Translations under genes and position numbers: made by a program
The notes under the pieces: model-generated
Databases searched by the model: none
Told to the model about the DNA's origin: nothing
The model's input: the letters and a program-made list of their open reading frames with translations, nothing else
Shown here: one piece after another, positions 1 to 64,000 of the stretch
Layout of the letters: every line of letters begins with the position of its first letter
How positions within the stretch are numbered: the first letter of the stretch is position 1
From: Podarcis gaigeae
Lineage: Eukaryota
Length of the DNA stretch: 64,000 nt
NCBI GenBank assembly: GCA_964106915.2
Contig: OZ066914.1
Direction: 5' to 3' (one strand)

Positions 1-30
1 AAACTTATTATCATACGTATATTCTGACCA

Positions 31-408
31 GGGAACGTGGGTGGTGCTGTGGTCTGAACCACTGAGCCTCTTGGGCTTGCCAATCGGAAGGTTAGCGGTT
101 CGAATCCTTGCAACGGGGTGAGCTACCGTTGCTCTGTCCCAGCTTCTAACCTAGCAGTTCGAAAGCACACTAGTGCGAGTAGATAAATAGATACCGCTGC
201 AGCAGAAAGGTAAGCGGTGTTTCCATGTGCTCTGGCACTCATTGCAGTGTCCCAATGCACTAGTAACGGTTTAGTCATGCTGGCCACGTGACCCGGAAAG
301 CTGTCTGTGGGCAAACGCCAACTCCCTCAGCCTGAAAGCGAGATGAGCGCCACAACCCCATAGTTGCCTTTGACTGGACTTAACCATCCAGGGGTCCTTT
401 ACCTTTTT
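31..408 (+). mobile_element. Sauria SINE (tRNA-derived)
   Basis: GGGA.GTGGGTGG head with B-box GGTTCGAATCC and 3' CCTTTACCTT tail; similar to copies at 3170, 31344 and 42534. Confidence 0.88.
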
Positions 409-657
409 TCCTTATTGTGAGCTTACCAGCATCATCAATTTATGACTGTGACTACATTCATTATCAACCTTCATAGAAGATTTTCTTCCTTACTACAGTA
501 GAGCAGATGTTTTCTGAACATTAATAGCTTAAGATTATCAAAATTCTCTTGTCTCTTCAAGACTCGTGTGAATATTATATGCTGTACTAATGTTACACAA
601 ATGTATCTTGAAATTTTAAAGTCACTGAAGAATCCTTTTTCATTATCCTAATTTTAG

Positions 658-737
658 GAAACCCTAGAGCAAACACCAGTAGATTTCCTTACCTCATTTG
701 AAATGTTCAACAGCACTTACAAGCTCTACACACACAG
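658..737 (+). CDS. ENTPD5: ENTPD5 coding exon ([27 protein letters not shown])
   Basis: ttttag|GAA ... CAG|gtgagg, 80 nt. Confidence 0.93.
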
Positions 738-3700
738 GTGAGGCAGTTCTATGCAAATGACTATTTTTAAGGACACTGTTAGGTATTTGCCAGATGTAAT
801 AATGCCTTAATAATTTGTATTGCTTATTCTGAAGTCAGCATCGCATCTTTTGCTAGTTATCACAACCCCACATGTGTCTTTATTCTCATTATAATAAACA
901 GGTAGTCTGTGGATTACTGTAAAGAACCACATGCTAACTTTTCATACATGGGCTTAGCAAGGAGGAGGCTGTTTTAGCAGAGTATTGATCTTATATCCTT
1001 GTTCATAAAATTGCCTAGTCTTGTAAGTGGGATAGAATGAACTCCGACTTTAACCAAGTGCTGTTTGGCCTTCTTCATTTTACAGCTATTTGGGGTTTGG
1101 TCTGAAGGCTGCACGGCTTGCTACATTGGGAGCCCTGGAAATGGAAGGTACAGTCAGACAGAATAGCTTTGTGTTTGTTTGTGTGTGTGGATGGACTCGG
1201 AGGGGGGGGTGGTCATCCAGCTAAGTGGATTCATCCAGTCCCTAGAATTTGTCCTGTTCAGAATTCTAATGGGAAATGGTCCTAGACCAGCTTCTGACAG
1301 GCTGACAGTCTCTTTATCCCCTTCCTGGTGTGCATTTTCCTTTAATGAGATTCTGTTGTCACTGAGACAGGTAACATGGCACTCTGCAGGCTTATACAAG
1401 CCAGCTGAAAGATAAACTCAAAGAGGAGCCAAATTGTGGAAAGCAATTGTAGCTGCCCTTTGTGGTAGGTAACTGCTTATTAAAACCAAGCCTTTGGGTG
1501 GAGGTGAGTTTGGGTTGTGATTACAAACAAACAAACAAACAAACAAACAAGCACCATGATTACGATCTACATTCTAAACAGTAGATATACTACTTCAGCT
1601 CTTTTAAACGGTTCAGCAACTCAGCTTCCTGTTTTGCACAAATGTGAAAAAAATTGGGTTCAGGGGATGCTCTTCCTACTTGAGAACCTTCTAAGTATCG
1701 TCTCCTCCTTTTGATTAGCCTTCCTCAAACTCGGACCTCCAGATGTTTTGAGACTACAGTTCCCATCATCTCTGACCACTGGTCCTGCTACCTAAAGATC
1801 ATGGGAGTTGTAGGCCATAAACATCTGGAGGGCCAAGTTTGAGGAAACCTGGCCTAGGAGTCCACTAACATATTAATATCAAGACCCTTTGAGTAGCACA
1901 TACAGCTGTTATCATTTTCACATCCCATTATCATGCCAACTCACCCAGAATACACTTAGGTTTCATGGCCTCCATCCCGGTGTTGTACATTGCTGCCCCA
2001 TCTATACGTTTTTAGTCCAGTTTGGCTGGGAGCAGAAGCATTCCTCAACCTGTATCTGTCTCTTCCATTTTTCACCTACCTGTCTATACAGGACCCACCT
2101 GCCTACATAGAGTTTAGTGCAGGGGTGGGAAATGTGTGGCTCTCCAGCTGTTGTTGAATTCCAACACCCATCTGCTCCAACAACCCAGCATGACCAGTGG
2201 TCAGGATTGATGGGAACTATAGTACACCAACATCTGGAAGACCAAATATTAGCTACTCCTGGTCTAGTGGACTGAGCTTCCTATTTGGGGAAACAAGAAA
2301 AAACTTGATTTTCTTCCATTAATGGACTTTGGCGTTTAAACTTTTCCCACTTCCTTTTCCTGCAAGTACCAAGGGTACTGAAAAACATAAGCATTATTGA
2401 TTTCACCCAATCTATATTCTCTTTAGCATCAGATGGACGGACGTTCCGAAGTTCATGTTTGCCAAAACAGCTGGAGGCAGAATGGCACTTTGGGGGAGTG
2501 AAATACCAGTATGGTGGCAACAAAGAAGGTAAGTTGGAGAGATAAAGTTTCCCAAGACTGCTGCTGCATTGGGGTAATGGCTTGAAATGATTTAGACCCA
2601 GCCAGAAATAATAATGATCAGGAAACAGATCTTCAGCTGAAAAGCCATTGATTGTGCTCGTTGGAGTATATTGTCCCACTGAAGTAACATGGCCGGTCTC
2701 TTGTATCCTTATTTCATCTGGGAATCCTTGATCTGAATCTCAGTGAAGCTGTCCATTGCCATAATTTATTTGCTTAATGTGAATTTTATGTTGTATGCTC
2801 CCCACTTCTAAACGTTTTGCTACTTACACTTGGAGGGTTTTCTTTTTTAAGTAACTATTTTAAATATAATTCATAGGGCACAGGTGGGGAACCTATAGCC
2901 TGGAGGCCAGCGGTCCCAATTTAAGCTATGAGGCATTTTACCCCAGGCCATATTCACTTACCCCACATGTGACTTCCTAGGACATCAGGTGTAGTACAGC
3001 TGTAGCTGCAAAGGAACAACGAGGAGTGTTAAAGTGTACTAATTTGCCTGCAAGTGGGGCTTGCGTTCAATATCTTTAAACTTGGTGCTGAATACCAGAT
3101 CTTCTGGGATTGGCTCCACTCAAGAGACTCCGGAACAGAAGTTTTGAATGAAGCCATCCCTGCCACAAAGGGACGCAGGTGGCGCTGTGGGTTAAACCAC
3201 AGAGCCTAGGGCTTTCCAATCAGAAGGTCGACGGCTCAAATCCCCGCGACGGGGTGAGCTCCCGTTGCTCAGTCCCTGCTCCTGCCAACCTAGCAGTTCA
3301 AAAGCACTTCAAAGTGCAAGTAAATAAATAGGCATCGCTCCGGCAGGAAGGTAAACGGCGTTTCCATGTGCTGCTCTGGCTCGCCAGAAGCGGCTTAGTC
3401 ATGCTGGCCACATGACCCGGAAGCTATACGTCGGCTCCCTCGGCCAGTAAAGCGAGATGAGCGCTGCAACCCCAGAGTTGGCCACGACTGGACCTAATGG
3501 TCAGGGGTCCCTTTACCTTTACCTATCCCTGCCACAAGCAGGGCTTGCTTGTGGCAAAGAAAGCACTGCATAATACTTCTTTGAAGGCGCAGCTTGCAAC
3601 CGCATGGAAATATTTTCCCTTTTTGCTCGCTTGGAGTGTGATAATCTTTCAAAACTGACCTGTAGAAGATAGGCCAGTTCTGGATTTGATTTATTGAAAA

Positions 3701-6700
3701 CAGGAATTTCTTAAATCGTGGATTAAAGGAATACCTATTTTTATTAAAACCTAGTATTTAAGGACAGAGAAGAGAGAAAGCTGGGAGATGAGTCAGAGAT
3801 TTGTGAAGACACAGTGGCTTTAGTCAGGAAGAGGTGTCAAGATAAGACCTCAGCTATTTTGCACAGGCAATAGCAACGGACATTCTTTTTTTCTAATATT
3901 TATTGAGTTTCCATTTCAGATTGCAGCAGGCACAGAACATAAATTTTAGGTCCAGGAAGACAGCATTTCCTTTCTCCTCTGGCTACTGTGGCCCTGTTTG
4001 CATATCATGCTAAGCCAAATGGAAGCTTAGCACAAAGACCTGAGTGCGTGGGCTCCCAGAGATCACAGCCAGTCATTTTGCTTCCATGCTCTGCTTGAGT
4101 TAAACCGGTTTGGCTTAGGGTGTCGTCTCAAACCAAGCCTTGTGGTTTAGTGTTGTCCAGACTAAGCACAAATTCTAACCAAGTTTTGTCCAGGAGAGCT
4201 GAATCACAACCCCAGTTTTGGTAAGCCATGGGTTAGCTTAGCGTGGAACAGACGCAAAACAATCAGGGAACGAGCAAAGCAGCCACCATCTCTTCTCCAA
4301 ACCAACACGTTTGTGCTAAGCCATGGTTTGTCTCGGTGTGGTGTGCAAACCAGGCAAATGAGTCACTTCTGCTCCATTAAAATCTCCATTACTGTATTTG
4401 GATCACAAGGCTCACAATAAGGTTACCTTGCATAATTCCCTGATATCTACGGCATTTAATATTGGGTGTATGTTCACAGTTGTAAGAGAGTCCTTTTCGG
4501 GTAGAGGACCCCTTTCCCCATCACCTAGGGCTTGCTTGTTTGTTTTTAAAAAACAATGTATAATCATAAAGCGTAAGGATAGAGATGGGAATGTGCCCAG
4601 GCTGTGCCAATATTGCAAAGCTGTCAAGAAAGACCATTTACAACTGTTGCACTTTCCTTAATTTCATTGTTAGCAATTCTGCACTTATCTGCAATGGGAT
4701 TCATGACATGTTGAACTTACCTTTGTGTGTTTACCCTGCCAGGAGAAACGGGATTTGAACCTTGCTATTCTGAAGTGTTGAAGGTGGTAAAGGGAAAACT
4801 GCATCAACCAGATGAGATTCGGCACAGCTCCTTCTATGCCTTTTCCTATTATTACGATCGGGCTGTGGACACTGCCCTGATAGGTGAATAGCAAACATTT
4901 GAAATCTTGCTTGAGCTCTATGACCCTTGGGGAATGAATGCCCCTCTTTCAGTCAGTCACCTACACGATGGGACTCGATGAGCCGTTCAGATGCTCCTCT
5001 ATTCATGCAATGAATGCACACGGGTCGTTCATTTGTTGCAGGAATATCTTATTATCCCAGCATGGTAAGCACTGGAAGTATATATTGTGTCTGGAGAAAT
5101 ATGATTCCCCCAGCCCAGATAGTGTATCCATTGTGAATGCTGGGTAGAATGTGGTTGCACCAGATGTCACTGGCACCTATTGAATATCACGAGCATGAGC
5201 GACGCAGCCAGCACCACTTTATGAACCTTTTAAAACGTGCCTTCCCCTTTTCAGTTGTATGAGGGTGGATTAAAGTGTGGCTGCAGGTGGTTGAGCATAG
5301 TGCAAATGTAGTGCTTAGAACAGAATTCCTTTAACCTCTGAAATAGCCTTAACAATAAAGGAGTGTTTTTGCATGCTTCCTTCTGTATAAATGATTGGTG
5401 TTATTTCATTCATTCCTATGGAGAATGAATGCAGCAGCACAGTTGGTTGGGCAGGTGCCACTTAGGCTTCAGTTCTGCCAGGCTATCATGGCTCAAGGGG
5501 TCACCAGCCTTTTTGGGTTGATGGGCACATTTTGAGCTCTGTGTGTGTGTGTGTGTGTGTGTGTGTAGCTATCACCCCCTCTAGTTGCATCTCTCCCAAC
5601 AAAATGTGTGTTTGTACAAGCTTGTTGTTTTTCAGGCCTTGGTAGGGGTGAAGGAGGAACTACGCCTCCTCGCTTGATGACAAAGGGGGCAGTAAGCAGG
5701 GGGGCAGTCTTTGTGGGCACCAGAAATCCATAAGTTTGCTGCCTTGCCTATAACTGCTATACTGGTGCCCATGATCTGAGTTGAAGCTAGTGCTTAAATG
5801 TTTAACTTCTTTAAATTAAATAAACATTAAATGTTTAAATGACAACTTAAACGTTTGTCATTAATGTTTGCTGTATCTTGCTTTCCTAGTCAGTCCACCT
5901 GCCAAGGGTGTGTTCCATAGGCCAGTGACAGGACTCTGGGTCAACAGACTATTTGCATTAACTGCTTTACACACGGCTTCCTTCATAGACCAATTGACAT
6001 GGAAAGGAAATGTGAAAACCATTGCTTTAAAGACCATATCTGAATCTGCCAAACACTGCATTGTAACTCATTAAATTGTTTTTTTTTTTATCAGCATCCC
6101 ATGCCATCCTAAATTGATCAGGAAATCTGGCTATAACTTGTGTTGGGTAGACTACTACACTTGCCGCAGAGATAAGTGCTTTATCAGTTTTTCACAGTAT
6201 CTCATAGCCAGAGAATGACCCTTATCTTTTGACATTTCAGATTATGAGAAAGGCGGTGTTCTCAAAGTGGAAGACTTTAGAAGAAAAGCCAAAGAAGGTA
6301 AAATGTACTCTGAGAGTTGAATTAGGGTACTTCCAGTTAATGGAGCAGTAGTCATGTCACTTTGAAATAGTGCCATGTGAGGGTGTATTTTAGTCACTCA
6401 CTGACATTTGAAATATCAGACCATTGTTGTTTAGGGACAAGGTAAGGCTAATGGTTTGATCAGAATAAAGCAGGTTTTCGAGTAACTGCTTAGAAAATTA
6501 GGAATTCACTCTGCACTTTTGAATTCAGAGAACAACTATGGAATAGCCATGAAACAACCATGGCTATTAACCAGAAGGTTGGTAGTTTGAGCCCACCAAA
6601 GGATGGCTGTGGGCAGGATTCCTGCATTGCATGACCCTCGGGATCCCTTCTCGCTCTATAATTCTATGAGTCTATGATTTTATAAAGGCAAGTTAGCCAG

Positions 6701-7820
6701 TCTACAAGTATTTCAACTACTTGCATAGATTATGTATTCACATGTATATATACCGGTATTTAGGAACCATTTGAAGTGCACAGTCTTAATATGGCCAGCA
6801 AGTTCCTCTCTCTTCCAGGTAGAAAATAGTCTACTTTGGAGTAGCTAAAAACATATACTAAACAATTAAGGGACTGGGAACAAGTAGAAGAGTGATGGCT
6901 CCCAACTCGGTTTATTATTGCACTTGCACCATTTGCCATGGTTCTTGTTCTCGAATGCTGCTAAAGCAGCATTTGAAACTAATTCATGCACAAGGTGGGA
7001 ATGAACAAATGTGGAATGACCTATGGGATCATACATCTCCGAGTTGTGGTTTGCATTCAGCTAGAATTACATTTAATAGTTTTTGAGATAATATTGTTTA
7101 TTTTGGAGTCACTTGCTCCAATACTGGTGAATATTCTTCTCAATTTTTTCTTTAAAGTGTGTGACAATCTGGACCGCTACAGCTCTGCCAGTCCTTTCCT
7201 TTGTATGGATCTCAGTTACATTACAGCTTTATTAAAAGAAGGATTTGGATTTGGAGACAGTACAGTTTTACAGGCAAGTAAAAATGGTTGAAAGAAGCCT
7301 TGGTTGAAGATTTTATTCCATTGACTAGTTGTTGGTACTGGTACTTTGTTCCATATGCTTTGATGAAATGGGGTGGGTGAATCTATATTTTACTTATTTT
7401 AGCATGGTACAGAATACTGTACTGCTAAAAGTCCTTGCAGCTCCAGGATATCAAATCCAAACTCTTCTATTTAAACTCATAACAGTAGGAAGTCACTGTT
7501 CATTAATAAGTAGTTGCATTAGTTAACTCCCAGTTTAAATTGACTTGAATGCTGCTTAGTGTCCAGTAGTCAGATATCCTTGTTTGAGATCTGACTTGCA
7601 ACTGTACTTTCTATCATATCCATCTGGAGTTATACTGGAAAATATTCTCAGCCTATACACTAAAAATGTACTCTGCCTAAAATGTCCTTATTGCAACAAG
7701 GGTAATTGATCTCTTACTTTTCTTCTTTTACAGCTGGCAAAGAAAGTGAACAACATAGAGACAAGCTGGGCTCTAGGTGCTACCTTTCACCTCCTGCAAT
7801 CTCTTGGACTCTCGCATTGA
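658..7820 (+). CDS. ENTPD5: ENTPD5 ectonucleoside triphosphate diphosphohydrolase 5, 3' part (last 7 coding exons; 5' exons lie upstream of the window)
   Basis: join(658..737,1086..1147,2427..2528,4743..4883,6241..6297,7158..7273,7734..7820). Phases are consistent and the translation contains [37 protein letters not shown] and IETSWALGA...LGLSH*, typical of the GDA1/CD39 family member ENTPD5. Confidence 0.96.
1086..1147 (+). CDS. ENTPD5: ENTPD5 coding exon ([20 protein letters not shown])
   Basis: tacag|CTA ... AAG|gtacag, 62 nt. Confidence 0.93.
1716..1851. mobile_element. Short hAT-like MITE (related copies near 2120-2263, 37022-37165, 47700-47800, 59595-59670)
   Basis: Fold-back structure CTCCAGATGTT..ACTACA.TTCCCAT / ATGGGAGTTGTAG..AACATCTGGAG. 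Confidence 0.72.
2427..2528 (+). CDS. ENTPD5: ENTPD5 coding exon ([33 protein letters not shown])
   Basis: ctttag|CAT ... AAG|gtaagt, 102 nt. Confidence 0.93.
3169..3524 (+). mobile_element. Sauria SINE, full length, 13-bp TSD
   Basis: (ACCTTT)n tail; TSD ATCCCTGCCACAA at 3156-3168 and 3525-3537. Confidence 0.92.
4743..4883 (+). CDS. ENTPD5: ENTPD5 coding exon ([46 protein letters not shown])
   Basis: gccag|GAG ... TAG|gtgaat, 141 nt. Confidence 0.94.
5539..5566. repeat. (TG)n microsatellite
   Basis: Seen directly in the sequence. Confidence 0.92.
6241..6297 (+). CDS. ENTPD5: ENTPD5 coding exon ([18 protein letters not shown])
   Basis: tttcag|ATT ... AAG|gtaaaa, 57 nt. Confidence 0.93.
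7158..7273 (+). CDS. ENTPD5: ENTPD5 coding exon ([38 protein letters not shown]), GC donor
   Basis: tttaaag|TGT ... CAG|gcaagt, 116 nt. Confidence 0.92.
7734..7820 (+). CDS. ENTPD5: ENTPD5 last coding exon ([28 protein letters not shown])
   Basis: ttttacag|CTG ... TGA; contains apyrase conserved region 5 (SWALG). Confidence 0.94.
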
Positions 7821-10610
7821 GAAAACATCATCTATAGAATATTATATTTTCTTGAAACAAGAAAAGGCAATTCTGATGAGCATACAGCCAAACACAGACC
7901 AAAGTAGAACTGGTTAGCTTTATGACTGAGTGGTTCCAAGCTGTAATAAGATGGGTCCTTCTAGGGTAGTAAGATATGCTTCGTTGTACAATTGCTTAAC
8001 TGATGCCAAAGGGCCTGAATTCTGGGTTTATAGCTTTGGAGCTAATCTTGTGCAGAGGTGAAGCACATCTTTAGCCAAGGCATTTGTACACATTTGGTAC
8101 CAATGCATCCCAATATTGATCTTCCTCCATAATAATATTTTGCAGGCCTTCTTGCGCATGAAACTTAAGATACAAATCTCAAATAGGTGCTTACGTAATG
8201 AGTTGTTTTTAAACAAAGCTGGTGTGTGCCATTTACCAACCCTTTGACATTTAACAAGTTAAGATTTTTAAGATTAGTCGACTCCTGAAGAGGGCTGCTG
8301 AAACTGGTGGAGCTTTAGTTGTGACAGTCAGTGAAAAAACTTGTTTGTCAACCCTCACATATAAGTAGCTGGCTAAACATAGCAGTAAAGACTTGAGGAA
8401 CATCCCAAAAGCTTCTCTTCTTTTTACATCTCTAAAGCTTAGAGCAAGCAAAGGCTTGTATATAAGCATTTTCTGGCTACTTTAGAGGACCACGAGGAGT
8501 GCTGGGGATGAACTGACATAAATAATTTGCTTCTCAGTCTAGCCTTAAAGAATCTTTTAATGCAAGGCATTCTGGTGCCTCCTTTCAGTTGCAAATGAAG
8601 GCCTCCCAAATAAACTTCCTTGGAAAATAGTATGGTTAACTGGACCCCAGAATGGGACTACCACTGAAGCTGATGCACTACATGGTGTCACGCCTTAAAC
8701 ATTGTGTTTGAGCAGGACATTTCAGACTGCATAAATACGAGACTTAACATGGTAGCCACTGCACAAAGTGTTTCATCTCTGTGTTGTCTAGATATACCAG
8801 TACAGTGTAAACGCTTGCTAAAGAAACCTTGACCAAATTAGGTTAAGACATGCCAACCCAATATCTCATTTGACAACACTTTTGGCCCACTGTCCTCTTA
8901 CTGGAGGTGAAAAGGTATTCTGGCATTATCTGCAGAATACAAAGTTGGGACACTTACAGTGCATCTTAGGCATGTTTGCTCTGAAGTAATTCCTATTAGC
9001 TCATTGGGACTTACTCACAAATAAGTGCATAGGATTAGACTTTTGACTGTGTATCCTATTGCCCTGCATAAGCCTTTATTTCTACCTATTTCAGTATACA
9101 TTAGAAAATTATGATGGAAGCCTTCGTTTGGCAGGAACTATTCAGTATCCTCTCTTTAAGTGTCTGAACTCATTAATTCTTCTCAACTTATCTCTATAAC
9201 CCTAAATCAAAGCCCAGCTTCTCTGCACCTTGCTTTCTTGTCCCATGAGGCAAGTAGTAAAGAAGATGGCAAACTGGAAGCAAAATGTTTGGTACTGGAC
9301 CAGAGCAACATAGTTTGTTAAAACTCATTATAAACTTTTCCTCTGAAACCTCATTTGTAAACTTAGGCACAAGATTCTTTTTTCTTTGCATTGCTCTTCC
9401 TCTACCAAAGTTAACCTATGTTTGAAAAATTCAGGGTCTTTATTTCTTCAGGTACTATGTGTTTTGATTGATGAGTAACTTCTGCTGCTAATTGAGAGAC
9501 CATTTTTATAGTCAACCAAAACTGGGCACCAGTTGAGTTTGTCAGGTAGGGCGCAAGACAGACAAGTAGTTTCTTCCTCTTATGATCCCAGTGGTGGTGG
9601 TACAGAATTCTATCTTGCTTCCACAAATGCCCATACCTTTCCTAATGCAATGAGATTATTCACGATTATAGATGAAAAGCACCTATGTAATTGACGGAGG
9701 AGGAAAGAAGCACATATTTAACAGTGTACTAAATTAAGAGTTTTTAAGAAGTCAGAAGTGAAAGCAGATTAAGTTTTACATAATCTTGTAGGTTGAAAGG
9801 ACACTTATTTTGGTTTAGCTTAAACCTATTTTAAAAAGTTAAGCTAAACTGTTAAGCAGACTGAGCCCCTCTTAAATAAATTTCCACAGATGTAGCATTG
9901 CAAGTACAGGTTGAGTGCTGATAAGCCTTAGAATATCTTTTCAGACAAGTTCTGAAAGTAGTTAATTGTCAGACGATAGCGTAAATATCCTTGCTTATTA
10001 GTTGTGTTCACATTACTTGGTGCTGTAATGCCATTAAACTGATAATGTCTGGCCTGGTTGTTTGGCACATGACTATGACAGGGCTGTTTGAATGTCTATT
10101 TTAGTAATTAAACAATATTTTTAACATAATGTTCTCAGACTCCATTCTGTAACTTGAGTCTCAATCTTGCAATCCTTGGAGGTAGAAGAGAATAATTGCA
10201 GTCTTGAAGAGGGAGCAACATTCTGCTCCTCTATTTCGCAGCCACCAAGGCTGAAAGAGATGCTGACTAAGTTTGCAGCTCAGAATCTTTTGTCCGAAGC
10301 AGTAAAAAAAAATCCTGCATATGATCTTCAAACTGAATACAAGTAAATCCATTCCAACAATACTGTTTTCAAGGCCCATATTTAGAGCTCCAGTTCCAGT
10401 ACTCTGTCAGATTAGAGACAGACCTCGACATTCTAGAAGAAAACAATCTGCTGGTTCTCTTGGAGGAAAGAAGAACTCCAGCCACAATCGGCAAACATAA
10501 GGCAATACTGTGCTCCCCGTTTTGTTTTAATACCATTTCAAACACAGTCTTTGTAATTGGTGAGTATACAGCAACCACGCAGGAACTATCATCCTAGAGT
10601 CACAAGGATG

Positions 10611-10640
10611 TCACTTGCTAGCAAAAGCCATGATCTGCTC
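10611..10640 (-). CDS. COQ6: COQ6 exon 12 coding part (EQIMAFASK*)
   Basis: tctttag|GAG ... TGA. Confidence 0.93.
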   Translation of the reverse strand, partial: EQIMAFASK

Positions 10641-13600
10641 CTAAAGAAAGAAGAAAGAACGTTATTTCTATTTCTGATGGAGCTCTATTACCCATTGCTG
10701 CTGGACAGGGCACAGAGGGGATCTAAAGCAAGATACTCTACTAAGATATAAGACAGCTCTACTCCAATGTCATGCACAAGCTAGCTTTTGTTTGCTTTCC
10801 ACCTCTTAAGTACATAATAAACTAACAGTGCAATCCTATAAATAACTACTCAGCTCTGCAGATACCTTCCCAGCTGAAAATGAGAGGCTACACCAGAAGC
10901 CTTTAGGGTAAGCTCTCATAAGCACCAAATGGCAACGCTTCTTACTTAACCAGTTGACACCTCCCTTCAGGATATGAAAGACTGCCATAGATGCTGTATT
11001 GTGGGTCTGTGTGGATAGTGTCAGCTTGTGGCGTTTTTGTTGCTCCAGACATGCTAGTACTGTTTAGCAAGCACACTTAATGGGGGAACTAGCATGGTTG
11101 GACCAAAGACAGCAATTATGATACCTTTTCTAAGCTGTCCTAGTAGGAAATAAGATGATCCCATTTCCTGCATTTGCGTGTTACCTTACCACCTGGCATA
11201 GGAAAGAATAAATTGGGCCAAACCTAATTACCGAAGTGCAAACTACAGGCTATTGGTTTGGTTTTAATTCAAATATCACTGTACCGTAAATGTTTCCCAT
11301 AGGTCCGTGCCATTTTGGACACATCCCATTGCACTTGGCAATTACAGCGTGTTCATACATTCGTCTCTACAAATACCTGGTGGGGCTCAAGGTGAGAGCT
11401 GGGGAATTGGATAGTTCCTATAAAGAAGGAACCATTCCTCCCTCTTGAACCATAAGAAGAGCAAATTGTTTAATTCCAGAAATTCACCTGAATTGGTACC
11501 CACCTTGGGTCTACCAAATGGAGAAAGGCAAGATATAAATAATAATCAAATATTTAGGCTCTAGATTTAGTGCCCTAGTCTAAATGCTGGTGACTACGCA
11601 ACCTTGCCATAGGAAGGAGACACATACTTAGGGAAGCTACACCCTAGTTGCAACACTCTTATTTGGGATTAAGCAAATTTCTTAATTTAATAAGCAACTT
11701 TAAAAAAAAACTTACTTTAATTGGAGGAACAGCATTAGTTGCTTGCAATCCCCATGTCCTTAGCAGTACAAAAGGAGCTATATTTGTAGAGTACAGCCTC
11801 TTTAATAAGTCTGTTGTAGCCAAGAGAGATAGGTTGTGCTTTTGCCGCTCTCTTTCATACTGTAGTAGATGCTTTAAAGAGCCTAGAACAGAAAGATTAT
11901 TCCAGAGTAAATTAACTGGTGATTCAGCTGCACCACAGGCACCTATGAGCTAGATTCCATCTACAAAGTTATTCAATCAGAGCTGACTCATAGTATGTTA
12001 AGAAGTTCATCCTGGGCAAGGATTTTTTTTGTCATATTGTGTCACATGTTGAATGGGCAGCAGCACAACAGTGGTACTATTGCATCCCAGATGGTGAATT
12101 ATGTTGCCTCTATAGTCAGGCATTCTGGAATTCCATGTAAATCACAGCAGGAAAACAGTAATATATTCATGACCCAAATAATACATAAGAGCGTGTTAAC
12201 ACCCTGGATTTCTACTAGCACATCTTGAATTAGCATTTTCTAAAACAACTTTTTGTAAATGAGAATAGGTAGCATGTTGCAGCTTTGTCCTTTCCTTATT
12301 AACTCCAATCTGGTGGCATCAGTTTCTTATTTTCAGAGAAATGCTTCTCCTAGTCTATAGGAGAACAAAATGTGGGGCACAAAATGTTCCTGCCACAAAT
12401 ACCCCAAAATGGGTAGTGTCATTCCTAAAGCTAGTAGCCAGAACTTTAAACACATCGTACATCAAGAAGTTGAATGGCAGAGACCCTAGAAGTGACATTT
12501 CGTATTACAGGTAACTCGCAACTTAGGCACATTTAACCTGTGTGCCTTCAGCTTTACCTGCATGGCAAAAAAATTAAAAGGGGGAGCGGGCATCCGGGAA
12601 AATAAACTTTGGCAATCCCACCCACCACTGCACCCAGTGTGTTTTGACTATCCCTGGAAAGTAACCCCCGCTTAAGCTGAAAGTCGCCTGTGCTATCAAT
12701 TCCTTCACAGTTTGAGATTCTTACCCAGGTCCTTCCCATTAAATGCTGCAGCGCTGAGAAGTTGCCTCAAGCAGGCTATGTCACCAAAGCCCATATTTAC
12801 ACCCTGACCTGCAAGAGGATGTACTCTGTGAGCTGCATCCCTAAAAGGAAAGGATAATGTCAGCTTATGCCAGTTACAAAGTCTGGTACTCCACAAGAAC
12901 CCTGCCAATTAGTATTGCCTGAGTTTCACTATATGGGACTCAAAAGCTCTTTTTTGTCCCTCACTAGAACCTTAAATGAACACCCCACTTGATACCTGCT
13001 GACTTCTCCCACAATTTGTATTCATCCCTGTTAACATTCTAGTGTCTAGGGACATGGGTTAAACTAGCTAGACTTGTGTTTTCTCCAGACACAATCCACC
13101 AATCCCTCCAAAATTAATGTTATACCCTCAAGATTCTCAACCTCTGGCACTAAAAACAGCATACTCCCATCAGTTAAGAATTCCTCTTCCCAGACCAAAT
13201 CTACCCTTATCACAGCATGAAAGTTCCTCAATGTGCAATTACCCAATAAGGGCCACACGGTGTTGGACATATTCTGTTGCATGCCCCAGTCCAAGAGGGA
13301 ACACAGCTCGGCTCTTTGGATCCACTTTTGCAACGCTTGGGGGCAGCTGACGGGCTGCAGTCCCCGATGGCATCAAGAGAGAGACAGCAGATCGGAACAT
13401 GGATCCAGCAGTATCAATGAAGTCAGAGTGATTTGCGTTGCTCCACTGAATAACAATAGATTTATTTATACAACACCCTAATATTACCAATAGATTACAA
13501 GAGTATGAGAGTCAGAACTGAAACTCTAATAAGTTTTAAGAAATCCTTATCTTAGAATAAAACAGTTTCTCTCCTAATCATCTGCCCACAAAATATCTTG

Positions 13601-16600
13601 CATACAGGACTCACAAGAAACCTATGGTGGGGTCCACAACCACCAGGGCCTCGGTTTTTCCAAATCAGCTCCAGGTGTTTCATGCACGAAATCACGAAAT
13701 AAAAGCAAGAGAACACAGAATTTGCATTTCAGATGGGAGGAGCATTCCACTATCTATCTAACCTTCAAAGAGGGAGATGGTGGCATGAGGAGGTATTCCA
13801 GCAAAGGATACCCTTGTGTAGGCCATAGCTTCTCATATTACCACTCTGCTATGGTAGCTTCTATATTGCCAATGTAATACAGTACAAGATTACCAATGAC
13901 CATGCACAATATTTCAAAGCTAAAGTATAAAATATGTAAACAATCACCACATATGGTGCAATATAAAGATTGACATTTGTATTACTGAAGACTGTGACAG
14001 AGTTTCAAAAACCAGTTCAGCACTTCACTTTCAATTTCAGTAGCCAAAAACATGAACTTCTGTATGGGATATATCTAAAGGAGAATTAATTTAGTTACTA
14101 TTTTCAGTGTCCCCTCACACTGTATAAATGACTAAATTTGGCAGTGTGCCAAAAGATGTGAGCTGAACTGTTACACAAAATAAATATTGTTTTCACAAGG
14201 TCTGGTTCTTAAGGGGGGGAAACTACTTGCTCACAGAGAGAGAAAGAAAGAAAGAAAGATCTGTTCCATCTCCAACTGATGCTAGAAATATATTCCCTCT
14301 ACACAGGAATTACACAACTTATTAGAAATAAAGGGTGACATTCAAATACTCAGAACACACCCACTAAAATTAATGAACATAACTAAATTAAGTTGATTTC
14401 CATTGGTCTACTCTAAGCAAAACTTAATTGAATACCACCCAAACTTTTTTTTTTGAATACCATCCTAACTTCTTGATTCTCATGCCTCTTGCTAGGAGAA
14501 CATAAATAAAAAGAGGAAGGTACTCACAAAAGCAGAATTGATAGAATCCACAAAACTTTCCTCATCCATTCTCTGAAGTTGGGATGCATGCTCATGTGAC
14601 GTGGACCAAACCAAAGAGCTGACAGTGTCAGAGAGCTGACCAGCATCAGGAATTAAAAACACAAAATATCCAACTATTACGTCTCTAAAAAATAACTTCC
14701 CCCACCCTAAACAAGTGCAAGGAGTTCATAACTTTAAGAGGAGGATTAATGAAGATAAAACAACATACAGTAACTGATTTTTTAAATATCAAACTAGCGC
14801 TTAAACAAAGAAAGGCAAAAGACAAATATAAAAAACAGGCAAGTCAAGTGTTACTAAGTTATTTACCGGGAGGAGAGCAATTGGTCCTGATGGAAGGAAT
14901 CTCTGCCATGCTACGTTGTTATCTGTTGCCTGCAGCACATGAAAACCAGAAGACAGATTCATATTATCAAGTTTCCATCACCTGTTTTGACTGTTCAGAA
15001 GATACAGCCCAAATGACCAATTTTCTGGGATCTGACCTCAGATAAGTGAAGGGTAGCAACTACAGCTGACTGTCCATATTGATACTGAATATTTTGAATA
15101 CCAGCTGCCTTCCGGACTATAGAGTTCTGCCCATCTGCACCAATCTGTAGACAAGAGAGATTAAAAGAACCCATTAACAGTTTTAATAAAAATTAATTCC
15201 TTCAAGTCTCATTATGAATAATCAGCCAGTAACTAGTTATAGAAACCCAAATATTCCCTCTGCATTTCAATATATAACTTATTTATGTATAAAAATGGCT
15301 TTTCCCTATACCCAGAATGCCATCATGTTTAATTACTTCCTAGTAAGACTGTTTAGAACCACAATGTTAATCCAAGTATAACCACACTGAACATGTTTTA
15401 CTACTAACCATTATAACCCTTTGTGCTGATTAAGTAGCATCACACGAGATTACAACCAAATCCAACAGAAGAACCTAGGAAGAGACAGTGCCTGACCAAA
15501 CAGAAGATGAAGGCTTACTTACCAACAGTTTGGTCTGTAGCCTGTGTCCATTTGCTAAATCAATTTGGATCCAAGGGCTTGAGTCAGAGGTTTCATAAGG
15601 AAGGGGCAAGGAGTAGCCAACTGCTCGACTCCTGTAAAGAACTTCAACGCGGTCTGATGGGGGCACAATATATTGATGTCACCAAATGAGTGAAGCAAAG
15701 AAGCAAAAAAATCCTAAACTACTCAGGCAGAACAGCTCACTAAGTTGCCGAATTCCTATCTTGAAGTACTTTTTTGGCTGTTGGTTAGGCACCTCCCAAT
15801 TTCTAAGCCAGGGGCAGAGACACTGTACCATATTGAAAAGGACCCAATTTCAAGAAAGCATAATCATTATTTATTTAATTTCTATACTTCTAAAATTGAC
15901 TGCTATAACCCCAAGTTATATGATGGACATAAATGTATCCCATTCTCACATGCCTCCACTCAACCCAAATCACAGAGAGTTTCAAATAAACCAAGATTGG
16001 AGAAAGTAGCTCCTACCTGAAACTGCATCCAGTTGTTTGGTTAGAGCAGACATGATAACATCATTCTCCACTACATAACCCATGTCTTCCAAGTTATCTT
16101 TATCAAAGATTATCATGGCCTCAGAACAAGCATCCCACACCTGTAGAGAAGAGGAACAGTATTAACAACAGCAAAGAGGATACAAGACGCAAATACAGAC
16201 ATTTTCTCCTTTATTGTGATGTACAAAATGCAAGGTAACCTCTGATAAATGGAGAATCAAGCCATACAATGACATTAGTATGAAAAAGAAAGGAAATACA
16301 AAAATTATAAACTTCTTCTTCAAGTGGTCCACTACTTATTATTTATATGCCATTCTTAAGAACTCAAAACACTTCACTTACGGTATATTTTTATTTAACA
16401 ATATTTTTATACTGCTTGTGAAACCTCTTTGAAGCTTATAAGAAACATTAAAATTATCAACAAATACAGTTAAAAACCAGAACATTCAAAAATAAAAATA
16501 AAAATTAACAGGAAAAGAGATTAAAAGATGTCAACATCTACATGTTGTCTGGATAGGCTTGCGTAAACAAAAATGTTTTAAGCAGGCACCAAAAACAGTA

Positions 16601-19600
16601 AAGGCACCTGCCTGGTATCAATAAGAAGAGTTCTAAAAGTAGATGCCCCAAAACATGAGTTCAGTTATATGTACACCTCCCACCTAATGGTTTCTGAGGA
16701 CAATGAGCAAGTGGCAAGGATATGGTACACTTCCTGGAGGCTAAGTTCAGGTAATTAACAAATAACTACTTAGCCTTAATCAACTGAACATGCACATGGA
16801 AGCAGAGGCAGAGGGTGCATGACTGAGTTATTCTCTTTTCACACTTTTGAGGTCTGTGCAAAGGGGGAACCCACCAGGAAATACTAATGTTCCTGTTGAG
16901 AGTATAGTTTACCCATCTCCCTGCAAAGAATATATATGAACCCTTTGCACAAGACTCTAGAAACAAAATTGAATGTCCTTGCTTGCATGGACTTCAGAAT
17001 TACATTACCACCCACAGACACAGTATATATGTTGCAGTACCAGGCACCTGCATCCGTCGAAATGGCTTGATTCTCATATTGCAAATATGATCCCAAGCAC
17101 CAAAACCAAGAAAAGAAAGAGAACGTTAAAGGAATTGTTCTGACACTCTGCAAACTTTTAATGGGGAACCCTCAGGACCAATTCAAATTCCCTCACTATT
17201 TCCATCTGGTTTCTTTCTACTCTCCCTTATTTGCTTGTGGTTTGACTGTGGCCCAACTGTCTAGTTGGGATGTGGAGGGTTGTAAGAAACAAAAGCAGTG
17301 AAGTCCCCAAGGATGGTGAAAGCAAGGACACTGTTATGGAAGCTTCAGGGCAAACCTTGGAGTAGCAATGAGTAACCTGTATTCCTCCAAATGCTTAGTT
17401 GTCTGTATAAACTATTTTAGGGAAATAAATAAGAAAAAGCACCTGTCACTTCACAGATGAACAGATTTGCAGTTATGAAGAGGAAAGTTCTAAGATGTTT
17501 GTCAGAAGCTGACTAAAGGAGTGGTGCACCATTTAATTATACTCGACAATTTCTAAGAAAATACCCCCAATGCACAGAGCCAAGCAATTATGAACAGAAA
17601 CAGTGACGTAATCTGGACATGTCCCAACAAGCAACTAACTAGGAAATCATAACACAAAGAAAATCCTGCTGAATCAGACCAAATGCTCATTTTGTCCAGA
17701 ATTTTGTTCACAAAGTGGCCACAAGGACATGTGGACAATAGTACCATCTTGTTTATGTTTTTTCAGCAACTGGTATTCAGATTCGTATAGCCTGATATTG
17801 ATGGGAATACATGACTAAGATAAAGGTAAAGGATCCCTGGACAGTTAGGTCCAGTCAAACAGATCTTGATAGTCTTAACCTCCATGAATTTGTCTGATTC
17901 CCTTTTAGAGTTGCCCAGCTTTTAAGCTGCCCTTTTAAAGCAGCTATCAATACATATTGTAGTAAGAAACTCCAGAATTTCACATCAACAGTCAATTTTA
18001 TTAGACGCTAGCTACAACACTAGAGGATTACTGAGGCCAGAAATATGACAGGCTGGTAACCATTTTTGACCTCCAAACAAAGAGCTCATTTGTGAACCTG
18101 AAAATTAATTTCAACAAGTGACCGTTACAAGTGCATTCTACTCCAGGTGACTCAAGCCAGTTCTACAATGTATGGGGTTTATTTTCCCCATCTATCCCAA
18201 GCCAGTATCCTATGCGGCACACAGGGTTTTATAGACTCACATCTGTAATTTCATATTCCAACATCAAAACACCATGCACGCATAGCTGGCAACCAAATAA
18301 CGGGTGAATGCTATACTTACTACTGAGAAGTGTGGCTGAACCAGGGGTGATAGCACTGACTCTATTACTGTAAGTCTTGGGCAACTGGTTAGATACTTTC
18401 TTTGGACGGGCTTCAAGTAGCAGAATTTTCTTATCAGACAGATGAACATCATGCCCTTATTAAAAGAAAAAGCCAGATGTTTAATAACATTTTAACCAAG
18501 ATTAATCAATAATTTAACATTCTGCAACAGGAGTTTACAAGAGATCTATTTTACATCTTCCCCTGAACATGCAGAATTGTTTAGCACTCTTGAACTCCAA
18601 AAAGTGAAAGCTAACAGTTCTAGAAGAAGAAGAAGAAGAAGAAGAAGAAGAAGAAGAAGAAGAAGAAGAAGAAGAAGAGTTTGGATTTGATATCCCGCCT
18701 TTCACTCCCTTTAAGGAGTCTCAAAGCGGCTAACATTCTCCTTTCCCTTCCTCCCCCACAACAAACACTGTGTGAGGTGAGTGGGGCTGAGAGACTTCAG
18801 AGAAGTGTGACTGGCCCAAGGTCACCCAGCAGCTGCATGTGGAGGAGCGGAGACGCGAACCCGGTTCCGCAGATTGGGAGTCTACCGCTCTTAACCACTA
18901 CACCACACTTTTCTCTTTTAGAGCCTAAATAAACTGTTGATTTAAAAAATAGCTACTAAAAGTTTTTTAAAAATAGCTACTAAAAGCTTTTAAAAAAATA
19001 GCTACTAAAAGCTTTTAAAAAATAGCTACTAAAAGCTTTTTAAAAATAGCTACTAAAAGCTTTTAAAAAATAGCTACTAAAAGATTACTTGAATCTTGTG
19101 GCACTTTAAAAACAAAAATTAAATTATAGTATAGGTTTTTGTAGAATACAGTTCACTTCATCCAATACATGATGTGTTATCTTGAGTTTCTGATATCTAA
19201 ACACATGGTTGCAGCAGAGGGGGGAGGGGGTTGTAAGCAGTGAAATCAAAGTAAAATTAAATGCAGAAATATGTCAGTGTACATATGAGTAAATATTCAC
19301 AAAAACTACTATGGGCAGCACTTGAAATGGACTCTGATGAAATGGACACTAGTTCTTTCAAGCTTATGCCACAATCAAAGTGTTAGTTTTCAGAGTGCCA
19401 CAAAACTCCTTGTTTTTACTGAATAAGCTAACACTGTTAACAACAAACTCCACCTGATCGGAATACAAGTTAATGCATTCTTCAATATTTGGACGCAGCC
19501 AGAATATTCCATGCACCAATAACCTTGGAATATTGTTACAGTTAAAGCCCTTTAGAGAGCTGTTCCTCCAGTCTATTCAGGTGCTGCCACTGGCTGCACT

Positions 19601-20080
19601 GAATGTTGGCGAAATACATGATTGGTATGAAACTCCTCAACACGACCGACATGAGATTTCAGTCCATATCACGAAGATTCGCCGCTTAAATGCTTTACTT
19701 GACGAAAACAATAACAATGTATATACATCAGCACAGCTGTAAACACTGTAGCCCACAACGCGTTTATTGCCTAAATTACGTCGGGAGGGCCAATGCTTCC
19801 CTATAGACCACCAACGAGCCCGAGGAGAGGAACTTGCAGGGATTAAAATTACGAATATGACCTGTGCAAGGAGGGTCTCTAGCCTGGTGATCTGCCTCCT
19901 ACCCAGTGCAGCAGCCATGGCGGTCCCGACCATGCCGCCACCCGATACCACCACGTCGTATACCGCCGTCGAGCCACTGGGTCTCACGAGGGAACGGGCA
20001 AGGCCGCTCCGGAGACAGAGGCCCTTCCCGAAAAGGGGCGCAACGCCCCGGCACGGTGACAGTCCCACCACGGCCGCCAT
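10611..20080 (-). CDS. COQ6: COQ6 ubiquinone biosynthesis monooxygenase (FAD-dependent), complete, 12 coding exons, 473 aa
   Basis: complement(join(10611..10640,11716..11882,12725..12840,13243..13445,14528..14635,14867..14929,15037..15144,15523..15653,16017..16140,17048..17106,18321..18455,19903..20080)) = 1422 nt. Motifs [12 protein letters not shown] (FAD), [37 protein letters not shown]. Confidence 0.96.
11716..11882 (-). CDS. COQ6: COQ6 exon 11 ([16 protein letters not shown]...[16 protein letters not shown])
   Basis: AG/GT boundaries, 167 nt. Confidence 0.94.
12725..12840 (-). CDS. COQ6: COQ6 exon 10 ([20 protein letters not shown]...FNGKDL)
   Basis: AG/GT boundaries, 116 nt. Confidence 0.95.
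13243..13445 (-). CDS. COQ6: COQ6 exon 9 ([14 protein letters not shown]...[20 protein letters not shown])
   Basis: AG/GT boundaries, 203 nt. Confidence 0.94.
14528..14635 (-). CDS. COQ6: COQ6 exon 8 ([17 protein letters not shown]...FVDSINSAF)
   Basis: AG/GT boundaries, 108 nt. Confidence 0.94.
14867..14929 (-). CDS. COQ6: COQ6 exon 7 ([21 protein letters not shown])
   Basis: AG/GT boundaries, 63 nt. Confidence 0.94.
15037..15144 (-). CDS. COQ6: COQ6 exon 6 ([16 protein letters not shown]...[10 protein letters not shown])
   Basis: AG/GT boundaries, 108 nt. Confidence 0.94.
15523..15653 (-). CDS. COQ6: COQ6 exon 5 ([13 protein letters not shown]...RLQTKLL)
   Basis: AG/GT boundaries, 131 nt. 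Confidence 0.93.
16017..16140 (-). CDS. COQ6: COQ6 exon 4 ([41 protein letters not shown])
   Basis: AG/GT boundaries, 124 nt. Confidence 0.94.
17048..17106 (-). CDS. COQ6: COQ6 exon 3 ([19 protein letters not shown]), preceded by TG rather than AG
   Basis: 59 nt, in frame with exons 2 and 4; acceptor ttcttttcttg|GTTTTGG; donor gtgcct. Confidence 0.88.
18321..18455 (-). CDS. COQ6: COQ6 exon 2 ([19 protein letters not shown]...[17 protein letters not shown])
   Basis: AG/GT boundaries, 135 nt. Confidence 0.93.
18622..18910 (-). mobile_element. tRNA-derived squamate SINE (Squam3-like) with (CTT)n tail
   Basis: Minus-strand head GTGTGGTGTAGTGGTTAAGAGCGG..GGTTCGCG (A/B boxes); tail is the (GAA)n run at 18623-18678. 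Confidence 0.78.
18623..18678. repeat. (GAA)n microsatellite
   Basis: About 18 perfect units. Confidence 0.95.
18941..19083. repeat. Minisatellite, six copies of a ~24-bp unit (TAGCTACTAAAAGCTTTTAAAAAA)
   Basis: TAGCTACTAAAAG recurs at 18950, 18974, 18999, 19023, 19047 and 19071. Confidence 0.92.
19903..20080 (-). CDS. COQ6: COQ6 exon 1 (MAAVVG...[19 protein letters not shown])
   Basis: aaaATGG start; donor gtagga; Arg/Ser-rich N-terminus resembling a mitochondrial transit peptide. Confidence 0.92.
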
Positions 20081-20355
20081 TTTGTGGGGGGAAGTGACGC
20101 TCACGTCACTCTCGCGCACCTTGCATTAACCTCAGCAGCACCTTGGCAACCGAGAGCGGCCAACAGAACCAGGCCAATGAGAGCCGAGAATTCTACCGGG
20201 TTGGGCGGGAGCTACGGAAAACAGACCGCGGTCATTGGCCAATGTGCGAGGAGCGACACAAAAAAGGAGGATGCCTATTGGCTAGAGCTACAAGCGGGCA
20301 CGGCGAGCTGGTAGCTGCGGAGCGCTGCGGGCGGCGCAGCAGGTGCGAGGGGGCG

Positions 20356-20427
20356 ATGACAGTGTCGGAACCCCCGGGAGCCGCGGGCGGAGCCGAAGCG
20401 GTGCTCCCGAAGGAAGAGATTCGACGG
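20356..20427 (+). CDS. FAM161B: FAM161B exon 1 (MTVSEPPGAAGGAEAVLPKEEIRR)
   Basis: gcgATGA start, donor gtatgc; resembles the mammalian N-terminus MTVG.P.GA.GGAE. Confidence 0.8.
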
Positions 20428-23400
20428 GTATGCGGGGCGGTTGTAAGCGGTCTGTTACCATGGCAACAGGCGGCGGTTGTTTGTTGCCATGGCTGCTCCT
20501 CGACGGCTTCACCTGAGCGGGAAATGGTGGTCGGGTATAATGGGGATGGAAGTGCGAGGGCATCCCTGGAGGAAACCGGTGGACGGCAGAGGGGAGCGGG
20601 CCAGACTTGTAACAGCAACAGTCACCACAAATAGCAAATAACATTTTTTTAAAATAAAAATATATTATTTTACAAGGAATAACCTCTCTCGTGCAACGGC
20701 GGGATCCCATTGCATGTGAACCCAAAGTTCAAGGGGTCTTCTTTACTCCCAGGTTAACTGAGCACAGGCTTGTTGGGGGGGGGGGAATGCTGGTTTTATT
20801 ATTATTATTTATTATTTGTACCCCGCCCATCTGGCTGGGTTTCCCCAGCCACTCTGGGCGGCTTCCAACAAGACCAAAAATACACTAAAATGTTACACAT
20901 TAAAAACTTCCCTGAATAGGGCTGCCTTCAGATGTCTTCTGAATGTCAGGTAGTTGTTTATCTCTTTGACATCTGACGGGAGGGCGTTCCACAGGGCGGG
21001 CGCCACTACCGAGAAGGCCCTCTGCCTGGTTCCCTGTAGTTTTGCTTCTCGCAATGAGGGAACCACCAGAAGGCCCTCAGTGCTGGACCTCAGCGTCCGG
21101 GCAGAACGATGGGGGTGGAGACGCTCCTTCAGGTATACAAAGTGCAAAGTGGTATACAGTATTTCGAATGGAAATGCATTTTCAAAATAGTTTTTTCTTC
21201 TGTGTTTGAAACCTTTGTTTTGTTGTTCTGATTTGCCTAGGTGTTTCCAATTAAAGCACAGTCTCCAGACTTGCAACTGGGTAGTAATATTTCTCTGCCC
21301 GATGGCGGTGAGCTGCTAGATTTCCTCCAGTCAGAGGAACAAATAGTAGGTGCCTCGAGTTCAGGAGAGGATTTTTACGACTCGCTTCAGGCCCTCAAAA
21401 GGAAAAACAGACAATGTTTGTTAGAACTAGGTCTGATATACCAGGTACAGTTGGAAAACCACCAGGAACCACCAGAGAACAAGGAGCTGGAAGACTTTTT
21501 CCAGGAAAATGGAAGATTGACATTGCCATCAAAGTTCCATGAAGCTTTGAGGTGAGATGCAAGAGAATCTATTGAAATCCGTACATTGATTCTCCTACAC
21601 AGGCATAGAGTTTTTACAGTAGTCTTGTGTGCTCCTGTTGGACAACTGATCAAATATAATAATGAAACAGATCTTAGAATATCATTATTCCTAAACTATC
21701 TCCTTTCATTTATTCAGAGTTCTCAAATATAACCTTTCTTCTGATTTATTTGCCAATGATAACATTTTTTACCATATCCTCAGATCTGGCAACCTAAGAA
21801 GGTTCAATTCATTGACTAACATCACTGCTGATAACCCAAAAGATGAGCAAAATCATCATTCGTTTCTTCAGTCCTTTTCAAGATCAAAGAGTGCTTCAGC
21901 TACATGGATCTCCCCTATCACCGTCCCTCAACCCTTCAATATGACACTTCGAGAAGCTTGCAGAAAATTGAAGTCCCATGCATTGTTTGAAATTGAATCA
22001 GCTGAGTACAAAAGACAAAGCCTAGAAGAAGCTGAATGCCAGAAACAGTTCAGAGCACAACCTGTGCCTGCTCACATCTATCTGCCACTCTACCAAGAAA
22101 TAATGGAAAAGAATGAAATTCGCAGACAAGTGGAAACACAAAAGAGAAGAGAACTACTCCTTTCAATGCAAAAACCCTTCAGTTTTCAGGAAAAAGAAGA
22201 AAAACGAAAGGACGTCATCAGACAGAAGATGCTAGAAGTTTTGACTCCAGTTGAGAAATCAGTACCAAAAGTTAGGAAGAAGATCCCCAAGTCCACCTAT
22301 GAACCAATGTTTGGGGATAAACTCAAAGGTAAAACAGCTTTTAATGCACTGTCAATAATACCTAATGGTGGTATGAAGGTATCTTCTTCATCTGCTATAG
22401 GAGACATTCCAGTTAGTAGATTCATTGTCTGTCATACCAGTACAAAAGAAATAAAAGAAAATAGGCCTTTTATCCTGCCATACCACAAAACACATTTCTT
22501 ATTTCAGAGTGAGTAGGACCAATCTGTGGAATTAGTAAAAACAGGACTCAGGGAAGGTGATCAACAATCACATAAAAATTAAGAGGAAACTTCTCTGATG
22601 CTACAGATTTGCAATGGTTGATGAATTGGGCATCCTCAGGGCCTTGGCCTCTGCCCCACCTCATAAACCTCTGGAGCTGATTAGCCTGAAAAATGGTGAT
22701 GGCTAGGAACTGTATCCTACTCTTTAAGGATGCCAACCTGTACCATCCCTTTGGGGAATTCTTCTTAATAGTAAAATGTATCCAGAAATGAATTGCTCCT
22801 CTTGGCTTGTTCCTGAAGCAGGGCTATGCAAATTTCATTTTATTATTATTATTATTATTATTTTTTAAATTTCTATACACTCCTTGATCTGAGGATCACT
22901 GGGCAGTTTACAATATAGAAACACAAAAACACATAACACAGTAACATACAGAAACTATGCCTCCCCCCCCCCACTGTTTAAAAGGCAATGGATTGTTTAA
23001 TTAGCCAAAGGTTTGGGAGACTTCATGTTGATCATTTTCCTTTCTAGAATACACAAGTTTTTGAAAAAGAATAGAAAAAGAAATAGAAATAGAAAAAGAA
23101 TGAGATTATTAAGTTGTGCTGCATTATATATCCCATAGTTTTTTATTTGGAAAAGATACGTGTTAGGCGGTTTCAAATGTTCTGGATTTTCAGTTATTGC
23201 TTTTGCTTTAACGCTTGGCTCAACCATTAGCCTCTCTTGTTATTAGTGTCATTAACACTTTTCTTCTGTTGCATTAGCCAGATTTACATACCCAGCCCGT
23301 TCATTACTGTTCATCACTGTTGCTTTTACTCCCCAGAAGCTGAACTCTTACGAAAAATCCGTATTCAGATGAGAGCCAAGGATTTATTGGAAAGTTCCTG

Positions 23401-25712
23401 GGCTCCTATTGAGCTTGGCAAGAGAAAAAAAGGATCCCAAATTACCTCTACAAACAGGGAGAAAAAACTGAGCTTTCTGCAGGATAACTTCAGTTTTAAA
23501 CCAAGAATCAATACATCTGTGCCTGACTTTGAAGGACTTTACTGGGCATTCCAGAGAGAAGCTTTAAGCAAACGAGAAATCAAAGAAACAACTCATAATA
23601 AACCATTCAGACTTAGAACATCTAATCTCTGTTGCAAACATCAAGTGCCTAATCCGGGGATGATGGTAAGAGGGATTGCTTTTATCTTTGTACTGCTTTG
23701 TATTCCTTTACATACAAATCACTCATGAGTGCAAAACACCAAATATACTTTACCATCCGTTTAACTCAGTGTTGAGATAGTTTTAGATGAAGGTTGGCTT
23801 TCTTTGGAACAAACGTCACGGAATAAAACAAGAAGAGTCTCAATGGCTCCAACTTATGCTTGAAGTCTTAACTGTAGTAGTACTTCTATTGAAGTGCATT
23901 TCAAATAGTAAATAACAACTTTATTACTATTAATATTAAATAGCAAATCACAGTGTCTGAACTAAATTTTGAAGGAAGGTAATTTGAAAAACAGAGAGAG
24001 TCAAAATAAAAACTGACAAATTACCAAGCCCAGACAACATCCACCCAAGAGTTCTTAAAGCACGTAAATGTAAAATTGAGGACAAAAATATGTAAATTGT
24101 CTCTCAGATCAGCCTCCATACCCAAGGACTGGAAAGTGGCCAGTGTAACCCTAATTGTTTTTAAAGGAATCCTGGAAAATAAATGCTGTTTAGTTTAACA
24201 TCTGATCTTTCCCAGGAAAACTGGTGGAAAGTATTGTTAAAGATTAGATCGGCAAAGCTTGTTCTTTTGTATTCTTGCTTAAGCAGATCCAGCATTACTT
24301 CTGCAAAGGCAAGTCCTGTCTCACCAACCAATTAGAATTCTTTGAGAGTGTCAGCAACCATATAGATAGAGGTTGACACAGTGTATTCAGACTTAAAAAA
24401 AAGCTTTCAACAAAGTACCTCACCCAAGACTCTTGTTCATCTTAGCAGTCATGGAGTAAAAAGAGATTTTCTTCTAGATCAGGAAATGGTTATGTATGTA
24501 GCAGGATAACATCCTGTTGTGTACAGGATGTGTTGCTTTCCACATCAGCAGCTCTTTGCCCCACTTACCTGTCAGCATAATGTTTTCCAAATGTAAAAAT
24601 GTGAACCTCATAAGAGACAAGCATTTGCAGGTTGATAATAACGAAGAGCAAATTACTGGTATATATGTGCATGCATGCATACAAACATACATACATACAT
24701 ACAAAGAGAGTCTAGCTGCAGCTAAGCACTGTATAAAAAGGTGTGTTTAAAAAAAACACCAATATTAAATATTCTTACTTTCAGGATTTTCAACAACCTT
24801 CCAGGGCTCCAATACAAAGGAGTCGGTCTTTGAATTACCTTTCATCCCTCTCCTCCAACACACTTCCAGTATATATCACAGATGCAGTGAGAAAGAGACA
24901 GTCTGCTATTAAGTGAGTAACTTACTCATTTAATTAAAGTATGAATAAGTGCAAAGGTGGAACATCCTGATCCAGACAATGCCTGCAAAACCTTGTAATA
25001 TAACCCTGCCTGCCCCGCATGGCAGGTGGAGGCCACCTATACTTTTGGATACCCCCCTGAACAAAATTCCCCAAAGCCTGCTAAAATTCAGAGTTAAGAG
25101 AGTACCACATATACTTTGAACAGTATAAGTTGTATAAGTTTGTATAAGTTTTGTTTTGGAAACCTTAGTGATTTTATTTTGAAAAGATCATATCCCATTA
25201 TCTGCATATATGTTTGTAGACGCCTTCAAGAGGATAAAAAATACAAGGAAAATGAAGGAGCTCGTTGGGCAGAGTTGCAGAGAAAGAGAGGTCAAGCTAT
25301 GCATAAGTCTCTGAATTGCCGAGCAAAAGCTTTGGATCCCCATAGAAGCTTGGAGGAAACACACAGAGAAAAACTGAAGCAAAACTGGTCAGTATGCTAA
25401 TTGGCTTTGGTAGCGTACTATTGAAGCAAAATCATTTCAGTTGGAATTACTTATAGCTCAGTATAAGAAATGGGTTTGGGCTTCAAGTGTTCATGGCCAA
25501 CAGACAGCAGTCGTATTATTTATTTACACTTCATGCTTATCTCAGCACTATCCTTAGATATAATTGGTAACAGAGCCCCATAATTTGAAAAATAATATAT
25601 TGTAATAGAAAAGGGATTCAGATTTGGATCTAAAAGGCTTTCCCAAAAAAGCAACATCTCATTACTGTGCCCCTCTTCTCTGCCTAACTGGGTTTTTAAA
25701 AATAAAAGTCTT

Positions 25713-25743
<31 letters not shown>

Positions 25744-27946
25744 TCCATCCATCCATCCATCCATCCATCCAGGATGCTATCATGGACTGGATGAGCACTA
25801 ATAAATTGTAACTGAATCCTGACAAGACAGAGATCCTGTGGGTGGGAGTTTTTCAGTTTTGGGAATTTGAATTTGTACCCATTCTGAAGGTAGAGCATCA
25901 TTTGAGGGTGCTGCTAGATCAATCACTGATGCTAGAAGCCCAGTTGGCTCTGAGCACCCATTACCAACTTTGCTTGGTGCACCAACCTACCTTGTCCTAC
26001 CTCGTTTTTAAGAAATGTTATTGCTTTTTTATTTTTATGTAAATTGCTTATAAATGTTTTGTTAAACAGTATAAATATGTTATAAATGAATTGCCAGGGA
26101 GCATAGGTGCCCAGATGTTCTTCTGCACCCACATAGCAGATCTATATGTAGCCCGTTTCTGTGGAGAGATTCCTATATCTAAATGATACCCGATAATTAA
26201 ACGTGCAGCACAGAATAACTGAAGATGATGCATAGTATGGAAACCTTTTGTTTCAGGCAAAATGACCGAAAAAGAACACAAGAGTATAAAAAGGAACTAG
26301 AAGAGATGAAGTTGCGAGTGAAAAACAGACCATATATGTTTGAACAGGTCACAAAGGTAAATATTTTGGTATGGGGAAACTGTCAAGGTTTAGAGGATCA
26401 AGCAGTAAATACCAGCAGGCTGTAGCAGGGAGTCAATACAATATTCAAGTAACCTCTTTGCCATTCTGGAAATCTGAAGGGTAAAAAAACTTCATGGGAA
26501 AAAGAGTTTGGTAGGGAACAAAATTTAGTTATTGACCAGCTGTAATGATACAGAAACTACTGTACACTAAATAGGAAAATATTGTTTTCAAAATAAACTG
26601 AGATATATGATTGAATATAATGGTCTTCAAAGAATTCGCAGACATTTAAAAATATAACTGCTTCTTCCATATTGAGAGAAATATCCAATTACTTTTCTAG
26701 TTTAGAGCGATCGCCTGGAATAACTAAGTATTCATGAAGGGAAGAGGGCCTATTAAACCGCCTGTCTTCTGAATTCCACAGCAAGGTGCCCGTCAGGGAG
26801 CAGAGAGGCTTTTTCGAGACACCTTGCAGCAGTTTGGGTTGAATGAAGAATTTGTGAAAAGCAAAGGAGGAGACACCACTGACCTAGTAGGGAAGGAGCA
26901 GTCTGAATCACAAAGGTATTTAAAGAACAGAAAATCACCTGTAGCTTCGTAAAAAATAGCCTTTTGCATTCACCTATTAGATATAGGGGCATTTATGCCG
27001 AGAAGGAAAGAAATTTGCACTTAACAAGCCATGGAGTTGTCAGTGAGCTACCAGACCCAATTCAAGATGAACTGGCTTGGGACCTAATTACTTGAAAGAA
27101 TCTTCCCAAATAGGAAACTACCTCTGTTTGGCAGGTGAGGCCTTGTTGGTGATGGTGCCACTGGGGGCTCCCCAGCTCGCAGTTCCATGTGACAGGGCCT
27201 CTTCAGCAGGAGTTCCCCATTCATAGGTCCTTCCTGGTGAGGCAGCAGTGCTGACTTGGGCCCCACACTGTCATAAAGTCATGGTGGTGAGGGGCCCATT
27301 GCATCCCAGAAGCACGTCCATGGCTGCAATGTGCCCCAACAGAGGCCTCATGGCAGAGGTGCAGGCCCTGGCCCAGTCGCCGCCAGAGGTAAGGCACCAG
27401 CTGGCAGAGGCCGGGCCCCAGGGCCCTGGAGTTGGTGCCCCTGTTGTGTGGTGTGTCGCCCCTCATCATTGACTTTCAGGATTTTTAAAACATTCCTGTT
27501 TACTCAAGACATTTGATGGCTGGGGGGGAAAACACCTGTTCCTGGAAACCCTGAGATCACTGGTTGAAAGAATGTTTTTAGAATTTTAAAATTGTTTCAT
27601 TATTGATGTGTTTAGCCACCCTGGACTCAGAATATAAACTGAAATAATGATAAAAGTCCCTGCTCATTGGATTTAGGCTCACCTCACTGTCTAAAGTATC
27701 TCACACAATTCTTGTGAGGATGAAATATGGAAAACAGTATATAGGATGTTCGGAACTCCTTAGAAGTAGAGTAGGATTCAGATGTGAACTTAGCAACTAT
27801 GACCACCACTTCCAGTGATTTTATAACGTGAAATTTTGAAATCACAATTTTTAATCAACAGGACTCATAAGTCGCAGAGGAATACCAAAGCTGGCATTAT
27901 ACAAGAACTAGCTGAAGAGGGGCAAAGAATACTACAAACAAAGTAG
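20356..27946 (+). CDS. FAM161B: FAM161B (FAM161 centrosomal protein B, UPF0564 domain), 9 coding exons, about 623 aa
   Basis: join(20356..20427,21241..21551,21784..22328,23337..23665,24785..24912,25220..25387,26257..26356,26782..26915,27862..27946) = 1872 nt with consistent phases. Motifs ITVPQPFNMTLRE, FRAQPVPAHIYLPLY, VPDFEGLY, RPYMFEQV. Head-to-head with COQ6 as in mammals. Confidence 0.92.
20794..21138 (-). mobile_element. L2 LINE 3' fragment
   Basis: ORF 20893..21276 segment RTLRSS...RAFSVVAPALWNALP...FRRHLKAALF is typical of an L2 ORF2 C-terminus; (TAA)n tail. Confidence 0.85.
21241..21551 (+). CDS. FAM161B: FAM161B exon 2
   Basis: gcctag|GTG ... GAG|gtgaga. Confidence 0.88.
21784..22328 (+). 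CDS. FAM161B: FAM161B exon 3
   Basis: cctcag|ATC ... AAG|gtaaaa; lies in ORF 21812..22516. Confidence 0.93.
23337..23665 (+). CDS. FAM161B: FAM161B exon 4
   Basis: ccccag|AAG ... ATG|gtaaga; EAELLRKIRIQMRA. Confidence 0.92.
24020..24480 (+). mobile_element. CR1 LINE reverse-transcriptase fragment, decayed
   Basis: Remnants of PDNIHPRVLK, DWKVASVT, GKSCLTN.LEFFE and KAFNKVPH motifs. Confidence 0.75.
24785..24912 (+). CDS. FAM161B: FAM161B exon 5
   Basis: tttcag|GAT ... TAA|gtgagt; RSRSL...NTLPVYITDAVRKR. Confidence 0.92.
25220..25387 (+). CDS. FAM161B: FAM161B exon 6
   Basis: ttgtag|ACG ... CTG|gtcagt; RAKALDPHRSLEE. Confidence 0.92.
25712..25771. repeat. Compound (TTTA)n(TCCA)n microsatellite
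   Basis: Seen directly in the sequence. Confidence 0.92.
26257..26356 (+). CDS. FAM161B: FAM161B exon 7
   Basis: tttcag|GCA ... AAG|gtaaat; NDRKRTQEYKKELEEMK. Confidence 0.93.
26782..26915 (+). CDS. FAM161B: FAM161B exon 8
   Basis: ccacag|CAA ... AAG|gtattt; DTLQQFGLNEEFVKSKG. Confidence 0.88.
27862..27946 (+). CDS. FAM161B: FAM161B probable last coding exon (THKSQRNTKAGIIQELAEEGQRILQTK*)
   Basis: caacag|G acceptor in the correct phase and open to TAG; poorly conserved sequence, so less certain. Confidence 0.68.
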
Positions 27947-28163
27947 GAACCCAATGGAAGTCTTCAGGTGCCTAAAGCTCATTCCCCCCCCCCCCCTTAA
28001 TCAAATGTCATTAGATCAGGGTTAGGCAACTTCTTCAGCACGAAGAACTGAAGCTAACATGCTTTTATATAAAAATTTGTAATCATAATGTATACTAGAT
28101 TATAGATAACAAATGTATTGCACTTCTTTAGGCAATCTCAAAAGATTTGGCACCATCCCTCTA

Positions 28164-28405
28164 CAGTGGTACCTTGGGTTACATACGCTTCAGGTTACAT
28201 ACGCTTCAGGTTACAGACTCTGCTAACCCAGAAATAGTACCTTGGGTTAAGAACTTTGCTTCAGGATGAGAACAGAAATCGAGTGGTGGCGGCGTGGCAG
28301 CAGCGGGAGGCCCCATTAGCTAAAGTGGTGCTTCAGGTTAAGAACAGTTTCAGGTTAAGAACGGACCTCCGGAACAAATTAAGTACTTAACCAGAGGTAC
28401 CACTG
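28164..28405. mobile_element. Tc1/mariner (Tigger/pogo-like) MITE
   Basis: TA target duplication; TIR CAGTGGTACCT..GGTTA at both ends. Confidence 0.88.
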
Positions 28406-30039
28406 TACTTGGGTGGGTGGAAGTGGGAAGGTATGTGCATATGCAGCCTGCTGTGCTGACACAGATCCTGGAAGCATCATGCTGTTTGGACGTTTCATGC
28501 TAATGGTACCCATACAGATTCTGCACTAACTTAAATTGAAAAGTACCATACTAATGTTTTAAACGTTTATGCCTCTCAGGTTCAGGAAGCTGTACAATGG
28601 AATTGCTACGGTAGATGTTTTTAGCCAGTTTCGTTTCTACAAACAGGTTGGAAACAAGGAGTTTTTAGATTTCCCTTCAGTAACTCATTTGCACTATTTT
28701 TTAAAACAAAAGATGGCCAGAGGATCTATTCTAAATCCTCTTTTCCATCCCTTGGCCATGCAAGGCTAATAAAATTATATTTCCCCTAGCAACCTAGATT
28801 TCTTATTGTTACAAGTTCACTGAGATTTACAGGACAAGATGCCATTATGATTCTGTGCTGGCTTACTTGGAAGTAAGTCCCATTGAGGATAAATGGGCTT
28901 GCTTACAGATAAATGTGCTTAGGGAGTAAACTGAAGTGCCTATGCTCCAAAAGCAGCAGTATATTAGTCTAGTAGCAACTACTGAAAAGCATGATAAGCT
29001 ATTATTCCATCTGAACATTTAGTAAAAATTAACTGTTTTCAAAAACATGAATAAAATCATTAAACCCAAGATTCATAGAATTTAAAGTAACATTTAAAGT
29101 TACTTTATTCATTGAGGACAGGTTGCGGGGGACCTTTCTGACTCCATGGGCCACATTCTTGCAAGCCAAAATTGACATGAGTGGGTGCCACCCACGTCCC
29201 CAAATCCCTTGCACAAAAAAGAAGTGGCAGGAGATTTGCAAAGCCTTTTCCAATTCTCAGAGGGTTGGGAATGTTAAACTGGGTGGGGAGACATGCAAAA
29301 AGATTCAAGACAGCCTCTGCACTCCCTTTTTAGCAAATGGGAGCACAGGAGTGGCCTTTAAACCCTTTGCAAAAGCTACTTTGAAACAGCTTGCAAGTAC
29401 ACGTGAGCTGTTTCAAAAAGTGCTTTTGCACATGACTTTTAATCCCTGCTTAGTTAATATTTTTTGTGCTGTGCTGTATTCTTGTTCTAATGGTCTATAA
29501 TTGTTTTTAAATATTTAAGCTGCCCATAGAACTTTGAGTGGCACAAATACTGTATTTATTATGCTCTGTCTGGTCCATATCAAACCATGTTAATTCTGAG
29601 CCCAGAGGCTGATTAAAAGATTTATGCATTTTCCTATTTTACAAGTAGAACTGTCTGAAGTAAATGAAAGCTTAGTCTATAATAAATGTGCTTGACCTTA
29701 AAGGCATTACAAGATTAATTGTTTTCACCTTTTTATATGTTTACAAAAATATATGTCCTTTAAAATATAATGTAGAAACATGATCTCCCCCCCCCACCCC
29801 GCCAAAAAAAAAATTATTTAAAGTGGAAGCTATAGGAGAAGCTTCAGCAACAGTACTTTTGGTACAGAGTGGCCAATGAGAACATTGCTGCTCATTTTTG
29901 TTCTATTTTTTCTGTTTAATTGTTTTATGTATATAGTAATAGGATTTTGTATTACATATAATTGCTTGGTACTTGGCTTTAAGGTACCCATGAGCATCTT
30001 TGAATAGGCAAAGAAAAGCACAAAATACACAAATATCAG

Positions 30040-30569
30040 GAGTTGGAAGTAGATAGTTTATTTACAACTGAAGAATACTGAATAGATTCTACCTCTGATT
30101 TTTTTTTTTTAAATTAAGCCCTAATAATTAGAAATTAAAATCACAGCAAGAAGCAAGGGTGTCTGAGGCAATCCTCTGAACAACATCATGTCTTCGGTTT
30201 GGAGCAGAAACCATATTAGAGAGTATATCCGCGCCAAGCAAGGAGATGTGGAAGATCTAGCTCAAAGAGAAACCACAAACCACCTGATAATTCAGAAGCA
30301 AGAACAGAACTGCAGTGCCTTGTTGCAGAATTCACTACCATCTAAAGATACTCCTCCAAGAAGAACAAGTCAATATAATGCTGAGCTTATGATCAGCTTC
30401 AGGAGAGAAAAAAGTGGCTAGGAACTAGTTCCAAGAGCATTACCTCCTCGCCAGGTTCAGTACCCTGTTCAGACATTGGTAAAAGCTCCTGAAGCCCTTC
30501 TTCAGAGGTTCCAGTGATTGAAGCAAACCATATTCCAGGCCTCTGTTCTGACAGGTCACAATAAGTACA
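30040..30569 (-). other. ZNF410: Probable ZNF410 terminal 3'UTR exon with poly(A) signal
   Basis: Candidate acceptors before 30569 (cctctag) or 30488 (cttcag); AATAAA on the minus strand at 30057-30062; follows the unused donor at 32052. Boundaries are inferred. Confidence 0.5.
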
Positions 30570-31343
30570 CTAGAGGCACAGCATAAACTCTGGGGATTCA
30601 AGTACCACATGGTTTCTTGAGCCCATCATCACACAAGCTTCTTCTTTAGCTTCGTATCTTGTGTTGAATACTTCATTCATTTGCTCTTCCTTTTGTAACT
30701 GCAAATCAACACATTTTATTTTTATCAATACTAGTTCAGACTTGTTTATAAGGAAGGAAGGAATAATAATAGAATGATTCAAGCAACACACTGCTCTATT
30801 ATATTTCACAGCGTCTTTTTTTCTTTCTTTCAAGCCCTCTCTATATGACAAATTACCAACACAGATGTATGGGAGAAGTACCTTTACTTGTAACATCTTC
30901 TAACGTATTTGTTTTAAATGAACGGCCTGGCTGATCAGTGCTAAGGCAGTGGGAGGAACTGGCTCACTCCGATCAAGGTAAAAGTTGGTCAGGGTGGGCT
31001 GGACCACGCTCCCACAAAAAGCTGAACAGAACATCTTTAGACTGCTTCACTTTTCTCACTCTAATACAAGTGTATTCTGGAGCAGAAGGCATCTTAGGAT
31101 TCAACTCATACTAAAGATTCTGTGTCAGTAAAACATCACAGGAATACACACTTTGCCTGTGTCATATTATGAAAGATGGCATTGTGGGTTGGGAACAGCA
31201 TGACGACAGAGGACAGTGTTATTTTGCAAGAATTGTCGTGCAACATTGTGGCACCACGTCCAATCATTGTTCAGTGAACAAATGGATATAGTAAGGTTGT
31301 AACAAAGAGCCTTGCCTACAGTCATCACAGTTAGGAGACTATA

Positions 31344-31703
31344 AAAAGGTAAAGGTACCCCTGCCCGTACGGGCCAGTCTTGCCAGACTCTGGGGTTGTG
31401 CGCCCATCTCACTCAAGAGGCCAGGGGCCAGTGCTGTCCGAAGACACTTCCGGGTCACGTGGCCAGCGTGACATCGCTTCTTCTGGCGAGCCAGAGCTGC
31501 ACACGGAAACGCCGTTTACCTTACCACTAGAAAGCGGTCCCTATTTATCTACTTGCACCCGAGGGTGCTTTTGAACTGCTAGGTTGGCAGGCGCTGGGAC
31601 CGAGCAACGGGAGCGCACCCCGCCGCGGGGATTCGAACCACCGACCTTTCGATCGGCAAGCCCTAGGCGCTGAGGCTTTTACCCACAGTGCCACCCGCGT
31701 CCC
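31344..31703 (-). mobile_element. Sauria SINE, full length, 14-bp TSD
   Basis: Reverse-strand copy; TSD GTTAG(G/T)AGACTATA at 31330-31343 and 31704-31717. Confidence 0.92.
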
Positions 31704-32060
31704 GTTAGTAGACTATAGTAAGCTTTAATTGAAACCAACAGGCACCAACAGAGGTTGTGATTTTTGTGTCAGACCAAGCTGTATGCCACTATAGTTATAT
31801 AGCTTCTAGATCAAGTAAATTATTAATTATTATTATTACCTTCAATTTAAGATTGAATTGGAATTTTCTTTTAAACCTATTATTACTATAATCTTCCACC
31901 AAAATTTCAAACAAATATTTATAAGACTAAATAATAACCAAAAGCCTCATTGCTATCAAATTCTCAGATAGTAGAAAAGGTGATGTTTTCCTGCACTTTC
32001 AAAAGACTAGAATTATGTTGTTCAAAAAGAAATAGAAGTCTTCTAGGCTGACCTGTAGAT

Positions 32061-32185
32061 TTACTGTAGTAAAGATGATACCCCATAGGAGTGTCTTGAT
32101 GTTGACATGGGCATCAGGTGATGAGATGGCAAAACCACATCAGATGCAGCATGGAGAGAGTTTGTTGTTGCTTCAGCAAGAACCT
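32061..32185 (-). CDS. ZNF410: ZNF410 last coding exon (VLAEATTN...[11 protein letters not shown])
   Basis: ttgcag|AGG; TAA at 32063-32061; splice donor gtcagc 8 nt further on (exon ends 32053). Confidence 0.85.
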
Positions 32186-35100
32186 CTGCAAATCAAACAG
32201 GAGACTAAGTTGTGCTTTATAAAATGTTCATTGGAGATTATTTTCTCAAGCAACCCGATCTTCAGGCAAAAAATGAAGTATGCATTGTGTGGATGTATTA
32301 GACTAGGGCAAATATAAGAAACAGTAGCTAAATCAGCACTCAGGAAAACATATACAGTATCAGAAACCAATATAAAAGTATTATTATTGCATTCCACCCT
32401 TCCTATTAAAACTATGTGTTGGAACTGCAGTAAATTATCCCGTTTAAGACTATCCTGATAGAAAGATATCCCCTCCCAACTTAGCTTCTGTAAACATTTC
32501 ATTGCTAATAGAAATATTTTTCTCACCTTCCTTTACACCAATAATTGATTCTGTGTCTGGCAACTGCAAGGATTCTACACCAAGGCTGGGAGGTGAGCTC
32601 ATGGACACCAGATTCTTACTGTGCTCTTCAGATTCTTCCAACAAACTACTGCCCATCAACGATTCTGTTGCAAAAACAAAACACCAAGTTGAGGAACAAC
32701 AGCATCAGTGTCTACTATCACACAGCGAGGGATTTCTGCTTCACAAATCTGAAGAATGTGGAGAATTGTTTTCTCACTCTTCCTTATCCAATATTTCTTC
32801 TTCATGACCTGTATTTTCAGGAAGAGAGTTTGACTTTGTAGAGTATATTTCGAGATGTGGGCATACACATCTGAAAAGCACAACTTTACTCACACAGATC
32901 AATTTTATAACTGTTTTTCAAAGCTGGTAAATAGTTAATGCTTTGTGATCAAACACTCTTAGCCTCTCTGTTCCTACAGTCTCTTCATGTGATATATTTC
33001 ACATCCTCAGAAACAGCCGCATTTCTGTCACTATCTCATGCTAACACTTCTATGGCAGAACAGATTCTCTTTCTCAACTTGACCCTTCTCATCACTGTTT
33101 GAAAGATCCAATCAAACATTCCCATTCTACTCGGTTCCTACCTGTTTGTTCATGCTGTCTGTTGCTATCTGTTCCAACTCTGGAATGATGTTTCTTCATG
33201 TGTACATTCCTACTACCACTCTGAGAAAATGTCTTCCCACAGATTTGACACTGGTGGGGCTTTACTCCTATAAACAATATACAATAATTGCTAGAGCAGA
33301 GAATTAAATATCCATTTTCAATGCTTAAGTAGTTTTCATTTCTCTTGAATTCAGACACCAAAGGCTTAGCTTTAGAAAGGGGCTATCAAGTTCACAGTCA
33401 AATTTTGTCAGGAAAATTTAGAGTCTCAGGCCTGTATGTACAAGAAGCCTTTGACCTAGAGATTGTAAGATCTCACTTTGTCACGCCCCTAATTGTATAT
33501 ACTAGGCAAGTTGCAGTTTTTAGCCTACACCTTTGAAGTTATGAGGCTCAAGAAGAGAAAAGGGCAAGACAGCATAAAAAGCAAAGGGGGAACCACATTA
33601 GTAATTGTTCAGTAAGACCTAGGGAATAATGTTCTGCTGTCTTCAAGACAGACGTCGTCTGTTGTATGGGTATATCTCAAGGAATAAAGTCCCCTTACCT
33701 GAATGGACAACTAGGTGTTTCCGAAGGCTGGAGTATTCAGCAAAGGAGCGACCACAGCCCTGAGCCTCACACAAGAAGGGCTTTTCCCCTGCATTGAAGC
33801 ATTTGCTTCAGTTAATTAAAAAAGGCACTTGAATTGCATATGCCCTCACATGCAAGGATCCACTTCTTTCTATTAAGTTGCAGTTTCTCAAATTCAAACA
33901 CCTTTCATTGTTTACATGAATTGAAGCTTTGAAGCTTTCTACTTGGAGAGTGAAAACACAATTTCTCCAAGACTGGAAGTCTCAGAAATTTAATATAATA
34001 ACCACCAACATGGTTTGCTATTATATAACCTTTTGACCACCTAAAGGAGGTGGGGGAAAACTTTGGCCTGGTTCACATGACCCGCTAAGCCAAACCTTGA
34101 CTTATTGAGACCATACACAGAGGAGCTCATATCCACGTTGCTCCTCCCTGGTCCTCTTTTCCGCTGTGCCAAGCCAGGTTTGGCTTAGTGGGTCATCTGA
34201 ATCAGCTTTCTCCTCCCTATCTCCCCCCTAGCTGTAACATAGCCGGCATTTGGCCCTCATAAACAGCGTCCGGGTGGAAATCGCTGCAGTGTTCAGGAAA
34301 ATCTGGATATATGGCAACCCATGTCGGAAGTGTAGATTTTGCCTAATTTCATTAAAAATACCTCAAAGCTCAACAACTTTGGCAACCCTAAATAAATACT
34401 TCATAACAGGCATAAAGGCCTCAGAGAGGCAGCAGCTGCCTAGTCAGTGCCATGCTCATAATCTGGCTGACAGAAATGCAGAGAAACTTCTTTAACACTT
34501 GAATACTGGAACAAAAGAAGAATTCGAAAAAAGGGGAATGGTACACACCAGTATGAATCCGCAGGTGATTCTTCAGGTTCCCAGCTGTCGTGAACTGCTT
34601 CCCACAACCTAGCTCGGTGCAGATGAATGGTTTCTCACCATTGTGCGTTCTCATGTGCACCTTCAGCCTCTGCAGGACATAGAAGCTTTTCCCGCAATCT
34701 TTTGCTGGACAAATGAAGGAACGGTCATTCCTGGAAAACAACATCACTTTCATGGCACTATTATACATGCTGCTGTAATCAAGTTTTCCTCTGCTGGTGC
34801 TCTGGCTTTCATTAATGTGGTGTTGTATGCATTTTTGTTTCAGTTCAAAATGAAGAGGCTGAAAAGTGACATGGCCAGTTACTGGCCCCACCTGAAGTAA
34901 CAGTTAAAGTAAAATGAAGAGGTTGCATTTTCCTTGCCTTACACTGTATAAATAATTTTAATAAACCAGATATTCTCATTTAAAAGTTTCGGTTACATAT
35001 AACATACACAAAAAAGCAGTTTTGTTTGGGCCAGTTGAAAATCACAAGCCACTCCCAGGCAGTTAAAACACACAAACAGTGTTTTAAAAACCACACTGAG

Positions 35101-38100
35101 TGTATTTGCAAAATAGAAATGAGCTTTTTCTGTTTCAGATTTCTGTACTTTGGCTGACTTTCTGAATTTGATCGTTCCATAGTAGGACCTGCATACAGTC
35201 TGCAGTGCTCAGCAAAGTCATAGCCATAGCAACTCTATGCACCTGTGAGTCTTTAAGTGGTATTTGAAGTGGGCCGGCCACACAAATGTCCTGTCGCAGC
35301 CCTCAACTGTACATTTCAACTTTTTCTCCACCCGAGGCAAGTGAGGGATAGGGCTGGATTCTTTCGGTTGAGGGTCTCCTGAGCAAACATGAACATTTTC
35401 ACCTGGAAGGGGTTAAAAAAAAATACAATGGTAAGATGACAGTGATACATAGGAGGGGGAGAACTCACCTAAATACATTTAAAAAGAGAAACATTTCTGC
35501 TCGTTTTGTTTAGTCAGTCCCCTGAAGTGGATGCTTTTCTTCATACTTCAAATCTGTACTCTCCCAAATTTTCAGGAGGTTCCATTTTCTTCTGCAAAAT
35601 TTACCATTTCTAAGGGCAGGAGCAGTGGGGGTGGTGAAACGCTAGCATAGAAAGCTGCTTTATAACCAGTAACCACTGATCCATCTGGCTTAGCACTGAC
35701 CACTCTGACTAGTAAGTTTCCCAGGGTTTCAGACTGGAAGCGTTCCCAGTCCTACCTGGAGAGATTGAGCCTTCTTCATCCAAAGCAAGTGCTCTACCAA
35801 CTGAGCTATAATCCTTTCCCAAAGGTAGGGGGAGGGTAGAGAAGGCACGTTAAAATAATAAAGCACTACCTCCCACATTTTTGCATACCTGTTCACATTC
35901 ACTGTTTCCCTGACTTGCTGCTTGGTCGCCTTCTTAAAAACAAAACACAAAACTTGAAAGGGCTTCTTCACTATGTGATCCCAGCCAACTCACAGACCTC
36001 ATAGTAAAACTGGCACCACGTGGCCAGCTGTAGTTGTGTGACAACAGCGAGGGCAAACAATGCCGTTCAATTGCTCTCACACTTATGGGGGGAAAGAGAC
36101 AACTGAGAGGACTCATACCATGTTATGCTGGCAGTTTCACTATCTTACTATCATTATGCAGCATATATTTCTCCCATTGCACATAGTTAGGCATGCCTAA
36201 TGGACAGAACAGGCATGGCGATGTGCATCCCATTATAAGCAGTGCCGTACAAACAGGTGAAGTTGCGACGGAATGCAAATCATTTCTTTTTGAATGTGTT
36301 ACTTCCAATGGCATGTGCGTCCCAATCTCATCGGCAAGAAATCGACGACACACAATTGGATTAAGGAAGGGAACATCAGGCTGGTTACCTCAGCAATGGA
36401 GCTGCGTTTGCCAAGCATCAGCAACTCCCAGGTATACCTAGCATTCAGCAGATTGCATGGCACAGCAGTCATGCAGCAACAACTGGTGAAAACAGCTCAG
36501 AGCCAGGAGCTATTAAACCCCAGAACTCAGTTTACCCTCACAGCCATGATATTGAAAACCAGATATTGCCCAGCCCTATTAGGGACATTGAAAGTTTTTT
36601 ACCTTAAAAGGCAGGAAGTAAATGGCTGAAGTTCTCAACAACATATAAGAGCTTTACAGGATTTCCTAAACTCATTTTATGGGTGAAAGTAACGTTATAC
36701 CTTGAAAATGGGGGAAAAAAACCCAACAGAAATAAAAGCCCTCTTACCATTATTGCTTGCTTTGGCATTCTTTGCGAGCTGTGCTCGAGTGGCAGCAATC
36801 AAACTGTCATGAGCCAGTTCCTGCACTCGCAAAAACCATGGGGTACTGCTGTCGGTGCTATCATTCGAGAAGAAATCATTCCCAGAATCTTCTGCTTCAT
36901 CTTGGACAAACACCAAGTGCTCTGAGGGAGAACCTAGGCCTAGAATGGAGGCAGTTTTCATGAGACAATAAAAAGGGGAGTAAACTCTCTTGCTTCCCAC
37001 AATATCACAATGAACCTCTACAGCAGGGATGGCTAACCTGTAGCCCTCAATATGTCATTGCACAGCAACAAGTCCCTTCTGCCCCAGTCAGCATGGCCAA
37101 TGGCCAGGGCAGATGAGAGTTTTAGTTCAACATCATCTGGAGGTGCCACAGGTTAGTTTCCCTGCTCTCCAGCCACTTTACTGGAAGGAGGTGATGACTC
37201 CTGTTAAATGCAGCATTGCCCAAATCTCTTTCTGTGCTTTGAAGTGCTTGATGGAGTTACCTGTTCGTGTTAAATTGAGAAGGATAAAAGAAGTGCTATC
37301 AGTGGGTTGGAGGTCTTGCAATAAGCTGGAAGTATCAGGGCTTGGCAGAAGCTCAGGTGGTTTCTGTACTGTTTGTGCCCTTGTCTCCTCACCATCAGGG
37401 CCAACATTCACCTGGAGGCTTCGCAAAACAGCGGAAGAGGAGACATCCTTTGAGGAGCTAGTATGACCTGGAGAGTCATCTAATGAAGAAATTTTAGAAA
37501 AAAATTGTGAGATTATGCATTTTATTCAAGAAAATCATGCTTTCATGACCATTATAAAACCAGTAACCTTAGCAGTACATTTAATGTTATTTTAAAAAAA
37601 GTTTTTATTTATACTTTTCAAGTTTATACATTTCATTAGTTGTACAATCAATTTAACATTTCAAAGTTTGACTTCCTTCCCCCTCTTTCTGCAGTTCCTT
37701 AAATGTATTTTCTAATATCTTCTGCATATCCAAATTCATTTAATTTGCTCATTTAATTATCTACTTTAAATATATACTCTTATGAAACTGCAGGTTATTA
37801 TAATAACCCTATCAATGTTTTTATCTGTTTGCAATTTATCTATATATATTTTTAATAAACCATTTCCATTCTTTTATAAAAAGTTTGTTATCTTGATTTC
37901 CTATTCTTCCGGTAAATTTCACCATTTCTGCATATTCCATAAGTAAGAGCGTGGATTCTGGCAAAGCTGCTAGCAATGCTCTAATTAACATTAAATGACT
38001 TATTGAGCATTTAATATTAATTAGAGCATTGCTAGCAGCTTTGCCAGAATCTACTCTATTACAATTTTATCTCACCATTCCTTGCAAAAGAACTGAACTT

Positions 38101-40092
38101 TAATAACTGTGCATTACAGGAGTATCCCACATCTAAACACAGCATGCACTCCTATGCACACTTACCTGGAAGCAAGCCAAACTGAACTCAGTGGGACTGA
38201 CTTCCAGGTAGACATGCAGAGAACTGTGTTGTTAATATCTCAAAAATGCAAACAGCATTTTTAGCATAATCAGGCTTCAGGTTTTACCTGGCAACATCAG
38301 TCTGTTGCATTCTTGGGGTTCAGTAACAGGAAGGAGAGACAAACAGGTTATATCTTTAGGTTCTGATTCCACAAGCTCCTGTCCTAGTGGAATAGACGTG
38401 TTCTGAACAAATTGAACCAGCAGCTGGGGGGAAAGCAAAGATATTAAAACAGCAAATGCTTAGATCTGAAGCTGAATGCTTTCTGTCAATCCCCCCCCCC
38501 CCCGGTTTCCATTCTACAACTTCAGCTGCAAAAGGCAGTAACACAGAGAAATAGTTCATAAACTACACTGTAGCAAATATACTAAAAGTAAATATTCTGT
38601 CATTCTGAGCTCAACCAAAAAACAATAAGAAATCACCAATGTGAAATACAGTGGTGCCCCGCAAGACGAACGCCTCGCAAGACGAAAAACCCGCTAGACG
38701 AAAGGGTTTTCCGTTTTGGAGGCGCTTCGCAAAACGAATTCCCCTATGGGGTTGCTTCGCAAGACGAAAAAAATCTTGCATCCCCCCGTGGGTTTTTTTC
38801 GCTTTTTTCGCCCTTTTCTTAAGCCGCTAAGCCGCTATACGAAGAGCCTCACGGAACGGATTAATTTCGTCTAGCGAGGCACCACTGTATTTACTCACTA
38901 CTTACTCTGAACTCTTATTTCCCTGTGCAAATGTTAATTCTTATGGTAACAAGCATAAACGTTACATGCCCTGTTCTTTGACTAAATTCACAACTACTGT
39001 TGGCTTTGCATAGTAGTTAGTTCATTGGTCTGTATTTTCCACAATAATGGCAGCACAACTCTTCAGAGTTTTAGATGGGGGCCTCTCCCAGCCCTACCTG
39101 GACATGCTGGGGCTAAGCCTGGCACTTTCTGCATGCAAAGCAGAAAATCTACCCCTGAGCTATGGCCCTTCCCCAGCTTGATTTTGAGCTGAAAAGAAGC
39201 AATAGGCAACATACCGGTAATCTACATGAACCACCCCAAGACACTTTTGCACTAGTCACAGAGTGCAGGCTATATTACACGTGCTGTTAAATATATAACT
39301 TAACGTCACATGTATTTTTTATACACAGTATGTAGTATATTTTGTTACATGTATTTTTTAATACACTATATGTAGTATATTTTGTGGAGAATCAAAAGCA
39401 TAATAAGCAGCCTTCTTTTCTCTTGCACATCTGATTCCAATGGAAACAACTCTCCGAAGCTGATAATGGCAGCTTTCTTCTATACTAAATTTCATCAATG
39501 GCAGCTTCTTTCCCATGCCAAATAGCAGTTGGGGAAGGGGGGTCAGGACAGTGGAGAAGCAGTAAAGGATTAGTACACCCCTTCCTTTCATTCTGACTAG
39601 CCCCCCTGGCAGCTTTTTACCATGAAGGAAGGCCATAAGCATAACTGCTCTGAGCTGGAAGTCTTTATGTCAAGCAATTGGGCGTTATTGGTACCTCAGC
39701 ATTTTTGCATTAAGAGCCATGTAGACTGTTAAACATTTTTAAATTGTGACATCTGTGCATTGCAATGCTACATGGGCTTACTCAGAAGTAAGTCACATTG
39801 TGAGGCTCACTCCCATGTACGTTTGCACAGAATTTCTGCTTAAGTGTCACTTGTGATTATAGGTTTTCAAGTGAGACCTTGTGGGTGAAAATCTGATGAG
39901 CAATTTTGGAGCCATTAATGAAGCAAAAAAGATTGCATTGCTTCTATGCATGATAACCATATGCCAACTACACAAATCACTAGGAAAATTATCATTTGTC
40001 ATAATAATAATTCCAAAATATAGCCATCGAGCCACAAAACAAATCTAGCGGTTGCTGACCTCTGGTTTAGACTCTAACTCATCCGATAACAT
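32061..40092 (-). CDS. ZNF410: ZNF410 zinc finger protein 410 (5 C2H2 fingers), 10 coding exons, about 466 aa
   Basis: complement(join(32061..32185,32527..32664,33142..33267,33699..33788,34549..34730,35243..35402,36748..36939,37261..37479,38288..38423,40060..40092)) = 1401 nt. Starts [19 protein letters not shown]; contains [22 protein letters not shown] and five C2H2 fingers. Confidence 0.95.
32527..32664 (-). CDS. ZNF410: ZNF410 coding exon ([11 protein letters not shown]...SIIGVKE)
   Basis: AG/GT boundaries, 138 nt. Confidence 0.92.
33142..33267 (-). CDS. ZNF410: ZNF410 coding exon with zinc finger 5 ([26 protein letters not shown])
   Basis: AG/GT boundaries, 126 nt. Confidence 0.94.
33699..33788 (-). 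CDS. ZNF410: ZNF410 coding exon with zinc finger 4 ([29 protein letters not shown])
   Basis: AG/GT boundaries, 90 nt. Confidence 0.94.
34066..34206. mobile_element. MITE with ~29-bp TIR (Harbinger-like)
   Basis: TGGTTCACATGACCCGCTAAGCCAAACCT versus reverse complement TGATTCAGATGACCCACTAAGCCAAACCT; related decayed sequence near 3990-4355. Confidence 0.6.
34549..34730 (-). CDS. ZNF410: ZNF410 coding exon with zinc fingers 2-3
   Basis: AG/GT boundaries, 182 nt; lies in ORF 34421..34891. Confidence 0.94.
35243..35402 (-). CDS. ZNF410: ZNF410 coding exon with zinc finger 1 ([24 protein letters not shown])
   Basis: AG/GT boundaries, 160 nt. Confidence 0.94.
36748..36939 (-). CDS. ZNF410: ZNF410 coding exon ([21 protein letters not shown]...NAKASNN)
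   Basis: AG/GT boundaries, 192 nt. Confidence 0.94.
37261..37479 (-). CDS. ZNF410: ZNF410 coding exon (DSPGH...[12 protein letters not shown])
   Basis: AG/GT boundaries, 219 nt. Confidence 0.94.
37590..37943 (-). mobile_element. L1-clade LINE 3' fragment
   Basis: Minus-strand translation [30 protein letters not shown] resembles the end of the L1 ORF at 41698; AATAAA near 37605. Confidence 0.75.
37944..38061. repeat. Long inverted repeat (54-bp arms, 10-nt spacer)
   Basis: 37954-37997 versus 38008-38051 match at 43/44; extends to 54 bp with 4 mismatches in total. Confidence 0.93.
38288..38423 (-). CDS. ZNF410: ZNF410 coding exon ([17 protein letters not shown]...RLMLP)
   Basis: AG/GT boundaries, 136 nt. 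Confidence 0.94.
38649..38887. mobile_element. Tc1/mariner (Tigger/pogo-like) MITE
   Basis: TA target duplication; 22-bp TIR CAGTGGTGCC.CGC.AGACGAA; CpG retained, suggesting a young copy. Confidence 0.9.
40060..40092 (-). CDS. ZNF410: ZNF410 first coding segment ([11 protein letters not shown]); whole exon is 40060..40249
   Basis: acceptor tttttcag|GTT at 40249, donor gtcagc. Confidence 0.92.
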
Positions 40093-41314
40093 TGATTCAA
40101 GTTTCCGATTCCCAAAGTCGATCTGGATAAGGCACAAAGCTTAAGAGTTCAAAGTGAACAACGTTCTGTGTTTATAAATATATTCCAGCCTCACAGCTTT
40201 GTGAGGATCTTCTTAGGAGAAGCCGTAGTAGAGAGCTATTCAGTTTAACCTGAAAAAGAACCAAATATTAAAAATATGACCAACATATTGCCAGTCATGC
40301 TGCCATATTTTAAAACATAATTCTTTCTCAAACACAAAACAGCAGTAACATAGCATTGATTCTCTTTGCTTTCTACCTCCACTCCATGCCTATTAAACTG
40401 CAGCTGTTAAATTCCACTGCCAGGGGCCCAGACCTTGCCAGAGATCAGCCTCAAGAAACATTTACAGTTCTATGGTTCATTACAGGGATATAGTAACAAC
40501 AATGAAAAGCTTTTATTTGACCATTACAGAATATCATTAATTCCCTCCTACATAACTGCAACAAGCTTATTTGGAGGTCAGGACCAAAATTTGGGTGCAA
40601 AAATAAACATTTTAATACATAAATAACAGCTCTTAAGCAGCTGTCCATTCTCTCCTGCTTTCAAATATGCCAGGAATTCACTTATTTCTCTCTTCCTTCA
40701 AACCCATTCCAGATACTTTCAAGGCCAGCTCTAAGCTTCAGCAAGTCCTCACCACAGCAGCTAGTGAAACCAAAAGGCTCCCCTGCCCTTCATGACAGTG
40801 CCATTGGTGTTACAACCACCATATACTGGTACCTTCCATTTTACCTGGCTGTACTACAATGATTATAACCCCCCATGAGTTTACTCAGAGGAACTGGAGG
40901 AACTGCAATTCCTATAGGGAGTGGTCATAATCCTTCATGCTACAGAGCACCCAACGGGATATCACTACATTATACGCTGCACAGCATTTGCACACACAGC
41001 AGTATGTTAAAAAATGGGAGCTACTACATCCATTAGAAAGCGCAACAGGGATGCCTGGGTAAGGCCACAAGTCAGAAGCTGAATAGCAACACAGGGGTGG
41101 GAATCCAACTAGTGGTAACACTACTAGAGAAGGGCTACTGAACAATGTCCAGTGTGTGGGGGGGGAGAAACACACTCAAAGACAGTAGGAGTTGTTGCCA
41201 GGCCACCTCATTGACTGCATGGGCCCTGGCAGCCGCCTGTGTATGCCAGGTGCTGATGTCAGGGCTGGATGTGTTCAAGACCTCTTAATCCTTACTCCCA
41301 AGCAGTATGTCTTT

Positions 41315-42515
41315 ATTTTCAACAAATTTTATCATAACAAACAAAACAAGACAACACAATAACAAACAATAAACAATATAAAACATAAAAATCAAACAAA
41401 AATATATAAGTTCAACTCTTAATTTCATGTAACTTACTTTCCCAACTTCCTCACACCTCCCTTTTCTGTATTCCAATTTCCAATTTAGTTTCAGCAAATT
41501 CTTCCTCTATTTTGACTGATTTTAATATTGCTTAATTTATTTTAAATTAACCATTACCGTTGCTATCCACTTATCTTCTAATCCCCCATCATTGATTAAT
41601 TTTGCTATATTTCTTTACTTGTTACTTATAAAACATCTTTGCACATTCCTTTCAACTTTGTCACCAATGCCACACTATCTCTATATCCTGCATCACTTTA
41701 ACATTCAAATAATTTACAATGCTTTTGCAGATAATCTTTAAATTTCTTCCAATCTTCTTCTGTTTGTTCTTCTCCCATGTCTCGGATTCTGACAGTCATT
41801 TCTGCCAGTTCGATGTAGTCTATCGGTTGCATCTGCCATTCTTCCAAGGTGGGCAAATCTTGTGTCTTCCAATACTTTGCGATGAGTATTCTTACTGCTG
41901 TTGTTGCATACATGAAAAAGGTTCTATCCTTCTTTAACACCCTCTGGCCAACAATGCCCAAGAGAAAGGCCTCTGGTTTCTTAAGAAAGGTATACTTAAA
42001 TACCTTTTTCAGTTCATTATAGATCATTTCCCAGAAAGCCTTAACCTTTGAGCACGTCCACCAGAGGTGAAAGAATGTTCCCTCAGTTTCCTTACATTTC
42101 CAACACTTATTGTCAGGCAAATGATATATCTTTGCAAGCTTGACTGGTGTCATGTACCACCTATAAATCATTTTCATAATATTTTCTTTCAAAGCATTAC
42201 ATGCCGTGAATTTCATACCAGTGGTACATAACCGTTCCCAGTAAGCAAACATAATGTTATAACCAATGTCTTGTGCCCACTTAATCATAGCTGATTTGAC
42301 CGTTTCATCCTGAGTATTCCACTTTAACAGCAAGTTGTACATTCTTGACAATACCTTAGTTTTAGGTTTTAACAATTCCGTTTCTAATTTCGATTTTTCC
42401 ACCTGGAAACCTATTTTTTTATCCATATTAAAGACCTCTCTGATTTGGTAATAGTGTAGCCAATCTCGCACTTTATCTTTTAGTTTCTCAAAACTCTGCA
42501 ATCTCCATGTGTCTC
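41315..42515 (-). mobile_element. 5'-truncated L1-clade LINE (ORF2 C-terminus plus 3'UTR), 18-bp TSD
   Basis: Open ORF2-like frame with the CCHC knuckle CWKCKETEGTFFHLWWTC; TSD CCCAAGCAGTATGTCTTT at 41297-41314 and 42516-42533. Confidence 0.9.
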
Positions 42516-42533
42516 CCCAAGCAGTATGTCTTT

Positions 42534-42856
42534 GAAGGTAAAGGGACCCCTGACCATTAGGTCCAGTCGTGGCCGACTCTGGGGTTGCGGCGCTCATCTC
42601 ACTTTATTGGCCAAGGGAGCTGGCGTACAGCTTCCGGGTCATGTGGCCAGCATGACTAAGCCGCTTCTGGCAAACCAGAGCAGCGCACGGAAACACCGTT
42701 TACCTTCCTGCCAGAGCGGTACCTATTTATCTACTTGCACTTTGACGTCCTTTCAAACTGCTAGGTTGGCAGGAGCAGGGACCGAGCAACGGGAGCTCAC
42801 CCCATCACGGGGATTCGAACCGCTGAGCTTCTGATCAGCAAGTCCTAGGCTCTGTG
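42534..42856 (-). mobile_element. Sauria SINE, slightly 5'-truncated
   Basis: Reverse-strand copy closely matching 3169..3524 but lacking the first ~30 nt. Confidence 0.9.
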
Positions 42857-43099
42857 TCTGTCTTAAAACCAATTTGCTCACACGTCTCCTTGGTTTTCAT
42901 TGCCTCTTCCATCTCTCCGTCGTCATCTTCCTCGGCTGCCTATCCTCGATTGCCGCCCCGGGCTGCTTATTGGAGGGGCATAAATTCGACAAACAACAAA
43001 AATAACAAATATCCCGGCTATTATCACGCTAAGCTCTTCACGACAGGAGCCTGACTTTTGGTTGTTGACATAACCCTATGAAACCCCACGTGCGCTGAT

Positions 43100-44320
43100 G
43101 AAAAGCGGGGAGTGGGAACCATCGCTATACCAATAATCCTAAACTTTTCCTTACTTTGAACATTAAGGACCGCGGAGCCTTCCAACCACCCAAGGAGGCG
43201 GCGGTTCGTGAAGACCCGGGAGGGTCGGGGGACGGTAAGGAGGTTCATCCAACAACACGACCCCTCGTGAAACACCGAAGAACTTTCCGGGGCCTAAGCA
43301 ACAAGCAGGTCACCTTCTGGACGGAGTCACCCGGAGTCTCCCGCCAGCCCCAGGGTCCGGGCGGGCGCTGAGAGGGGAAGAAGCAAAGACCCGTCCCATA
43401 TCGGCGACAAGGCCGAGGCGGACCCAGGCCGCTCCCCCGGCACCGAGGGCGGAGAGGGAAGGGTTTCTCTCACGGACCGGGCTGGACCCAAGAACTGAGG
43501 GAAAGGGGAGCAGGTAGGCGGCGGGGGCAACACAGTGGCGAGACCACCCCGAGTGAGGGAAGGGAGCGCGCGGGCGGAGGGCGCGTAAACGACGTATTCT
43601 CGCGCCCCCTCCTCTCCCCCCCCCCAGCTCCTTCCTTCCCCGAGACGAGCGTTTCTTACCGGCATCTCAGAATCGTCCGGATATGACGCGCACAGCCATC
43701 GAAAATGCCTCGCTCCCATCTAGAACAGACCATAGAGAGGGGGAGGGAGAGCCGAGCGCGTCGCACCTTTGCTGCTCGGCCGGCCCTTAACAAAAAAAAC
43801 CACAACAACCCACAACTGCGTAGAGGTAGAAGATTCGCCTCTGAATGCGTTCTCCACTTCCGGTTTCCGTTGGAATACCGCCATATACGGAGCTGGCGCA
43901 GAATAGAGAACTAGAGTCCGTCCGTTGCACCTTAAAAAGCAGGGCGGGGTTTTTTGTGTGTGTGGCATGTGTGGGTTTTTGTTGTAGCGGAGTAACGCAG
44001 CTCCCCGGCCCCCATTTCATAGTGCAAAATGGGAGAGTGGGTTGTACAGTGCCCTATTCTATTTTGTTGCATTGGTTACCCCCCCATGCTCGATTTAGAA
44101 CCGGAAGTGTAAAATCCCACTGAGCCTGTGACTCTATGCTGCACGAAGAAAGACGCCGGCCAGGACGCCCGTAGCTTCCGGCTCGCATAGCAAGCGCCGC
44201 CCCCTCTTCTGACGTCATGTTCTAGTAGCGTGGGGTGCTTGCTGCGTGTTCTTACGGATGTTCTCTGGAATCTATTTACTATGCAGCGGTTTGATCAAGT
44301 CCCAGTATATTTGACGGATA
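43100..44320 (-). promoter_or_regulatory. ZNF410: CpG island with ZNF410 promoter and non-coding exon 1 (donor after 43660)
   Basis: CpG-rich; strong donor CCG|gtaaga at 43660/43659; ETS CCGGAAGT motifs near 43856 and 44101; full CRE TGACGTCA at 44210-44217. Confidence 0.8.
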
Positions 44321-45123
44321 TTTTTGGGTGCCTAGCCTGAAACCTCCTGCTCGTTCTCTAAACCAGACTGTCATTGATCCAGATAATTAATGGCCACAAA
44401 TCTAATATTAAAAAATGGTAATGCTTAGTATCCGTGGGTTGAGTCCGGGTGTATTTCGGTCTCTCTGGATATTGAACATCCGACTTTGCCACACTTCAGC
44501 AAAAAAAGGGACGTTGTTAAGCTGGGATTGATATGCAAGTTTCACACTTAACAAGACATGAGCTAAATGCAAAATGGGAATTTATTTAAAGTAGAAAAGA
44601 ATTGCACCTCCTTATGTGCTTATGCGTGGCATTTAGCTTGCTTTGCAGATCTGTTATCGGTTGGGAGTCTGATCTTTTACCCTTTGCTTGTTTGCATTTG
44701 TGTTCCACTTACTAATGGAACACACACATCTGTTTGTTTTTGGGCTTTCTGACCTCGCATTCCTCACCCACCCTTATTTTGTCACCACTACACATGTGTA
44801 TGCCATGTACATATCTGCAAGCTGAAGATACCATTTTATGCATCTAATGATACATCTGGCTGAGCCTACTTTATGCTAAGGTGTGTTGTTTTTTGCTGCA
44901 GAAAAGTAATATGACTGCCTTTCTAGAACACGGCAGTAGCCAGCAAAATGATGAGAAAGCGAATGATGTCACTTTAAACTAGTGAGACCTAGCTATATTG
45001 GATATGGCTCTTACAGAGCGGAGCTGCAAAAGAGCCAGACATACAAACTGAATCAATGAGAGACTAGACATTCTGTTAGATTTACAATTCATGCAGTCAT
45101 CCTTTACTCTTAACCCCCTAATA

Positions 45124-45813
45124 CAGTGGTTTTCAACCAGTGCCGTGGCACCCTGGAGTGCCTTGAATGGTGGTCAGGGGTGCTGCTGGCAACACTGGCC
45201 TCTGCCATTCTTTCCTTCCCCCCCTCTTCTGGTGCCCTCACGTTTCTGCCTCCCAAAGGATTGCATAGCTGTTTGTTGCAGCAGCCCTGACTACAAGCTC
45301 CCTGGGTGAATGGTGCCTCTAGGACTGGCCAGAGGGTCCTTCCCAGGCCCCTGTAGGGCAGTGGGAGGAGGCACCTCTCTTTGGGGTGGTGGAGGCAGGC
45401 AGCTCAGAGACCAGGGGCGGCAGCTGTGGCTGCCCAGAGGACTCCCAATGAAAGGGGAGAGGAGAAGAGACTGAGGGAACACTCCACAAGGGAGGGTGTT
45501 TGAAAAAAGGGTGAGAGGCTGCTCTACAAGCAAGGAGGGACAGAACTGGGCTCCTGAGCCCCACAGGAGTGCCACAGAAAGAATGTAGTTGGTCAAGGGA
45601 CCCAAAACCCAGAAATGCATTTTAAATAAAAGCACACATTATACTCGTGTAAAAACACCAGGTAGGCTCCACAAATAACCCAGAGATGCATTTTAAATAA
45701 AAGGACACATTCTACTCATGTAAAAACACGCTGATTCCCATACCATCCGTGGGCCAGATTTAGAAGGCGATAGGGCCAGATCCGGCCCCCGGGCCTTAGT
45801 TTGCCTACCCATG
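45124..45813. mobile_element. Probable hAT-derived element(s)
   Basis: Starts CAGTGGTTTTCAACC and ends GGCCCCCGGGCCTTAGTTTGCCTACCCATG, termini typical of squamate hAT non-autonomous elements; internal tandem duplication near 45607-45730. Confidence 0.5.
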
Positions 45814-46389
45814 CTGTAGACCTTGGCATGAATAAAAAGGTGGGTATATGGTAATATGACAGGAGACCCTCCATTATGAACTTTCTTGACTCTGGTACCA
45901 GTCTGATCTCAAAACATGTCCTGGAAGCATTCAGGAGACATCCTGATTTCCTCATACCTTGTATAAAGATTAGCATATGTAACTCTAACTACCATTAAAA
46001 TTAACTTAACACATGAATGGATGCCATAAAGGTAATAGTGGGATGAACTTTGAGACAGGAGGCAGACAAGCATGGCTGGTTCAGTCATCAGTTCACTAGG
46101 ATCATGTTTTTTCAACTATTACAGTAATTAAGCAAGATGGGCGAAGTGGGAAATAGGCAGGGAACTAAGATAAATTCAATAGCACAATATTGGAATTATG
46201 GTTAGTTTGTTAGAGCTTGGAAAAAGCTAACTCAGTGTTCTCAATGAACCAATACACACTCTACCTTAGAGATAGGTATGCCTATCCTTTTCTTGACTTG
46301 CTGTTGATGTGGGCTCTGGGGCACAATTGTCACACTCACTTTCTGTAGAATTTTGAGAATAGTAAGGGATTATTTAACTCTTTAGATCA

Positions 46390-46535
46390 AGGTGCTTTTT
46401 TCTGGGGGGACGCAGAGGTACGCATACCCCTAAACATTTTGTGAATCTAAGTTTGGCCTCATTGATGGGCAGTATTACAATATGAGTAGGAAAATGAGAG
46501 TAACCCTGAACATTTTTTTAAGGAAAAAAAGCACT
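46390..46535. mobile_element. MITE (hAT-like)
   Basis: Terminal inverted repeats GTGCTTTTTT / AAAAAAGCAC. Confidence 0.6.
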
Positions 46536-47949
46536 ATGCTGCTTGCATAAATTTTGCTTTCTTAATTGGCATTAATATATTCTCCCACTTTCATTTCATA
46601 TAATACATCAAGCTTTATTCCGTTTGTGTAAGAACTTATTGTGGGCACAAGGTTAAGAGTAAACACATATTCTTGACAGACGCATGTCGTAACTCTAGCA
46701 AAAGATCCTAAACCTCTTGGTAGTGTATGAATACCCAAGTGCTGGGCACACGTGTGGTTTCAGACACATACTTTGTAACAGCACAAAAGCCTGTATTAAA
46801 GCATTGTATCTATAAGCTGTGTTGCTAGAGACCTTAGAAAAGTGCCTGTGCTCTTGCATATGATGGAGACATTGCATCATGACATCAACTCAGCATATTT
46901 TGACTGTGTGTACTTGTGAATTATGAACTCACAGTTCAGTTGTGCCTGAGCAGTGACATCAGCACTGAGCAAATAACACCCTATATTTGGAAACAATGCT
47001 ATATCTAAAGTGGCCATGCATAAGCCTGATCCTGTACATGCTAGCTTAGAAGTAGGTCCTTATTAGTGAAATGGGGCTTACTCCTAAGCAGGTACATTTA
47101 GGACTGCAGCCATTAAAGGTATATGGATGTTATGTGAATGCTTGTTTATGAAAGTATGTTTAGGTAGTATGCCTTCATAATTGCAAGAGGAAATAAAAAA
47201 ACACCACCATCATTGATACTGTAATCATTACTACCATCACAAAATTGCCTATCATTGTGGCAAGTGCTGCAAAGGGTAGGCTTCCATATCCAAGAAACAT
47301 ATACTATAAACTCCTGCTAAACCCATGTCACTAAAAGCCATTCACCACATGTCACTTGTGGATGGCTGGCTTTACCTTCAGTGCAGCAGTATTCCTAAAT
47401 TCAAGAGTTCCTTTTTCTACACAGGGAATGAATGGCAACTATTCATTTATATGGGAGAAAGTTAAGGAGTCACTTGGGAATACCATTGAGCTGAAATCCC
47501 TTCCTCTCTTCCATGCTCCTGGTGACCCCCTGCATCGCCGTGTTCTTTCAATTGCACGTTGGCAGCCTGGTTTATTTATTGGTAAAAAAAGAAAGTGACA
47601 GGATTTGGGGAACTGGCAGCTGACAAAGGATACTGCTAGTGGTGTGCTAGGGTTTTCTGCCCAAGATCATGGTGTCATGTAAGAGTAGGAGTGGAAGAAC
47701 CCGAGACACACACGTTCCTGGGTTGCAACTCTCATCATACCATTTGCCATGCTGACTGGAGATGATGGGAGTTGAAAGTCCAATAACATTGGAGAGTCAC
47801 AGATTGTGTAAGAGGATGCGTGATTTATAGTCCGAGGGAAGATGGCCAGGAAATGGTTCTGCTCTTCAGCTTAGGGCTGCCAAAGTGGCCTTTGGTTCCT
47901 TCCATTTCTAAGAGCACTCTGTTCACCTTTCCGGCCACAAAGCGGTAGA

Positions 47950-48266
47950 ATTATATGCCGTCCATCTGACTGGGTTGCCCCAGCCACTGTGGGAAGATCC
48001 AAAAACACAACAAAACATCAACATTAAAAACTTCCCTAAACAGGGCTGCCTTCAGATGTCTTCTAAAAGTCAAATAGTTCTTTATTTCCTTGACAACTGA
48101 TGGGAGGGCACCACTCCAGAAAATGCCCCCTGCCTGATTCCCTGCAACATCTCACAGTGAGGGAACCATCAGGTGGCCCTGGGAGCTGGACCTCGGTGTC
48201 CAGATGGAGACACTATTTTGCGTATTCAAGGCGAGGCCATTTAGGGCTTTGAAGGTCAGCACCACA
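47950..48266 (-). mobile_element. L2 LINE 3' fragment (same family as 20794..21138, more decayed)
   Basis: Shares ACATTAAAAACTTCCCT.AA.AGGGCTGCCTTCAGATGTCTTCT with the 20.9-kb copy. Confidence 0.8.
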
Positions 48267-48479
48267 ACTGTGAACAAAATTGTTATTTTGCACACTAGTC
48301 ATGCTCATGCCTCTGATACAAATGAAAGAGGACAGGGAAAATATTTTCCCTCTGCTCTTATCTGCCAAGGAAAAAATGAAAAAATAAACTCCACTTAGGT
48401 GCTTGCCTATTCCAGCCCTTAAAATTATCCTGGAATAAACTGCTTCATTTTAACAGTACAGCGATGTTCGAATTTTGGA

Positions 48480-49620
48480 AAGATGCAGAAAGACCGAGAG
48501 TCTCCCTCGCCGCGCGGAGGACTTTGTGCAGGCGCTCCTAGGCGGCAGCGCCTTCCGTGGTTCTTCTAAGCGTCCCCGCGGCCTCGCAAAGGAAAAAAAT
48601 CCAGGTCGGCTATCGCGCCGCCTTCCCCCTCCTCTGCGAAACTTTCGTTAGGTGGCATCCATCAGCCACGCCAGCCCTTCTCCGCGCGCTGAGTCATGAG
48701 AGCAACAGATCCCCGCCACCCCCGCCGACTGAGCGCACTTTGGTACGCTCCGCCTCCGCCTCTCCCTCCCTCTCGCCGCGTTGGTGCGTTCCATCCCGCC
48801 CCGACAACCCAACCCAATGGTACATCTCGCCCTCCCCCTGCGGCTGCGAGCAGTGGTTGGCTCCGGCAGCGGCGGCGGCAGCAGCAGCAGAGTCCCGTCC
48901 GGTCCCGCCCCGCCTCCCTCCGCCTTGTCATTGATGTTGTTGTTTCTGTCGCAGGAGCCGGAGGGGAGGCCGAGGCCGGGCTCGGGGCTGCGGCCGCCGG
49001 CGGCTGGGCCGGCCATGTCGTCGGTGTGTGGGGGGCCGGTGGGCGCCGGCTCCCTGCCCAGCGAGCTGGTGGTCCACATCTTCTCGTTCCTGGCCGCCCC
49101 GGACCGGCTCCGGGCCTCGGCCGCCTGCTCGCACTGGCGAGAGTGCCTCTTCTACCCGGCCCTGTGGCCCCGGCTGCGCCTCAGCCTGCGCGTCTGCCCG
49201 GCCGAGCGCCCGCGCCTCGACTTCCTCATGCGCAAGTGCGGCTGGTTCGTGCGCGAGCTCCGCGTCCAGTTCGCCGCCGACAACTACCCCAGCGGAGGAG
49301 CCGGAGGCGGCGGCGGAGCAGGAGCCGGAGGAGGAGGAGGCGCCAGCGGGGTGTGCGAGGAAGCGGCGGCCGCGGCGGAGGGAGAAGCACAGCTCTGCCC
49401 TCGCTGGCTGGAGCTGCTGAGGACCTACCTGGAGCTCGTACTCTGCGTGCTTAGCAGCGTCCGCAACAACAGGTAGGACGGCGTGGTGGGAGGCCAGCCA
49501 GCGTTAACTAACATTCACACACACACGTACTAACACCCATGCAAACACACGCCGAGCGGGAGGGAGAGTTGCAAAGCCTCCTTAGCTACTTAGCTGGGAA
49601 GCAGGAGCTCTCTCTTTCAA
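48480..49620 (+). promoter_or_regulatory. FBXO33: CpG island over FBXO33 promoter and exon 1
   Basis: Very GC/CpG-rich; multiple CCGCCC (Sp1) boxes; TGAGTCA (AP-1) at 48690-48696. Confidence 0.85.
48934..49472 (+). CDS. FBXO33: FBXO33 exon 1 (F-box, Gly/Ala-rich loop)
   Basis: In ORF 48781..49476; donor CAG|gtagga; start codon choice uncertain (48817, 48934 or 49015). Confidence 0.88.
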
Positions 49621-52600
49621 AGGTTCATGGGCTTTCTAACATCTGCCTGAAGTTCAGCCGATTGAGTTATTACTGGGTGGGGGAAGCTGCACCTGTTGAA
49701 TTCCCGATTGTCACGCATCCACTTAAAGATGCCTTACTCCTGCTGTGCGCGCCGGGAGGGGGGGGGAGGAGGGGGGATGTGTGAGCGGCGAGGAAGGAGC
49801 CATTCTGGAGCAACTCGAAGGGAACATCACATGAAGGAACACACGTCTGCACGTCGCCACCCAAAAGTGCTGCGGTTGGGGGGGGGGGGCTCCTTGTGGA
49901 GAGGAGTGCTTCTGGATAGGTAGCATCACTACATCAAGTACATCAAGTACCTTCCCTGGGATGCCACCAAAAACAGGGAGCTGTTGAGACAGTTATTTGC
50001 CCTGTGCCCCCTGTTTTGATGGGCTCATAATACTTTTTGTCATAAGCTGCTAGGAAAACCTGACAATTGCTTTTGGTTTCTTGACTGATAGAAACCCTAA
50101 CCCTTTGTCAGCTAACATGTCACTTCTTTAGTGCCTAAATCCTTCAAAATGGGAGACAGTGGCTTTGTGGTGTCCGTTCTAGAACACCTACTGTTAGTGT
50201 ACTATTCTGAAGCCAGCAGCAGGGCACATTAATAATTTGCTCTGCTATAGGCTGTTACATAATTGGGAAACCAGTTAAAGAACATTTTCTTCTTTTTTAA
50301 AGGGAGCAATACAGCAATACCAGCTGATCCAAAGTGAGATTTTTTCCTTTCCAGTGACTCTAGTGTTTGTTGCCATACAACAAAGGTGTCACAGTTACAT
50401 ATTTTGCATTTTTAATTGGGTTTTATAAACAAGAATGTTTTACAAATAAGTATACCAAGTTTTTCATGTCATTTGTATATCACAAAAATAGCATAAACAT
50501 ATTTTGCATTTGTAAGCCTTTAGCTCTGCATTCTCCCTCAAGATTTCCAAAATTCCCATTCTGTCAAGGTCATATAATGAAGAAATCTTTTGATCAGTAA
50601 TATTCCAGAGCTGTTTGTTTCCTTTTGTTTCCTTCTGTGTTACTCTTGTTTCTCTCTGCTCCACTACAGAATGAAATGTCCTTTTCAAGAAAAGATTGTG
50701 CAGTTGTCCGTGGTGTGCTCATCACTCTTTCCTACAGCCAGTTCTGCACAATAGAATAGACTATAGTTTGCACATCTTAAGTGATTTGCAGTAAGAAAAT
50801 CCTGTTCAGATCACACATCTCAGAAAATTAAACTGCTGCAACTGGTACAGCAACCATATGTCAATGAAAAGATGTGATAAGATCTGAAGCAGCCAAGATC
50901 AGATTTGTGGCAATTTTTTCAGAGATTTCCAAATTCCGTCTCACTCTGTTGGGTGCTACAGTGACCAGCTTTTGTCATGTGGATACTGAAACACTCAAGT
51001 ACTGTATGTGTGCTGTGAGCCAGGAAATTGCAGTTCACTTTCATGGCAGCCAGGAAATTGCAGTTCATATTTCACCTCATCTGTGAGCTCACTAGGTGAC
51101 CCGCTGTGGGGCCTTTCTGTCACTTTTTATTTTTGCATATTTATTACATTTATTTAAATCCTACCTTGCTCCCAAGGAGCTCAGTGTAACACACATGGTT
51201 CTTCCTCTCCCTATTTTATCCTCACAGCACCCATGTGATGTAGGTTAGACTTGGAGACAATGATTGACACTCTTACACTCACCTGTGGAAAAGGCAGCTG
51301 CTTGCTTCAGAGAAGGAGGTAATCTGCATGAAAAGTAACAAGCCAAGAACCAGAAAGAGAGAGCAGCAAAGTCCTTTCTTTGAGCTGATACCCTGTCCGT
51401 CATCTAGAAGAGAGGCTTACAATACAGCACACACTGCAGGATATATGGTTATATAAAAAACAAAACAAAATAAAATCATGCACCTATTCTAAAAGCAGCA
51501 ACACTAAGGCCCAACTCTAACCAGCATCACTATCAGCAGGCCTGGACAAATTAATAGGAAACCATTAGACTGATGAAGTGCTAGGTCTGCAACAAGGGTG
51601 TGGCAGGCTCGAGGAGCCCCTCTCAAGCTAGCAGCCTATTAAAGCTGTAGGGAATTTGGGCCTCAGCAGTTTCTTATAAGACTTACCCTCCCTTTCACTC
51701 TGTTAGCTAATCATGGTACATAGATGACTTCATGGGCTTTCTTATTCAATCCTGCAGAATCTGAAGAGTGTAAAGATGATGGCATTGCAAGGACTATTTG
51801 TATCTTGTGGCTGATCCTGCATACTAGCTGCTGGTTTTCCTTTGAACATCCCTGTTGCTTACCAGTTGAGGCCATGCTTGCATAAAACATTTCTCCAATT
51901 CTGTTTATATAGCCTTATTTCTTTACCAGCTAGGCAAAATAATAATTCTGTAGACGTTGACCCCAGTAATTCTAACTGCAGCTGGTTGAGATTGCAGAGG
52001 CAATCCTGTTTCCTTAAAGTGTTTATGTAAACAACTCCATTGAAAGGACCAGCAAACATGCAAAGCTTCTATGTCAGCCTTGTATCTTAACAACTTGCCT
52101 TGTGATCATAGGCAACAAGGAATTCCATGCGACTAATTAGTTGTCTGGCTAAGGAAGGATGGATTGCTCTGTCCAGGCACCACCAACCTGCCTCATTTCT
52201 GTTCTCACCACTGGGGAAGAGACTTTTATTCCTCTGAGCAGCATGACAAAACAGCCTACTAGCTTTTTAGCAGGCTAGTGGTTTTACTTTACAGGCTATT
52301 AACTCCAGTAGACTTAGTTACAAGGCTGTCTTAGTATGTCAATGATCAGGTAGCTTAAAGAGTAGACTATGTGTTGCATATAAATGCTCTAGAAGCATAT
52401 TTACCACCACAAATTTATTCCTGGAACCCCACAGAGGGGGAAAGCAGCTCAAGTGGTGAGTTAGAAAGAAAAAAAATAGTTAATAATGAAAGAGTAAACC
52501 CACCTTGTTGCATCTCTGCACAAGACTTTCTCCATCTGAAGTTGCTTTTCCTTACACAAAAAGAGCATCAGGGTTCATTATGTGCATTTTCATATTACTT

Positions 52601-55600
52601 CGTTCCTATGGTAATAAGCCAGAGCATGATCCTTTAGAAAGGATTGCTAGACGAGGGTGTGAGCAAAAAGTAGTGTCTGAACTGTATGTTTTGGTCCTGT
52701 GCTGTTGAACGCACACGACTCAAATATTGCCAGAATTCTGACATGCACGCTTATTTGAGAAGTAGAAGGAAATGTGTTTGATTTGGCAGAACCATTCCGA
52801 GAGTTCATTAACTAAATCCAGCAAATACGTTTGACTCTTTCCTTCTCCTAGTGAAGCAGAACTCTCCTTACACCCGCGGTTAACTTTCAGAATTTATTGA
52901 GGAAAATACTTAATTGTTGCAGCAGCTTTGTTCTGCAACAACACCTTCTGAATAAACCTTTAAAGCTGCAAGTCTAACCACATGTTCCCCTGAATAAGCC
53001 CTGTGGAAAAACCGTAGAATTCACTTTGGAATTAATACGGAGGATCGTGCTGTAAGAAAGGTGTCGCACCCAAGAAGTTGTCTTTATTTCGCTTATGCTC
53101 TACTCCTCAAAGAGCAAATTGCATGTGGTTCCTGGGCAGCCTCCCAGTTTACAGGGCCAGGCTTGCTTAGTTTCAGCTGCATCATGAGTTTTAAGACTAT
53201 TCTCTGTTTAGTGTTGAGTAATGATCATGTTGAGTAATGATCATGTACTGTTGTCTCAGGTAATGGATGGGGATGTGCTGCCTTGATTTCATCCCTGGAT
53301 GAATGGAAAATCTCAGGATCTTTCCCACTCTACAGTGCTGATAGAGCTTGCATGTGTTTGGTGCCTATCCACATTCCATCTGTGCTGCATATGAGTTGGG
53401 CACTGTGTACACAATTCACATTCCATAATGCATAGCCTTCATTAATGGATGTGGGCATTCAGCAAGAATATCTGAACATCCAGTTCCTTGTTGCATGCAC
53501 AATCCTCATCCAGCAAAGAAATCTGCTCTGGAAAGCCTGCATCTATGTGTGGATCTCCTTAGTAGATTGCAATTTTAAATAGTCTTACTGAAGTAAATTC
53601 TGTTATAAGAGTGGGGTCAGTTCACATATAACAAACAAACCATTGTTTGGTGTTGGAGATGGAGCCTCAAGCTCATACGTTGTTATTATTTATTGAATTT
53701 GTTAGTCACTTTATCTTGCCCAAGGCAACTCAGACCGATTTATAGCCCAACTCTCCCAATAGATACATAAAAAGCAAGCGGATGATTAAAATTTTAAATA
53801 TTCCACCCACTTCTAAAAGGCCACAGATAATTAGAGACCCCATGGAATCTTCTTTTTTAGTTACTTCCCGTTTGGAGTGTGCACCAACCATAATATTTGG
53901 TTTAAATCCCAAAGCTTGACACTTTATAAAACAACTCAGTTTGGCTCAGGAGAGTGAATCAGTTCCATTTGCCCCGCACCCTTCCAAGATTGGGAATTCA
54001 AATGGCTCTAATTTGTCCCCCTTTTGATAAAAGTACAGTAGGTGAAATTTGCAGTCATAGCAACTCATCCATAGTAGACTAGCACATCCAGGGGCTTTTG
54101 TACTCATAGGCGCCGACTCCATGGGGCCTGAGGGGGCCCGAGCCCCCTCAAAAATTCGTTTGGGGGGGGCTCTGCCCCCCAATAATTTAAGAAAATTATT
54201 AGTTATATCATGCTTTGTAAAATCACAAAATTATGTTGGTATTTTTTATTTTCCTTGTTTGACGATAGTTACCTTTTAAAATACATTCAGTAATGAGTTA
54301 AAACAAAGCCACTCCCGATCTAGAGAGGGGGTGGGGTTGCGGGCTCTCGACCCATCAACAATCTCGCAGGGCTGGCTGGCTTCAGCCCCTCCAGAAGCGG
54401 GGATTCTCCCTAGCTCATTAATATTCACCGCCCACGGCGGCAGCCAATCGGCTGCCGCAAAGGGCGGGCCCTCACAGGTTCACTTAAGGTTGGGGCAGCC
54501 CGGGGCTCGCCCCTTTCGTTCCCCCAGCAGCAGCGGTTTGGAGGTCTTGGGCCCCCCCCCGATATTTTTTATAAGTCGGTATGGGCCCCCCCCCCAATAT
54601 TTTTTATAAGTCGGCGCCCCTGTTTGTACTGGACACCTTCTCCCAGACATCCCACTTGGCTTCACCATTTTTCTGAAACTGATGCACACCCCTATTTCCT
54701 GTGAAACCTTTGCCACAAACTATGAAATAACTAAGTGATTGTGTGTGTGATTTGGAGAGTGGGCAATCAGACCTTGCTCTTGTATGTCTTAACTTCTTCC
54801 ATGTAAACATGCTTAAGACTGGGTGGGGGGTAGGAAATCAAAGGATGAAATAGCCTTATCTTTGAGGCCCTGAAATAATAATATCCTTTGAGGCCTTCTC
54901 TTCCTTCTGCTTGGTTGCAGGTGCAGTGGTATTAAACTGATTTTTTTTTTAATTTGTTCTCCATAATTAGTTTCTTCATAGCACCTTGAAAAGGTGCTGT
55001 TTTGAATTGTTTCAAATATTTTCAAGGTCTGAAATACAGATACTAAACTCGTTCTTCCTGTTGCTTTACTTTCTCTTCCTCCATCTGCAATGCCTGCTGG
55101 TTGGTTATCTTTTGTCACATTTGGTTTCTGGGGAAATACGCCTGCTCTTGACCTGTACGAGATAAATTATGTAGTAATGTTAACTTGTTAGAGCATCTGT
55201 GTAATAAAAATGAATAGGCTTGAAAAGGAGGTGAATAAGCTAGGAAAGAAAGCGGCATATTAGCATGTTCAGCATTATGCAGCAAATAGGCTTCTGAAAG
55301 ATAAGGCGTTTATTTCTGTCATTGAACTCTTGAAAGAAAAAGGGCACACCGGAGGCACATTTACTGATCAGCATAGCAAGATTGCTTGTTCTGGAGAGAT
55401 TTTCAGTATTTTACAGAATAGTGGGGAATTTCCATGTCATTGCTGTATGAGATCAGAGAGTTGGTGGCTTTGTTTTTCACACAGCATGATTTAAAATGGC
55501 ATATTTTATTGCACCAGCTAGTTATTCAAAATGGTTTGCAAGCAAAATATTCTTCATCAAGCAGTTGGAGAGAAAAAAATAGAAATGAAGGAGATATGCT

Positions 55601-58303
55601 TAGGTTGATGATCCAGTGGCCGAGGCTGATGTTGCTTCTGACCGTCTCATTTATTCTTCAGTTACATAACAGGCAGTGATAAAATTTACAATCTCTTCAA
55701 AACCTACAGCATGTCTTTGTCAAACACAAATGGCCTGAAGTGCAGAGCCTAAAAAGTCAACTTTAAGTGACTATTGTAACTAATCAAGAACATAACAGCC
55801 TGGAAACTAAGGAAATATAGTCCCATTCTTCGAAACGTTTGTGTTCTGATTAGAATTTTGGAGTGGCATGGGGAGGAAGCTAAATTCTTCTGTTCAAGCG
55901 AAGAACCTATATTCTCCGTAGGAGAGAACATTGTAGTGGTTCTCAGGTTTGGGAATACAAACTCATGATTTACATTTACTAATGGTTCTGACTTCTGATA
56001 ATGTTTTTATAACTATCTTGTTCAAAGCCCTTCAGAGAACATCCCTGTTTGCAGTTCACACCATGATAACTTTCTTGGCTGCAATGCCACCCACATAATG
56101 CAGTGGCATCATGACATACAGCGTGAGCAAGGCTCACTGCTAAAAATGGACAGAGCTACATCAAAAAGCACAGTATACTTAGCTGGAAATTCATATGATA
56201 CAGTGCAATTCTCCATGGCATAGTGTGGGCAGATAAAGTGGAGCTGTCCTGTTTGCCACGTCTGAGTAACTCTATTCCCCCTACCATAAATGACTTAATG
56301 CATTTGAGAGGTAGGTGCTTTGTTTTTTTTAATGAAAGCTTAAATTCAGGAAAAAAAAGAGCAAAATGCACCCTGTCATTGATGTTTGCTTGACAGCTTG
56401 AATAACGAGGCCAATCTTTTAATTTCGCCTTTATTAAACTGCAACAAGATCCCCAGGGATTCTCAGAAATTGCAGTTATAAAATATGCTTTTGACGTGAG
56501 TGTACAGCCTCCAGAGTACAGGCCTATTTTGAAACTGGTCAATACTTAGGAGCCTGGACATCGCCCTCTCTGAGCAGCCACTGTGTCAGGACTGTGATGT
56601 GAAAATGCAGCACCCGGCTGGAGGAAGCAGCCTGTCTTAGTTTCCTCCTTGTCTTCTACGTGTTCAGTGGAAGGCAGTTCATAATTGAGGAGGTGGAAAA
56701 TGCAGCAATTATGGCAGATAGAGTGGTGAACGATACGCCCCAATGTTCCTATCTAAGGCATTACCTAAGCCATTAAATAATTTGTAGTAGATCCCTAAAC
56801 TTTTAAAAAACTTTCTTCCCAAGAAAACACTGGTTAAAAAAGAGTAATCATTCCACTGTTATAATTTTTTAAGTATGTGGGAAATTATTGAGAAACCTCT
56901 TCACTGTCTGATATAATACTAGTGAAATTTGACAGATTTCCACCTACGAACATGAGGGAACTGTGATGTGGTTGCTAATATTTTTAGGCAACATTTTACC
57001 CATGTATGTATTCCTCTAATTGGTAGATATTTTAGATGTCAGTAAAATGTTAGTTTCGCTAATAAAGGTTTGGGGCATCTTTCCAATCCCGCCTTTGTGG
57101 AAAGTCTTGCCACAGCAGTATCTGTTGTGGCAAGACTTGTTTACTTTTTATATTCTTCTATGTACTTGATGTACTTGCTTTCTGATAGCTAGTAGGTGTT
57201 AGTTTTCTCTCTGCTTCATAGCTTGGTATTGTATTCCGAAACTGTATTTCACAGAAACCGCAGTGCACATGAATGTGTAGCTGAAATGGTTGCATTGACT
57301 ACTTTTAGTCTCTGCCAATGCACTAACACTACACAGGCAAGTTGTTGCTCTTTACCACAAAAGTAAAATAAATCACAATGCAGAATGTCAGAGTTTGAAC
57401 ATACTAGATCACTCTATAACATTAGATGTGTTTCTGTTGTGGACTAGGTGGCAATGATATAAATCTAGCAAATTATATTCTGTTTGACTAAGAAGTATAG
57501 CATGGACTATACTTTAAAAGTTAAACGTGTGGATAGATAAATGGTGGCCTAGTGAATAAATTTAGTTTCTAAAGGGTTTCTGCCTGGCTCCTTGCAGAGC
57601 CCCTGATCACCAGGATGTCTCAGACAGGACCATGTGCTCTTATGGTGTAGTCAGCCATTTTCTTCCTGGGTGAGGCACTTGTCTTCTACACTACAAACAG
57701 AATAAACTTGGGCAGACCTCTTTATCTCATTGTGCACCTAAACTCCTGTGTACAAGCCAAAGCACAAAGAAATAGCAGTGAGCAGTGAAGGTGCATAGAA
57801 GGTGCATAGAGTGCCAAAGTTTCTGACGCAGATTGTGATGGAGAAGAGGATGCTGAAGAGCGCATTCGCTTTAATTTTGCTCATGGAGGTCCAAGCAGAG
57901 CCCACACTGCAGGCCTTTCGGCCATTGCTCAACTGAAAATATGGCTTCTGAAAATTAGTTGCTGAACAGAGAATTAATGGCTTTGCTTGAGTGCAGCATA
58001 TAAAATAAGGCTGGGAAGAATTAATAGTTTCTGAAGGATCTGGGACATAATATGGAACACAAGGTTCTCCAAGCAATTCCATAAATTGCTCTAAAGCTCA
58101 AATGCAATCTTAATGCAGGTTGGAAACAATTGTGCATAAACCCTAGAGCTAATGTCATACATTAGAAAAATGCTGTGTTTTACACAGTGGTTTAATGGGT
58201 ATTACTAAATTGCTCATGTATTTTTAGGACATTACAGTTCATGATAACACATGACTGAAGGAGATCCAGAGTTCATCAAGTTAGCCTGGTGCCAGGAGCT
58301 GTC

Positions 58304-58335
<32 letters not shown>

Positions 58336-61300
58336 GGGATCAACTGGGCTCTGGCTGCTGATGGGCTGGTGGAAGCCTTGTGCATGAAATGAATGGAAAT
58401 GTAATAGCATGTCTGCAGAGTGTGGCTCGGATCCCTCTGTGCATAGTTTCCTGGGAGTAAGCCCCCCTAAAAGTGAGACTTGCTTCCAAGTAAATGTATA
58501 TAGGATTGAAGTGTGTGCTGTGATACCTAATCTCTCTGTCTCCCTCTTTCTCACATACACGGGCAGATGTGTTCACATACACTTCAAGTCATGATGTGCA
58601 AGCAGTGCCCACTGTGCTAAAGGTGTGTGTAGAATAGATAGTGCCAGATTGTTAAAGTAAGCAACTGACCCCAGATATTTTGATTAGTTATTCACGTGAA
58701 TTGGTATGTGAGGGCTTACTATCTTTGTCCCTGCAGCAACCACCACTCCTCCTTATAGCATCCAACACAACACATGGCATCCTATTGCGTTGCTCATCTC
58801 CCGGTCTTTGCCTCACAGCATTGGCAGATGGGTTAGCATAGTGATTTTTTGTGTGATGCATTTTATGCGTTGGATGATGCTACAAGAGAGAGTGAGAGCA
58901 GTGGCAGCTGTAGCCCTCTTATAAGGTTTAGCCTGGCTTTCAGCTATGCAGCATGTACAGCTTATGCAACTACACTCAACTTTCAAATGACAATGCTGTT
59001 CTTTTAGAATTTACGGTACCTGAGGCAAGAAGTCTTTGGCTGCAGAGCTAAAAATAGCAATACTGCTTGATGTTCTTGGGTGCTCACTGCTGCTTCTAAT
59101 TAAAATGTTCACATTATTGTGGAGCATATAGATCAGGTATGAAAGCTGACCCTTTAGAAAATCCTTTGGAAAGCAATCTCTGTGTTTTGCATATTGGCAA
59201 TAAATGATGCGCTCAAAATATTGACGTATTTGAGGCATGAACTTTGCTGTATGTGACTAGTCTTCGGATCTCTGAGCAATACATTATGACAACTCTGAGT
59301 AGCTACCAATTGAGTGGCACCCTGCCAAACTTAGGTTTGAACTGACATAAACATAGTTAATTTTCTACAGAGAGTACTTATGCTTCAGATTGAATTTATG
59401 ATCAAAAGTCAATATTTAAATTCAGGGATGTAGCTAACCACTCATCTAGTAGTCACTTAATGGGAATATGAGTTGCTACAACCAGACAAGCAAGCTTTTG
59501 TTAATTGGAAGAAACCTGGCTCTCCTTTACTGTTTTTTAGACCACTATTGAGTGGGTAGCAGGCACTACTTGCAGTAGATGGTTTTTAATAGACCAGCCT
59601 TCACCAACCTGATGTCCTCCAAACGTCGTAGTGCAAAACATCTGGAGGGTGCCAAGTTGGTGAATGCTTCTTCAGACTTGTTTATACAACAGTTTTCTTT
59701 TTAATACTGTACATCTATGGGAGCAAAAGTGAGCAAATTGTTTTACTTGGCTGCCTACAGAACACCAAAGTAGAAGAGGCTGGAGCAGAATTGAGAATTT
59801 AGAATAATATGGGGGGCAAAAGTGTACACCCTGAAATATTTAAACATGATTTTCAGTGAAGCATTAGTATAGGTAATAAATGAAAAGCTATGTATGGAAC
59901 TACAGTATAAACTCGTCTCCAGATAAGTTGCGTATGTACCTTTAAGTATGATGGCCTTGGAAACAGCTGTTATTAGTCAGCTTCACTGAAAATAATCTAG
60001 GGAATGGCTGCTGTTTGCTGCCTTTTACTTTGTCCTCTGTGAAGATCTGGCAAGTTATCTAATCTGTACCTGGGAGAATCCAAGAGCTTCTAAGTAAATA
60101 TTAGGCAGGGCATCGTGTTTATGCCTGAGCCACGCAATATAGAATTTACCAAAAATGTCGCAACTGCTAAAAACATAACCACATAACCTGGAGAGTGATG
60201 CAGTCTGTGAAGGTGGGCTAGAAGGAAATCTGGTTAGATGGCTTTTCCATTCCATCCTTTATATTCAAGCATTTTATTCTTGGGTGGAAAAAAGCCAAGA
60301 AAATAAGCAGGTTTGTGCAAAGAAAGCTCATCTGCATCATAGGTTCTATACAGTCTCTGTCACTAGCATGGCAAGTCCCAAATAGCTGCACCCGGTGACC
60401 CTAGGTACAGGAGATTTCATTCTGGTATATATTTTGCAAGCCCCTCTACAATGTTATGTCCACTTGTATTAATACCAGACATATAACCATTTCCTTACCA
60501 CTGTCTATATTCATGAGGATTATTTCTAGTATACTGTGATTCAGAAAAAAGATTCACTATATTGTGACGGAATTATGTTGGGTTCTTTTCTAGTTTTGAA
60601 CAATTTTTAATGGATTGTAAAGCTATTTAGCTTGGTCATTCAAATGTACCTTGGTTAGAAGGGGCAACTAGGTTCTAGATTCCATGTGCTAGAAGGCTAT
60701 AGTGTTACCGTGTGGATTGCGGCTCATATAACACAAAAGCTTGAGCTATTTTCAAATGCTCCTCTAATGCAAAGCCTCTGACTTGACGCTTTCCCCTTCC
60801 AAATAGGAATCTCCAGAAATTAAGTCTCTTTGGTGATATAAGCATTCTGCAACAACATGGAAGTATATCAAATACGCACCTCAGCAAAGTGGATCCAGAT
60901 GGAAAAAAGATTAAGCAGTAAGTTGTCCAAAATGTATTGTTACAGTATTGCAGTTTAAAGAAATGGGATGTGTGTGTTGTAAATGTGCTGTTTTAGAATA
61001 TAATCCATTGTCTTCTCTGATGATTTAGTACTGAAAATAATGGTTCATGGTTTCACCGTGTCTATCGTTCTTTGTTGTTGCAATTTCCTTTGCAAATTGG
61101 ACATCTTTTCGCAGAACATGATTACTCTAAAAACAAGCCATTTGCAATAGTTGGGAGATTTTCTCCTACAAAATTCACATTCTAGGATAAATCATTTTAA
61201 GCAAAGCAGGAAAGGGTGCCAGGGACTGCTATAGTAGTATCTTCATCCAGCAATTCTCAGTATAAACTTTATGCTATCCATGTCACATTCCTAAAGGCAG

Positions 61301-63968
61301 ATGCATTTTGTAAAAAAACTGAGCAACTTTCATACTGCTTCAGACATAATTAACCTGACTATTCTCACAATTAACTTCAGGAGTAAAATATGAGACGTGT
61401 GGGGACTATGTACGCTGGCCTCAGCTCCTTGGTGGAAGGGTGGGATTAGAATGCTCATCATTATCAGAGTTGCACAGGTGGGTGGGTGGGTGGGAATAAA
61501 TGAATGGAGAATGGGTTTCCTCCACTCTCCAGTTAGATATTTATTTCCCCTGCCAACCAAAGCTGCAATTGCATAACTAAAATAAGCGTAAGATGCAAGT
61601 TACTTCCTACCCCCCATTATTTTCATCAGCCAGTATAAATAGGTTACATACAGATGTTCATCACTCTGAATGTGGTACCAAGTCATGACTCGCATGTGAG
61701 AAATGGTTATCGTGGAACAAGCATCACGGATAGAGCTTTCATATAATCAAATATCACTTCCGCCATTTGGCTTCAAATCAAGTGTCAAGCTGAATGATGT
61801 ACAAGCATATACAGTATTAATCAGTCCTGATTTTCCCTTTCGAGTATCGTTTGAATGAGATACACAAAGTGCTGATACCGTGAGTGGATTCAAGCACTAT
61901 TGAACCCACCACGCTGTGCTCTCTAGGACTTCTAGCAATTGGTAGCTACCCTACACATATGCTAGTTACAAAATGTGGGGAAGAGAATCAAAACAAGTTA
62001 GCATGCACAGTTCCAAAAGGGCAAAATGAATTTTCTTTTATATTTGTTTAAAACAAAAAGGAAGACAACAGAACTTTAAAAAGCAAGTGCAATTCTGCTG
62101 CTGGAACTTTAGACTTATTTTTAGACCCCACCCACCCCTGCTACAGCCAGTGTGTTTCTAATGCAACACAGTTTGCATTAAAAGTGTAAAGTGTTGTTGC
62201 TTCCTTGTCTATTGAACTTGGCTCAGAATAAAAAAAATTAAACTATAAAAGATTAAGACGGTTGCTTCTGTTTCTTCTTGCAGAATACAGCAGCTGTTTG
62301 AAGAAATATTGGGTAACAGCAGGCAACTGAAATGGCTGTCATGCGGGTTTATGCTACAAATCGTAACACCCACATCATTGTCATCTCTCTCAAATCCTAT
62401 TGCCAACACTATGGAACACCTGAGTTTACTGGACAACCACATCCCTGGTAATACCACTCTTATCACTGCGGTTGAATTGGAGCGTTTTGTCAGTCTTCGC
62501 TCACTCGCCTTGGATTTCTGTGATTTTACAGCAGAAATGGCAAGAGTCCTGGCTGATAGTAACCATGTGCCTTTGCATCGACTGTCTCTTCTGGTCCACA
62601 ATATTTCCGTAATGCACAAGTCCCTGGAAAATATGCCAGAAGACGAAGATTGGAAGGCACTGACACGCAACAGCACTAATCTTCGGGTCTATATAATGGC
62701 TTTTGATATCAAGAGCGATGACATGCTAAGGATTCTTAAACCCAGTATCCCACTGGAGAGGATTCACTTCGACAGCTACATCACTTGCGTTTCAGGAGCT
62801 GTTGTTGATCTCATATCTAGGCAGTATGATAAGTTCCTCACTCATTTCATACTAATGAATGATGTGATAGATATGTCTGGCTTCCCAGATCTCAGCGACA
62901 ACAGAACCGAAGACCCATTGGTTTTATTGGCCTGGAGGTGCACAAGGCTCTCTCTTCTGGCAGTGCATGGTAGGCAATTACAGAGGGGCAAAACACTGCT
63001 AGTTTAGAAACCTACACATTCATATGGGTATGGGTATGCCCTTGAGATTTCCCACTCAAGTAATTTTCTCCAGGTTTTGGGAGAACTCCCAAAGTGTTGG
63101 GTGTTGGGGCAGGGAATAAATTGTGCTCTGGCTTCAGGGTAGGATACGCTGTGCATATCAACATGATTATATGGTGGGAAACTGTTACTACTTTCAGAAC
63201 ACAAGACTCACAGTTGCCAAAAAACAACAACCCTTAATTGATAGGAAAATAACTTCCTGCACTGTTGGATGGTCCTTACTTTAGACGGCTTCCCCGTCAA
63301 AGTTGTATTACACCCGACATATTTTATGATTATTGGCTCCTTTAACACGAGCCTTTATGCTACATACATATCATGCTGCAAAACTACCAAGAAATCCCAT
63401 GAGACATTTCCTTACTCATCTGCCCGGAATTATTGGGGAAGGAAAAACAGGCAGCTCCGCAAAAATTAAATACAAAAAGAAGCAGCAGCAATATTCACTT
63501 TTTTAATTAACCGAGTAAGTAAACTGACCAATTACTAGAGTGATTTCTTGAAAAGAACCTCATTAGGAAAATTGCTAAATAGGGAGACGTTAGCTGTGAG
63601 GCTGTAAAATATTAAATTACCTTTGGGGTAGGGTGGGGAGGGAGAGGGAAGAAAGACAAAGTCCTAAAAATTAGCAATTGCTTTTTTGTGTTTCAGGTTA
63701 TACTGTTTGGGCTCACAACCTGATTGCCATTGCTCGTCTTCGTGGCTCTGATTTGAAAGTGCTTGAAGTCACAGAAGAAAGCATTGATTTTGACCAAGGT
63801 GAATTGGCTGATCAAGATGTGGATCCGGTGCACAATCTCATTGAGCAGGTATCCCTTGGATTGGGCCGACCTTGGCACGCAGTCATGGACATAGAATTAC
63901 TCAGTGTCTTTACTGAGCCAACTCGTCATTTTTACAGAGAAATGCAAAGCTTCAGTGAAGGCATTTAG
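48934..63968 (+). CDS. FBXO33: FBXO33 F-box protein 33, complete, 4 coding exons, about 535 aa
   Basis: join(48934..49472,60807..60917,62284..62969,63697..63968) = 1608 nt. N-terminus MLLFLS, F-box SLPSELVVHIFSFL..PDRLRAS..CSHWRE, C-terminus FYREMQSFSEGI*. Confidence 0.95.
54105..54622. mobile_element. hAT-superfamily non-autonomous transposon
   Basis: TIR CA(TA/GG)GGCGCCGACT; perfect 8-bp TSD TTTGTACT at 54097-54104 and 54623-54630. Confidence 0.88.
58305..58334. repeat. (CTG)n microsatellite in FBXO33 intron 1
   Basis: About 10 units. Confidence 0.92.
60807..60917 (+). CDS. FBXO33: FBXO33 exon 2 (NLQKLSLFGDISILQQHGSISNTHLSKVDPDGKKIK)
   Basis: aaatag|GAA ... GCA|gtaagt, 111 nt. Confidence 0.94.
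62284..62969 (+). CDS. FBXO33: FBXO33 exon 3
   Basis: ttgcag|AAT ... ATG|gtaggc, 686 nt; ORF 62309..63007. Confidence 0.95.
63697..63968 (+). CDS. FBXO33: FBXO33 exon 4 coding part
   Basis: tttcag|GTT ... TAG; ORF 63678..63968. Confidence 0.95.
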
Positions 63969-64000
63969 TTCTCTTTATTTACAGTTCCTGTGGTTACATA

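Follow-up and report, generated by a model that had tools for sequence, protein, structure and literature searches.

A TG in place of the expected AG at the end of COQ6 intron 2 in Podarcis gaigeae, tentatively read as a recent splice allele

A complete COQ6 gene with one noncanonical intron end

In the 64,000-nucleotide stretch of Podarcis gaigeae contig OZ066914.1 that we analyzed (the window), intron 2 of COQ6 ends in TG (17107..17108, minus strand; plus-strand position 17108 is A in the assembly) where the near-universal AG is expected, and no nearby AG can replace this TG and restore the conserved protein. The reading toward which we lean, with somewhat less than even confidence, is that this animal may carry a recent and damaging AG-to-TG splice allele, and we rank it above a constitutive TG acceptor. 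The weights that we attach to the readings are judgements from rough base rates and were not computed.

The gene lies on the minus strand, where 12 exons between 20080 and 10611 join into a 473-aa frame that is free of internal stops and shares 470 of 473 residues with a Podarcis raffonei model (P0023), itself a match to the Pfam family FAD_binding_3 at 71.7 bits. Its product is the full-length orthologous protein, an FAD-dependent CoQ monooxygenase, and exon 2 used as a query returned 18 lepidosaur COQ6 proteins, the nearest of them from Podarcis muralis (98%). Ten of the 11 introns are GT-AG, intron 2 being the exception. Beyond the TG we found no lesion across 1,422 coding bases and the 21 other splice dinucleotides, which agrees with the sequence-only reading of the window, in which the other 11 exons were described as intact. 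When the whole genome assembly (1.51 Gb in 211 contigs) was searched for further copies, exons 2 and 9 each matched once, and thus no spare copy was found for either exon tested.

Coding exon 1 (19903..20080) has lost five codons in frame within the N-terminal leader, a gap that is shared with P0023 and absent from the models of P. lilfordi, P. muralis, Zootoca, and Lacerta. Exon 2 (18321..18455; 135 nt) ends in phase 1 and is followed by intron 2 (17107..18320; 1,214 nt, GT...TG in the assembly) and the 59-nt exon 3 (17048..17106). The donor of intron 3, GTGCCT (17042..17047), matches the consensus poorly at +3 to +5. Exons 4 (16017..16140) and 5 (15523..15653) are placed by the gene model and by alignments from a related lizard, and exons 6 to 12 (10611..15144), with GT-AG introns throughout and a terminal stop, by the gene model (exons 6 to 9, 15144-15037, 14929-14867, 14635-14528, and 13445-13243; exons 10 to 12, 12840-12725, 11882-11716, and 10640-10611; all on the minus strand). 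A (TTC)n microsatellite occupies 18620-18680 in intron 1.

Context of the TG and the alternatives to it

Apart from its last two letters, intron 2 has the features of an ordinary U2-type intron. As the sequence-only reading had stated, its donor is GTAAGT (18315..18320), and the end of the intron reads CTTTAAC, G, 15 pyrimidines, and TG. The branch-point-like CTTTAAC (17125..17131), identified by motif match only, puts the predicted branch A at 17126 (-20), and the unbroken 15-nt pyrimidine tract (17109..17123) is the second longest among the 11 introns; counted over the 20 letters before the TG, 17 are pyrimidines, the joint highest value in the gene. A TG with a comparably good tract and branch motif occurs at 4 of 602 other intronic TGs of COQ6, so that the TG of intron 2 sits in an acceptor-like context beyond chance. 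The junction itself, TTG|G, has a pyrimidine at -3 and a purine at +1, and the first 34 nt of exon 3 are free of AG, the longest such start among the exons that follow the 11 introns.

The alternatives that the sequence-only reading had dismissed failed in our analysis as well. Upstream AGs that would lengthen exon 3 by 33, 39, or 41 nt (17140..17149) all lie 5' of the branch-point motif and are unproductive, the first two remaining in frame and meeting stops at codons 109 and 111 and the third shifting the frame; within 200 nt, all 17 upstream AGs lead to a premature stop by codon 152. Inside exon 3, the first AGs end at +34 and +41 (17066..17074), and with the normal donor both shift the frame. 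Skipping exon 3 leads to a stop at codon 111, while skipping exons 3 and 4 together keeps the frame and yields 412 aa. Sliding the junction gives two other cuts, AA..GT and TA..GG, neither of them canonical. Among 340 GT/GC-AG pairs tested near the junction, 10 kept the frame, each at the cost of 34 or 41 nt of conserved exon 3, and a canonical pair was therefore rejected as a substitute junction.

One AG close to the TG has been lost in this lineage. Codon 114 is CAA here (17079..17081; Asn) and CAG (Ser) in the related lizard, the difference being the letter at 17079 (T>C in that relative), and the lost AG stood 28 nt into exon 3. S114N is one of two derived amino-acid changes (with I147V) relative to P0023 and the P. 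muralis model; from column variability in 15 species we estimate a chance of about 1.4% that one of two changes would fall on column 114, a calculation made post hoc. The column toggles among squamates, with 23 Ser, 22 Asn, and 1 Lys in 46 models.

The exon 2-exon 3 junction in a related lizard

Of 24 listed sequencing runs, four gave an alignment over 15400-18600, all from a relative about 95 to 98% alike (organism E), two consisting of contigs (X9 and X15) and two of RNA reads (X23 and X24). In its RNA, positions 17104 and 18319 are joined with a slack of two letters, equivalent to a 17106/18321 junction and a skip of 1,214 nt, in 9 reads with 7 different starts in X23, 13 reads with 12 starts in X24, and one X15 contig. 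Reads covering 17079 numbered 9 and 16, and as controls the exon 3-exon 4 joint had 8 and 11 reads and the exon 4-exon 5 joint 20 and 18. Among joints with at least 3 reads per run, none led to 17139, 17145, 17147, 17072, or 17065 and none skipped exon 3; the upper 95% bound for any one rival junction is 13 to 32%. The count of junctions to 17106 against 17139 that the sequence-only reading had proposed thus came, in organism E, to 22 reads against none at that threshold. These reads set the exon 3 boundary at 17106, in keeping with the earlier description of the exon as intact and in frame, and they fix the position of the acceptor and not the use of TG.

No indel was found near the site in organism E, either in the indel table or in an ungapped contig over 17080-17949, and contigs of both X9 and X15 span it. 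With no difference in length, the acceptor of organism E must be TG as well or differ from it by substitution of one letter. Differences of the A>T type number 7 in each of X9 and X15 over the compared stretch, at least one of them located. Over the 3' part of intron 2, 19 of 870 letters differ between the window and organism E, with no gaps, a smaller share than in intron 3 (46 of 949; P = 0.002) but not significantly smaller than in intron 4 (31 of 917; P = 0.15).

Intron 3 and the greater part of intron 2 are spanned by contigs of X15, whose RNA origin is a guess, at a depth of 7 to 13, against 35 to 76 on exons, and no X15 contig covers intron 4; X24 contributes a few reads to intron 3, in its 5' part. 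Splicing around exon 3 is possibly slow, or the introns retained (16141-18320). High-copy repeat fragments lie at 16470-16600 in intron 3 and at 17754-17960 in intron 2, where the summed depth of X9 contigs runs into the thousands.

Orthologous models and the age of the TG

Of 53 lepidosaur models, which include several isoforms per species, 46 have the exon 2-exon 3 junction in register; the remaining 7 do not contain this junction at all, and no model shows an indel there. The P. lilfordi model P0027 carries the exact junction. PASA updates of gene models typically keep to consensus splice ends. For P. lilfordi, the annotation used EVM together with PASA updates, according to the available text of its description (PMC10214862), and EVM, as presented in the available part of its own (PMC2395244), admits only GT or GC donors and AG acceptors. 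Since P0027 comes from an AG-only pipeline, P. lilfordi likely has AG and the TG would be young; the ancestral letter was presumably A on the coding strand. Together with the exon 1 gap shared with P. raffonei, this makes it likely that the TG occurs in only a part of one genus, or in a single animal.

Several lineages show signs that exon 3 is weakly defined. The Varanus RefSeq isoform X2 (P0054) joins a shifted-frame exon 2 to exon 4, models of P. muralis and Pogona take a Met of exon 3 or 4 as their start, and a Sceloporus model (P0009) reads on into intron 2. In the window, the peptide obtained by reading through into this intron starts SKYSIH, which is also the tail of that 135-aa Sceloporus model (18320-18280, minus strand), and the first 17 or so bases of the intron may be conserved between lacertids and iguanians, past the donor consensus. 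In humans, the inactive COQ6 isoform b departs in its start site and in how exon 3 is spliced (Doimo et al. 2014, available text of PMC3898990); the labile exon is the same in the two cases, although the human one, as described there, is exon skipping and not a non-AG acceptor. UniRef labels three COQ6 isoforms (P0035, P0039, and P0051, from two snakes and Pogona) "L-amino-acid oxidase," which looks like a misannotation.

A possible recent damaging splice allele

According to the reading that we tentatively prefer, a single recent point change would have turned the AG of an ordinary U2-type acceptor into TG. The TG allele would probably be on one chromosome, and we infer that it is carried heterozygously, so that the homologous chromosome would supply an undamaged AG copy to cover for it. 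Because exon 3 looks weakly defined and is followed by the donor GTGCCT, the likely recourse of an allele deprived of its AG would be exon skipping or intron retention, neither of them productive, and transcripts of the TG allele would be expected mostly to skip exon 3, to retain intron 2, or to use the AG at +34. For each of these outcomes a premature stop is predicted among the first 125 codons, followed by nonsense-mediated decay. The strong tract and close branch point would make some leaky use of the TG possible.

This reading accords with a gene that is otherwise intact and single copy and with a junction that is in register in most orthologous models, P. lilfordi included. It also accords with what is known of TG acceptors in humans, where 37 introns with a TG acceptor were reported, each as an alternative to an AG no more than 28 nt away and none, in the available text, constitutive (Szafranski et al. 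2007, PMC2374985); in COQ6 the distance to the closest AG is 33 nt on the upstream side and 34 nt on the downstream side. In the AG>TG mutants cited there, a neighboring AG was always activated, as far as the available text describes them (PMC2374985). Rare variants of canonical splice sites are common in human genomes: in the accessible portion of one study, 168 were found in 112 people, with a frameshift or decay outcome for 74% and normal splicing only for 17.9% (PMC11144818). Like these, the COQ6 case is one change in an acceptor dinucleotide of an otherwise intact gene with a predicted frameshift and decay; they are human, whereas this is a lizard seen in one assembly.

The sequence-only reading had proposed a working TG, a null allele, or a consensus error, and those remain the right field of candidates, but a homozygous null is unlikely. 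A total lack of CoQ synthesis is described as lethal and patients with COQ6 disease are said always to retain a hypomorphic allele, both in the available text of PMC3898990; a podocyte knockout was fatal in mice, whereas Coq3 heterozygotes were normal (available text of PMC8614664). Given that lethality and the normal heterozygous mice, a hidden heterozygous allele would by analogy be viable.

Several observations weigh against a recent damaging allele. Organism E may have the TG as well and use it with high efficiency. Through S114N the lineage has lost the closest AG on the downstream side of the TG, which a private allele would not predict. The share of human canonical variants with normal splicing only is not negligible (18% in round figures), and the argument for AG in P. 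lilfordi is indirect, being drawn from the annotation pipeline. Should the TG turn out to be an allele private to this animal, or a slip of the assembly, its significance would be no more than that of a warning, in that annotation tools would call COQ6 broken here.

A possible working TG acceptor without a partner AG

Next in rank, and on balance unlikely, is that the TG, though it lacks a partner AG, is a fixed and functional acceptor, either in this species or across a group of wall lizards. With its strong tract and its branch point at -20, the intron would enter the first step of splicing without any AG, and as no AG follows for 54 nt past the branch point, the second step would join at the well-spaced TG; the loss of the CAG at +28 would have taken away the sole close competitor.

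The features of the TTG|G site agree well with such an acceptor. Like the human U2-type TG-AG tandems (GNAS intron 3, RYK intron 7, and ACAD9 intron 10), it has a U2 donor, a pyrimidine before the TG, a purine after it, and a branch motif and tract upstream of the TG, the tract here being the joint strongest of 11 introns and the AG-free exon start the longest. Unlike the tandems, COQ6 has no AG within 28 nt and every AG option wrecks its protein, and whereas TG use in the tandems was seen in transcripts, the COQ6 TG is read from the genome alone, with the junction taken from organism E. On the distances of 33 and 34 nt, against the published 28-nt limit, identity with a TG-AG tandem was rejected. 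Organism E, with its CAG at +28 in exon 3, does have an AG within the tandem limit; by the tandem rule the loss of that AG should hurt use of the TG and not help it. The derived loss of the CAG, a point in favor of a working TG, is weakened by this rule and by the free toggling of Ser and Asn at column 114.

The rule that a TG needs an AG is not absolute, since constitutive and lineage-restricted noncanonical sites are on record. In the available text of Parada et al. (2014), 24% of 184 human noncanonical sites are called constitutive, and sites restricted to a lineage and derived from canonical ones are described for BANP (GT-GG) and ACTR10 (AT-AG) (PMC4176328). As this reading would have it for COQ6, in both genes a canonical site became noncanonical in one lineage and is still spliced there; the BANP case is an alternative site and that of ACTR10 a donor change, and both have transcript support.

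The essential, intact, single-copy state of COQ6 also favors a working TG, as does the low divergence of the 3' part of intron 2 from organism E relative to intron 3, although the comparison with intron 4 is not significant. All 22 listed junction reads of organism E join at 17106, which would be direct proof if organism E has the TG; as they stand, they come from organism E and none from this species. The likely AG of P. lilfordi and the human survey, with none of its 37 TG introns constitutive, are the remaining points against it.

Our literature search found no report of a GT-TG intron or a non-AG acceptor in COQ6, though supplements outside its reach could list the gene. COQ6 does not appear in Table 1 of PMC2374985, whose supplement could still list it, in the supplements of PMC4176328 that were searched (all but file 1), or in the main text of the TOGA2 preprint. 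If the TG is fixed and used, this would be a vertebrate U2 intron with TG as its only productive acceptor. It would contradict the finding, in the available text of PMC2374985, that TG never acts as a sole acceptor, and the close relatives that bear AG would offer a natural AG/TG pair for testing AG-independent choice of 3' splice sites.

Other explanations

A single-base consensus error, with a normal TAG in the animal, is improbable to a slightly greater degree. One letter would give back a textbook acceptor, the site adjoins a low-complexity T-rich tract, and the relative has a normal junction; against this, the error would have to be a substitution, as there is no difference in length to organism E, and homopolymer indels are the more usual assembly error. 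The rest of the coding and splice-site sequence is free of lesions, and the assembly is highly contiguous, which also count against an error. On the other side, earlier human screens discarded many non-AG candidates as sequence errors or single-nucleotide polymorphisms, according to the available text of PMC2374985.

The sequence-only reading had further suggested that the upstream AG acts as a switch of COQ6 dosage, the +33 site sending transcripts to nonsense-mediated decay, and this we now consider very improbable. The +33 site is a CAG leading to a stop at codon 109, and the exon 3 region is a splicing node, as human isoform b and the skip in Varanus P0054 illustrate. But the +33 AG is situated 5' of the sole branch-point motif, with no pyrimidine tract to serve it, its distance exceeds the 28-nt limit given in the available text of PMC2374985, and no such joint is listed for the two RNA runs of organism E, where 2 or fewer reads per run could hide and decay would deplete them. 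A small probability, of the same low order and slightly larger, is left to any other explanation.

Least probable of all is a U12-type intron with a relaxed 3' end or a dying pseudogene. The U12-type branch-site consensus, TTCCTTAAC, lies near the 3' end of such introns, and its best match here has 2 mismatches and lies about 20 nt upstream of the end of intron 2, but the donor differs at 4 of 8 positions from the U12-type donor consensus RTATCCTT, on which ground the U12 type was rejected; a pseudogene was rejected with both a second lesion and a second copy absent.

Neighboring features in the window

Pfam matches place a gene of the FAM161A/B family at 21241-25400 (plus strand), head to head with COQ6, a C2H2 zinc-finger gene at 34424-34903 (minus strand), and an F-box gene at 48733-63965 (plus strand). 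Among the neighbors we presume there to be ZNF410, FBXO33, and ENTPD5, the last around 6983-7288. A stop-free frame of 301 codons at 41701-42603 (minus strand) has no Pfam match, and we take it to resemble the C-terminal part of a LINE ORF2.
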